The notes beneath the pieces are model-generated. The model had not been told where the DNA came from, did no database searches, and saw only the letters and a program-made list of their open reading frames with translations. This document shows positions 1 to 64,000 of a stretch of 64,000 nucleotides of DNA, piece by piece. The stretch comes from Phaeosaccion multiseriatum (lineage: Eukaryota > Protista > Ochrophyta, other classes). The translations under genes and the position numbers were made by a program. The stretch covers positions 5,890,001 to 5,954,000 of the forward strand of contig OZ218950.1 of assembly GCA_965112735.1 (NCBI GenBank), given 5' to 3'. The first letter of the stretch is position 1. Each line of letters starts with the position of its first letter.

Positions 1-430
1 TCGACGACGTTTGACGACGTTTGAACCCCTCTTTTACCCACTTTGAAGCCCCCTGTTTTGACGCACTTTGACGCCCTTTGACGCCCTTTGATCTTAATTC
101 GCCTTAATTTCGTCTGAAATTCCTTCTCTCTCCTTTTTCCTTTTCACTTTTCACTCAATGCCTCCACTAGAGTGGAGAGAAGCTGCTAACAGGCCCTAGG
201 CCCTCATGCACACAAGTCAATTTGGACCACGGGTACGTCACGCGCACTCCACCCACTTTCAGTTTCAGTTTCTTATACTTGCACGTGTCATCCCTCCACT
301 CGAAGGCGCCAACTTCTCTCAATTGAGGGGATGATATATGATATTGCTATTTTGGTTTCCATTATGAGATATAGTATACGGCTTTCCCATACTTTGACGA
401 GACAGAGATGCCCCTCTTGCTTAAGGTGAC

Positions 431-2387
431 TCACGCCTTCCCATACTTTGCCAGGTATCCCTCATGCGCCCTCTCCAGATTGTCCAGCAACGCGGGCATT
501 AAGTCCTCCGAGGGGAGAAACGTGGTGCGGTAGTGGAAAGTGCCCTCCACCTGTCCGAAGCCCGTCCCGGGTACCAAAATAATGCCCGTCTTTTCGAGTA
601 TCCACATGCAGTAGTGCTCGTCCACCGGTACACCCTCTTCCTTCGCAGCGGCGATGGCCCCTGCCGGCAGATGGAGGCACGGGAAGGCATACATTGAGCC
701 CTGCGAGGGTTGGCACACCACCCCCTCCAATCGGTTGAGGCGCAGGGTGAGCAGTTCGGATTTGCGCTTTAGACTCGACAAAATCTCGTCCCGTTCTTTG
801 AGGTACGTGTGCTGCAAGGGATTGAGTTCCGCCCCTCCTCCTCCTCCTCCTCCTCCTCCTCCTCCTCCTCCTCCTCCTCCTCCTCCTGATCGAGCCTGGT
901 GCCACTCCTCCTGCTGGCGCTTGGACACGGGGGGGTTGACCATGAGCCCGGTGAGGATCTGACCGGGGGTGCTGCTGCAGAGGTTGGTGGACAGCAGCTT
1001 TAGCACCTGTTCGTGGATGGAAGAAGGTACGCCACACAGCTGTTGGGAGGAAGGAAGGAAGGGAGGGAAGGAGGGACAGAGAGGCAGAGAGGGGGGGAGG
1101 GAGGGAGGGAGGGAGGGAGAGAAGGGGGGGGGGTTAGTGGGTGTGGCACGGTTTGATTTGATTGAACATTGATAGCGCGTGCCCCAAGTAGAAAGTTGTG
1201 TGAAGTTTGAGGAGTCGGTCATACAAAAGCGTGAAAGCGTCGACGGTGCCGCCAACCCAAACCACAGTGGCAGTGGTGGACGTGAACGACCCATTCATTC
1301 GGGGCACAGTCAAGCAGACAGCAGCAAGATACGGGAGGGGGCGGGGGGAGGGGCGAGAGACGGAGAGAAGGAGCACCTATCTGTCTCATAGTGGCTGAGT
1401 TCGACTACTCCACTCCACCCCTCTCTCCTCTCGTCTCTTTCAATCATCTCCACGGATCTCCTCTCCCTCTCACCCCCACGCATACCCCCCCCCCACTCCT
1501 CTCCTCTCTCTCTCTCTTCTCCCTCCCTCCACCCCCTCCCACTCCTCTCCTTCTCTCTCTCTCTCTCATCTCCCTCCCTCCACCCCCTCCCACTCCTCTC
1601 CTTCTCTCTCTCTCTCTTCTCCCTCCCTCCACCCCCTCCCGCTCCTCTCCTTCTCTCTCTCTCTCTCATCTCCCTCCCTCCACCCCCTCCCACTCCTCTC
1701 CTTCTCTCTCTCTCTCATCTCCCTCCCTCCACCCCCTCCCTCCCTCCCTCTCTCTCACACACATATCCCTCACCCACCTCCATATACCCCCCGCGGAAAC
1801 CGCACTCCCCGACAAAGCCCTTGCTGGTGCTGTGCAGAGAGGCGAGGGCGAGGCGTGTGTCATCGGCCGATTCGAGGTAGCCGAGGTCCCGGGCCACCTT
1901 CTTGAAACTCACAAAGGGCCTCTCCTCGGGCTGCCAAATGTTCTCCTGGTACACTTCATCGGCCATGAGCAGCTGCGTGTGCGTGTGTGCGTGTGTGTTG
2001 GGGGGGGGGGGGGGGAGGGAAGGGGGGGATTTGTCGTACATGGGCAGGCATATGGGCAGGAGACACACAGGCATATGGGCTGGAGGTGAGTATGGGGAAG
2101 GAGGTGAGTTGGGTAAGGAGGCGGAATGCAGGCATATGGGCGGGAGCTTAGTTGGGAAAGAGAGGAAAGCAAGTCTCGGAGGCATATGGGCAGGGCGGCG
2201 CGAGGGGAGGTTCGGTGGGGAAGAGGGACATCCCCCCAAGAAGGACCACATCCAACCGCTGCACTATCAGCTGCTGCTGCTGCTGCTCGTGCTGTTGCTG
2301 CTGCTCACCAAGTTCTCCTCCGCGCAGAACTCCACTACTCCGCGCATCACGTCTTCCTTCAGCACCTGCCAGAGTTAAGTCATCATC

Positions 2388-2430
<43 letters not shown>

Positions 2431-4344
2431 TGGAGAGAGGGGGGGGGGGGCGGAGAGGGGCGGAACAGCAGTAGGAACACATTAATCGAATGACAACAAA
2501 GTGTGGCATAGTCCGCCCACCCGCCCCCCACCAGCACCAGCACCAGCACCAGCAGCAGTTGGTGATACAGCACCAGCACACACCTGGCCTGTGGGGTTCC
2601 CCGGGTTGATGACAACGAGTCCTCGTACGCACGTGCCCGCGTCGCGCGCCTGCTGCAGAGTCGCTCTGAGGTCGTCTACGGTTACATCCCACTCGGCTTC
2701 TTCGTTGATGAAGTAGTCGGCATTTCGCGCGCCCTTCAGGGTGGCCAGAGCGGAGTACAGCGGGTACTGCAGAGGGGAGAGAGTGATACAGCAGTTGGTG
2801 ATAAAGCATTCGGTTTTTGAGGTTTGAGGTTTGACGGCTTTCCAGTTGGGTGGTGGTGTCACAGCAGTCAGCGGAAAAACTGTATAATACCTCTCCCTCT
2901 GACTCTCCCTCTGACACGTGAAGCCCTCTCAGCGGACACATTCCCCCTGTCTGCAGCTCGCCTATCTCCACCCACACCCCCGCCTGCACGCACACCCGTA
3001 CACCCACCCACCCACCCACCCACCCACTCACCTGTGGAACTGGGGTCATGATGGCGTCGGTGCTGCCTTCGCCCCTCCGGATCAAAACCTCATACAAGGT
3101 GCGCACGCCCAAACTCGCGCCGTTCAGCAAGTATATGTTCTCCGGATCGGCAGGGTATCCGTCTCGCTCGGCGATGAAGTCGGCCACCTCCTGTCGCACG
3201 AGCGGCACACCAGAGGCCGCAGTGTACGCGCCTGCTTGCTCGCCCATGGCACGGAGGTAACTTCGCGCTCGTTCTTGGACGTAGGGGTCTGCCAGAGGGT
3301 TTCCGCCGTCGCTGGCCCCAGCCCCTACCTCTATGTCAAGGAGGTGGGGAGAGACCACTCCAGCCAACACGTCTCGAGGGAAGGTCATGTGACGACCACC
3401 CACGGCGTGAGGGTTTCCAATGTTGCATTTTGTGGTCTTTTCGAAGGAGTAGGGATTAGGTTTACCTGCTCGCTTGGCCGCGGCGATTTCGCTCTCGATA
3501 CGAGTTGCTTCCGCCAGCATTCGACCTCGGACGGCGTCTGATGGAGAGAGGCAAAGGGTGAGGAAAAGGAAGGAACAGCAAGTAGTGTCAGGAGCCTTGT
3601 TTTCCACAGCACGCGCATATACATGGGGCGAGGGGGCGGGGGGAGAGACGAGAGCGCCAGAGAGAGAGAGAGGGGGGGGGGGGGGGCGGTGGAAGAGACA
3701 GAGAGAGGAGAGAGAGGGGGATGGAGATGGGGGGGTTCTGGATGGCTTCATCGACAACGGTCGCTGGTAACTGAAGGACACGGAGGAGGATTTGAAACAC
3801 GGAGCCCGGAATGAGGGTGGAAAGTTGTGGGTCTTCATGTGTATGTACGTGTGTGTATGTGCAGGAGCCTTGAGCGAGAGACGGACGGGGCAAGAAGGGT
3901 GGAGGGGCCCTGTCTGTTCTACTTACACTTGGCATGAACCACTTTGCTGTTGATGTTGTCGATGCTCAAACGGGGGGCCCTGTGCTCCTCAGACTTTGCC
4001 GCAGAAGTGCTGAGGTGCCGGACAGCTGAAGTTGTCTGGCTTTGGCCGCCACCAAAGGGACGGCGCCTTTGCCTATGATCCCGGCCTCCTCGTGGGGCTC
4101 CTGCCACAGAAGCATTGGACCTCGCTGCTGCTCCTGTTTCTCCTGCTGCTCCTCCTCCTCCTCCTGCTGCTGCTGCTGCGACGGATAATTCCGCAACTGG
4201 TGCTGCTGCTGATGGTGCTGCTGCCTCCTCGCCTCTCTCCTTCCCGTCTCCTCCCCCTTCCTTCCTAAGTTGCACTCGCGCTGAAGAGACAGCCCCGCGC
4301 TGCCGAAAGACTCGGAGAGAGGTGCTGCATGCCCTTGACGCCAT
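431..4344 (-). CDS. GPT: Alanine aminotransferase (PLP-dependent class I), spliced, probable mitochondrial presequence
   Basis: Exon peptides (Y)[70 protein letters not shown] (PLP lysine), [29 protein letters not shown] 4344 opens an Arg/Ser-rich leader; stop 431-433; GT-AG introns. Confidence 0.93.
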
Positions 4345-4565
4345 ACGTAGTCCTGCACGATCTGACTGCACTCACTATGTTCGGAAGAGGGGGGGGGTGG
4401 TAGGCAGAGCGGGGCGCGTTTTGGAAAAGGCAGAAAGAGCCTTCGACCAAAAAAAACTGTGACCCGCTACGGAGCACCAACCCTCGGAGAAAGTGTGCTG
4501 AGAATGTGGGAGGTGTATGGGCCTATATATACCCATCCCTGCCAAAATCTCCTCTAGAGCAACGC
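4345..4565. promoter_or_regulatory. Probable bidirectional promoter (221 bp between divergent start codons)
   Basis: ALT ATG at 4344 (-) and UNC-45 ATG at 4566 (+) are head-to-head. Confidence 0.5.
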
Positions 4566-7500
4566 ATGACGGGCTTCGACGGCGACGACGAGGTCGAATA
4601 CCGAGATGCACTGGCCAGGGCCAGCCAGCTGAAGGGGGAGGGCAACGGAGCCTTCACGAGGAAGGAGTATGACCGCGCAGTAGAGAACTACACGGAGGCG
4701 CTGCTCACTCTCGCGGCAGTGGGAGCCGCCAGCAGCAGCGGCAGCGATGAGGCGAGGGCTGTGCTCCTCACCAATAGAGCTGCGGCTTACCTCCAGCAGC
4801 GGGGCAAGGCAGAAGCCGCCGAGGAGGACTGCTCTGCAGCACTTGCCATCGACCCCCATCGGGCCAAGGTAGGTCGAGGAAGACGCAAACGGATGCTATG
4901 AACCTTGCGGCCCACGATGCTGCTGCTGCTGCCTGCCTGCCTGCCTGCCCTGATGCTCCTACACCTCGCTCTCTCACCCGCTTCCTCTACGCCGCTGGCT
5001 GCTCCCACCCAACGCCGCGCACCCACCCTGTGCGCACAGGCTCTCTTCCGGCGCGCGCAGGCTCTGGAAATGCAGGATAAGGAGACGGAGGCGCTCAAGG
5101 ACCTCGGTCGTGTGCTGCAGCAGCACCGCACAGACAAGCCTGCTCTGGCCCTCAGAGAGAAGGTCCGTGCAAAGCTTCTCAAGTTGTTCCACCTTGGGTT
5201 TGGACATGGAGTTGGCCGATAGCTTGCATCTCTCTCAGAGAAGGGGGAGAGGAGGGAGGGGAGAGCGGTGAGAGGTTCCCAAAACCTGAGACCCACACGG
5301 AGCTTTGGCTCTTGTTTTGGTCTGCACCACCCCAAACATCCGCAATCTTCTCTACCCCATCCCTCCTTCTTCACTCGTTCGCGTAGCGGGGCTGTTTCCG
5401 CCCTCCCTGCCTCTTACTGTGTGGGCTATAATCTCTACTCTTCACGCATCAACCCATTCATGCTCCATAGTCATGTCGCTCTTTCGCCTCATCAGATAAT
5501 GCACAAGCTGTTCCTGAAGCAGCAGCAGCAAGAATCCACCAGCGTGGTGGAGGAGTGTCTCAAGAAGATCAAGGAGGACTGTCAATCGCAGGTAGGAGGA
5601 CCGGCCAGAGGGCCAAGCTTGCGCCGTTTCATGCTTGCATTTCGTGTGTGTTTGTGTGTGTTTGCATGTTTGGTTGTTCGCAGATGCTCCGATCTCTCCT
5701 CCTCACCTTCAGCCCCTCTGCTGCGTCCATGGCGTGCACTGCCCCACCCTGAATCCATCCCCCCCTCTCTGCCTCTTAACTCACTCTCTTTACTGTCACG
5801 GACGTAAATGTCAGAACGGCGCGGGTCCTGAAACCGTCAAGTACCTCAAGGGGATGACGTCAGAGGTGGTGGACAAGCCTTGGCTGGCTGGGGAGCTGCT
5901 CCACTCCGACAACGTGCCCGTCTGGCGCCCGCTGCTCGACCTCGAGGGAGGTGACAGTGAGGTGAGTGAGTGAGGAAGGGAGGAAGGGAGGGAGGGAGGA
6001 AGAGAGCTGCCCAAGGCATCGAGGTTGGTTGTCTGGATGACCGTCGGTAGGGGGTGGGGGGGGGGGGGTGGATGGCAGTGGATGGCAAGGATGGCCGGTG
6101 GGTGGGAGGGGGGGGGGCTCCCGTCCTCTAGTCTCTCTCCTCTGTCTGTAATGTTTTCCCCTTCCCTTTGAGGAAGCGGAAGGGAGGAGAACACTTACCT
6201 GACAACGCTGCTGCCCGAGGCATCGAGCCAACCTCCTCCAACCTCCTCCAACCTCTCAACCCAGTGCCCCCCCCCCCCTACTACCATCCCTCCTCCCCGC
6301 TGTATCACCACACGCCGCAGGTGCTGGAGGCAGCGATTCGGCTCTTGGCTATCTGTGTCACGCGCAAGGAGTTTGCCTTGGCGGTTACAGAAAAGCCCCT
6401 GCTGGGCGTGGAGCAAGTGGGTAGCCTCGTCTCGGGGACTGGAGTCAGGGTGGCGGCGTCTGCGCTGACGTGGCTCGTCAACTGCTTGGAGCACGATGAC
6501 GCAGGTTCATGGGATGGAATGGGTTGGGGTGGCAGTGGATGGGAGGAGCGATGTTCGGCTCGGAAGTCTTGTGTCTAGAGGATACATGGGAGGGGAGGGG
6601 TGTGTATGTATGTATGTATGTATGTATGTATGTATGTATGTATGTATGTATGTATGTATGTATGTTATGTATGTATGTGTGTATGTGAGGTGCGAGGGGA
6701 GGGAAGAGAATAGGGGCGACTGTGGTCTGCTCACTCTCGCTTCTCTCTCTCTCCCTCCACTCGCGTGTGTGTGCGTGCGTGTGTGTATGTGCGTGCGTGC
6801 GTGGCAGTGATGGTGGCCGGACACGTGGAGGATGAAGCCATTCTGCTCCAACGCCCCTTGCCCCCAAAGACCAAAGCCAAAGCCAAGAAGGGTAGCGAAG
6901 AAGGGAAGCAGGAGGCGGATGCTGATACTGAGACTGATACTGAGGCGAAGGAGGCAGGGGCAAGTCAGCAGGAGGAGGCGACGGGCCCATTGGAGGCAGT
7001 GTGGACGGAGTGGTACCCGAGAGGCAGGGACGGCGGGGAAAGCGCCTTCCATCCAGTGCCATCTGCGGCGGCGTTTGTGAAGGGTCTACAGCACGAGGAT
7101 AGGGCAGGTGCAGTGCGGCTGAGGGTAGAAGAGTCGGCATATGGGGCAGGCAATGGGAAGTCAGGCACAAGGGCACTTGTACCTTGTACCTCGCTGCCTA
7201 CACCCTGTTCGCCCAGCCCAGTCCCCCCCCCCATACTCCTCTACCTTGCCCATACTCCTCTACCTTGCCCTATCCTTTCCCTATCCACTGCTGTCCTCTT
7301 CTTTGCCGTCTCATCCACTGCCATCCTCTGCTCGCCGTCCCATTTACTGCCATCCCTCCCTCCCTCCCTCTCTCCCTCCCTCCCAGTGCGTGAACTGGCC
7401 ATGGACGGAGTGGTAAAGTGGAGCTCTGAGGCGACAGAGAGTGCCATCCCTGCAGACCCCAAGGAGGCCAGCACGGCGCAGGGCAGGAAGCGCGGTGAGT

Positions 7501-8510
7501 GTGTGTGTGTATGTGTGTGTGAGTGAGTGAGTGAGTGAGTGAGTGAGTGAGGGAGGGCGGAACGCGGTATGGCAATTGACGGCGGCTGATGGAGCGTATC
7601 AGCGGCGCATGAGTTACAGTGGCCTGGGCGTCTGTGCCTGTTTTGTGCGTGCGTGTGCCTGTTTGTGTGTGTCTGTGTGTATATCCTCTTGCCCGCCCGG
7701 CCTCTCTGTCTGTCAGCCTTCCTCCCAGCCTCCCTCCGTCCGTCCGTCCGTCCCTCCCTCTCCATCCACTGCCATCCCCTCCCATTTCTCTGCCAAGCCT
7801 GGCCCACCCTCACACACAACCCCATCATCTTCCGCCACCTCACGGCTCCTGAATGTCCTTGGGCCCCCACTCCCCCCCCCCCCAAAACCTCTCCTCCCCA
7901 ACCCTCACAGCCCACCGCCGGAGATTGGCTCGGTCCTTCCTTGCTCGTGACAAGGCCCTGGCGCTCTTGGGAGGGGAGGGGAGTGCGGGGCTGAAGGCGC
8001 TGTTCGAGTTGGGCGATAGCGAAGCCGGCACGGAGAGGAGGAAGGCAGCGGCCACCATCGGGTGGTTGACCATGCGCGTGGCAGGTGCGTGGGTGCGTGA
8101 GGAGGGGAGGGGGGGGGAGGAGGAGGAGGCTGCCCCCTCTGACTTCAAAGTCTCGCCTCTTTCTAGACTCTCAAATCATGCTTCGCTCTACCCTCCTGCT
8201 GCTGCTGCTGCTGGTGCTGCTGCTGCTGCTGCTGCCTCTGCTGCTGCCTCTGCTGCTGCCTCTGCTGCCGCTGGATCACCAACTGCTCCCACCTGCCCAT
8301 ATGCCTGTCAATATGCCTACCTGGTACCAGGTGCGGTGAACCAGGGCGAGGCCAAGTTACTGGACCAGAGACACCTCCAGGCCATCATGGAGCCCTTCCT
8401 GCGCTTCGGGGACCACAACGCCAAGGAGGACAGGTATGTGCGTGCGTGGGTGTGCGTGGATGTGCGTGTGTGTGTGTGGGTGGGTGGGTGTGGGTGGGTG
8501 TGGGTGGGTG

Positions 8511-8548
<38 letters not shown>

Positions 8549-10945
8549 TACCTGCCTTCCTGCCTGCCTGCCTGCCTGCTTGCCCCATATGCCTACCCAC
8601 ATGACCGCCCATATGCCTGCCTACCGGCCCATATGCCTGCCTGCCGGCCCATTACCCCCTCTTTTAGGAGCCTCTCCCGCCTCTCTGCCGTGACGCGCCG
8701 TGTGGGTCTGGCGGGGGCCCTCGCTGCTGTGGACCCGGAGATGGGGCAATGGAGCCTTTCAAGGGAGGGAGCCATGGAGGAGGTGTGCATACTCGCAGGA
8801 ACAGGAGAGGCGGCAGGTGCGAGGTGGCAGTGGATGGCAGTGGATGGTAGGGGCGAGAAAAGCCCCTCCTCCAGAAAAAGGGTCTCGCTCTTCCTCCTCT
8901 ACAGCCAGAGGCCACGCACATGAACACACACACACTCTGTCTTCCTCTCTCTCTCTCCTTCGTCTCCCTCCCTCCCCCCCCCCCCCCTCTCTCTCTCTCT
9001 CTCCTGACCCTCCTCTCAGGCCAGGAGTGTGCGGGAGAGGCCCTGTGTGCTTTGGCGGGCTTCGACGCAGGCAGAGCACTACTCGGGCCTGCGGTGGAGA
9101 GCGGAGTGCTCTTCACACTCATGGAACAGGTGGAAAGGGGGGCATGGAGCTGCTACGGGAGGATGGGTCTTGGGAGGGTGGGTGGGTGGGTGGGTGGGTG
9201 TGGTAGCAACAGCGGCGATGGGTGGGTGGGTGGGGCAGCAACAGGAGGCGCGGTTTGTGGTTACCTAGGCATCTTCGCATCGTCCCTCTGCCTCTTTTCA
9301 CTTCGCTCAACCTCAACCCCCTCAGCCCCTCTGCCGTAACTGCCCCCCTCTCCATATGACTGACTGCTGCCTCTGTCCCTCTACCGCTCCCTACCTCCAT
9401 ACCTCCCTGTCTCTGCTTTCCCTCTTGCCTTCTTGCAGGGAGCTCCCTCCGCCCGAGCCGCAGCTGCAGCCTGCTACACCAAGCTCGGCCTCATCAGCCA
9501 GGCGATGAAGGTTTGTGGTCTCTATCTGTATCACCAACTGCTGCGGTCTGTGGTGTCGTATATGCTTGGTCTGTAGTGTGTGGTCTGACAGTCAGGCAAT
9601 GAAGGGTTTTGTGTGTGTGTGTGTGTGTTGTGGCCGAGACTGAAGCGAACTCCTCCCTCCCGGAGTGAAGTGTGGAGGAAGGAAAAGCCATGGCGACCCC
9701 GCTCTCTCACCGAACGAATTTTCATGCCTTTGCTGCCTCCCTCCCTCCCTCCCTCCCTCCCCCATCAACTGCCATCAACTGCCATCAACTGCCATCCCCC
9801 CCCAGGGAGACTCGCAGGACATCACCCGTCTGCTCAACGTCTCTCTCGACGTCATCACGCAGCCCTTCCCCACCTCTGCATCCGCCCCCACGCCGTCGCC
9901 ATCTGAAGCAGCACCAGCAAAAAATACATCTGTGAGCCACAGCCACAGTAGTACCAACAAGCCAACGCCCGACCCGGAGCGCGAGCGAGCAGTGGAGGTG
10001 CTTTCCTTCCTTATGATGAAGACTATGTGTAGAGAGGACATCTGTCACGGCTCGAGCAGGTGGGTGTCAGGACAGGGTGGATGAGTGTCAGGACAGACGA
10101 TGGGTGGGTGTCAGGGGAGAGGGTAGGTGGGTGTCAAGAGACGGATGGATGGGTGTCAGGAGAGAGAGGATGGATGGGTGTCAGGACAGAGGATGGATGG
10201 GTGTCAGGACAGAGGATGCATGGGTGTCAGGACAGACGATGGGTGGGTGTCAGGACAGAGGATGGATGGGTGTCAGGACAGAGGATGCATGGGTGTCAGG
10301 ACAGACGATGGGTGGGTGTCAGGACAGAGGGTGAGATGGGTGTGCGTGCGTGAGGTGGGTGAGTATGTCTGAGGGGCACGACTGTTTCTACATAGAGAGG
10401 GAGGGAGGGACAGAGAGAGAGAGGTGGAGGAGGGAAAAAAGAGAGAGAGGGACACACACACAGAGAGAGAGAGAGCGCGAGAGGGGCGGAGGAGAAAGAG
10501 ACTGAGAAAGCTGTCGCTTTGTGCCTCAGGCCTGTCGATGCGGTGTGAAGTGTGCACATTACTCAAGCTAGCCCATCCCCGGCCTCCTCCTCCTCCTCCT
10601 CCTCCTCCTCCTCCTCCTCCTCCTCCTCCTCCTCCTCCACCACCACCACCTTCGCCTCCTCTCCTCCTCCTCTCCTCCTCCTCCTCCTCCTCCTCCTCCT
10701 CCTCCCTTTCCCTTTCCCTTTCATCCTTTATCCCTGTCCCACCCTCACTGTGCACTGTGCGTGCAGATGTAGTGCCGCCATGCTCCCTCGCCTCTGTTCT
10801 ACAGCAGCGAATCTCCCCGGGGGGGGTTCGTCGCCCTTAGCCTACGGCCTTTCTTTCATCTTCTCGGCGCTGAGCATCAGGTGAGTTGAGGCTGGACAGG
10901 AAGGAAGGGGGGAAGGAACGGACGGAGAAAGGAAAAGGAAGGGTG

Positions 10946-10983
<38 letters not shown>

Positions 10984-11593
10984 TGTCTGCTGCCTGCCTG
11001 CCTGCCTCTCCTTTGCTCCGCACCCATCCATTGACCTCCCCTCCCCTGCTCATCCATCCACTGCCATCCGCAGCCAAGAGGAAGCCAAGAAGGAGTCTTT
11101 CAAAGACAAAGACATGACTTATGAACAGTACCAGCAGATGCAGCAGCTCGCGGAGCAACATGGGCAGGCCAAACCACCAGATCCTCTCGATGAGGATAGC
11201 TACGAAGCAGGTAGGTCCTCCTCGTCATGCTGCTGCTGCTGCTTCTCCTCCTCCTCCTCCTCCTCCTCCTCCTCCTCCTCCTCCTCCCCCTCCTCATCCT
11301 TCTCTCCCCCCCTCCTTTTCTCATCCTCCCTTCCTCGTCTCTCGTGTATCTCCTCCCACCCTCCCACTCCAGCTCTGAGGCGCTGCCAGAAGATGGTGCA
11401 GGCGGGTGTCGTGCCGGCGCTCATTAAGCTTGTGGAGGGAGGTGAGTTTTGTGTTAGGCACAGCCCCAACACGAACTTTCAGCCTGCTGAGACCACATAC
11501 GCACCCACCCACCCACCCACCCACCCACCCACCCACCCACGCGTACTCGCAACATGCCCACCCAAACCCACACGCACACACGGACAAACACAA

Positions 11594-11655
<62 letters not shown>

Positions 11656-14633
11656 GCCGACCCCTCTGCCCACTGCCATCCACTGCCATCCCCTCTTCTC
11701 CACACCGCAGCCCCTTCAAACATCACTATGGCTTGTGCAAGTGCGGCGCTGCGGCACCTCGCGGCGTGTGAGGAAGTGCGTGGCTTGATGATTCAACAGG
11801 GGGCCCTCAACGCTCTCTACCGCCTCTCGGGGGAGGAGGGAAACACCGCTACAAGGCAGGCGGATGCCATGCACGCAGTAGCCAAGGTGGGAGGGTGGGT
11901 GGGTGGATAGAGGCGTATGGGGTGGGTGGGTAGAGGCGTATGGGGAGGAGAGGTGGGTGGGTAGAGGCGTATGGGCAGGAAGGCTGGTGGGTAGAGGCGT
12001 ATGGGGAGGAGAGGAGGGTGGGTAGAGGCGTATGGGGAGGAGAGGGGGGTGGGTAGAGGCGTATGGGGAGGAGAGGGGGGTGGGTAGAGGCGTATGGGGA
12101 GGAGAGGGGGGTGGGTAGAGGCGTATGGGGAGGAGAGGGGGGTGGGTAGAGGCGTATGGGGTGGGTGGGTAGAGGCGTATGGGGAGGAGAGGTGGGTGGG
12201 CAGAGGCGTATGGGGAGGAGAGGTGGGTGGGCAGAGGAGTATGGGGAGGAGAGGTGGGTGGGTAGAGGCGTATGGGGAGGAGAGGTGGGTGGGTAGAGGC
12301 GTATGGGGAGGAGAGGTGGGTGGGCAGAGGCGTATGGGGAGGAGAGGGGGGTGGGTAGAGGCGTATGGGGAGGAGAGGTGGGTGGGTAGAGGCGTATGGA
12401 GAGGAGAGGGGGGTGGGTAGAGGCGTATGGGGTGAGTGGGAGGCCCTAGCCATGAGAGAGGGTTTCCAGGCGCGGCCTTTGCCTCGACCAAACAAACGAC
12501 GTGCACGCACATACAGAGGGACTAAACCCTCTCCTCTCCTCTCCTCTCCTCCCCTCCCCTCTCCTCCCCTCCCCTCCCCTCCCTCCCTGTCAGCTGCTGG
12601 TGACCACCAATCCCAACGTCCTCCCCGACCACACCCTCTTTTCTGCATTGGGCCCCCTCCTGGCCCTCTGCCAAGACAGCAACAGCTCCGATCTGATGAA
12701 GTTCGAATCCCTCATGGCTCTCACCAACTTAATCACAACTGGCTTCGACATGTGTGACCGAATCGTTTCTGCCAAGGGCTGCAGAACTATAGGATACCTT
12801 CAGGTACGGCGGGAGAGGAGGGTGTCAGGACAGAGAGGGATATGGTGTCAGGACAGAGAGGGATATGGTGTCAGGACAGAGAGGGATATGGTGTCAGGAC
12901 AGAGAGGGATATGGTGTCAGGACAGAGAGGGATATGGTGTCAGGACACAGAGGGATATGGTGTCAGGACAGAGAGGGATATGGTGTCAGGACAGAGAGGG
13001 ATATGGTGTCAGGACACAGAGGGATATGGTGTCAGGGCAGAGAGGGATATGGTGTCAGGACAGAGAGGGATATGGTGTCAGGACAGAGAGGGATATGGTG
13101 TCAGGACAGAGAGGAATATGGTGTCAGGACAGAGAGGGATATGGTGTCAGGACACAGAGGGATATGGTGTCAGGACAGAGAGGAATATGGTGTCAGGACA
13201 GTGAGGGATATGGTGTCAGGACAGAGAGGGATATGGTGTCAGGACACAGAGGGATATGGTGTCAGGGCAGAGAGGGATATGGTGTCAGGACAGAGAGGGA
13301 TATGGTGTCAGGGCAGAGAGGGATATGGTGTCAGGACAGAGGGGGAGAGTGTGTCAGGACACAGAGAGAGAGGGTGTCAGGACAGAGGGCGAGAGGGTGT
13401 CAGGACAGAGGGTGGGTGTGTGTCAGGATAGAGGGCGGGTGGGTGTTTGTGGATGTGTGGGTATGTGGATAGTGGTGGGGAGTGGGGGGGGCAAACGTCT
13501 CGTCAAACAAAGCCTCTGTAAGTCACTCTCTGTCCCCTTCCCCCCTCTATCCTCCCTCCCCTTTCTCCCCCTCACCATATCTCCTACCCCCCCTCCCCCC
13601 CCCCCCCCTCTACCCTTTCTCCCCCTCACCCTCCTCCTTCCCCTCTCTACCTCCTCTCCCCTCCCCACAACAACAAAAAAAAACAGTTCAGCGAGCACGA
13701 GATGGTGCGACGCGCCGCAACCGAAGCTCTCTGCAACCTTCTCGTGCACCCGGCCGCGCGAACCCACATTTCGCACCCCAACCACATGAAGCTGTGGCTA
13801 GCCTTTACCGGACTGGTGGAAGACGATCGGCCTACTGCTCTGGCGGCCATGGGGGGGCTCGCCATGGCAGCAGGGGATGAGGGGGTGTCACTTGCCCTTG
13901 TGAAGGCAGAGAGGGGTGTGGAGGTGCTGGTGGAGGTGCTGGAGGAGGGGGATGCGGAGTTTGCGCACAGGTGAGGGGGAGGGAGGGAGGGAGGGAGGGA
14001 GGGAGGGAGGGAGGGAGGGAGGGGGGATGGCGGTGAGGTGGTGGGTGGGTGGGTGGATGGATGGATGGCAGGAGTGGGTGGCAGTGGATGGATGGCAGGA
14101 GTGGGTGGCAGTGGATGGATGGATGGATGGCAGGAGTGGGTGGCAGGGTTAGTGAGGTTCTGCACGGACTGACTAATTGACTGTCTGACTGTCTGACTGA
14201 CTGACTGACTGACTGACTAATTGACTGTCTGACCGTCTGACTGTCTGACTGTCTGACTGACTGTCTTCCTCCCTCCCTCCCTCTCTCCCTCCCTCCCCCC
14301 TTCTTCGCTAGGGCGGCCGCAGCTTTGGCGGGAATTTGCTCTCAACCCGCCGGGAGCGAAGTGAGACAGCTGCTGGAGAGGGAGGACAAAGACCAAGGCT
14401 GCATGAAGAACGTTCTTCTCCGCCCCGCTCTGGAACGTTCCATCAAGCGGGCCAAGAGCAAGAGAGTCAAGGCGAACAAAGACGCCAGCAAAGGAGGCAA
14501 AGCAGCAGAGGCAACGGCGGCGGCAGCGGGAGCGTGGGCTCAGGTGGGGGAGTTGTGCGTACAGGCGGTCGCCAACTTGTCTCAAACCCAAGCTCCAGCT
14601 CCAGCAGAAGGAGGAGAAGGAGGAGGAGGGTGA
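4566..14633 (+). CDS. UNC45: UNC-45-like myosin chaperone (N-terminal TPRs + ARM/UCS domain), multi-exon
   Basis: TPRs LKGEGNGAFTRKEYDRAVENYTEAL, NRAAAYL, AEEDCSAALAIDP, ALFRRAQALE. UCS-type segments MVQAGVVPALIKL, RGLMIQQGA, AVAKLLVTTNP, FESLMALTNL, EHEMVRRAATEALCNL, MKLWL. Stop TGA 14631-14633. Confidence 0.85.
10060..10330. repeat. Intronic minisatellite, ~23-bp unit (GGGTGTCAGGACAGAGGATGGAT-like)
   Basis: Direct tandem copies inside an UNC-45 intron. Confidence 0.85.
11905..12435. repeat. Intronic minisatellite, ~30-bp unit (GGTAGAGGCGTATGGGGAGGAGAGGTGGGT-like)
   Basis: Tandem copies following the donor at 11887. Confidence 0.9.
12820..13430. repeat. Intronic minisatellite, 23-bp unit GGTGTCAGGACAGAGAGGGATAT
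   Basis: More than 20 near-perfect tandem copies; shares the GTGTCAGGACA core with the 10060 array. Confidence 0.92.
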
Positions 14634-15229
14634 TGATGAGGCAGCTAGGAGGAGAACGGGTGACGGACAACTGCTGCTGCGTGTGTTTTCGACCAAAAGT
14701 CCTTTGGTCTTCTGGACCAGGGGCAGGGGCCAGGCCGTGCTATGTACTGTTTACTGTATGAAATGGTAGGAGGGGGGAGACCCAAGACTGCCAGAGCAGC
14801 ACACTCTGCCGGGGCGAGTCATCGCCGTCCTGGAGCATCGCGTAAATACCGTGAGTAGCAGTACTACAGCCCTCACTAACAAACAATAGCACTCACAGAA
14901 GAAGAAGAAGAAGAAGAAGAAGAAGATGTGGCCCCCTCTCTCTCTGTGTCTCTTATGTTTATAACTCTCTCTCTCTCTCTCTCTCGCTCTCTCGCGCGCT
15001 CTTCTCTTCATCGTCGGTGCTGCAGCAGTGGGCGGAGCAAAACCCCCCTGAGACGGTTGCTTGGCCGACCCAACAAGCTGCAAGCTGCTGGCGTGTATCA
15101 CCTTGAAAATAGCCAGCTGTTGCCCCCCTGGCGTAAATAACCTTAATTATCGACCCGTCCTCTACACAGGCGAGCGTGTAGGCCGCGAAAATGCCTCGGC
15201 TGGTTGTGCAATGCCCCAATGCCCCGCTG

Positions 15230-15325
15230 TAAGTAAAGCAGGCCATGCTGCACCTGCTTGCTAAGTAAAGCAGGCCATGCTGCACCTGCTTGCTAAGTAA
15301 AGCAGGCCATGCTGCACCTGCTTGG
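15230..15325. repeat. 3 x 32-bp tandem repeat TAAGTAAAGCAGGCCATGCTGCACCTGCTTGC
   Basis: Three contiguous copies, each with an internal AGCAGG...CCTGCT inverted repeat; no spacers. Confidence 0.85.
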
Positions 15326-15729
15326 GGGGGGGGCATGCTCATACCACCGCCCAACACGCCTCCATTCACAGACCGGCGACGGCTCCGAAAAACAAGTCCG
15401 ATACTTTACAATGTAGAAGACAGCCCACCGCAGGGGCGAAGAACCGGGTACTCGATACCGTCTAAAGAGGTGCGGGCAGAGGCCCAACCCCCCCCCCCCC
15501 CCCCACACACACACACCCGGCTGAAACTGCAGCAATCAATCGTATGCCGTCATGCTGTCTGCAGGGGGGTGTAGGTAGTACATGAAACGCGCAGTTCCAT
15601 TCCATGCAGGTGGGCGCCCCGGTCTCTCGTGTCCTTGTCTCTGTGGACTGTGCAGCATCTACCCCCACGTCTCACACACTCCCACAGACAAGTGCTTCAA
15701 AGGCGGCAGCGAGGCTCAGACAGACAGAG

Positions 15730-15806
<77 letters not shown>

Positions 15807-16183
15807 GAGAGCAGCCGCCCCAACACCTGTCCCGACTTCAACAGAAGTCGGTCCCGATACCCCGTAGCGCCGTCCGCCGTCCGCCGGGCAGAAGAAAGAG
15901 GGCAGCCATGGAGAGGCAATTGAAGCCGACAGATGCCCGCAGAGACCCCAAGAGAGGGAAACTGCGTGTGTTTCTCGAGAAAATGCCTCCGGGAGGGGTG
16001 GTGTCTCCTCCTCCTCTCCTCCTCCTCCTCCTCCTCCTGCTGCTGCTCCTGCTGCTCCTGCCGCTGCTGCTGCTGCTGCTCCTCCCCCTCCCCCTCCTGC
16101 TGCTGCTGCTGCTGCTGCTGCCCCTCCTTCCTCCTTCTCCTCCTCGCCGTCGTCCTCCTCACGGGCAGGCGCGTGGGCATCTG

Positions 16184-17166
16184 TCAGTCCGTCATGAGTC
16201 GATCATCAGTCGATGACAAGTCTGAACCCCCCGTCTCATCGCCTTCCCCTCCGTGGAGAAACTGCGAAGGAAACAAGGGAGAAGAAGAAGAAGAAGAAGA
16301 AGAAGAAGAAGAAGAAGAAGAAGAAGAAGAAGAAGAAGAAGAAGAAGAAGAAGAAGAAAGAAGAAATAAGGAAGAAGTTAGAAAACAGAGAACTTGATTT
16401 GAACTTGACCCACACGTAGCTTTGCAACCCTTTAAGCGATAAAAGGCTAAAATAAAAGTCAGGGTAGTGACCTTTCGCCTCACCAACACCGCCGCCACCC
16501 TTCTTCCCTCCAGAAAGCGCCCCGAGGCTCTCGCCCCCCATGCTCTGTGCCAAGTCCTTTCCTTTGACTCCTTCCCACTCGCCCCCCATGCTCTGTGCCA
16601 AGTCCTTTCCTTTTGACTCCTTCCTTCCCACTCAGTCACTCACCATGAGCTCCGCGCCTCCCTCGTCTCCGGCGTCGTCGTGACGGTTCTGCCTCCCTTC
16701 GTCATGGCCGTGGCTGAGGCGGTGCTGTCTGCTGCCTTCGCGTCTCCCTTCCCGTCTCCCTTCGCGTCTGCCTCCGAACATGGGTTGCATGATTCTGAGG
16801 GGGGAGGAGGGAGGGGGGAAGGGAGAGGAGGGAGGAGGGAGGGGGGAAGGGAGAGGAGGGAGGAGAGAGGGGGGAAGGGAGAGGGAAGAGAGAGGAGGGG
16901 GGAAAGGAAAGACAGGGAGAGAGAGAAGATCGAGTGAGTACAGAGAGGCAGGAAAGAAAAGAGGATGAGATTCCACACCCCTGCCACCCACTGGTATCCA
17001 CTGCCATCGCTGACCCCTGACCCACTGCCATCCACTGCCATCCCTCACCTGGCCTCTATCTTGGCGAAGAGGTGAGAGGCCTCGTCCTTTACTCGGCCCG
17101 TGAGTTGTCTCCTGTGATAAAAAGGCGAGCCCCAACACCAGCAGCAACACAATTAACAACAACAAC

Positions 17167-17198
<32 letters not shown>

Positions 17199-20100
17199 CG
17201 ACAACAACAACAAACAACTACAACAACAACGACGACGACAACAACACCACCTACAAAGACGCAAAAAGATTGGAATTGATGCATCAAGGGCAGGCAGCCA
17301 GATAGTCAAGCAGGCAGACAGTCTATGCATCAAGGGCAGGCAGCCAGATAGGCAAGCAGCAGACAGTCTACTAGGTACGTAAGGGTATGTACGTAGGGAA
17401 GTACATGAGGGGCTAGGTAGGTACGAACCTGTGTGACTGCAAGTTGGCCATTCCCCGGTGGGCCTCGTGATCTTGTGTGTGCGTGTGCGTGAGGGCGCTG
17501 CCTTCGCTGGTGGACAGCACAGAGTAAGCGCCCTGCTTCTTGACCTGCATCCTGTTCATCAGAGGCTCCGTCAGGCCTGATGTGAGGTAAGACCGGGGGC
17601 AGCAGCCACGCAGAAAGAGGGAGGGAAGGAATAGCGCGGACGAAGGGATACGTGTGCGTATGTGTGAGTGAAGAGAGATGGAAAGAGGAGTATGGCGGCA
17701 AATGGGGCCGCACCTCATACCCCATACCCCATACCCACCGCCCCCAAAAAGGAGTGTCCGAACACCCCACCCTCCCCCACTCCCACCCCCACCCACCCTC
17801 CTCCCCTCTCCCCTCCTCCCTCCCTCCTTCCTTCCACCCCCCCTCCTCCGTCCCTCCTTCCTCCCACCCCCCCTCCTCCGTCCCTCCCCCTCTCACCTCC
17901 GCAGACGAGGGTGGTGAAGATGACAAGCATAAGTGTGGTGCTGGCGTACTCGTCCTTGCTCGGTCCGGGCATGCTCTGCGACAAGGCGAAGGCGATGGCA
18001 CCACGCAGGCCCGCAAACCACATCACCACCTGTTGGTGATACGGCGCACACGTACACACACCACACACACGTGTACAGACGCATGAACAGAGGCACGCGC
18101 ACACGCATACACACACATAACCAGAGACAACAAGACAGACACACATACACACACACATGTGTACATAGGACAGAGAAGGACATGGTGATATGGTGACATG
18201 GTGACATGGTGAGCGTAAGCATTGATTGCCTTGTGTGTCTCCCACTTGTCGCCCTTCCAACCCCCTCTCACCCCCCCCCAGACACCCTCTCACCAACCCC
18301 GCCCACCCCTCTCTCCCTCTCTCCCTCTCTCCCTCTCTCCCTTCGCATCTGCCCACCCCTCTCTCCCTCTCTCCCTTCGCATCCGCTCACCCACCTGCAT
18401 CCCGCCCGAGATTTTGCGCGTCCTCAACAGGTTGGCGACAAAGCTGAATGGGAAGGTGTTGAGGGCCCTCCCCAGGAAGCACGTGCCGATGGAGAAGATA
18501 ATAAAGCCCCAGTTCCACGCCTTGAAGAAGCGAAACCAAGGAAAAGGAAGCCCAAAAAGAGTCAATTTTCAATGCCCATCAGAGGGCCAACACAGCAAAA
18601 GCCGATTGACTATGAGAGGCAGCAGCGGCGGAACCTAATTTAGGTCCCTCTCAGTCCCCTCCCCCACTCATTCCTCAACCCTCCCCCACTCATTCCTCAC
18701 CCCTCCCCCACTCATTCCTCACCCCTCCCCCACTCATTCCTCACCCGTCCCCGACTCATTCCCCACCCCTCCCCCACTCATTCCTCGCCCCTCCCCCACT
18801 CATTCCTCACCCCTCCCCCACTCATTCCTCACCCCTCCCCCACCAGTCTCACCTTGAAACGGCCGGTGAACACACCCATCCCCATGTACAGGAAGATCCA
18901 AAACTCGGAGAGCGTGCCCATGGCAGCGAACATGTACTCCGACGTTACTCGGGAGGGAGGGGACAGGTTGTTGCTAGGGGGGGGGAGGAGGGAGGGGAGG
19001 GGAGGGAGGGGACGGGAGGGCAGGGAGGGGGGAGAGGAAGGGTGGGGGAGGGGAGGGGAGTGGAGGTTGGAGGAGGAGGGGAGGAGAGGTGTATAGATGT
19101 AGAAGAGGGAGAGAGAATTGACGGAGAGAGCACGTGAAACACGTTGAAGGCCAATCACTTACGAGTTGTAGTGGGAGAGGATGAGTCCGTTGAAGAACAG
19201 CGCCATAATGCCCGATAGCCCCACCGCTTCGGCAAAGGCGTAGGAGCCGTAGCTAAAGAGGAAGATGAGCGAAATCTCAAACTTGGGGTAGTCCGAGATG
19301 CGCGAATGCTTGCACAGGAAGGAGCAACAGAGGGCAAGGAGGGCTCCGACCGACAGAGAGCCGACGGACAAGAGGGCGAAGCCCCACAGGGTGGAAGGGA
19401 GGTAGGCCACAGAGAAGGTCTCTCGCGTGTTGTACTCCGCGAGGAAGATGCGGAAGAGGACAATGGCGACGGCGTCGTTTAAGACCGATTCTCCGAACAC
19501 CTTTGGATGGCAGTGGATGGCAGTGGATGGCAGTGGATGGCGGTGGGTGGCAGTGGATGGCAGTGGGTGGCAGGGGGGTGAGAGGTGGATGCCAGCGAAG
19601 GGATGGAGGGAGAGAGAGAGGGAGAGGATGGAGAGAAAAGGGGGACGGGGAGGAGAGACAAAGAGAGAGAGTAGTCCGATCCAACACTTACGAGTGAGTA
19701 AGTAGAGCATGGGGTCCATCAAGAGAGAGAGAGAGAGCGATGATCCAACAACCACCAACCCTATCCAGGAAGCCAACAATCACCACATCCTCACCAGCGA
19801 GTAGAGCATGGGGTCGCAGTTGAGCTCGGGAGTGCCCATGATGGACAGCGTGGCCACCGGGTCCACCGCGCTGATGAGAGCCCCAAACATGAGGGGCTCC
19901 ATCGGGTTAGACACGTCGATGTTAATGAAGTTGTACTGCGGGGTGTCAGGACAGACGCGGAGGTTGGTCTCAGGACAACGGGTTGGGGGGGTGGTAGGTG
20001 TCAGGACAAAGGGTGGGCTTGTGCCGTCCACTTCCTCCATCAGCTCCCATCCACTGGCACTACCCTCTCTGCATCCAATACCCCCCCCCCCCCCCCTCTT

Positions 20101-21727
20101 CTCTCTGGCTCTGCCATCCACTGCCATCACCCGCTCACCTTGCCGGCCAGATACGTGAGGTAGCCCACTACAAAGGTGGAGACGAGCGTCCCTGCCGACA
20201 AGAGCAGTCGAGTGGAGACGAGTGGAGGAGGAGCGAGCGAGCGAGGGAGGGAGGGAGGAAGTGAGTGGGGGAAGCGAAGGGACAGTGGCAATGTGTGTTG
20301 GTGGGTACGACGAGACACATGCCGTGCGTCAGTTTCAGTTCAATGGACCCCTCCCCCCAGATGGCAGTGCCAAAAACGCTCCCTGCCCACCACCCCCCCT
20401 CTATGCCTCTACTCTACTCAATCTGCTGCCCTCCCTCTGTACCTGCCCATATACCTGCCCATAACCCACATGCCTAGCTGCCCATATGCCTGCCCATATA
20501 CCTGCCCATAATAACCCACATGCCTCTCTACCCTCTACTTGATACATGCCCATACGCCTCTACTACTCACCCCCCACGGCAAAGAGCATGATGGTCCCAA
20601 TGTTGTTAAAGAAGCGCGCCTTTTCCAAGGCGTAGCCCGCCTCAAAGATGATGGGCGGCAGCAGCAGGAAGTAAAACAGCTCGGAGTTGAACGACAGAAA
20701 GTCCATCTCGTGCTGTGGATTTCAGTTTGGGTTTCAGTTGTTGGGACGTTTCAGGTTTCAGTTGGATTGATGTCGATGCCATTGCCTTTGTGCCTGCTCC
20801 CTGCTCACCTTGACCAAAACAAGTATACTCTACACGGTTCTGCTATACCCATATACCTTTGCCCTGCTATGCCCATATACCTTTGCCCTGCTCACCTTGG
20901 TGGGGTAGAAGATGCGCGCCATTCCCCCCACGATGACGCCCACTAGGATGGCAGCCGCTGACTCGGGCAGCATGTAAAGCTGAGGGAAAGGGAGGGGGGG
21001 CAAGCCAGAGGGAGAGAGGGGGGGGGAGAGGGAGTGTGAGAGGAGGGGGGAGGAGGGGAGAGGGAGGGAGAGGGAGAGTAGAGCGGGGCAACAGTCAGGC
21101 CCCAGCCGCAAGGACGGCATTCGATCCAAGGCTGAGGACCGCGCTCTGAGGCCTCTGCTGAGTGCACATGGGTGTACTGTGGGTGGGCTGGTGGGAAACG
21201 AATACTTCCTTCCTTTCCTCCCTTCATGTGTGCACGTGTGGAGAGTGGTAGCTTGGCTGGGGGCGGCCTGTAGACTACCAACCCTTGTACATCTATCTAC
21301 GCACCCTCTCTCCTCTCCTCCTTGAGTGCCCTGATTCCGCTCTCTCTGTCTACGCTCCCTCTCTCCTCTCCTCCTTGCTTGTTTGATTCCTGTCTACGCT
21401 CCCTCCTCCTTCCTCCTTGCTTGCTTGATTCCTGTCTGCCTCAATCTACGCCACCTCTCCCTCCTCCTTGCTTGCATGATCCTCTTCCTGTAGACCACCA
21501 ATCTCTCTTCATCTCTCCATCTACGCCCCACCCCTCCCCCCTCCTCCGCCTCCTCCTCCTCCTCCTCCTTTCTCCTTGCTTACCTGATTTCTCTTGATGA
21601 GATATGCGATAAGGATGCACAGGCCCAGCAGCACGACGAGCAGTAGCGTGTTGAGTGCACCGAACTCGTGTGCGTCCTCTGCCTCACCCCCCACAGGGTT
21701 GGCGACACTGCTCGAGGCAGAGTCCAT
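16184..21727 (-). CDS. NHE8: Na+/H+ exchanger, CPA1 family (NHE8/NHX-like), multi-exon
   Basis: [95 protein letters not shown]. Last exon ends DDRLMTD* at 16184. Confidence 0.9.
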
Positions 21728-22510
21728 CGCTGCTCAGCCAAGCCCTCAGGAACGAAGCTCTGTGTGGTGTTTGTTTGTCCGTTGAGTAAGGAGGGGGCAG
21801 AGGCGGGTGGCAGAAGGGGCAGCAAGCAAAGGGGAGGGGAGGGACGGGGTCACTTCATGCATGCAAGCAGAGAGTCCACACATGTGTGGCGGGAGACTGA
21901 GTACATGCGACAGAAAGCCTCCTCGGGGGCGGTAGTGGGAGATTGGATCAGCTCAGAGACTCCACCACGCCAGAGACAGTGAGGACCCCCCCCCCTTGGC
22001 AAGTAGACGGCAGCCGAGTGTTGGGGCACTCGCCTCGTGGGGTGGTGGGGGGGGGGGGTGGTTCAGCACAACACTCCCCCACAAAGCCTTTCGGGGAATG
22101 CCGATCAAGAGCTGCGGCGGCTGCTTTTCGTCCCCTCCATTGTCGATCCAGCGCTTTTACTGCCCACACACCACTCCGGCTGCTCTGGTTCAGCTAAGAA
22201 ATCAAACAAGAAAAAAGCAAAAAAAGAAGAAAAAAAAACAGGCTTGCTATGGCTGTTGTAATTTGATCGCCGCTCGTTGTGAGGATCGCTTAGGTCTGGG
22301 CCAGGTCGTTCCCGCTCTCCGCCCCTCCCACCCATGTTGAGGAGTGCACTCCCTCGCCTCGTTCACAAGAGGACCTGATCTATCTGCCCTCCTGCTCTGC
22401 TGCCTCGTCACCTTGGCTGTTCCCTCCCGAGCGATTGCCTTTCGATCCCTTCTCCCTTCACCTTGAACTTTGGTTCCTTTGAGAGAGAGGGAAGAAGGAA
22501 GAGGGCAAGC

Positions 22511-24168
22511 ATGGCAGAGATGGTGAGCAAGAGCTCAGTAGAGGCCGCAGAGGCTAGCGTTCCCGATGCCCGCATGGAGGAGGCGGGAGAGGTAGCAACG
22601 AATGCGCCCAAAGCAGCAGCAGTAGTCCAGAGAAGGGACGGTGAGCCAGCAGCAACACAGCATGAGCACCACCACCACCACCACCACCACGAGGGCTGCG
22701 AGCACGGGGAGGAGGATGCGCCCCCCCCCGCCATCGTGGTTCCTGGGGACGTGGTGGAGCTGGAGAAAGGTATGGAGTACCTCACCATTATCGGCACCAT
22801 CGCCGGAGTCAAGGTACGAGCGGGTAGCCGATGCTTCCGATCCCTGTCCTGCCTCCACCCCGACCTCTCTGTCCCCTACTTTACTCACCCTCCCCCCCTC
22901 CCCACCCCTAGGTGACCAAGGTGGCGGGGCTGGAAGGCCTCACGTCCCTGAAGGAGCTTACCCTCCGCTCCTGCCTCATCAAGGAGGTGGAGGGCGTGAG
23001 CACCCTCACACAGCTCACCAAGCTCGAGCTGTACGACAACCAGGTGCGTGTGTGAGTAAGGGCGTGTAGATACGGGAGAGGGAGGGGGGGTGAAGCGGCA
23101 CAGTGTCGCCCAAGAGAGTCATCTCCTGCTCCTGAGACGAGAGTCATCTCTCTCTACAAGAAAGCCTTGCTTGTCCCTCAACACTCCCTCTGCCCCCCCT
23201 TCCATGGTGATGCGATACACATCCAGATCCTGAGCCTGGGCGGCGGCTGCCTGGACACGCTGTCGCAGCTCACCGTGCTGGACATGAGCTACAACCTTAT
23301 CAACAGCATGGCCCCCGTCAAGGCTTGCCCGCTGTTGGAGGAGCTCTACATCGCACAGGTGGGTAGGTGGGTTTGGGGCTAGCAGGAAGGAAGGAAGGAC
23401 GTGTGCCGAGGTGTTGGGGGTGGCGGTCCGCTTCCCTTGCAGAGACTCACATGCTGCGGACCCTTTCACTCACCGTTGGCAGCGGCTGTGCTCTACTGCC
23501 CCGTTTAGATCGTTTTTTCATGTACTCGCATCGATGGGGCCTCCCTTGTGTGGCCTTTCCCCTTCCTTCGCTGTGCTGCTACTGTTGCTGCTGCTGCTGC
23601 TGCTGCTGCTAACCTACATACTGCTACTATATATATACTGCTGCTACTGCGCTTGCATGAGTATGATGCATGCCCTCACCTTACCCCACTCCACCCCCCC
23701 CCCCCCCTCACCTCACCGTGCAACAACACACCCAGAACTGCCTCCGCAAGATGGAGGGCCTCACAGAGTGCACTCGCCTGCGCAAGCTCGACCTCGGGGC
23801 CAACCGCATCCGAGCCATTGAGGGGCTCGACAACTGTACCGCCCTGACGGAGTTGTGGCTGGGCAAGAACAAGATTACGGCCATCGGAGGGTTGCATACA
23901 CTCACGGGCCTCATGCGTCTCGACGTGCAGGTAAGAGGAAGGGGCAAGGAGTGAGGGTTGGGGGGGGGGGGGGGGGATAGATGGCAGGGGGGAGGGAGGG
24001 GGGAAGGGGGAGGGGGATGAAGAGAGAGGAGGGGGGAAGGGGGGAAGGCATGGCTGTCGGTGGAGGCGGGGAAACAAAACGGAATCTTTGGAACGTCTTT
24101 GGAACGAAGCACAAGACGAGAAGGAGGTGGGGGGTGGCAACACGCTCGACCAAGCCAGACCAAGGCCA

Positions 24169-24219
<51 letters not shown>

Positions 24220-25270
24220 TGTGTGTGTGTGTGTGACACCACCAACCCCATCACTTGCCTATCCCCTCTCCCTCTCTGTCTTCCCTTTACTGTTTCGGAC
24301 GCCTGTTGTTCCTGCTCTCTCCTGTTACTCTTTCTCCCCTCCCCCCCCCCACACACAGAACAACCGCCTCACAGCCATCTCCGGCCTGGAGGCACAGGCC
24401 AATCTCCAGGAGCTGTATCTGGCGTGCAATGCCATCGAGTCCATATCCACGGGCCTGGAGCACGTAACGGCCCTGACCACGCTCGACGTGTCCACGAACC
24501 GCCTCACCAGTACGGAGGGCGTGGGCCACCTCACTAAGCTTGAGGATCTGTGGATGAGCGGCAACAAGGTGGCCAGCTTCGACGCGCTGCAGGTAAGCGA
24601 GTGAGTCGCCAGGATGGGGTGTTGTGTGTGTGTATGGGTGTGGGGATGGAGTGAGGGAGTGCGTCGGGTGTGGAGTGGAGTAGGCTGGAGTGGAGTTGGA
24701 CCGGGGGGGTGTGAGTGTGAGTGTGAGTGGGTCGGTGGAGTGAATAGAATGGAGTGGGTGGGAGGAGGGAAGTGTGGAAAGTAGTGGAGTGGAGTGAGGG
24801 GGTGGGAGGATGAGTGTGTGGAAAGTAGTGGAGTGGAGTGGAGTGAGGGGGTGGCAGGAGGAATGAGTGGAATGGAGTTAAGTGGGTGAGTGAGGGGGTG
24901 GCAGGATGAGTGTGTGGAATGGAGGTGAGTGAGCCAGAAATGAGACCCTGCATGATTTGGGTGTGAGCATATACAGTACGTGTTTTGCTTCGCTCCTCTC
25001 TGTGGAACATGCCTTCGTCCCTCCTGCACTTGAGACCCCGTGCACACCACACCTCCGCCCCTGCTCTTCACCCGCGTTGCCACCACCCTGCCCCGCCTGC
25101 CTCTCGCTCCTCCCCCCTCGCAGGCGGTGTCTAGCCTGCCGGCCCTGACGTGCATCTACCTGGAGCACAACCCCCTGCAGACGGAGTTCGAGTACCGGAC
25201 CAAGCTCAAGGAGATGTTCCCGCGCCTCACGCAGATCGATGCCGTCAGCTGTGGCGCCGTGGCCCGATAA
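22511..25270 (+). CDS. SDS22: Protein phosphatase 1 regulatory subunit 7 (Sds22), LRR protein, multi-exon
   Basis: SDS22-type LRRs LELYDN, LDMSYN, LDLGANRIRAIEGL, LWLGKNKI, LDVQNNRL and LRR cap IYLEHNPLQTEFEYRTKLKEMFPRLTQIDA. His-rich N-terminus; stop 25268-25270. Confidence 0.9.
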
Positions 25271-25427
25271 AAGTGCTTTTTAGTACGAGAAGTGTAAGAC
25301 TTGATGTTTTAGGAGGAGGATAACTGTAATGCGTCAAGTAGGTGGTGCCAATCCTTTACTTTGGGCTGGAAAGGGTGTTTTGCGGTACCGTGGGAAGACA
25401 GGGAGCAAGCTCAGCGAAAAATGGAAA

Positions 25428-25600
25428 AGTGTAAGAAACGACAGTGTTGGTTTGTGGGAGCAGGGGCACTCAGAGTGTGTGGCTGCAATGTTGTTCTCTT
25501 GGAAAGGGTGCTGCTGAGAAACACCAGTATGGTTTTTTTCACTGGAGGGACTTGTCTCAGTGATCAAGGGTGGTGTTAAGAAGAAACACCAGTGTTGGTT
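25428..25600 (-). other. Three degenerate orphan histone 3' stem-loop elements (no histone CDS)
   Basis: Minus strand AACCAACACT-GGTGTT-tcttctt-AACACC-ACCCTTG at 25567-25600 matches the H3 3' end at 39621-39653; more decayed copies near 25430 and 25503. Confidence 0.6.
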
Positions 25601-25847
25601 CGTCGTCAATTGAGTGTGAGCGGCGCGTGTGATGTGGCGGAGAAAGTGGCGTCCCTCAGACAATTACATCCCAGGAGCGAAGCAGCAGCAGCAAAAGAGC
25701 ATAATGTAGTCCTCTTTGAACATACCAAAAAAGAGGGGGAGCCCTTTTTCATTGCCATACGTCTGTGTGTGGTATATTTGAAATCACAACCGCCTGCGAT
25801 AACGAGCTTGAAACGAGCACACAAGTTGGCATAGAGCAGCGCATACA

Positions 25848-26716
25848 ATGAACAGACGGGAGGGAGCATCATCAGGGGAGGCACAAGATGCGGAGGGGGC
25901 GCGACGTCTGAGCAAGGCTGTCGCGCACGACGAGGGAGGGGATGGAGGAGATGACAATCGGGGGGAGGAGACGCGGCTAATCGACGACGACGTAGCGGAG
26001 ATGGACCCAGCCAGGAGGGCAATGTTCGGTATGGCCGTCAAGGTGGAGCTCAAGCCCGGCGTATGGTGGGCTGGAGTCGTGTGCGATCCTCGCTTCGCTC
26101 CTCATCCGGTCATGGTCACGGCCCAAAAATGCCTTCCCCGAGCACAAGACCTGGTCTTCCTCTTCGGCGTCAAGTACCCATTTGTTATGGCGCCATGCTG
26201 GTGAGCGAGGTCTAATAGGGCATCAAGCAATCTGTCCGTCCCATCCGGTCTAACGAACAAGCAACGCGTCCCAATCAGGTCCATCAAGCCCTTCGATGGC
26301 GATGTGGATGTTCTTCCCGCCGCGATGCTCGAGGGCAGCGATGCGCAGGGCTGGATGGAAGGCATGGAGCAGGCAAAGAGGCATGCCTCCCTACCTGAGG
26401 AGCAGAGGATGGCGTGGATAAGAAAGGGCGGCAGGAGGAGAGGGGGGATCGGAGGAGAGGTGCGTTCGCTGCTCGACGAATTCTCCGCTCCTGTGGCTGC
26501 TTGCTCCTGTTTGTACCTCACTCTCCACTCTCTGTCCCCGCCCCGCAGCGAGCACACAATCGCATGCTCCAATTCTACCGGAACCTCGACCAAGACCGGT
26601 CGGCGGCGCCGCTGCTGAGACCGAAGGCACAGCGTCCCGATGGCACCCCTGTGACGCCGCTCGTGACGGCGCTCGCCAGACCTCCGCCAAAGAAGCAGAA
26701 GCGCGCTCCTGGCTGA
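25848..26716 (+). CDS. Short PWWP-domain protein with C-terminal NLS (3 predicted exons, ~230 aa)
   Basis: Exons 25848-26200, 26279-26459, 26549-26716 join in frame: VKVELKPGVWWAGVVCDP...LVFLFG...WSIKPF (PWWP pattern) ...PPPKKQKRAPG*. Confidence 0.6.
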
Positions 26717-28780
26717 GAAGGGCATGGTAGGCAGTCTTGGTGACGGGCTCGGGGGAACAAGCTGTGAGTGAGGGAGCTAGTGAGTGGGCTAGTAGGGCAT
26801 GGGTGGCGTGGATGGGTGGGTGGGTGAATGCGTGTGTGGGTGTCTGGGGGTGTAGGTGCATGGGCAGGACATCGACATTGGTATCGAGGAGGTATATTTC
26901 GGTCTAGTTCGGGATGGTGGGCGGGAGGGTATCGGGTCAGTGACAAGGCCGTGCCGTGTATGGGAGGCAAAAGAGATAAGAGCAAGGGCATAGAGGACAG
27001 TCCGACAAGGACAAGGACATAATCAAGGGAGTGGTATTGGACATTAGCGACGTCTATCAATTACATATCAACTCTTATGCACATCGTAGAGAACTTGGAG
27101 TGAGCGGTAGGCCACAACGTGGCTACTGAGAGCGGTTCCGGGAAGGGTCGTCTCTGCCCTTGGCTCGGAGGCTAACAGGGGGTGGGTGGGTGGGTGGGTG
27201 GATGAATGCGTGCGTGGGTGGGTTCGTGCGTGCGTGGGTGCGTGGGTGGGTGCGTGTGTGGGTGGATGAATGCGTACGTGGGTGGGTTCGTGCGTGCGTG
27301 GGTGCGTGTGTGGTGCGGGGTGTGGGGGTGGGTGAGTGAGTGAGTGTGTGGGTGGGTGGGGGTGTGGGAGGTGGGTGGGTGAGTGAGTGGGTAGGCGGGT
27401 GGGTGGGGGTGTGGGGATGGGTGAGTGCATGGGTGCGTGTGTGGGTCGGTGCGTGAGTGAGTGCGTGCAGTAGGTCTGTGTGATAGCTTCAGGGGGGGGG
27501 GGGGAGAGTGTGGCAGCCAGGACAGCGCTCCGGCGGGTGATAGACGGGGGGGGTGCAAGCGAACCGTCTTGCTTGTAAACAGAGCGGCTGTCCATTTTGG
27601 GAAGGGCGGGAAGCGGAACACTCGCAGACCACGCGAGTAACAAATGAAGACACGTTTTTGCACACCAGCAGCAGCACAGCAAGCAAGAGGCTTGGATGCC
27701 CATGGAGAGGTGTGGGGGTGGTTGTGTGAGTGAGTGGGTAGGTGGGTGGGTGGGGGTGTGGGTACGTGGGTGGGTGGGTGCGTGCGTGGGTGGGTAGGTG
27801 CGTGCGTGGGTGGGTAGGTGCGTGCGTGGGTGTGTGATGGGGGGTGTGGGGTGTAGGTGCATGGGCAGGACATCGACATTGGTATCGAGGAGGTCTATTT
27901 CGGTCTAGTTCGGAATGGTGGGCGGGAGGGTATCGGGTCAGTGACAAGGCCGCGTAGGAGGCAAAAGAGATCAAAGCAAGGGCATAGAGGACACTGTGGC
28001 AAGTGTATAGACAAGGACATCATCAAGTGAGTGGTGTTGGACACTAGCGACGTCCATTAATTACATACATTTCCACTTGATCAACTCTTATGCACGTCCT
28101 AAAGATCTTGGAGGGAGCGGTAGGCCACTACGTGGCTACTGAGAGCGGTTCCGGGAAGGGTCGTCTCTGCCCTTGGCTCGGAGGCTAAGAGGGAGTGGGT
28201 GGGTGGGTGGGTGGGTGGGTGGGGGTGTGGGTACGTGAGTGGGTGCGTGCGTGGGTGTGTGGGTGCGTGCGTGGGTGGATGAATGCTTGCGTGGGTGGGT
28301 TCGTGCGTGCGTGGGTGCGTGCGTGGTGCGGGGTGTGGGGGTGGGTGAGTGAGTGAGTGAGTGAGTGTGTGGGTAGGTGGGTGGGGGTGTGGGGGGTGGG
28401 TGGGTTAGTGAGTGGGTAGGTGGGTGGGTGGGGTGGATGAGTGCGTGGGTGCGTGTGTGGTTGGGGGTGTGGGGGTGGATGAGTGCGTGGGTGCGTGTGT
28501 GGGTGGGTGCGTGAGTGAGTGCGTGTAGTAGGTCTGTGTGATAGCTTCAGGCAGGGCGGGGAGGGCGTGGCAGCCAGGACAGCGCTCCGGCGGGTGATAG
28601 ACGGGTGGGGTGCAACAAGCGGCCCGACTTGCTTGTAAAGAGAGCGGCTGTCCATTTTGGGAAGCGGAACACGCGCAGACCACGCGAGTAGCAAATGAAG
28701 ACAAGAAGTATAGCAAGCAAGAGGGTTGGTGCCCATGGAGAGAGTGAGGGCGAGGGGGGGGGGTGCGTGACTCTCGTCGA
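26717..28780. repeat. GT-rich spacer with duplicated complex blocks Y (26850, 27852) and X (27474, 28531)
   Basis: Block X recurs at 33048, 36179 and 37408, block Y at 36760; separated by (GTGG)n/(GTGC)n/(GTGA)n tracts. Confidence 0.8.
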
Positions 28781-28860
28781 ATGGGTGGTGTAAAGAAACA
28801 ACAGTGTTTGGTTCGTCAAGGGGAATCACGCGGTGCACGTCGCATCTCTTTCAAAAGGGT

Positions 28861-28876
28861 GGTGTGGAGAAACACC
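28861..28876 (-). other. Orphan H4-type 3' stem-loop with ~45 nt of H4 3'UTR but no H4 CDS
   Basis: Minus GGTGTT-TCTC-CACACC (one mismatch); flanks match 33300-33435. Confidence 0.75.
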
Positions 28877-29181
28877 AGTGTTGTTGTTTTGTGTTGACGC
28901 CCTTGACGCTCACAACAGAAAGCCGGGTCCCTCAGTCAATCACATCCCAGGAGCGAAGCAGCAGCTAAGTATACATGTAGTCCTCTTTGGCAACCGAAAC
29001 CTCGCTTACGCTCAAAAGTTTTGTGCTCCTGCTCACAGAGGACTATAGCTATAGTCAGAGGGGGAGCCCTTTTTCACTGCCATACATAAATCTCTGTGTG
29101 TGTGTGGTATATTTGAAATCACAACCGCCTGCGATAACGAGCTTGAACGAGCACACAAGTTGGCATAGAGCAGCGCATACA

Positions 29182-32100
29182 ATGAACAGACGGGAGAGAG
29201 CATTATCAGGGGAGGCACGAGAGGCGGAGGGGGCGCGACGTCTGAGCAAGGCTGTCGCGCACGACGAGGGAGGGGAAGGAGGACATGACAATCGGGGGGA
29301 GGAGACGCGGCTAATCGACGACGACGTAGCGGAGATGGACCCAGCCAGGAGGGCCATGTTCGGTATGACCGTCATGATGGAGCTCAAGCCCGGCGTATGG
29401 TGGGCTGGAGTCGTGTGCGATCCTCGCTTCGCTCCTCATCCGGTCATGGTCACGGCCCAAAAATGCCTCCCCCGAGCACAAGACCTGGTCTTCCTCTTCG
29501 GCGTCAAGTACCCATTTGTTATGGCGCCGTGCTGGTGAGCGAGGTCTAGTAGGGCATCAAGCAATCTGTCCATCCCATCCAGCCTAACGAACAAGCAACG
29601 CGTCCCAATCAGGTCCATCAAGCCCTTCGATGGCGATGTGGATGTTCTTCCCGCCGCGATGCTCGAGGGCAGCGATGCGCAGGGCTGGATGGAAGGCATG
29701 GAGCAAGCCAAGAGGCATGCCTCCCTACCTGAGCACCAGAGGATGCGGTGGATAAGAAAGGGCGGCAGGAGGAGAGGGGGAATTGGAGGAGAGGTGCGTT
29801 CCCTGCTGCCCGCCGCAAACTCTCTGCTTTGTAAGTACCTCACTCTCCACTCTCTATCCCCGCCCCGCAGTCAGCACACAATCGCATGCACCAATTCTAC
29901 CGGAACCTCGACCAAGACCGGTCGGCGGCGCCGCTGGTGAGACCGAAGGCACAGCGTCCCGAACATGGCGCCCCTGCGATGCCGCTCGTGACGGCGCTCG
30001 ACATGGCTGAGGAGGAGGAGGTTGGCGAGGTCCGTAATGCAGCGGCGCACCTGCCCTGCATGTTAGACAAAGCAGCAGGGGCAAGAGCAAGAGAGAGACC
30101 GGCCAAAAGCATGGTGAGGAGAATGGGGGGTTGCTTGGGGCGGCGGAGCACCGGTTGGTGTTTCCTTCTTCTTCTTCTTCTTTCGCTTGCTTCTGGCGGT
30201 GAGATGCATACTCACATGGCTACCACCCCCATTGCCGTCGATTGCGTACATACCGCAGCAGCAACCACCCGAGGGGTTCTTCGTCTATGTGGAGCTGTAC
30301 GCCGATGCCCAAGGAAGGGAAGGCCCTTGCGTCCTTTCCTGGGCCGAGTGGCCGGAGCTCGAGAACGACAGCGCGCGAGGAGGCCGCCGGCACCGCTGCC
30401 CCCTCGCCACCCGGCATCATCAGTGCCAATAGCAGCGGCGACGAGGGCGACAGCGCGCGAGCACCTCCACCCCCCCGAGCCGAAGCCAATCCAGCACGAG
30501 ACGGAGCAGCGGCAGTAGCCACAGCGACCCCACCGCCGACAGCAGCATTGACAGCACCACCCGCACCAGCCGCTCAAGCAGCAGCGACACCCTGTGAGTC
30601 GGGCAGCGGCATCGGAGCAGCTCCGTCACCAGAGGAAAGCGGCACGGGCAGCATCGGAGCAGCGACAGCTCCATCCACAGCACCTTGCGACTCCTCCAGC
30701 GGGGCGGCTGCAGCGTCAGGAGACCAGCACTACGGTGGCGACAGCAGCGACGACAGCGACGACGACAGCGGCGATGACAAGGCGCCCTCGGGAGCAGGGG
30801 GCGGGCCTTCGATGCGCCGCACCTCCTGGGCTGCATGCGAGAGGAAGCGCAAGCCAGCAGGGCAGGAGAGAGCCCCCGCCACTGCCACCCCGCCAAAAGC
30901 GCCTGTGGAGGTTCAGCAGCTTTTTGAAGGGCGGCAGGTCCTGGCCAACCCCTGCCCTGGCCCGGGGAGCCCACTGCAGCGTAGTCGCCCTGATGAGCAG
31001 ACACTGCACCCCCTCTTGGATCGCTTCTGCGCGCTAAAGGTAGGTTTGTGGCACTTGCTTGTGGGCAGCTGACTCACTACACACAGCCACAACACACACA
31101 CACAGCCACACGGCCGGTCGCCTCCTTTGTGTCCCCAACAAATACTAACACAAAATCATGTTCCTCTGCCTTGCTTGCTTGTTCAGGCTCTTAAGGATCC
31201 CAACGCCATGGCCACTCTGCTGCCCATAGTGTCCATGAACACTCTCCTCCACTGGTGCGACGACCTGTCGCCGGGGAAGTTGGACATGCTGTGGAATTTG
31301 CGCCGCCCGGACGAAGGCAAGGCCTTGGCCCCCGAGCAAGTCGTAGGACTCGGTTGCGAGAACGTTCCTCAGGATACTAGCGTCGTCTATTTCGCCTGGC
31401 CATCCGTGGAGCAGGGGGATCGGGACAAGACTCCGGAGAAGGTTCTCGCACTGCTGAGGGAAAATGTGCCTGGGATGGACAAGTATGACACCGTGGGCGA
31501 GGCGGTGCTCAAGCTCATCGACTCCTTCGAGCCAGAGAATGGAGGACGCATGACGGGAGGAGGCAAGGTGGGCACCACCAGGCACCATGGCGGCCGTTTT
31601 GGAGTGTACAACACGAGCGGCCCGCTGCAGCACCTGCTCCTACTCGCCAAGAAGCTGGGCCTTGCCGACTACTTCTCCCTATATTACGTCGTCCTCTTCC
31701 ACGCTGTGGAGCTCTATTCCCCCTACCGCGACACGTCCTCGGACGAAGAAGCCACCAAGCGCAAGGACAACCAAATGGTCTACCTCGAGGCCATCGAGAC
31801 CACCTGCGCCGCCATCATCGGCCTCCAGTGGCTCCCCGCCTTTGCGCGCTTCGGCCGCTTCAGTGGAGGGGGATCATGCAACAACAACGACACCCCCCCC
31901 TTCACCATCAAGGCTCAACACCTGAGCCGCAGCAGCAGCAGCAGCAGCAGCAGCGGCGGTGGTGGTAGCAGCAGCAGCAGCAGCAGCGGCGGTGGTGGTG
32001 ATAGCAGCAGCAGCGGTGGGGTGACGAAGAAGAGGAAGGTGTGCAGCGTAGCAGGCTGCGACAAACGAGCGAGAAAAGGCGGCCTTTGCGACAAGCACGG

Positions 32101-32395
32101 GGGCCAGAGGAAGAGGAAGCTGTGCAACCACGGCGGAGGAGGCCGCTGCCCCAACCTGGCCGTCAAGGATGGCGTGTGTGTGCAGCATGGCGCCACTTTA
32201 AAGCGGTGTAGGGTGGACCACTGTGACAAGTCTGCCAAGAAGGGCGGTCTGTGCATTCGCCATGGGGCCCCTGTGAAGCGGTGCAGCGTACAAGACTGCG
32301 ACAAGCTCGCCCAGCAGGGCGGAGTGTGCCGCAGGCATAGCAGCAGCAGAGAGGAGGGACCTCCGCCAAAGAAGCAGAAGCGCGCTCCTGGCTAG
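29182..32395 (+). CDS. Long PWWP + T5orf172/GIY-YIG-like domain + 4 C-x4-C-x9-C-x2-H (WRKY19-like) zinc fingers + NLS; possible frameshift near 30375
   Basis: PWWP exons paralogous to the 25848 copy. Last exon 31187-32395 has SVVYF...KVGTTRHHGGRFGVYNTSGP...YLEAIE, then CSVAGCDKRARKGGLCDKH-type repeats and PPPKKQKRAPG*. Confidence 0.55.
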
Positions 32396-33377
32396 GCTGA
32401 GAGGGGCATGGTAGGCAGTCTTGGTGACGGGCTCGGGGTAGCAAGTTGTGAGTGAGGGAGGTAGTGAGTGGGTTCGTGGGGCATGGGTGCGTGGCTGCGT
32501 GGGTGAGTGGATGCGTAAGCGCGGATGGGTGCGTGGGTGGATGTGTGGGCGGGTGTGGGGGTGGGTGAGTGAGTGAGTGAGTGGGTAGGTGGGTTGGGGT
32601 TTGGTTACGTGAGTGTGTGGCTGGGTGGGTGTGGGGGTGGGTGAGTGAGTGAGTGGGTGGGTGGGTGGGTGGGTGGGTTCGTATGTGCGTAGGTGGGTGT
32701 GTGGGTGGGTGTGGGGGTGGGTGAGTGAGTGAGTGGGTGGGTGGGTGTGTGAGTGGGTGGGTGGGTGGGTGGGTGGGTGTGCGGGTGGATGGGTTGGGGT
32801 TTGGGTACGTGGGTGGGTGCGTGCGTGGGGGGGTGCGTGTGTGGTGCGGGGTGTGGGGGTGGGAGTGAGTGAGTGAGTGAGTGTGTGGGTAGGTGGGTGG
32901 GGGTGTGGGGGGTGGGTGGGTTAGTGAGTGGGTAGGTGGGTGGGTGGGGTGGATGAGTGCGTGGGTGCGTGTGTGGTTGGGGTTGTGAGGGTGGGTGAGT
33001 GCGTGGGTGCGTGTGTGGGTGGGTGCGTGAGTGAGTGCGTGTAGTACGTCTGTGTGATAGCTTCAGGCAGGGCGGGGAGGGCGTGGCAGCCAGAACAGCG
33101 CTCCAGCGGGTGATAGACGGGTGGGGTGCAACAAGCGGCCCGACTTGCTTGTAAAGAGAGCGGCTGTCCATTTTGGGGAAGCGGAACACGCGCAGACCAC
33201 GCGAGTAGCAAATGAAGACAAGAAGTATAGCAAGCAAGGGGCTCGGGTGCCCATGGAGAGAGTGAGGGCGAGGGGGGGTGTGCGTGACTCTCGTCGATTG
33301 GGTGGTGTAAAGAAACAACAGTGTTTGGTTCGTCAAGGGGAATCACGCGGTGCACGTCGCATCTCTTTCAAAAGGGT

Positions 33378-33393
33378 GGTGTTGAGAAACACC
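33378..33393 (-). terminator. Histone mRNA 3' stem-loop of H4 copy 1
   Basis: GGTGTT-TCTC-AACACC (6-bp stem, 4-nt loop) followed by ACCC, ~70 nt after the stop codon. Confidence 0.85.
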
Positions 33394-33463
33394 AGTGTTG
33401 TTGTTTTGTGTTGACGCCTTGACGCCACAAAAGCGGTGTGCGAGGCGAAAAGAGAGAACGCGT

Positions 33464-35980
<2,517 letters not shown>

Positions 35981-36274
35981 TGGGGGTGGGTGAGTGAGTG
36001 AGTGAGTGGGTGGGTGGGTTGCGGTTTGGGTACGTGGGTGGGTGCGTGCGTGGGTGGGTTGGGGTGTGGGTGGGTGCGCGCGTGGGGGGTGTGGGTGGGT
36101 GGGTGGGTGGGTGCGTGGGTGCGTGGGTGCGTTCGTGCGTGCGTGAGTGAGTGAGGGAGGGAATGAGTGCGTGCAGTAGGTCTGTGTGATAGCTTCAGGG
36201 AGGGTGCGGCAGCCAGGACAGCGCTCCGGCGGGTGATAGACGGGGGGGGTGCAAGCGAACCGTCTTGCTTGTAA

Positions 36275-36498
36275 TGCGCTGTCCCCTCCGATAGGATAGA
36301 ACTACACACACACGCAAGGTAACAGCAACCCCAAAGCCAGCCTAGCAGCCAGCCTTGCCTCTATTAGCTTATCGCATGCTAGCCCTAAACGACCACCTTC
36401 GCACGTAGGATAGTGAGAGCCACGCCACCCGTTCTCAACGCATCTGCCTGGGCCTGGGCCATTGACTTATGGCCCATCTAATCTGAGGCCTTCCAACA
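36275..36498. mobile_element. Short LTR-like insertion (224 bp, TG...CA, GTAA duplication)
   Basis: Empty site CTT-GTAA-ACAGAGCGG near 27573; here GTAA flanks both sides. Right end CTTCCAACA is identical to that of the 35274 insertion. Confidence 0.6.
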
Positions 36499-37737
36499 GT
36501 AAACAGAGCGGCTGTCCATTTTGGGAAGGGCGAGAAGAAGCGGAACACTCGCAGACCACGCGAGTAACAAATGAAGACAAGTTTTTGTACACCAGCAGCA
36601 GCACAGCAAGCAAGAGGCCTGGGTGCCCATGGAGAGGTGTGGAGGTGGGTACGTGGGTGAGTGGGTAGGTGGGTGGGTGGGGGTGCGGGTACGTGGGTGG
36701 GTGGGTGCGTGCGTGGGTGGGTAGGTGCGTGCGTGGGTGTGTGATGGGGGGTGTGGGGTGTAGGTGCATGGGCAGGACATCGACATTGGTATCGAGGAGG
36801 TCTATTTCGGTCTAGTTCGGGATGGTGGGCGGGAGGGTATCGGGTCAGTGACAAGACCGTGCCGTGTATGGGAGGCAAAAGAGATAAGAGCAAGGGCATA
36901 GAGGACAGTCCGACAAGGACAAGGACATCATCAAGGGAGTGGTATTGGACACTAGCGACGTCAATTAATTACATATCAACTCTTATGCACATCGTAGACA
37001 ACTTGGAGGGAGCGGTAGGCCACTACGTGGCTACTGAGAGCGGTTCCGGGAAGGGTCGTCTCTGCCCTTGGCTCGGAGGCTAAGAGGGAGTGGGTGGGTG
37101 GGTGAGTGGGGGTGTGGGTACGTGAGTGGGTGCGTGCGTGGGTGTGTGGGTGCGTGCGTGGGTGGATGAATGGTGGGTTCGTGCGTGCGTGGGTGCGTGT
37201 GTGGTGCGGGGTGTGGGGGTGGGAGTGAGTGAGTGAGTGAGTGTGTGGGTAGGTGGGTGGGGGTGTGGGGGGTGGGTGGGTTAGTGAGTGGGTAGGTGGG
37301 TGGGTGGGGTGGATGAGTGCGTGGGTGCGTGTGTGGTTGGGGGTGTGAGGGTGGGTGAGTGCGTGGGTGCGTGTGTGGGTGGGTGCGTGAGTGAGTGCGT
37401 GTAGTACGTCTGTGTGATAGCTTCAGGCAGGGCGGGGAGGGCGTGGCAGCCAGAACAGCGCTCCAGCGGGTGATAGACGGGTGGGGTGCAACAAGCGGCC
37501 CGACTTGCTTGTAAAGAGAGCGGCTGTCCATGTTGGGGAAGCGGAACACGCGCAGACCACGCGAGTAGCAAATGAAGACAAGAAGTATAGCAAGCAAGGG
37601 GCTCGGGTGCCCATGGAGAGAGTGAGGGCGAGGGGGGGTGTGCGTGACTCTCGTCGAATGGGTGGTGTAAAGAAACAACAGTGTTTGGTTCGTCAAGGGG
37701 AATCACGCGGTGCACGTCGCATCTCTTTCAAAAGGGT

Positions 37738-37753
37738 GGTGTTGAGAAACACC
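37738..37753 (-). terminator. Histone mRNA 3' stem-loop of H4 copy 2
   Basis: GGTGTT-TCTC-AACACC, identical to copy 1. Confidence 0.85.
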
Positions 37754-37823
37754 AGTGTTGTTGTTTTGTGTTGACGCCTTGACGCCACAAAAGCGGTGTG
37801 CGAGGCGAAAAGAGAAAACGCGT

Positions 37824-39504
<1,681 letters not shown>

Positions 39505-39630
39505 ATGCCTTCTTCCTTTGCCCTCTGTGTGATGAGATCCATCGAGTAGCTCCGGGGATGAGAGAGACCTCTCAACTCTTTTTGTCCACCTACTGCCTCC
39601 ACACGCACGACAAGGCAACCAACCAACACT

Positions 39631-39646
39631 GGTGTTTTTTAACACC
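39631..39646 (+). terminator. Histone mRNA 3' stem-loop of H3
   Basis: GGTGTT-TTTT-AACACC followed by ACCC, with AC-rich 5' flank. Confidence 0.85.
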
Positions 39647-40639
39647 ACCCTTGCACTCGAGATTCTTGCCCTTCCTCCTGCTGCCTCTCTCTCTCTTTCT
39701 AACACCACCCCTCCACCTCTTGTGGCTTGCCTACCACCCACTCGCCCATTTCCATGCCTCAGCTCGCCCCCCCGTACGCTCTGGCAGCTTGTGTCGTAGT
39801 GCTTCTTCCCCTTCATCTGACTGCATCCCCCATTCGCTGCAGCACAACTCGTGATCCATCACCCTCTCGCTCACACTATCTCACGCATCACACTGACTCA
39901 TTCACTCGTCATGCATGCACTCCCCTCACCCACTCACTCACCTCTCTCACTCACTCACACTCGAGGAGGGAGTTTCGGTACGGCACCCTGCTTCGGGGCA
40001 CCATGCCTGCCAACGAAGCAGCGACCACGCTGGACTGGGGACTCATGGGGGTTGCTTCTCACGGATGCGGCACAGGGAGCCAAGCCGTGCCCAACAACCA
40101 ACTCCGTATGCGTACGGCACTGCTGATAGCACTTTTGAGTCCTACATTCTTGTATTTGGTATCATGTACACTAATTAAAAAATAGAACTCACGACACTCA
40201 CCCTCGTGCACACATTCACTCTATGCCCCCCCTGTGGTTTGTCGTGCTATCGAGTGAGCATCGGCCCCTCTCGCGGCCTGTGCCAACACGACACAAGAAC
40301 ACAATGCCACGACTTTAACTCATGCGGCTCTCATCGCAGCGACCCCCTTCGCTGTTTGTTGCCACCGGGCTGATGCACTTCCCTTTCACTTCTCCCACCG
40401 AGCTGATGCAGCCCTCCTTCTGCTCTCCCATCCTCCTTTTCCTGCGCCATCTCTACAACTCCTACTGCTACTTTTCCTCCGTTTCCTCCTATCCCTCCAG
40501 CTCCTGCCCCGCTCGAAACGCAGACAGCAGGGACTCATACCTGTAGCGGGCTGCATCTACCACTTCTGCTCCTCCTCCTCCTTCTCCCCATTGCCTAGGC
40601 TTCGGCGGCCCTCTGCCTCCCGTATCAATGGCATGTCAT

Positions 40640-40671
<32 letters not shown>

Positions 40672-40694
40672 TATCATCATCATCATCATCATCA

Positions 40695-40743
<49 letters not shown>

Positions 40744-41367
40744 TCATCATCATCATCATCGTTGCTCTGACACCGAACCGGCCCTCCTCTCGCTGCGTCC
40801 TTCCTTCCTTCCTTCCTTCTCTCCTTCCTTCCCTTCTGCCTTCCTTCCTGCCTCCCTGCCTCCCTGCCTCCCTGCCTCCCTGCCCCCTTCCTTCCTTCTC
40901 TCCTTCCTTCCCTTCTGCCTTCCTTCCTGCCTCCCTGCCTCCCTGCCCCCTTCCTTCCCCGCGAAGCGATCGACACCCTCCACCTACCGCTCCTCCTCTT
41001 TGGAGTCTCGACCCCTTCTGCCCTCTTCTCCGGTGGCAGAAAGGCCGCTTTCTTCCCACCTAACCGGCAGGCAAGCAGGGAGAGCAACAGCGAAATGAGT
41101 CAGTTCAGAGGAAGGGGGTTGCATTCAACAGGCCTGACTCCGACTCCGCTGACCACCACCGCCCAGAGCGAGCGAGTGCAAGCCCAAGCTCCTGCCTACA
41201 CTGTACCTACACAGACCCCGCCACTCCGCACACCAGCCTCTCTTGGCACACACCTGGATGGGGCCTCCTCTCCTTCTCCTGGCTTGCAGAGGGCGTCTGA
41301 TTCCTTCGCAACTCTACCCCGCTTCTAATTCCTTCGCAAGGCTCGGGAAAACGGGAGAGCTTCCGTG

Positions 41368-43188
41368 TCAAAGATAGTACTCCACCCTGAGCCCCTCGGG
41401 CAGATCTGCGGGCAGCGGGCACTGCCTCCCAACCTTGAGATACTGGAGGCCAGCAGGCAGGTCCGTCAATGGACAGGTGTATCTAAATCCCAGCGTCAGC
41501 CTCCGCAGAGACGCAGGGAGCTGCAAGGGCTGCTCAAAGCCGGGCCCCATCACCACCTCCTCCACACCACAAGGAAGCATCAACTGCTGATTGAACGCCG
41601 AGTACCTGCCGAAGGTAAGCCTCCTCAGCGAGGGAGGGAAAGCGACGGGTCTGTTAAAACGCTTCCCGAATGTCACCTCCTCCAGCGAGCTCGGCAGGAT
41701 CACATCAGGCTCATTGAACGCCGAGTCCAAGTCGAAAGTCCTCAGCGAGGGAGGGAAAGCGATGGGTCTGTTAAAGTCCCTCCCGAATGTCACCTCCTCC
41801 AGCGAGCTCGGCAGGATCACATCAGGCCGATTGAACGCCGAAACCGAGCAGAAAGTAAGCTTCCTCAGCGAGGGAGGGAAAGCGATGGGTCTGTTAAAAC
41901 GCTCCCCGAATGTCACCTCCTCCAGCGAGCTCGGCAGGATCACATCAGGCTGATTGAACGCCGAATACAAGTCGAAAGTAAGCTTCCTCAGCGAGGGAGG
42001 GAAAGCGATGGGTCTGTTAAAGTACTCCCCGAACGTCACCTCCTCCAGCGAGCTCGGCAACAACACATCAGGCTGATTGAACCGCGAGTTCTCAGCAAAA
42101 GTAAGCTTCCTCAGCGAGGGAGGGAAAGCGATGGGTCTGTTAAAGGCCCACCCGAACGTCACCTCCTCCAGCGAGCTCGGCAGGATCACATCAGGCTGAT
42201 TGAACTGCGAGATACCGGAGAAAGTAAGCTTCCTCAGCGAGGGAGGGAAAGCGATGGGTCTGTTAAAACCAAACCCGAATGTCACCTCCTCCAGCGAGCT
42301 CGGCAGGATCACATCAGGCTGATTGAACGCCGAAAACAAGTCGAAAGTAAGCTTCCTCAGCGAGGGAGGGAAAGCGATGGGTCTGTTAAAGTACTCCCCG
42401 AACGTCACCTCCTCCAGCGAGCTCGGCAACAACACATCAGGCTGATTGAACAGCGAGCCCTCAGCAAAAGTAAGCTTCCTCAGCGAGGGAGGGAAAACGA
42501 TGGGTCTGTTAAAGTCCTTCCCGAATGTCACCTCCTCCAGCGCGCTCGGCACGATCACATCAGGCTGATTGAACGCCGAATACAAGTGGAAAGTAAGCTT
42601 CCTCAGCGAGGGAGGGAAAGCGATGGGTTTGTTGAAGTTCTTCCCGAATGTCACCTCCTCCAGCGAGCTCGGCAGGATCACATCAGACTGATTGAAAGCC
42701 TCAGAGAAGAGCACACGCTTCGCGGACCGTGGCAAGATGGACAACACTTTGACAACGAGAGCCTTTTTAGGGGCAGAACGGCCGCGTCCATTCTGGGCGC
42801 CGAGACGCACGGCGGTCACGCAAAATGAGCGCCTCTCCTTTCCCGGCCCAGTCTCTCTGCGCTGTGAGCTCTCGGGCAGCTGGCGCCGTGCCCTTCCCTT
42901 TGCCCGCTTCCCCCGCCTTTCGAGCGCATCCTGATCTGCAGCAGCTGCAGACCTAGTCCCCGACCAAGAAGACGAAGATGCAGCATGGTGCTTCTCCTCG
43001 TCTTTCTGCTGCTGCTCTTTCAGCATTCTAAGCATGCGCCTCTTGACATCACGAGGCATGTCGGCCCTAAGGACCAGAGTGCGGCACGTGAGCTTGTCCA
43101 CCTCCCTGCACAATCCCCACAGAGCCTTGAGTGTCGGGAAAAGGCTGGCCACAGTACTCAAGGCCCGCGCTCCGCAGGTATCACTCAT
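41368..43188 (-). CDS. FNIP-repeat (LRR-like) protein 1, 606 aa, 9 x 41-aa modules
   Basis: Module FNQPDVILPSSLEEVTFGxxFNRPIAFPPSLRKLTFxxxSx; start MSDTCGARAL is shared by all three paralogues; uninterrupted CDS. Confidence 0.88.
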   Translation of the reverse strand: MSDTCGARALSTVASLFPTLKALWGLCREVDKLTCRTLVLRADMPRDVKRRMLRMLKEQQQKDEEKHHAASSSSWSGTRSAAAADQDALERRGKRAKGRARRQLPESSQRRETGPGKERRSFCVTAVRLGAQNGRGRSAPKKALVVKVLSILPRSAKRVLFSEAFNQSDVILPSSLEEVTFGKNFNKPIAFPPSLRKLTFHLYSAFNQPDVIVPSALEEVTFGKDFNRPIVFPPSLRKLTFAEGSLFNQPDVLLPSSLEEVTFGEYFNRPIAFPPSLRKLTFDLFSAFNQPDVILPSSLEEVTFGFGFNRPIAFPPSLRKLTFSGISQFNQPDVILPSSLEEVTFGWAFNRPIAFPPSLRKLTFAENSRFNQPDVLLPSSLEEVTFGEYFNRPIAFPPSLRKLTFDLYSAFNQPDVILPSSLEEVTFGERFNRPIAFPPSLRKLTFCSVSAFNRPDVILPSSLEEVTFGRDFNRPIAFPPSLRTFDLDSAFNEPDVILPSSLEEVTFGKRFNRPVAFPPSLRRLTFGRYSAFNQQLMLPCGVEEVVMGPGFEQPLQLPASLRRLTLGFRYTCPLTDLPAGLQYLKVGRQCPLPADLPEGLRVEYYL

Positions 43189-44023
43189 GTTTCTCAAAGG
43201 ATGAGTCTCGAAAAGAGAAGGCACAAAAAGAAGGGGGGAGGAAGGAAGGATGGGGCACAATAGTATGTCAATTACCCGGAAGGCATCCGGCCCTTGCATG
43301 TCAATTACCCCTATATATGTTAGTAGGACCGAAATCATTGGCTGGGGCACGAAGCGCTTGCGGAAGCTTGAGGAAAACACAGTGAACTCGGGATTGGGCA
43401 GCTGAGAGCGTGCTCGCAGCAGCTTTGTGGCAAGAACTAGCGGGTGAGCGGAAAAGGTGCGTTTTTCTCCAACCTTGGTTTCGATAGAGAGAGAGGACGG
43501 AGGGGGGTATACCCATAGAGATAAGCCGTGGGCAAGATAGGATCTCTTCTCCAGGAGTATACGAAACTTTTCATATGCAACGCATGCTCTTGCGCCTCCA
43601 GCTCGTCGGCAATTTGGCCCCTGAAGTTAGGGTACTCCACCTTCACAGTTGCATGTCTCTGAGACGTGGACGCTGCTCTATTCTACCCATTTTCAGGGCC
43701 CATCAGGGCGTCATCTCGTCCACCGGACACGTCTGATGACCCCCGTACCGCCGCTGTCCATGGGCGGAGGGCAAGAGGTCTATCGCAGGTCGTCACCCGA
43801 GGTGGCCGAAAAGGTGAGGGCGCACGAGAAGGGGAGAGGGCGTGAGATGGAAGGCTTCGCCTGGCAGTTACGAGTGGGGCAAGGGGGATCAACATCACTC
43901 ACATACAGCCTGGCTTGTGACCAAGTTTTAGCTTCAAAAGTCATAACCCCATGCGCAAAATCGCATACGTGTACTACTCCCCTCTCTTTTGCCACGTTCC
44001 GCAGGTCGTCACGAGTGAGCAGC

Positions 44024-44857
44024 ATGCCGAAGCAGGAGGACGACGGGAAGGTCTGTACCGATCCCGAATGCAAGAGCGTGTTCACGTGGCAGGAAAGAAG
44101 GAGACGTTGCAAGCACTTTCGTGGCACAGGGGAGAGTCTGAGATGCGGAGCACATTCCCTTGCGACTCGAAAGAGACCAAGGGAGGAGGGGGGGGAGGAA
44201 AGGGAGGAGGAGAAGCGCTTCACATGCCGCTTATGCGCGAAGCAGGATACCGGGAGATGGGAAGTGGTATGTTCCGATTGCGTAGACACGTGGTGTGAAC
44301 TGCAGACAGAACTCCCGAGGCTAGAGGCAGAGAAGAACGGAAAGGAGGAGGGGCATCAGCGTCTAGCGCAAGAGTATGCAGAGGAAGTGGGAGAAGATGA
44401 TGACATGTTTGTGGACAACAGTGGCCGTCTGGAGGAGCTTCCCAAGCAGATTGGATGTTTGGCCACGGACATTTCGAGGAAGGAGAAAGGGCTGAAGCAG
44501 ATGGAGAGTGGTGTGAAGAAGCTGCTCAAGAGTTGCCTGTCTCCTTTGGAATCGACCGAGCGCAGGGTGAGGCCGCGTTCTTTCGTGGAGCTGACGTCGA
44601 GGAATGCGCAGGAACAGAGAGCGCATGTGGCAGCTGCTCTTCTGACAGCCGTCGCTGGGACGAAGGGCCGTCGTGAGGAGGAGCGGGGGGCGGGTTGGCA
44701 AGCAGGCGACCCTGATGTCTGCACGAGACCGAGTGAGACTTTCCTAGAGACCGCCCCTGGGAGCCAAGGCTCGACAGGGAGCGGGGAGGACACCTTTCTG
44801 GACTGGAGTCAGAGCGAGAGCACCACACAGAGGTCATTTCCCGCCAAAATGGCGTGA
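44024..44857 (+). CDS. Hypothetical protein with degenerate FYVE-like Cys finger and coiled coil
   Basis: KVCTDPECKSVFTWQERRRRCK...RCG...FTCRLC...VVCSDC follows FYVE spacing but lacks the HH pair; lies within the 402-codon ORF. Confidence 0.35.
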   Translation: MPKQEDDGKVCTDPECKSVFTWQERRRRCKHFRGTGESLRCGAHSLATRKRPREEGGEEREEEKRFTCRLCAKQDTGRWEVVCSDCVDTWCELQTELPRLEAEKNGKEEGHQRLAQEYAEEVGEDDDMFVDNSGRLEELPKQIGCLATDISRKEKGLKQMESGVKKLLKSCLSPLESTERRVRPRSFVELTSRNAQEQRAHVAAALLTAVAGTKGRREEERGAGWQAGDPDVCTRPSETFLETAPGSQGSTGSGEDTFLDWSQSESTTQRSFPAKMA

Positions 44858-45066
44858 CATCTCACCTGCACACTTTCGCCCCGCAGATCCTGTCACCACA
44901 CTTTCAGCTACCCAGCAACGAGTACACTACTCAGACCGTCTGCTCCGCGAAGATTCTCACCTCCCACGCTCTAAATCGTGCACAGTCCCGTCTTCCCCCC
45001 CCCCTCGTAAGCGGGTGAATGGGCCCTCACATTTCGTGTGGATAAACGAAGGAGAATCAACGCGCA

Positions 45067-45660
45067 ACGTGGCAGCAGAGAGTGGTGCTTTCGATACTGC
45101 AGAGCCTCAGCACCAACGCCTTCCTCGTCTTCCGCATGCGTGAGGTCGGCGCTGAGCATCTCCAAAAAGGCCACCAATACCGTGGGATGAATGGACACCG
45201 CCGTCAGCTCAACAGGGTCTGCAGCCTGGCGGACCTCTCCTACGCCGCGGGAGTCCAGCTGTTGGAGGAAGCTCAGGGGGCCACGCCAAGTCCAGAGGAC
45301 GGGAAGGCAGGGTGTTGCTCAGTCAGCAGTCAATGAGGAGGATCACAGCAGCTCGAGGAAGGAGGGCCGCTCGGTTGGAAGGGCGCCGCGGGACTCGCGC
45401 ATCTGTGCCCCCCCTGCGAGGTACAGGATACCATACTTCGACGAGGGCGGAGAAGGCTGTGAATTCAGACTCAACCGCTCCCTTGACCACTTCCCGCAGA
45501 GCATGTCGCACAGGGCAGGGGCAGACGGCGTGCCCGTTGCCAGTACTGCGAAGACCGACGGACTTGGTATCTCTGCCCCACATGTCGAGTGTACCTCTGC
45601 GTTTTTAACTCCAAAGGAGAGGAGTCGTGCCTCCGGAGATGGCACACCCGCAAGCGACTC
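45067..45660 (+). pseudogene. 3' remnant of a piggyBac-like transposase with C-terminal Cys-rich domain
   Basis: Frame +1 WQQRVVLSILQSLSTNAFLVFRM...RRQLNRV, a stop and frameshifts, then RRARCQYCEDRRTWYLCPTCRVYLCVFNSKGEESCLRRWH (45523-45645), the piggyBac CRD pattern. Confidence 0.6.
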
Positions 45661-47391
45661 GCTGGAGCTGCGGGATGTGCCGTCCAGAGAGGGCACTCTA
45701 CTACTTCAGGGAAAAAGCGGGAGCGGACATGTGGGCGGGGCGAGTGGACGAGGAGGCGGAGGAGGAGCCAACCGACGGCACAGCGCTCCTGCGGCAGGCG
45801 CAGGTCAGGGATGACAGGGAGGGAGGGCACAGGTAGGGGCGTCCAGAAGACACAGCCATACCGGCTCGACGACGTCGGGGGGGGGGACAGTGGCACTGGA
45901 GGAAGCCCCCACCATCACGCGCTTGCCCACCGCCGCGTAGGAGGGGGCAGCGGAGGACGCACTGGTGGTCGCGGAGGAGGAGACTGTGCAGAAGGGGAGG
46001 ACGGAGGATCTGTCTCGAGCAATTGCAGTGGTAGCTAGAAGTGGAGAAGGAAGAAGGGGGGCGGACGGAACAAGCAAGCAAGGCTCAGGGGACGAGGAGG
46101 AGAGACTCTGCGGGAGGAGAGGAGAGGCACGGGAGGGGAGGAGACGGTGCAGGGGCGGCAGTGGCGTCACGCGACAGAGCGCGTCCGCCGAGGGGCAGCA
46201 GTGGAGTCAGGTCCAGCGGCATGAGGGTCGCAGCGGAAGGAGCAGTGGTGGCAAAGCAGCCAGCAGAGGGGGTTGCTGGTCGGCATGTAGGGAAGAAGGC
46301 GAGTTCGAGACAGCCACGGCGGCGGCAGAAGGAGGCCGCGACGGTCTCGCACGAGTACTTCAGGGAGGATTCGAATGACAAGCTCGCGACGACCGCACAG
46401 CAGAGCCGGAAGCCGACAGCCGCGGATAGTGCCACAGGGCCAGCACGAAGGGGGAACAAGAGTGGAGGTGGAGGGCGCAGTCGATCGACACGTACAACGG
46501 GAGGGCCACACGCGTGTGCGGCCGCAGGTGGCGGGCAAGCGTGCCGTATGCCCATGATGGAGGAGAGACACCACAAGTGCAAGACGTGTGGTGCACCTGT
46601 GCACGCCATTTGTTGTTCTGAGATCATGGGGGTGGAGGCAGGGGAGCGGTCTTGTATGTTACGAACACTTCTCACCGCTCCCGTGAGCCACACTAGGGCC
46701 TCTGGGAGGGCACCAATACTCATATACAGCCCCTAGAAACCCACCCGCTTTAAGTGGGTCTTAGCCACAAAATGGCCTACTTTTGACTGAGCAATTCTTT
46801 TCCTTCATCCCAAATGGCCTCTTCTCGTCCCCCGTTACCCGCACAACTTTCTACACCGACTAAGGACATCTTGATCTTGCATTTTGTACGAGAGATGCAT
46901 GGGTCATCTCCGACGGGACCACCTGCATTTGAGCCTCCAAAGTTGTAGACCCACTGGAGTGGGTATATATTTATTAACTTAATAGGCATCACCTAAGAAA
47001 CTGAAAGTGTGATTGTGTGTTATAACCCCCTCTTGGTCGGGGAGGGGAGCGGGGAGAGGAAGCGGAGCCGCCTGTGAGCCAGCGCGGTGCACCAACCCTC
47101 AAAGATTGGATTTTCCGCGTGGGGGGCCAAGTGCGCGTTGCTGCTTGGCGTTGGCCCCCTTCTTCTCTCTTCTCCCCCCCGCCTCCTGCTCTCTTGCCCT
47201 CACGCCTGAGCCCCCGGAAGCAAATGAGAGATCAAATGTATTTTAATGAAGAAGAACACAATCAAAACTGCACCGAGGCCTAAAGCTTGCTCGTTCGCTC
47301 GCTCCCCCTGGTCACTCACTCACTCACTCACTCACTCACTCACTCACTCACTCACTCACTCACTCACTCACTCACTCTCTCACTCACTCAC

Positions 47392-48710
47392 TCACTGGAT
47401 TTGCTGCATGTGACACACAATCCCTACTCCGCCCTGCTCCTCCTCGATCCTTGCCGCTCCCCGCAGATGGTCAATAATGCCCAAGCCCCACCGCTCCATG
47501 GACTGCTCCTGTCCAGACAGGGGGATGGCCGGCCCTCTGGACAGGGTCTCCAGCAGCCCGTCTACGTTGCCCACACAGTCTTTTGAGTTTGGAGGGAGGA
47601 GGGAATTGTGGAAAGGGGTTCATTTTCACGCAACACCCAAAGAGGGGGGGGGGGGGGGGGGGGATTTTTTAGAAGAATATACAGGACAGCAGCAGGGAAA
47701 TAAGGCATGAGCCGATGGCAAACACTTCTACGCCTTCTCACGTCGCGCTTCACCGAACCTCAGGAAGCACTCCCCCTCCCCAGCTCAAGAGAGGGCTGTC
47801 AAGGACGAGAAAGCGGAAACTCAAACCGAGACGGGGCTCTCCCCTCTGCTGCCCTCCCATTCTCCCAACTATGCCAAAGACGGCGTGAGGGGCGGCGACC
47901 CCCTCCTGCCGATCCAGCAGGGACAGACGCTGGAAACTCAAATCAATGAACCAATCACCGAACCAACGCGCTAAACAGAGAAAAGAAGCACAGCAACCCG
48001 CCACGCACCGTCACTGGGGGGCATGTGTGGGTTGAAGAACTGCTCCAGGTGGGCGGCGTGCGTCTTGAAACCGTCGCACTGCCTCAGCAGCTTCTCCCGC
48101 TGGGCAAGGATCTCCATCTGAGGCAAGGGGGGTGGGTGGGTGGGTGGGTGAAGTATGTCAATGGGTGGGCGGGTGGGTGGGTGGGTTGGGGTGGGGCAGA
48201 AGGGTAGGTGGGTTTGAGTGGGGCAGAGGACATCGAACAAAAGAATGGCTCGAAAATCTCCCTCGGCACCCCCACCCCGCCCATATCCCTACACCTCCAC
48301 CCTGCTCTGCTCTGCCCATACACCTCCACCCTGCCCTGCCCATACACCTCTACCCTGCTCTGCCCATACACCTCTACCCGACCGTGCCCGCCCGCCTGCC
48401 CTCAGCCCCGCGTGTCTACACCGCTGACCTTGTCTGGCGGCTCCACACCAAGCCTTGACACGTCGATTAGGGCCTTCGCCGTCTCCTCCACTAGAAGGGC
48501 GAGTCGTTCCTAAAATGGGGGGGGGGGGGAAGAGCGTTTCCAATCATGACATTCCAATGACGAGCGTGATTGCCGTGAGCGAACTGAGCCAAAAGTGGCC
48601 GGCGACGAGAGAGAGACACACAGAGAGCAGGGACTCAAACCTGTAGCGGGCTGCATCTACCGCTTCTGCTCCTCCTTCTCCTCATTGCCTAAGCTTCGGC
48701 GGCGCCTGCT
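47392..48710 (-). pseudogene. Fragment of an unidentified spliced gene, co-duplicated at 51796-53340
   Basis: Exon-like pieces with splice signals: ERLALLVEETAKALIDVSRLGVEPPDK|MEILAQREKLLRQCDGFKTHAAHLEQFFNPH and GNVDGLLETLSRG...HMQQI; no coherent full ORF. Confidence 0.4.
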
Positions 48711-48731
48711 CCCGTCTCAGTGGCGTGCCAT

Positions 48732-48767
<36 letters not shown>

Positions 48768-49330
48768 GTCATCATCATTGCCCTGACTCAGAACCGGCCC
48801 CCCTCTCGTTCCGTCCTTCCTTCCTTCCTTCACTCCCTCCTTCCTTCCTTCCTTCCTTCCTTCCTTCCTTGCTTGCTTCCTTCTGCCCTTCCTCCCTGCC
48901 TCCCTGACCCCTTCCTTCCCCGCGAAGCGATGGGCACTTCCTCCGCCTACCGCTCCTCCTCTTCGGAGTCTCGGCCCCTTCTGCCCTCTTCTCCGGTGGC
49001 GGACAGGTCGCTTTCTTCCCACCTAAGCGGCAGGCAAGCAGGGAGAGCAGCAGCGAAATGAGTCAGTTCAGAGGAAGGGGGTTGCATTCAGCAGGCCTGA
49101 CTCCGACTCCGCTGACCACCACCGCCCACAGCGAGTGAGTGCAAGCCCACGCTCCTGCCTACACTGCACCTACACAGACCCCACCACTCCGCACACCAGC
49201 CTCTCTTGGCACGCACCTGGATGGGGCCTCCTCTCCTCCTCCTGGCTTGCAGAGGGCGTCTGATTCCTTCGCAACTCTGCCCCGCTTCTGATTCCTTCGC
49301 AAGGCTCGGGAAAACGGGAGAGCTTCCGTG

Positions 49331-51403
49331 TCAAAGATAGTACTCTACCCTGAGCCCCTCGGGCAGATCTGCGGGCAGCGGGCACTGCCTCCCAACCTTG
49401 AGATACTGGAGGCCAGCAGGCAGGTCCGTCAATGGACAGGTGTACCTCTTTTCCAGCGTCAGCCTCCGCAGAGACGCAGGGAGCTGCAAGGGCTGCTCAA
49501 AGCCGGGCCCCATCACCACCTCCTCCACACCACAAGGAAGAATCAACTGCTGATTGAACGCCGAATACCTGCCGAAGGTAAGCCTCCTCAGCGAGGGAGG
49601 GAAAGCGACGGGTCTGTTAAAGTCCCTCCCGAATGTCACCTCCTCCAGCGAGCTCGGCAACAACACGTCAGGCTGATTGAACTGCGAGAACTCGTAAAAA
49701 GTGAGCTTCCTCAGCGAGGGAGGGAAAGCGACGGGTCTGTTAAAGTACCTCCCGAATGTCACCTCCTCCAGCGAGCTCGGCAGGATCACATCAGGCCGAT
49801 TGAACAGCGAGCCCTCAGCAAAAGTAAGCTTCCTCAGCGAGGGAGGGAAAGCGATGGGTCTGTTAAAGTACTCCCCGAATGTCACCTCCTCCAGCGAGCT
49901 CGGCAGGGTCACATCAGGCTGATTGAACGCCGAATCCTCAACGAAAGTAAGCTTCCTCAGCGAGGGAGGGAACGCGACGGGTCTGTTAAAGTCCTTCCCG
50001 AATGTCACCTCCTCCAGCGCGCTGGGCAACATCACATCAGGCTGATTGAACGCCGAATTGAAGTAGAAAATTAGCTTCCTCAGCGAGGGAGGGAAAGCGA
50101 TGGGTCTGTTAAAGTCCCTCCCGAATATCATCTTCTCCAGCGAGCTCGGCAGGATCACATCAGGCTGATTGAACGCCGAATTCCAGCGGAAAGTAAGCTT
50201 CCTCAGCGAAAGAGGGAAAGCGATGGGTCTGTTAAAGTCCCCCCCGAATTTCACCTCCTCCAGCGAGCTCGGCAGGATCACATCAGGCTGATTGAACCGC
50301 GAGTACTCGCAAAAAGTGAGCTTCCTCAGCGAGGGAGGGAAAGCGATGGGTCTGTGAAAACACTCCCCGAATGACACCTCCTCCAGCGAGCTCGGCAACA
50401 ACACATCAGGCTGATTGAACCGCGAGAGATTGGAGAAAGTAAGCTTCCTCAGCGAGGGAGGGAACGCGATGGGTCTGTTAAAGGCCCTCCCGAATGTCAA
50501 CTCCTCCAGCGAGCTCGGCAGGATCACATCAGGCTGATTGAAGTGCGAGTAGTCGTAAAAAGTGAGCTTCCTCAGCGAGGGAGGAAAAGCGATGGGTCTG
50601 TTGAAGTCCCTCCCGAATGTCACCTCCTCCAGCGAGCTCGGCAACAACACATCAGGCTGATCGAACGCCGAGTCCAAGTCGAAAGTAAGCTTCCTCAGCG
50701 AGGGAGGGAAAGCAATGGGTCTATTAAAGTACTCCCCGAATGTCACCTCCTCCAGCGAGCTCGGCAACAACACATCAGGCTGATAGAACAGCGAGTCCTC
50801 AGCAAAAGTAAGCTTCCTCAGCGAAGGAGGGAACGCAATGGGTCTATTAAAGCACTCCCCGAAAGTCACCTCCTCCAGCGAGCTCGGCAGGATCACATCA
50901 GGCTGATTGAAAGCCTCAGAGAAGAGCACACCCTTCACCGACCGTGGCAACAGGGACAACACGTTGACAACGAGAGCCTCTTCAGTGGCAGAAGGGTCGC
51001 GTCCACTCCGGGCGCCGAGACGCACGGCGATCACGCAAAATGAGCGCCTCTCATTCCCCGGCCCAGTCTCATTGCGCTGTGAGCTCTCGGGCAGCTGGCG
51101 CTGTGCCCTTCCCTTTGCCCGCTTCCCCCCCCTTTCGAGCGCATCCTGACCTGCGGCAGCAGCAGGCCTAGTCCCCGACCAAGAAGATGAAGATGTAGTA
51201 TGGTGCTTCTCCTCGTCTTTCTGCTGCTGCTCCTCCAGCATGCTAAGCATGCGCCTCTTGACATCACCAGGCATGTCGGCGCTAAGGACCAGAGTGCGGC
51301 ACGTGAGCTTGTCCACCTCCTTGCACACTCCCCACAGGGCCTTGTGTGTCGGGAAAAGACTGGCCACAGTACTCAAGGCCCGCGCTCCGCAGGTATCACT
51401 CAT
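49331..51403 (-). CDS. FNIP-repeat protein 2, 690 aa, 11 modules
   Basis: Same architecture as FNIP1; intact ORF. Confidence 0.88.
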   Translation of the reverse strand: MSDTCGARALSTVASLFPTHKALWGVCKEVDKLTCRTLVLSADMPGDVKRRMLSMLEEQQQKDEEKHHTTSSSSWSGTRPAAAAGQDALERGGKRAKGRAQRQLPESSQRNETGPGNERRSFCVIAVRLGARSGRDPSATEEALVVNVLSLLPRSVKGVLFSEAFNQPDVILPSSLEEVTFGECFNRPIAFPPSLRKLTFAEDSLFYQPDVLLPSSLEEVTFGEYFNRPIAFPPSLRKLTFDLDSAFDQPDVLLPSSLEEVTFGRDFNRPIAFPPSLRKLTFYDYSHFNQPDVILPSSLEELTFGRAFNRPIAFPPSLRKLTFSNLSRFNQPDVLLPSSLEEVSFGECFHRPIAFPPSLRKLTFCEYSRFNQPDVILPSSLEEVKFGGDFNRPIAFPLSLRKLTFRWNSAFNQPDVILPSSLEKMIFGRDFNRPIAFPPSLRKLIFYFNSAFNQPDVMLPSALEEVTFGKDFNRPVAFPPSLRKLTFVEDSAFNQPDVTLPSSLEEVTFGEYFNRPIAFPPSLRKLTFAEGSLFNRPDVILPSSLEEVTFGRYFNRPVAFPPSLRKLTFYEFSQFNQPDVLLPSSLEEVTFGRDFNRPVAFPPSLRRLTFGRYSAFNQQLILPCGVEEVVMGPGFEQPLQLPASLRRLTLEKRYTCPLTDLPAGLQYLKVGRQCPLPADLPEGLRVEYYL

Positions 51404-53369
51404 GCTTCTCCAAGGATGATGAGTCTCGATGTAATGATAAAGCAAAGAAAGTGGAGAGGAACCAAGCCGCGGAGGAGTATTTTTTTACTTAAAGAAATCA
51501 ATAAACCTTTAAGTGCCATCTATGATTGTCTAAAAGTAATCACCTAAGAAACCTGTGAACCAGCGCGGTGCACCAACCCTCAAAGATTGGATTTCCCGCG
51601 TGGGGGGCCAAGTGCGCGTTGCTGCTTGGCGTTGGCCCCCTTCTCTCTTCTCCCCCCCGCCTCCTGCTCTCTTGCCCTCACGCCTGAGCCCCCGGAAGCA
51701 AATGAGAGATCAAATGTATTTTAATTTTAATGAAGAAGAACACAATCAAAACTGAGAAGTTCTGTGGTCACTCACTCACTCACTCACTCACTCACTCACT
51801 GGATTTGCTGCATGTGACATACAATCCCTACTCCGCCCTGCTCCTCCTCGATCCTTGCCGCTCCCCGCAGATGGTCAATGACGCCCAAGCCCCACCGCTC
51901 CATGGACTGCTCCTGTCCAGACAGGGGGATGGCCGGCCCTCTGGACAGGGTCTCCAGCAGCCCGTCTACGTTGCCCACACAGTCTTTTGGGTTTGGAGGG
52001 AGGAGGGAATTGTGGAAGGGGGTTCATTTTCACGCAACACCCAAAGAGAGGAGGGGAGGGGAGGGGGGGACTTGTTAGAAGAATATACAGGATAGCAGCA
52101 GGGAAGTAAGGCATGAACCGACACACGAAAAACACTTCTACGCCTTCTCGCGTCGCGCTTCACCGAACCTCAGGAAAAACTCCCCCTCCCCAGCTTCAAG
52201 AGAGGGCTGTCAAGGACGAGAAAGCGGAAACTCAAACCGAGACGGAGCTCTCCCCTCTGCTGCCCTCCCATTCTCTCAACTATGCCAAAGACGGCGTGAG
52301 GGGTGGCGACCCCTTCCTGCCGATCCAGGAGGGACAGACGCTGGAAACTCAAATCAATGAACTAATCACCGAACCAACGCGCCAAACAGAGAAAAGAAGC
52401 ACAGCAACCCGCCACGCACCGTCACTGGGGGGCATGTGTGGGTTGAAGAACTGCTCCAGGTGGGCGGCGTGCGTCTTGAAACCGTCGCACTGCCTCAGCA
52501 GCTTCTCCCGCTGGGCAAGGATCTCCATCTGAGGCAAGGGGTGGGTGGGTGGGTGGGTGGGTGGGTGGGTGGGTGGGTGAAGTATGTCAATGGGTGGGCG
52601 GGTGGGTGGGTGGGTTGGGGTGGGGCAGAAGGGTAGGTGGGTTTGAGTGGGGCAGAGGATATCGAACAAAAGAAAGGCTCGAAAATCTCCCTCGGCGCCC
52701 CCACCCCGCCCATATGCCTGCACCCAGTCCCTGCAGCCCTGCCTGCCCTGCACATACACCCCTACCCTTCCCTGCCCATACACCTCTACTCTGCCCTGCC
52801 CATACACCTCCACCCTACCCCTGCCCATACAGCTCTGCCCACCCCTGCCCATACACCTCTACCCTGCCCTGCCCATACACCTCTACCCTGCCCTGCCCTG
52901 CCCTCCCCTCCCCGTACACCTCTACCCTGCCCTGCCCATACACCTCTACCCTGCCCTGCCCATACACCTCTACCCTGCCCTGCCCTCCCTTCCCCTCCCC
53001 ATACACCTCTACCCTGCCGTGCCCGCCCGCCTGCCCTCAGCCCCGCGTGTCTACACCGCTGACCTTGTCTGGCGGCTCCACACCAAGCCTTGACACGTCG
53101 ATTAGGGCCTTCGCCGTCTCCTCCACTAGAAGGGCGAGTCGTTCCTAAAACAAGGGGGGGAGAGCGTTTCCAATCATGACATTCCAATAACGAGTGTGAT
53201 TGCCGTGAGCGAATTGAGCCAAAAGTGGCCGGCGACGAGAGACGAGACGCACAGAGAGCAGGGACTCATACCTGTAGCGGGCTGCATCTACCGCTTCTGC
53301 TCCTCCTCCTTCTTCTCCTCATTGCCTAGGCTTCGGCGATGCCTGCCTCCCGTCTCAGTGGCGTGCCAT

Positions 53370-53425
<56 letters not shown>

Positions 53426-53918
53426 TGCTCTGACTCCGAACCCCCCCCCACTGTCGTTCCCTCCCTCTCTGTCCTTCCTCCCTGCCTCCCTGCCCCCTTC
53501 CTTCCTCGCGAAGCGATCGGCACTTCCTCCGCCTACCGCTCCTCCTCTTTGGAGTCTCGACCCCTTCTGCCCTCTTCTCCGGTGGCAGACAGGCCGCTTT
53601 CTTCCCACCTAAGCGGCAGGCAAGCAGGGAGAGCAGCAGCGAAATGAGTCAGTTCAGAGGAAGGGGGTTGCATTCAGCAGGCCTGACACTCCGACTCCGC
53701 TGACCACCACCGCCCACAGCGAGCGAGTGCAAGCCCAAGGTCCTGCCTACACTGTACCTACACAGACCCCGCCACTCCGCACACCAGCCTCTCTTGGCAC
53801 ACACCTGGATGGGGCCTCCTCTCCTCCTCCTGGCTTGCAGAGGGCGTCTGATTCCTTCGCAACTCTGCCCCGCTTCTGATTCCTTCGCAAGGCGCGGGAA
53901 AACGGGAGAGCTTCTGTG

Positions 53919-55988
53919 TCAAAAGTACTCCACGCGGAGCCCCTCGGGCAGATCTGCGGGCAGCGGGCACTGCCTCCCAACCTTGAGATACTGGAGGCCA
54001 GCAGGCAGGCCCGTCAATGGACAGGTGTACCTAAATCCCAGCGTCAGCCTCCGCAGAGACGCAGGGAGCTGCAAGGGATGATTAAAGTCGGGCCCCATCA
54101 CCACCTCCTCCACACCACAAGGAAGAATCAACTGCTGATTGAACGCCGAATACCTGCCGAAGGTAAGCTTCCTCAGCGAGGGAGGGAAAGCGATGGGTCT
54201 GTTAAAACGCTTCCCGAATGTCACCTCCTCCAGCGAGCTCGGCAGGATCACATCAGGCTGATTGAACCGCGAGTACTCGTAAAAAGTGAGCTTCCTCAGC
54301 GAGGGAGGGAAAGCGATGGGTCTGTTAAAACACTCCCCGAATGTCACCTCCTCCAGCGCGCTCGGCAGGATCACATCCTGCTGATTGAACGCCGAGCCCT
54401 CAGCAAAAGTAAGCTTCCTCAGCGAGGGAGGGAAAACGATGGGTCTGTCAAAGTAGTGCCCGAAAGTCACCTCCTCCAGCGAGCTCGGCAACAACACATC
54501 AGGCTGATTGAACGCCGAATCCTCAACGAAAGTAAGCTTCCTCAGCGAGGGAGGGAACGCGACGGGTCTGGTGAAGTCCTTCCCGAATGTCACCTCCTCC
54601 AGCGCGCTGGGCAACATCACATCAGGCTGATTGAACGCCGAATTGAAGTAGAAAATTAGCTTCCTCAGCGAGGGAGGGAAAGCGATGGGTCTGTTAAAGT
54701 CCCTCCCGAATATCATCTTCTCCAGCGAGCTCGGCAGGATCACATCAGGCTGATTGAACCACGAATTCCAGCGGAAAGTAAGCTTCCTCAGCGAGGGAGG
54801 GAAAGCGATGGGTCTGTTAAAGTCCCCCCCGAATGTCACCTCCTCCAGCGAGCTCGGCAGGATCACATCAGGCTGATTGAACGCCGAATCCCAGTCGAAA
54901 GTAAGCTTCCTCAGCGAGGGAGGGAAAGCGATGGGTCTGTTAAAGTACTCCCCGAATGACACCTCCTCCAGCGAGCTCGGCAACAACACATCAGGCTGAT
55001 TGAACCGCGAGAGATTGGAGAAAGTAAGCTTCCTCAGCGAGGGAGGGAACGCGATGGGTCTGTTAAAGGCCCACCCGAGTGTCACCTCCTCCAGCGAGCT
55101 CGGCAGGATCACATCAGGCTGATTGAACAGCGAGCCCTCAGCAAAAGTAAGCTTCCTCAGCGAGAGAGGGAAAGCGATGGGTCTGTTGAAATGCCACCCG
55201 AATTTCACCTCCTCCAGCGAGCTCGGCAACAACACATCAGGCTGATTGAACTGTGAGGTAGAGAGGAAAGTGAGCTTCCTCAGCGAGGGAGGGAAAGCGA
55301 TGGGTCTGTTAAAGTCCTTCCCGAATGTCACCTCCTCCAGCGAGCTCGGCAACAACACATCAGGCTGACAGAACAGCGAGTCCTCGGCAAAAGTAAGCTT
55401 CCTCAGCAAGGGAGGGAAAGCGATGGGTCTGTCAAAGTCCCTCCCGAAAGTCACCTCCTCCAGCGAGCTCGGCAATAACACATCAGACTGATTGAAAGCC
55501 TCAGAGAAGAGCACACCCTTCACCGACCGTGGCAACATGGACAACACGTTGACAACGAGAGCCTCTTCAGTGGCAGAAGGGTCGCGTCCACTCCGGGCGC
55601 CGAGACGCACGGCGATCACGCAAAATAAGCGCCTCTCATTCCCCGGCCCAGTCTCATCGCGCTGTGAGCTCTCGGGCAGCTGGCGCTGTGCCCTTCCCTT
55701 TGCCCGCTTCCCCCCCCTTTCGAGCGCATCCTGATCTGCAGCAGCAGCAGGCCTAGTCCCCGACCAAGAAGACGAAGATGCAGTATGGTGCTTCTCCTCG
55801 TCTTTCTGCTGCTGCTCCTCCAGCATGCTAAGCATGCGCCTCTTGACATCACCAGGCATGTCGGCGCTAAGGACCAGAGTGCGGCACGTGAGCTTGTCCA
55901 CCTCCTTGCACACTCCCCACAGGGCCTTGTGTGTCGGGAAAAGGCTGGCCACAGTACTCAAGGCCCGCGCTCCGCAGGTATCACTCAT
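53919..55988 (-). CDS. FNIP-repeat protein 3, 689 aa, 11 modules
   Basis: Same architecture; intact ORF; head-to-head with the gene at 56341. Confidence 0.88.
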   Translation of the reverse strand: MSDTCGARALSTVASLFPTHKALWGVCKEVDKLTCRTLVLSADMPGDVKRRMLSMLEEQQQKDEEKHHTASSSSWSGTRPAAAADQDALERGGKRAKGRAQRQLPESSQRDETGPGNERRLFCVIAVRLGARSGRDPSATEEALVVNVLSMLPRSVKGVLFSEAFNQSDVLLPSSLEEVTFGRDFDRPIAFPPLLRKLTFAEDSLFCQPDVLLPSSLEEVTFGKDFNRPIAFPPSLRKLTFLSTSQFNQPDVLLPSSLEEVKFGWHFNRPIAFPLSLRKLTFAEGSLFNQPDVILPSSLEEVTLGWAFNRPIAFPPSLRKLTFSNLSRFNQPDVLLPSSLEEVSFGEYFNRPIAFPPSLRKLTFDWDSAFNQPDVILPSSLEEVTFGGDFNRPIAFPPSLRKLTFRWNSWFNQPDVILPSSLEKMIFGRDFNRPIAFPPSLRKLIFYFNSAFNQPDVMLPSALEEVTFGKDFTRPVAFPPSLRKLTFVEDSAFNQPDVLLPSSLEEVTFGHYFDRPIVFPPSLRKLTFAEGSAFNQQDVILPSALEEVTFGECFNRPIAFPPSLRKLTFYEYSRFNQPDVILPSSLEEVTFGKRFNRPIAFPPSLRKLTFGRYSAFNQQLILPCGVEEVVMGPDFNHPLQLPASLRRLTLGFRYTCPLTGLPAGLQYLKVGRQCPLPADLPEGLRVEYF

Positions 55989-56340
55989 GCTTCTCCAAGG
56001 ATGATGAGTCTCGATGGATAGATAAAGCACAAGAAAAGGGAGAAGAAAATCCTCCCCCCACGGGCCGCCCCCCCCTTTCATTAACATACTCTCTCCCTCC
56101 TCTCTCCTCCTCCCCTTCTCTCCTCCTCTCTCTCTCTCTCTCACTCATGGTCCTCCTGTAAGAGCAAAGAGGCAGTCATCTTTATTTGCTCCGAGGCTAG
56201 GCCTGCAGCTGCGGGGAGCTGGGGTGCTTCTCATGGGCGTGGGCTTCGTTTTTGGGTGAGCGAAGGGGACGCAGCAAACCGTGGATCCACCACAACCGCT
56301 CTCTTTTCTTGCTCTCACCTGACTTTAGAGTGCTGTTGAA

Positions 56341-56825
56341 ATGTCTGCCGCGTTAAGTGGTGTATGGAGCAGTCGATGGCTTCTCCTGTTCGTGTGTCTC
56401 GTCCTGCTGAGCAGGGTTGAAGCAAGTAGCAGCAGGAGAAGCACTGCAACCAGATGCAGTTCAAGTAGCAGCAACAGCGTCACGGGTCTTGGGCAGAGCC
56501 CCAGTGGTAGCAGCAGCAGCAGTAGCAGCAGTGGGGACGTGCAAGAGCCGATGGATTGGGAGGCTATTCGGGCAGAGGCGCTGGATAGTGCCTCCACGCG
56601 GCGATGGCAGACAGTTCTGCGCGGTAGTGGCGAGAGCCGCAAGAGTGGTAACACAAACAGCAAGAAGAAGATACTGATCATCGACGTGGACAGTACGCTG
56701 TACCCTGCCTCCTGTAAAGTGGAGAAGGGCGTGGTGAAGGGCATCCATCAATGGGGGCTGAAGAACTTCGGCCTGTCTCCAGAGGTAAAATGAATGGAAA
56801 AAGTTGGGCATATTAGTCCTATGAT

Positions 56826-56856
<31 letters not shown>

Positions 56857-59800
56857 GGTGCTCATTCCTCTAGTCCCACCCACTCACGCGCAAGGCCTCT
56901 CCGCCTTGCTCTCTCTCCTTTGCCTCCCTCCTCTTCCTTCCCTCCCATGGATCCCCGCCCGCCCTTGTTACTGGAAGGAGTGCGACGCCCTTCACCGTGA
57001 ATGCGGATCGACGATAGAGGCGCTACAGCAGACGGGTAAGATCCCTCCGGGCTCGCCCTTGCTGCAAGACTTCTACGACCAAGTATACCAAGGGGTGGAC
57101 CTCTCAGCCCTCCTCCACAAGAGTAGCAGCAGTAGCAGCGGCAGCAGCATTGGTGGTGGTGGTGGTGGTGAGAGTGATGGAGACAGCACAGGGTATCGCC
57201 ACTCCCCCCCCGCGTGGCTGCATCTGCTGGAGGCCCTTCCCTCGGAGGCCAAGTGTCTTGCCTCCAACTCTCCTCTGCGTCATGTCAAGCGCGTGTTGGC
57301 GGCGCTGGGGCTTGCGCACGTGCAGTGGGGACACATTCTCACACCAGACACCCGGTGAGCTTGTGAGGGATAGGGAGGGACGGAGGGTTGGATGGAATGA
57401 GGGAGGGAGGGAGGGAGGGAGAAAGGGATGATCCTCCTGAAATGGTGATGGAGGACTGGGGAGGGAATGGTACGATGGTCGGCCGGTCGATCGGTCGGTC
57501 CACCTCACCATCAGCACTCACTTCGCTGCACTGCGTTGCTGTCTCCTCTATGGACTCACTCACGCCCATGCGACTCTCTCTCCCTCTCTCTCTCTCTCTC
57601 GTTGACTTCCTCACTCACCCACTCACTCATACGCACACACCCTGGCTCCACAGAGGCGGCCTGACTAAGGCAGACCCGTCCTTCTACGACCCCATCACCT
57701 CGGCATATCCCGAAGCGGAGTTCGCTCTACTAGATGACAGCAAGCACGTACGTATGTCAGCAAGAGGCCCTTGGCAAGAGGCCATCGGTAGGAGGCCCGT
57801 CAGCGGCACTAGCAGGGACAGGGGCAGCAGCTGAGCTTATCACCCTATGCCACGGCTCGCACCTTCCCATTGGAGTGCTCGGATGCTTCCCACCCCTGCC
57901 TGCCTGCCTGTCTGTCTGCCTGCCTGCCTGCCTGCCTACCTACCTACCTACCCACCTACCTACCTGCCTACCTACCTACCAACCTATCTTCTCACCTGCC
58001 TACCTACCTACCTGCCTACCTACCTACCTGCCTACCTGCCTACCTACCCATCCATCCCTCCCGTGCGGGTGCTGCTGCTGCTGCGCCTGGATCACCAACT
58101 GCTACTCTTGCTTGTACTACTACTACTACTACTACTACTATCCTCGCCCCCCCTCTCATGTCGGTTCTCCCCCTTGCCTCTCAGAACTTGATGGTGGGCG
58201 AGGAGGCGGGTCTCACAGGCACTCTCATCACAGAGGCATTTCCTCTCGAGAGAGGCCTCGCCGCGGCTCTGGGGGCCATCCCTGCGCCAGAGCAGTGGGA
58301 GGTGAGGATGTTCGGGGGTGGGCAGGAGGGAGGGGGGGCGGGTACATACCTGATAGGAGCACAGACAAAGGGCGTGTGGGTGGGTGTCGCGTGCTCACAT
58401 TTTTTTCGCTGCTGGTGTTCCATTCCGTTTGTCGATGCGCTCGATACAATATCGTATCGATATGCGCAGTTCTCGGAGCTGGAATATCTCCGCAGCAAGA
58501 ACGAGGTCGATGCTGTGTCTCGAAACAGGTGCGAAGTGTACAAAGTTTAAAAGTTGGGGTCAGGAGTGCGAAGTCTCTTACCTTTGCCCATATGCCTCCA
58601 CTTGCCCTGTCCTGACACCTCACACCCTGTCCCGACACCCGTCACTCGGCACCAGCGCGGTCTGGCAGCGGCTGGAGCAGGAGGTGCTTGCCTCTACTCA
58701 GGGCGAGGGCGACGAGTGCCTGCGGGTGCTCGACTTGGGTGCGGGGCTGCTTGCCATGCTCGAGCCAGTGGCCGCCCTACAGGGGGCCTTCAGGTGCGTC
58801 AGTTAGACAGGTAGGGGGGAGGGTAGTGGACGGCGCTGGTGTGATATGGGCATATGGGCAACGACATCGCTCAACGCTTTGCCAATGAAGTATGTTTTTT
58901 GTTTTTACGGCACAAGAGAGACCTATCACCATTTGAATTACTTTAACAGCCCCGTTTCATACACGTGTGTGTGTGTGTGTGTGTGTTGATGTGGGTGTGC
59001 GTGCGCGTGCCGCAGTCGTATCGAGTACGTGGCCTTCGAGAAGGAGGGGAATATCGCAGCCGCGGCCGAAGAGAGACTCCTGAGGGACCTCGGATTTACA
59101 GCCGTCACAGCAGTTGGTGATACGGCACCAGAGTGGATGCACGAGAACGATCGCATCGGGGAGACACACAGGGACGGGCGAGGGGCAGGGAGGGGGGTGG
59201 TGAAGAGCTATCGACGAGACGGCGACGTGGAGACTCGGAGACCGGAGATTCTCGTGCACGTGCGGCAGGAGTCGTTTCTGGATGTAAGCGGGTCGTCAGG
59301 GCTCTTTCGCCAGGAGGAGCAGTTGGTGATACAGAAGCAGCAGCAGCAGCAGCAGCTGCAGGCGGAGGAGGAGGACAGCGGGGAAGCTCCATCTGTCTCG
59401 GCGACGACTCGTCCTCTCCAGCCGGAAGGCGGTGCCAGCTACTTTGATGCCGACGCCTACCGGCGCCCTGCTGGTGTATCACCAACCGCTGTCCCCCCTC
59501 CCCGCCTCCCGCCGCACCTCATCATAGGCTGCTGCCTGGCCGACCTCTTCGACCCCTGTGTCTTCGCCGCTGCAGTCGAGCGCCTGGCCTGTGAGTCCGG
59601 GTGTCTCCTCTACCTTCCCATCACCTTCCAGGGCAAGACCACCTTGCACCCGTCCGTTGGACCTTGCTTGGCGGCAGAAGCCGCGACAGCATCAGCTGCA
59701 GCACTTGGTGATGAAGACACAACAATAGCAGCAGCAGCAGCAGCAGCAGTCGGTGACACGGCACCAACTGGAGCATCCTCATCGGTTACAGAAGGCGACC

Positions 59801-61804
59801 ATCGGATCCCTGCGGATGTGGAGGTCATGAGCCACTACCACCGTAGTCTGAGGGAGGGGGAGGGACACAACCTCGACTCGGATACCCTCGTCCGGGCGAT
59901 TGAGGCACATGGCGGTGACGTCATCGAGCAAGGGTCCTCCAACTGGCACGTGTCCGCCTCGAAGCACCAACGGCTGTGGGAGAGCCTGCTGTTCTTCTTC
60001 GGCATGGGCGCGGCCCCGCTGGTTGCGATGGAGGGTGAAGGTAAGGGGAGGGTCAGGGTCAGGTTAAGGTTTAGGATGAGTCGGAATCAGGATCACGGTC
60101 AGGGTCAGGGTCCTGATCAAAGGTCCTGATCAAAGCCTGGGTCAGGGTCAGGGTCAGGGTCAGGATCAAAGCCTGGGTCAGGGTCAGGGTCAGCGTCAGG
60201 GCAAGGGCCAGGGTTAAGTTCCGGGTCAGGGTCAGGGTCAGGGTGTTTGTTTTTGTGCGTGTGCGTGTGCTTGTGTGTATGTGTTTGTGGCCTCACTTCC
60301 CTCCCCCTGTCCCCTCCCCTCCCTCCCCCTCTTCTCCCATCCCCTCCCTGGCTCCCTGGCTCGCTGTACCGTATATGTATGCGGATCATCACCACCTCAC
60401 TCACAGGCAAGGAAGGGTCGCTGAGACGAGGTGAAAGGCCCCCCTCTGTCCTCTCCGCCTCCGCTGGGACTGTTCGTAACGACATCCGGGGGTGGGTGGA
60501 GAGGACGCGGAAGAACAAACCCGATATCGAGATTGATAATGTCGACATCTTGGCGAGGACTTTCAAGCCCCCCGCCGGGAGAAGCGGTACGTGCTGTGGC
60601 TGCTGTTTTTGTCATATCGAAGGCCATCTTTGCAGAAAGTGAAAGGGTTTCTTGTGATGTGGCACCATTACGTTTGTGTGTGTTTGTGACAGCGGGTAGG
60701 AGCAGGGAGACAGACAGCGACGACACGGAGAGAGGCAGGCAATCGTCCGGTCGCGAGCCGCGTTGCTCGTTATTGACTCGGGCGGAGGGTTTCCCTCGCA
60801 GTGACTGTGTCACAAGCGACGCCCGCTCGGGACGCCCGCTCGCCTAGACCATGAGAAGAAGCATCCGTACAAGGCCTGACAAGCCGACTCCACTCCACTC
60901 CACTCCACTCCACTCCACTCCACTCCACTCCACTCCCCTCCCACTCTCTTCTGCTTTGCTGTGCTCTGCTTGGCGTGGCTCCATTTGCTCCGTCCGCTGC
61001 AGGGTGGACTGCCGCAGGAGGGCGGCCGGCCAAGGAGAGCGGTGGGGAGGAAACTCCGACTGGAACTGAAACTGGCTTTCCCACGAGTACTGCTGCCGCG
61101 ACTGCGGTGGAAGCAAGGGGCGGGCAGGGGCAAGGGCAAGGGCAGGGCGTGGGTGCGAGTGTGGGGCAGGGTGAGGGTGAGGGTGAGGGTGGGCAAGAAA
61201 GGAGTGCCCGTGTGCTCGAGTTCACGGCGCCGAGGAAGGTGCGTGTGTCGGTCCTTCACGCAAGACGGTGCGAATGTGCTTTGTTGACTTTTATCCGTCC
61301 TGATGTGGAGCCACTCGCCTCGCCTGCCCTACCCTTGCTGCTGCTGTTGCCATCTGCTGCTGTATCACCAACTGCTGCAGGTACATGTGGTGGAGGAGGT
61401 GGTTTCTGCGGCGGAGGTGGGCCCTCAGCAGCTCCTCGTGGAGGCCGTCTGCTCGTCCATCAGCTCCGGAACAGGTGTGTGTGTGTGTGTGTGTGCGTGT
61501 GTGTGCGTGTGTGCGTGTGTGTGCGTGTATGTGGAGAGTGAATAGTATAATAGTGTGCCGCCGTGCCCCTGCCCGCTCGAATGGAGGGCTCCGTCACCAC
61601 AGCGCCTCCCTGCTGCCCCCATTGCAGCCCCAACCCCTGCCCCTCAGCCTCAATGGTGTGTCTGTCTCCACTCACTATGCACTATGTCTCCACTCACTAT
61701 GCACTATGTCTCCACTCACTATGCACTATGCTGCACATAACGTGCACCCAGCCATGCACTCACACCACCTTCTCGTCCCAATAATAGCATGATGTGCTCA
61801 TTTG

Positions 61805-61853
<49 letters not shown>

Positions 61854-63880
61854 CACGCCAGAGCTGAAGGTGTTCAGGGGAGACTTTGAGGCGGGGGCCC
61901 AGCTCGACACCACCATCGAGGGAATGGCAGAGGACGTTATGGAATACCCGCTCCGCTACGGTTACAGGTGAGAAAAAGAGGCTCTGCCAGGGCCATAGAG
62001 AGGGGAAGAGATGGTCAGCAAGGGGCGGAGAGAATCAGAGGAGTAGAGACACAGAACCCGGGAGACTCACTGAAGAATAGCCCGGCCCTGACGTGAATCA
62101 TGGGTTGGGTCTCGTGTGATGGTGTGATTGGGTGGTTGTACCTGCCCGACAGGCTTCCTCCAAGGTCGGGCGCTTGCCTTTACTCCCTCACACGCCCCAT
62201 TCACTCACTCATGCACCACTCCATCCATAACCCCCCGCCCCCCCCGACTTGACGACTACCTTACATATCACCAACAGCTTGGTCGGTAGAGTAGTGGAGT
62301 GCGGCTCTGCTGTGCAGGACCCGGATCAGTACACGGGCAGACTCGTCTTCACCTTCAGCCCTCACGCCTCCCGCCTCGTCGTGGATGAGAGTGCCGTAAT
62401 GCTTGTACCAGAGGTGAGGAGGAGGTGGTAGATCGTGTGTGCCTATGTTAATGGTGCGTTGCTTGTCGTCGCGGTCTGTGATGCTGATTTGGGTGTGGGG
62501 GGGGGGGGGGGCAAGTACCACCAGAACCCCCTCCCCTAACGCTGCTTCATGCACCTCTAACGCACACACGCACACACGCACGCACACACGCACGCACACG
62601 CGCACGCACACGCGCACGCACACGCACTCCTCCACCCTTCTCACCACCTTGTGCCGCTCTCTGCTCGCTCGCTCTCTCTCTCTCTCTCTCTCATTGCCCC
62701 TCGCTTCGTCCTCTGCCCTCTGCCCTCCATCTCCACCTCCACCCCTACCACCCCCCCCCCCTCCACAGGGTATATCTGCCCGTGACGCAGTGTACTTGCC
62801 TGCCGTAGAGACGGCCCTTGCGCTTGTGCAAGACGCCAATCCCGTCGTCGGAGAAGATGTTGCCGTCATCGGACAAGGCATGATTGGGTGCGTGCCTTTC
62901 GCTATTATTGCCATGGGGAAAGTATTTATCTTAGCCACGCACGAAATGGCACAATCATACCCACACCCACACGTATTGAGTGCTGAGCTACTTACGGGTA
63001 CACGCTTGATGGGGGTGGGTAGGTAGGGCATGATTGGGTATCTGTATTGCTGAGTGGTGAGGTGGGCATGGTTGGGTGGTGAGGTGGGCATGGTTGGGTA
63101 TCTGTATTGCTGAGTGGTAGGGTGGGCATGGTTGGGTATCTGTATTGCTGAGTGGTGGGGTGGACATGGTTGGGTGGTGGGGTGGGCATGGTTGGGTGGT
63201 GGGGTGGGCATGGTTGGGTGGTGGGGTGGGCATGGTTGGGTATCTGTATTGCTGAGTGGTGGGGTGGGCATGGTTGGGTATCTGTATTGCTGAGTGGTGG
63301 GGTGGGCATGGTTGGGTGGTGGGGTGGGCATGGTTGGGTATCTGTATTGCTGAGTGGTGGGGTGGGCATGGTTGGGTGGTGGGGTGGGCATGGTTGGGTA
63401 TCTGTATTGCTGAGTGGTGGGGTGGGCATGGTTGGGTGGTGGGGTGGACATGGTTGGGTATCTGTATTGCTGAGTGGTGGGGTGGGCATGGTTGGGTGGT
63501 GGGGTGGACATGGTTGGGTATCTGTATTGCTGAGTGGTGGGGTGGGCATGGTTGGGTGGTGGGGTGGGCATGGTTGGGTATCTGTTATAAAGGCCGCTTC
63601 TCTCTGTGTCTCTCTTTGTCTCTGTCTGTCTGTCTGCCTGTCTGTCTGTCTGTCTCTCGCGCGCTTCCTTCCTTCCTCCCCTCCTGCCGTCCCTCCCCCC
63701 CCTCCTCCCTCTCACTCCCCCAATACCCCCCCCCCCCTCCCGCCACCCACACACACCCGTCCATTGCCATCCTCCCAGCCTCCTGGTGACCGCCATCCTC
63801 GCTCAAACACATGGCCGTGCTGGGGGAGGGAGCGTCACCGCCGTGGATAAGCTCCCCTCGAGGCTTGAGGCCGCGCAGAG
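56341..63880 (+). CDS. Signal peptide + HAD hydrolase (pyrimidine 5'-nucleotidase-like) + class I SAM-methyltransferase-like + MDR dehydrogenase fusion; 3' end outside window
   Basis: HAD motifs IIDVDSTLY, LASNS, TKADP, LLDDSKHNL. MTase YLRSKNEVDAVSRN, LRVLDLGAG, LYLPITFQG, GSSNWHV. MDR SSISSGTE, YPLRYGYSLVG, VAVIGQGMIGLL. Predicted exon phases join across both domain borders. Confidence 0.75.
63030..63585. repeat. Intronic compound minisatellite (GGTGGGGTGGGCATGGTTGGGT / ATCTGTATTGCTGAGT)
   Basis: Tandem alternating units inside an MDR-region intron. Confidence 0.88.
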
Positions 63881-64000
63881 GTATGTAAGTGTGTATGTAT
63901 GTATGTGTGGCATTGTCCATGCACACAGAAACCTTTCCTTCATTTTATTTTAATCACAAACTGTCTGGTGTGATCTCATGTTTTTCCTACTTACATTACA

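Follow-up and report, generated by a model that had tools for sequence, protein, structure and literature searches.

A PWWP-like, WRKY19-type zinc-finger gene in a locally duplicated histone array of Phaeosaccion multiseriatum

Introduction

How has a gene for a putative chromatin- and DNA-binding protein come to lie, in three versions, among the histone genes of the ochrophyte Phaeosaccion multiseriatum, and does its product carry a nuclease? The question arose from an original prediction that read a PWWP-like N-terminus, a central domain of the GIY-YIG (T5orf172) type and zinc fingers from a single gene embedded in a histone cluster. In the present study, we followed this reading up computationally in the window, that is, the whole stretch of 64,000 nucleotides analysed here (contig OZ218950.1). 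The three versions are called copies A, B and C, and copy B is the full one. The only read data that contain the stretch are contigs of four runs, all of DNA, and they showed no splice joints. Every feature listed in the original prediction was confirmed at the place given there.

Results

Gene model of copy B

Copy B is a five-exon gene on the forward strand (29182-32395) in which every intron is GT-AG, with a predicted length of about 920 codons. From the PWWP-like N-terminus it runs through a low-complexity linker, a central domain of 231 aa, the motif KKRKV and four zinc fingers to a second basic patch:

29182..29534, forward: exon 1, with the ATG at 29182, a charged N-terminal tail of about 66 aa and then most of the PWWP-like core (VWWAG ... 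FLFG); GT donor at 29535
29613..29793, forward: exon 2, completing the intron-split W codon, with SIKPF as the last strand of the PWWP-like core, then a helical/basic stretch; AG acceptor at 29611-29612, GT donor at 29794
29871..30113, forward: putative exon 3 (81 codons), an open frame with canonical AG/GT sites
30259..31039, forward: exon 4 (predicted borders, three-frame translation), a short folded-looking start (EGFFVYVELY...), then an acidic linker rich in Ala/Pro/Ser/Gly
31187..31879, forward: orphan domain of 231 aa in the centre of the protein, originally read as GIY-YIG/T5orf172
31931..32023, forward: Ser/Gly low-complexity run, an (AGC)n(GGY)n repeat (Tandem Repeats Finder and translation)
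32027..32041, forward: basic patch KKRKV, NLS-like, read from the sequence
32042..32341, forward: four WRKY19-type C3H zinc fingers (Pfam PF24906, 4 stretches)
32369..32395, forward: second basic patch KKQKR, C-terminus and stop codon, read from the sequence; the same tail closes the mini-ORF of copy A

Both the acceptor and the donor of exon 2 are kept in copy A, and the intron before exon 3 is the block in which copies A and B have diverged most, with an indel of 12 nt. In the assembled copy B the frame of exon 4 is broken near 30373, an observation that counts against our preferred explanation of the locus; among reads from the same sample, a variant shorter by 1 nt at this position would keep the frame, and it makes up 30-57% of the word depth in three runs out of four but does not occur in the remaining one. 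Exon 5 is intact, with an open reading frame of 422 codons (31127-32395) whose chance occurrence at the local GC content is about 6e-6, as estimated from base composition, and seven of the nine read variants listed for this exon are synonymous.

The motif of the SV40 large-T antigen is a nuclear import signal, and it is on this basis that KKRKV is read as an NLS. The SV40-like signal originally reported is indeed present, together with the second basic patch, and from these two patches a nuclear location of the protein is a reasonable inference.

Zinc fingers

The four C3H fingers that had been predicted are genuine. They occupy 32042-32104, 32123-32194, 32207-32269 and 32282-32341, they all follow the pattern C-x(4-7)-C-x(8-9)-C-x2-H, and the three Cys and one His ligands are complete in each. 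Their assignment to the WRKY19-type family is supported by the Pfam profile Zf_WRKY19 (PF24906), which matched in four stretches with E = 2.8e-25 and 88.2 bits against a cut-off of 27; the score for the whole exon was 82.9 bits. In a word search with exon 5, which was swamped by low-complexity words, the sole database protein recovered was P0001, from a JGI sample, matched through the fingers. No paper naming either PF24906 or Zf_WRKY19 was found in the literature searched.

PWWP-like N-terminal module

Across exons 1 and 2 runs the stretch G-x-x-V...VWWAG-V-x-D-P...FLFG...SIKPF. Judged by eye against the established element order of the PWWP family, which served as a template, the VWWAG variant leads on to V-x-D-P, FLFG and SIKPF in the order expected. 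In the Atlas language-model feature search with residues 50-118 of exon 1, all ten of the best family-bearing matches were PWWP clusters, the top three standing at 0.89, 0.87 and 0.84 with 184, 189 and 163 shared features, respectively. Pfam PWWP (PF00855) gave no match at E up to 10 when exon 1 and exon 2 were scanned separately, that is, with the domain split; exon 1 likewise found no match in the word search and only noise in the PDB. An AF2 model of residues 45-118 of exon 1, built on the aligned copies A and B, was unusable (pLDDT 42), and its only predicted hairpin was 19-25/28-33.

Between copies A and B, the core has four synonymous and no nonsynonymous changes (dS 0.067, dN 0), whereas the N-terminal tail has one synonymous and nine nonsynonymous changes, and divergence amounts to 5.1% in intron 1 and 1.4% in the core. 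This is a pattern of purifying selection on the PWWP-like core. A PWWP reading of the N-terminus, with the corresponding fold, is plausible, the Atlas matches serving as a lead and not as proof. The PWWP-like N-terminus first proposed is favoured by its motif order, its Atlas clusters and the constraint on its core, and gains nothing from Pfam or from the fold model. The silence of Pfam PWWP on either exon and the unusable state of both AlphaFold models (pLDDT 42-43), that of the central domain included, also count against our preferred explanation.

Orphan central domain

The short motifs noted earlier in the central domain are all in place: SVVYF at about 31379-31393, KVGTT...R...GVYNTSGP from 31565 and YLEAIE at 31781. 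Reading them as signs of a GIY-YIG/T5orf172 nuclease, so that the protein would be an endonuclease targeted to chromatin, is not supported. In its favour there is a loose resemblance of motifs only (VVY, KVG-T-T, R, YNT and a later E), to which one may add that the spacing LIDSF-x12-KVGTT suits a hairpin better than SVVYF does, an unsupported reading of the sequence. Against it, scans of Pfam, PHROGs and NCBIfam with E up to 10 matched no family, PF10544, PF13455 and PF01541 included; phmmer against the PDB returned noise only, Atlas features yielded no usable match, and neither IMG/VR, nor two JGI metagenome scans (one with the B+C alignment), nor phage tblastn at E up to 10 gave any match. 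The sole match of an exhaustive phmmer search over 1.84 billion protein representatives, P0002, was rejected as a repeat-inflated artefact (39 residues, 36% identity). The GIY and YIG strands of a GIY-YIG hairpin lie about 10-15 residues apart; here 58 residues separate SVVYF (residue 65) from KVGTT (residue 127). Copy C, a pseudogene and the sole relative, keeps HGGR, VY-x-TSGP and YLEAIE and has lost the K and the TT of KVGTT. Lastly, AF2 run on the single sequence gave a mostly helical model, with nine helices and hardly any strand, at a low confidence (pLDDT 42.7) too poor for a fold search. On this evidence we regard a divergent GIY-YIG/T5orf172 nuclease as highly improbable.

The domain nevertheless looks coding by its composition: its GC contents at codon positions 1, 2 and 3 (0.63/0.42/0.78) resemble those of H4 and H3 (0.62-0.65/0.48/0.82-0.85), with introns at 0.52-0.61 GC. 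Five of the six read variants listed for it are synonymous. Differences between copies B and C are spread evenly across codon positions, so that the case for constraint on the central domain rests on these few read variants, a further point against our preferred explanation. An origin of the domain from histone sequence was set aside, there being no blastn similarity.

Histone array and its duplication

Copies A and C and the histone genes are arranged around copy B as follows:

25548..25595, reverse: relic histone stem-loop before copy A (weak Rfam Histone3 match, 16.4 bits, E = 4.2; alignment; inverted-repeat match to the H3 stem-loop)
25732..26833, forward: copy A, in which exons 1-2 and a portion of exon 3 run in frame into the final 12 codons (blastn, alignment, translation)
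28191..28918, reverse: relic H4 downstream flank, 93.4% identical to 32713-33433, including, at about 28836-28881, a mutated stem-loop; the flank stops at the expected start of the H4 body, and copy B follows
32484..33041, unstranded: G-rich degenerate (GGGT)n spacer from copy B to H4 gene a (Tandem Repeats Finder, blastn; GC skew +0.35 to +0.40)
27180-28525, 35984-36153 and 37090-37401: sister (GGGT)n spacers (Tandem Repeats Finder, blastn)
33464..33775, reverse: histone H4 gene a (tblastn match at 33467-33775, 103/103 residues), 3' stem-loop at 33353-33398
33998..35982, forward: copy C, a 5'-truncated degenerate copy that starts some 220 bp upstream of the start codon of H4
37824..38135, reverse: histone H4 gene b (tblastn match at 37827-38135), 3' stem-loop at 37713-37758
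39094..39504, forward: histone H3 gene, divergent partner of H4 gene b, closing the array (Pfam Histone, E = 4.8e-48); stem-loop at 39626-39667 (Rfam, 20.3 bits)

With two H4 genes and one H3 gene, each followed by a 3' stem-loop, the array is a replication-dependent histone locus; the Rfam Histone3 hits to these stem-loops are the best local matches and lie below the gathering score (for H4 gene a, 24.9 bits, E = 0.003). In front of copy A and of copy B alike lies an H4 3' flank that retains a stem-loop relic but has no H4 body. By blastn, copy A matches 29057-30003 at 92.5% identity and then passes straight into the sequence equivalent to 32358-32516; what corresponds to 30003-32357 has been lost in frame, the splice sites are intact and the reads contain the same joint. 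Its predicted product, of about 233 aa, would consist of the PWWP-like module and a basic tail. Copy C, 75.6% identical to 30652-31857 by blastn, is without the PWWP exons, and at least three frameshifts interrupt its central domain (tblastn pieces in alternating frames; indels of 2, 10 and 1 nt). With a dN/dS of 0.62-0.93 against copy B, it clearly reads as a pseudogene.

The repeat units, which carry spacer, H4 flank and H4, are 91-95% identical. The original prediction that three versions alternate with H4 genes or H4 3' ends was accurate as to position, since copies A, B and C and the intact or relic H4 flanks are all in place; the three versions come from a single local duplication and are therefore not independent observations. 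Within this window, the histone linkage is explained by one segmental duplication. No Pfam family of transposases, reverse transcriptases or integrases was found in the open reading frames across 23.6-39.5 kb. The array contains no terminal inverted repeats, its only inverted repeats being the histone stem-loops and the G-rich repeats, and no target-site duplications were found at it. Integrated giant-virus DNA was considered and set aside, the composition being uniform (0.57-0.63 GC) and the gene having introns.

Discussion

Building on the observed anatomy, finger family, coding signatures and duplication structure, we favour, with somewhat better than even confidence, the explanation that copy B is a nuclear gene confined to its lineage, that it encodes an adaptor or regulator binding chromatin and DNA rather than an enzyme, and that it owes its histone position to local duplication. 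In such a protein, whose expression and binding function we infer, a PWWP-like barrel of the Royal family would dock on nucleosomes or DNA and would be followed by a long disordered, acidic, Ala/Pro/Ser-rich linker; the helical domain of about 220 aa, for which no relatives are detectable, would probably serve as a protein-interaction module, the two basic patches as import signals, and the four WRKY19-type fingers as contacts to nucleic acid. A role as adaptor or regulator would then be the most likely one. At the level of the locus, a unit of gene, (GGGT)n spacer and H4 with its flank was duplicated and rearranged within an H4-H4-H3 locus, leaving the in-frame PWWP-only mini-copy A, the full copy B and the decayed, 5'-truncated copy C.

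Could all three copies instead be decaying remnants of a dead family, riding a rearranging histone repeat without present function? The state of copy C, the frame break in assembled copy B, the loss of two thirds of the gene from copy A and the even spread of B-C divergence across codon positions would all fit. We nonetheless consider this unlikely in view of the intact exon 5 with its strong GC3 signature, the excess of synonymous changes in the PWWP-like core and exon 5, the in-frame variant at 30373 in the reads, and the in-frame deletion and intact splice sites of copy A. Quite unlikely, in our judgement, is a selfish or mobile unit, or the cargo of one, that inserts preferentially just downstream of H4 coding regions, targeted by the PWWP-like module and the fingers and with the cutting done by the orphan domain or by the host. 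It is true that the starts of copies A and B each lie about 35 nt from the expected H4 stop codon, beside the stem-loop relic and with the H4 body missing, that read contigs hold further copies elsewhere with other sequence before 29057 and after 32358, and that 32358 serves twice as a breakpoint. However, the junction of A and B is common to them through duplication and so counts as one event; moreover, the searches turned up no terminal repeats, target-site duplications, transposase, reverse transcriptase or recognisable nuclease, the gene is host-like in composition and contains introns, and the rough read depth suggests only few copies.

A broader version of this idea, namely that a lineage-specific family repeatedly colonised H4 units, taking the place of the H4 body immediately downstream of the stop codon while the 3' flank was kept, either as a selfish gene or as a co-amplified histone-locus factor whose orphan domain has a new activity, seems to us just as improbable. 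By analogy with Drosophila CLAMP, which acts at the histone locus body, one might also imagine a dedicated histone-locus factor whose fingers bind the G-rich spacer or histone promoters and which is kept beside its target. The gene does adjoin H4 and H3, (GGGT)n spacers occur in every unit, and an architecture of reader plus fingers would be suitable; yet the adjacency is accounted for by duplication, and regulators acting in trans are not obliged to adjoin their targets, and we hold this to be very unlikely. As for a chromatin-guided nuclease homing to histone genes, it has no support at present.

If expressed, the adaptor or regulator that we favour would extend the chromatin proteins of stramenopile algae by a novel set of domains, in which an orphan helical domain is combined with a reader-like barrel and WRKY19-type fingers, and would offer a tractable context for a finger family that is uncharacterised. 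The H4 units, rearranged as they are, illustrate how a histone repeat can carry along and remodel a neighbouring gene.

Comparison with known systems

The likeness to T5orf172 and GIY-YIG nucleases (PF10544, PF01541) is confined to a loose string of short motifs, with a spacing in copy B that is wrong for the hairpin and with motifs that are not kept in the paralogue C. R1 and R2 target rDNA, and Dada and Utopia target small-RNA genes; the present copies differ from all of these in that the search for a reverse transcriptase, a transposase, terminal repeats and target duplications found none and in that the two junctions are copies of one event. They resemble them in that they abut a repeated host gene at a fixed point, here the H4 3' UTR, and in the existence of truncated derivatives. 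P0001 is without a counterpart of the central domain of copy B, the match covering 29% of the query. With WRKY19-type proteins, copy B shares four tandem units with the family pattern C...C...C-x2-H-G, well over the curated cut-off. PWWP readers with zinc fingers, such as ZCWPW1, ZMYND11 and the DNMT3 family, differ from copy B in finger type and central domain, and copy B has the signature VWWAG instead of PWWP, with no PF00855 match to either exon. It nevertheless shares with them a layout of a putative N-terminal reader-like barrel, zinc-binding modules and nuclear signals, and the order of its elements, from G-x-x-V through the aromatic pair, D-P and F-x-F-G to I-K-P-F, fits the PWWP template.

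Gene model and genomic setting

The window is eukaryotic DNA with a GC content of about 60%, in which a small histone locus surrounds copy B, the full gene with a PWWP-like N-terminus and zinc fingers; every feature listed in the original prediction was found in its place by direct reading of the sequence. Because its open frames are accompanied by canonical GT-AG sites that are kept in a paralogue, we infer five predicted exons for copy B.

Features of the window (coordinates, strand where assigned, description)
12501-13469, ORF with a Pfam RBM1CTR match (E = 3e-12)
23981-24601, ORF with leucine-rich repeats (Pfam LRR_4, LRR_8), directly upstream of the array
27180-28525, G-rich strand plus, degenerate (GGGT)n tract, array spacer
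29182-29534, plus, copy B exon 1
29613-29793, plus, copy B exon 2
29871-30113, plus, copy B exon 3
30259-31039, plus, copy B exon 4
31187-32395, plus, copy B exon 5
32484-33041, G-rich strand plus, degenerate (GGGT)n tract, array spacer
33467-33775, minus, histone gene H4 a
35984-36153, G-rich strand plus, degenerate (GGGT)n tract, array spacer
37090-37401, G-rich strand plus, degenerate (GGGT)n tract, array spacer
37827-38135, minus, histone gene H4 b
39094-39504, plus, histone gene H3, divergent from H4 b
41368-56144, minus, three long ORFs (670-741 aa) with FNIP-like repeats of about 22 aa each

In the region 37824-39667, H4 and H3 form a canonical divergent pair, and each of the two is followed by a 3' stem-loop of animal-like type; the stem-loop 3' of each histone gene is the best local match of Rfam Histone3, scoring below the gathering threshold. 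Among the neighbours, the leucine-rich repeat ORF is likely an exon of an adjoining gene, and the RBM1CTR match is probably due to low-complexity Arg/Ser/Gly-rich sequence. The (GGGT)n tracts show G-quadruplex potential, and their minus strand reads as long PTH-rich ORFs that are spurious.

The assembled exon 4 of copy B changes frame near 30373. A variant shorter by one base, in a GC-dinucleotide run at this site, would restore a continuous frame. Reads from the assembled sample carry it at 30-57% of word depth in three runs out of four, and it is absent from the fourth; this length polymorphism could be allelic, stem from a paralogue or result from misassembly. The four runs holding the copy B stretch are all DNA, and their contigs cross its introns unspliced; its expression and its middle exon borders are thus what we infer.

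Coding signals and domain composition

Exon 5 is an open frame of 422 codons, and GC at the three codon positions of its central domain (31187-31879, 231 aa) is 0.63/0.42/0.78, a pattern matching the H4 and H3 genes of the window, with copy B introns at 0.52-0.61. Among read variants in this exon, seven of the nine with the best support are synonymous third-position changes. Its four finger units match Pfam Zf_WRKY19 at 88.2 bits (cut-off 27), bearing out the zinc fingers proposed earlier and placing the gene in the WRKY19-type finger family; KKRKV lies directly upstream of the fingers and KKQKR at the C-terminus.

The PWWP-like stretch spans intron 1, which interrupts a Trp codon. Pfam gave no PWWP call on exon 1 or exon 2, each scanned separately, word and PDB searches returned no relatives of the N-terminal module, and its structure model was poor. 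Its conserved elements come in an order that fits a PWWP template, and in the Atlas, searched by language-model features with residues 50-118, the ten best family-bearing matches were all PWWP clusters (top scores 0.89, 0.87 and 0.84; 184, 189 and 163 shared features). Between copy B and copy A, a shortened version at 25732-26833, all four changes in the core of about 91 codons are synonymous (dS 0.067, dN 0); in the N-terminal tail nine changes are nonsynonymous and one is synonymous, and intron 1 diverges by 5.1%. Taken together, element order, Atlas matches and selection signal make a Royal-family barrel reasonably likely; the predicted PWWP character keeps this much, while membership in the PWWP family itself is not established.

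Nothing points to the GIY-YIG fold of T5orf172 type that had been assigned to the central domain, and the domain fails those GIY-YIG tests that could be applied. No relative of the domain was found in Pfam, PHROGs or NCBIfam profiles (E up to 10), in PDB, phage genomes, IMG/VR, JGI metagenomes or the Atlas, or among 1.84 billion representatives searched exhaustively with HMMER, where the sole match was a tandem-repeat artefact. The GIY-like and YIG-like motifs, as originally placed, stand 58 residues apart, KVGTT is not preserved in copy C (33998-35982, the third version), and the low-confidence model is nearly all helix. B and C resemble each other most in the C-terminal 70 residues of the domain, which are 66% identical and predicted to be helical.

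Copies within the histone array

blastn outlines a duplicated unit in which the gene is combined with a degenerate (GGGT)n spacer and with H4 and its downstream flank. It occurs in two forms, one with the H4 body and a truncated gene, the other with the full 5' end and no H4 body. Copy C, the older copy, begins some 220 bp upstream of the start codon of H4 a; it is without PWWP exons, and several frameshifts interrupt it. Its differences from B are spread evenly over codon positions (dN/dS 0.62-0.93), as expected if it is long dead, and add no support for constraint. In copy A, exons 1 and 2 and a portion of exon 3 are followed by three filler bases and the last 12 codons. Since its 2.35-kb internal deletion is joined in frame and the splice sites are intact, it could encode a predicted mini-protein of about 233 aa (25848-26716), in which a basic tail follows the PWWP-like module. 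With only synonymous core differences from B, copy A is more than a fragment.

Both A and B are preceded by H4 3' flank (for B, 93% identity over 730 nt) that stops about 35 nt short of the expected stop-codon site, the H4 body being absent; since A and B have this junction in common, it represents a single rearrangement, later copied. Repeated targeting of histone units by the gene family has a low probability. The array has neither transposase nor reverse transcriptase, nor any terminal repeats. Read contigs reveal further copies elsewhere, with other sequence before 29057 and after 32358. A rough estimate from read depth puts the 5' part at a handful of copies and the central domain at about one (at least 90% identity). 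Position 32358 serves twice as a breakpoint: the deletion in copy A has its 3' edge there, and a read contig derived from another copy in the genome departs there into sequence absent from the window.

Copy B is best read as an ordinary gene for a nuclear protein, albeit specific to its lineage, that has been caught up in a histone repeat undergoing rearrangement. Set apart from PWWP reader-plus-finger chromatin proteins by the absent PWWP profile match, its product is similar to them in layout and probably works like one.
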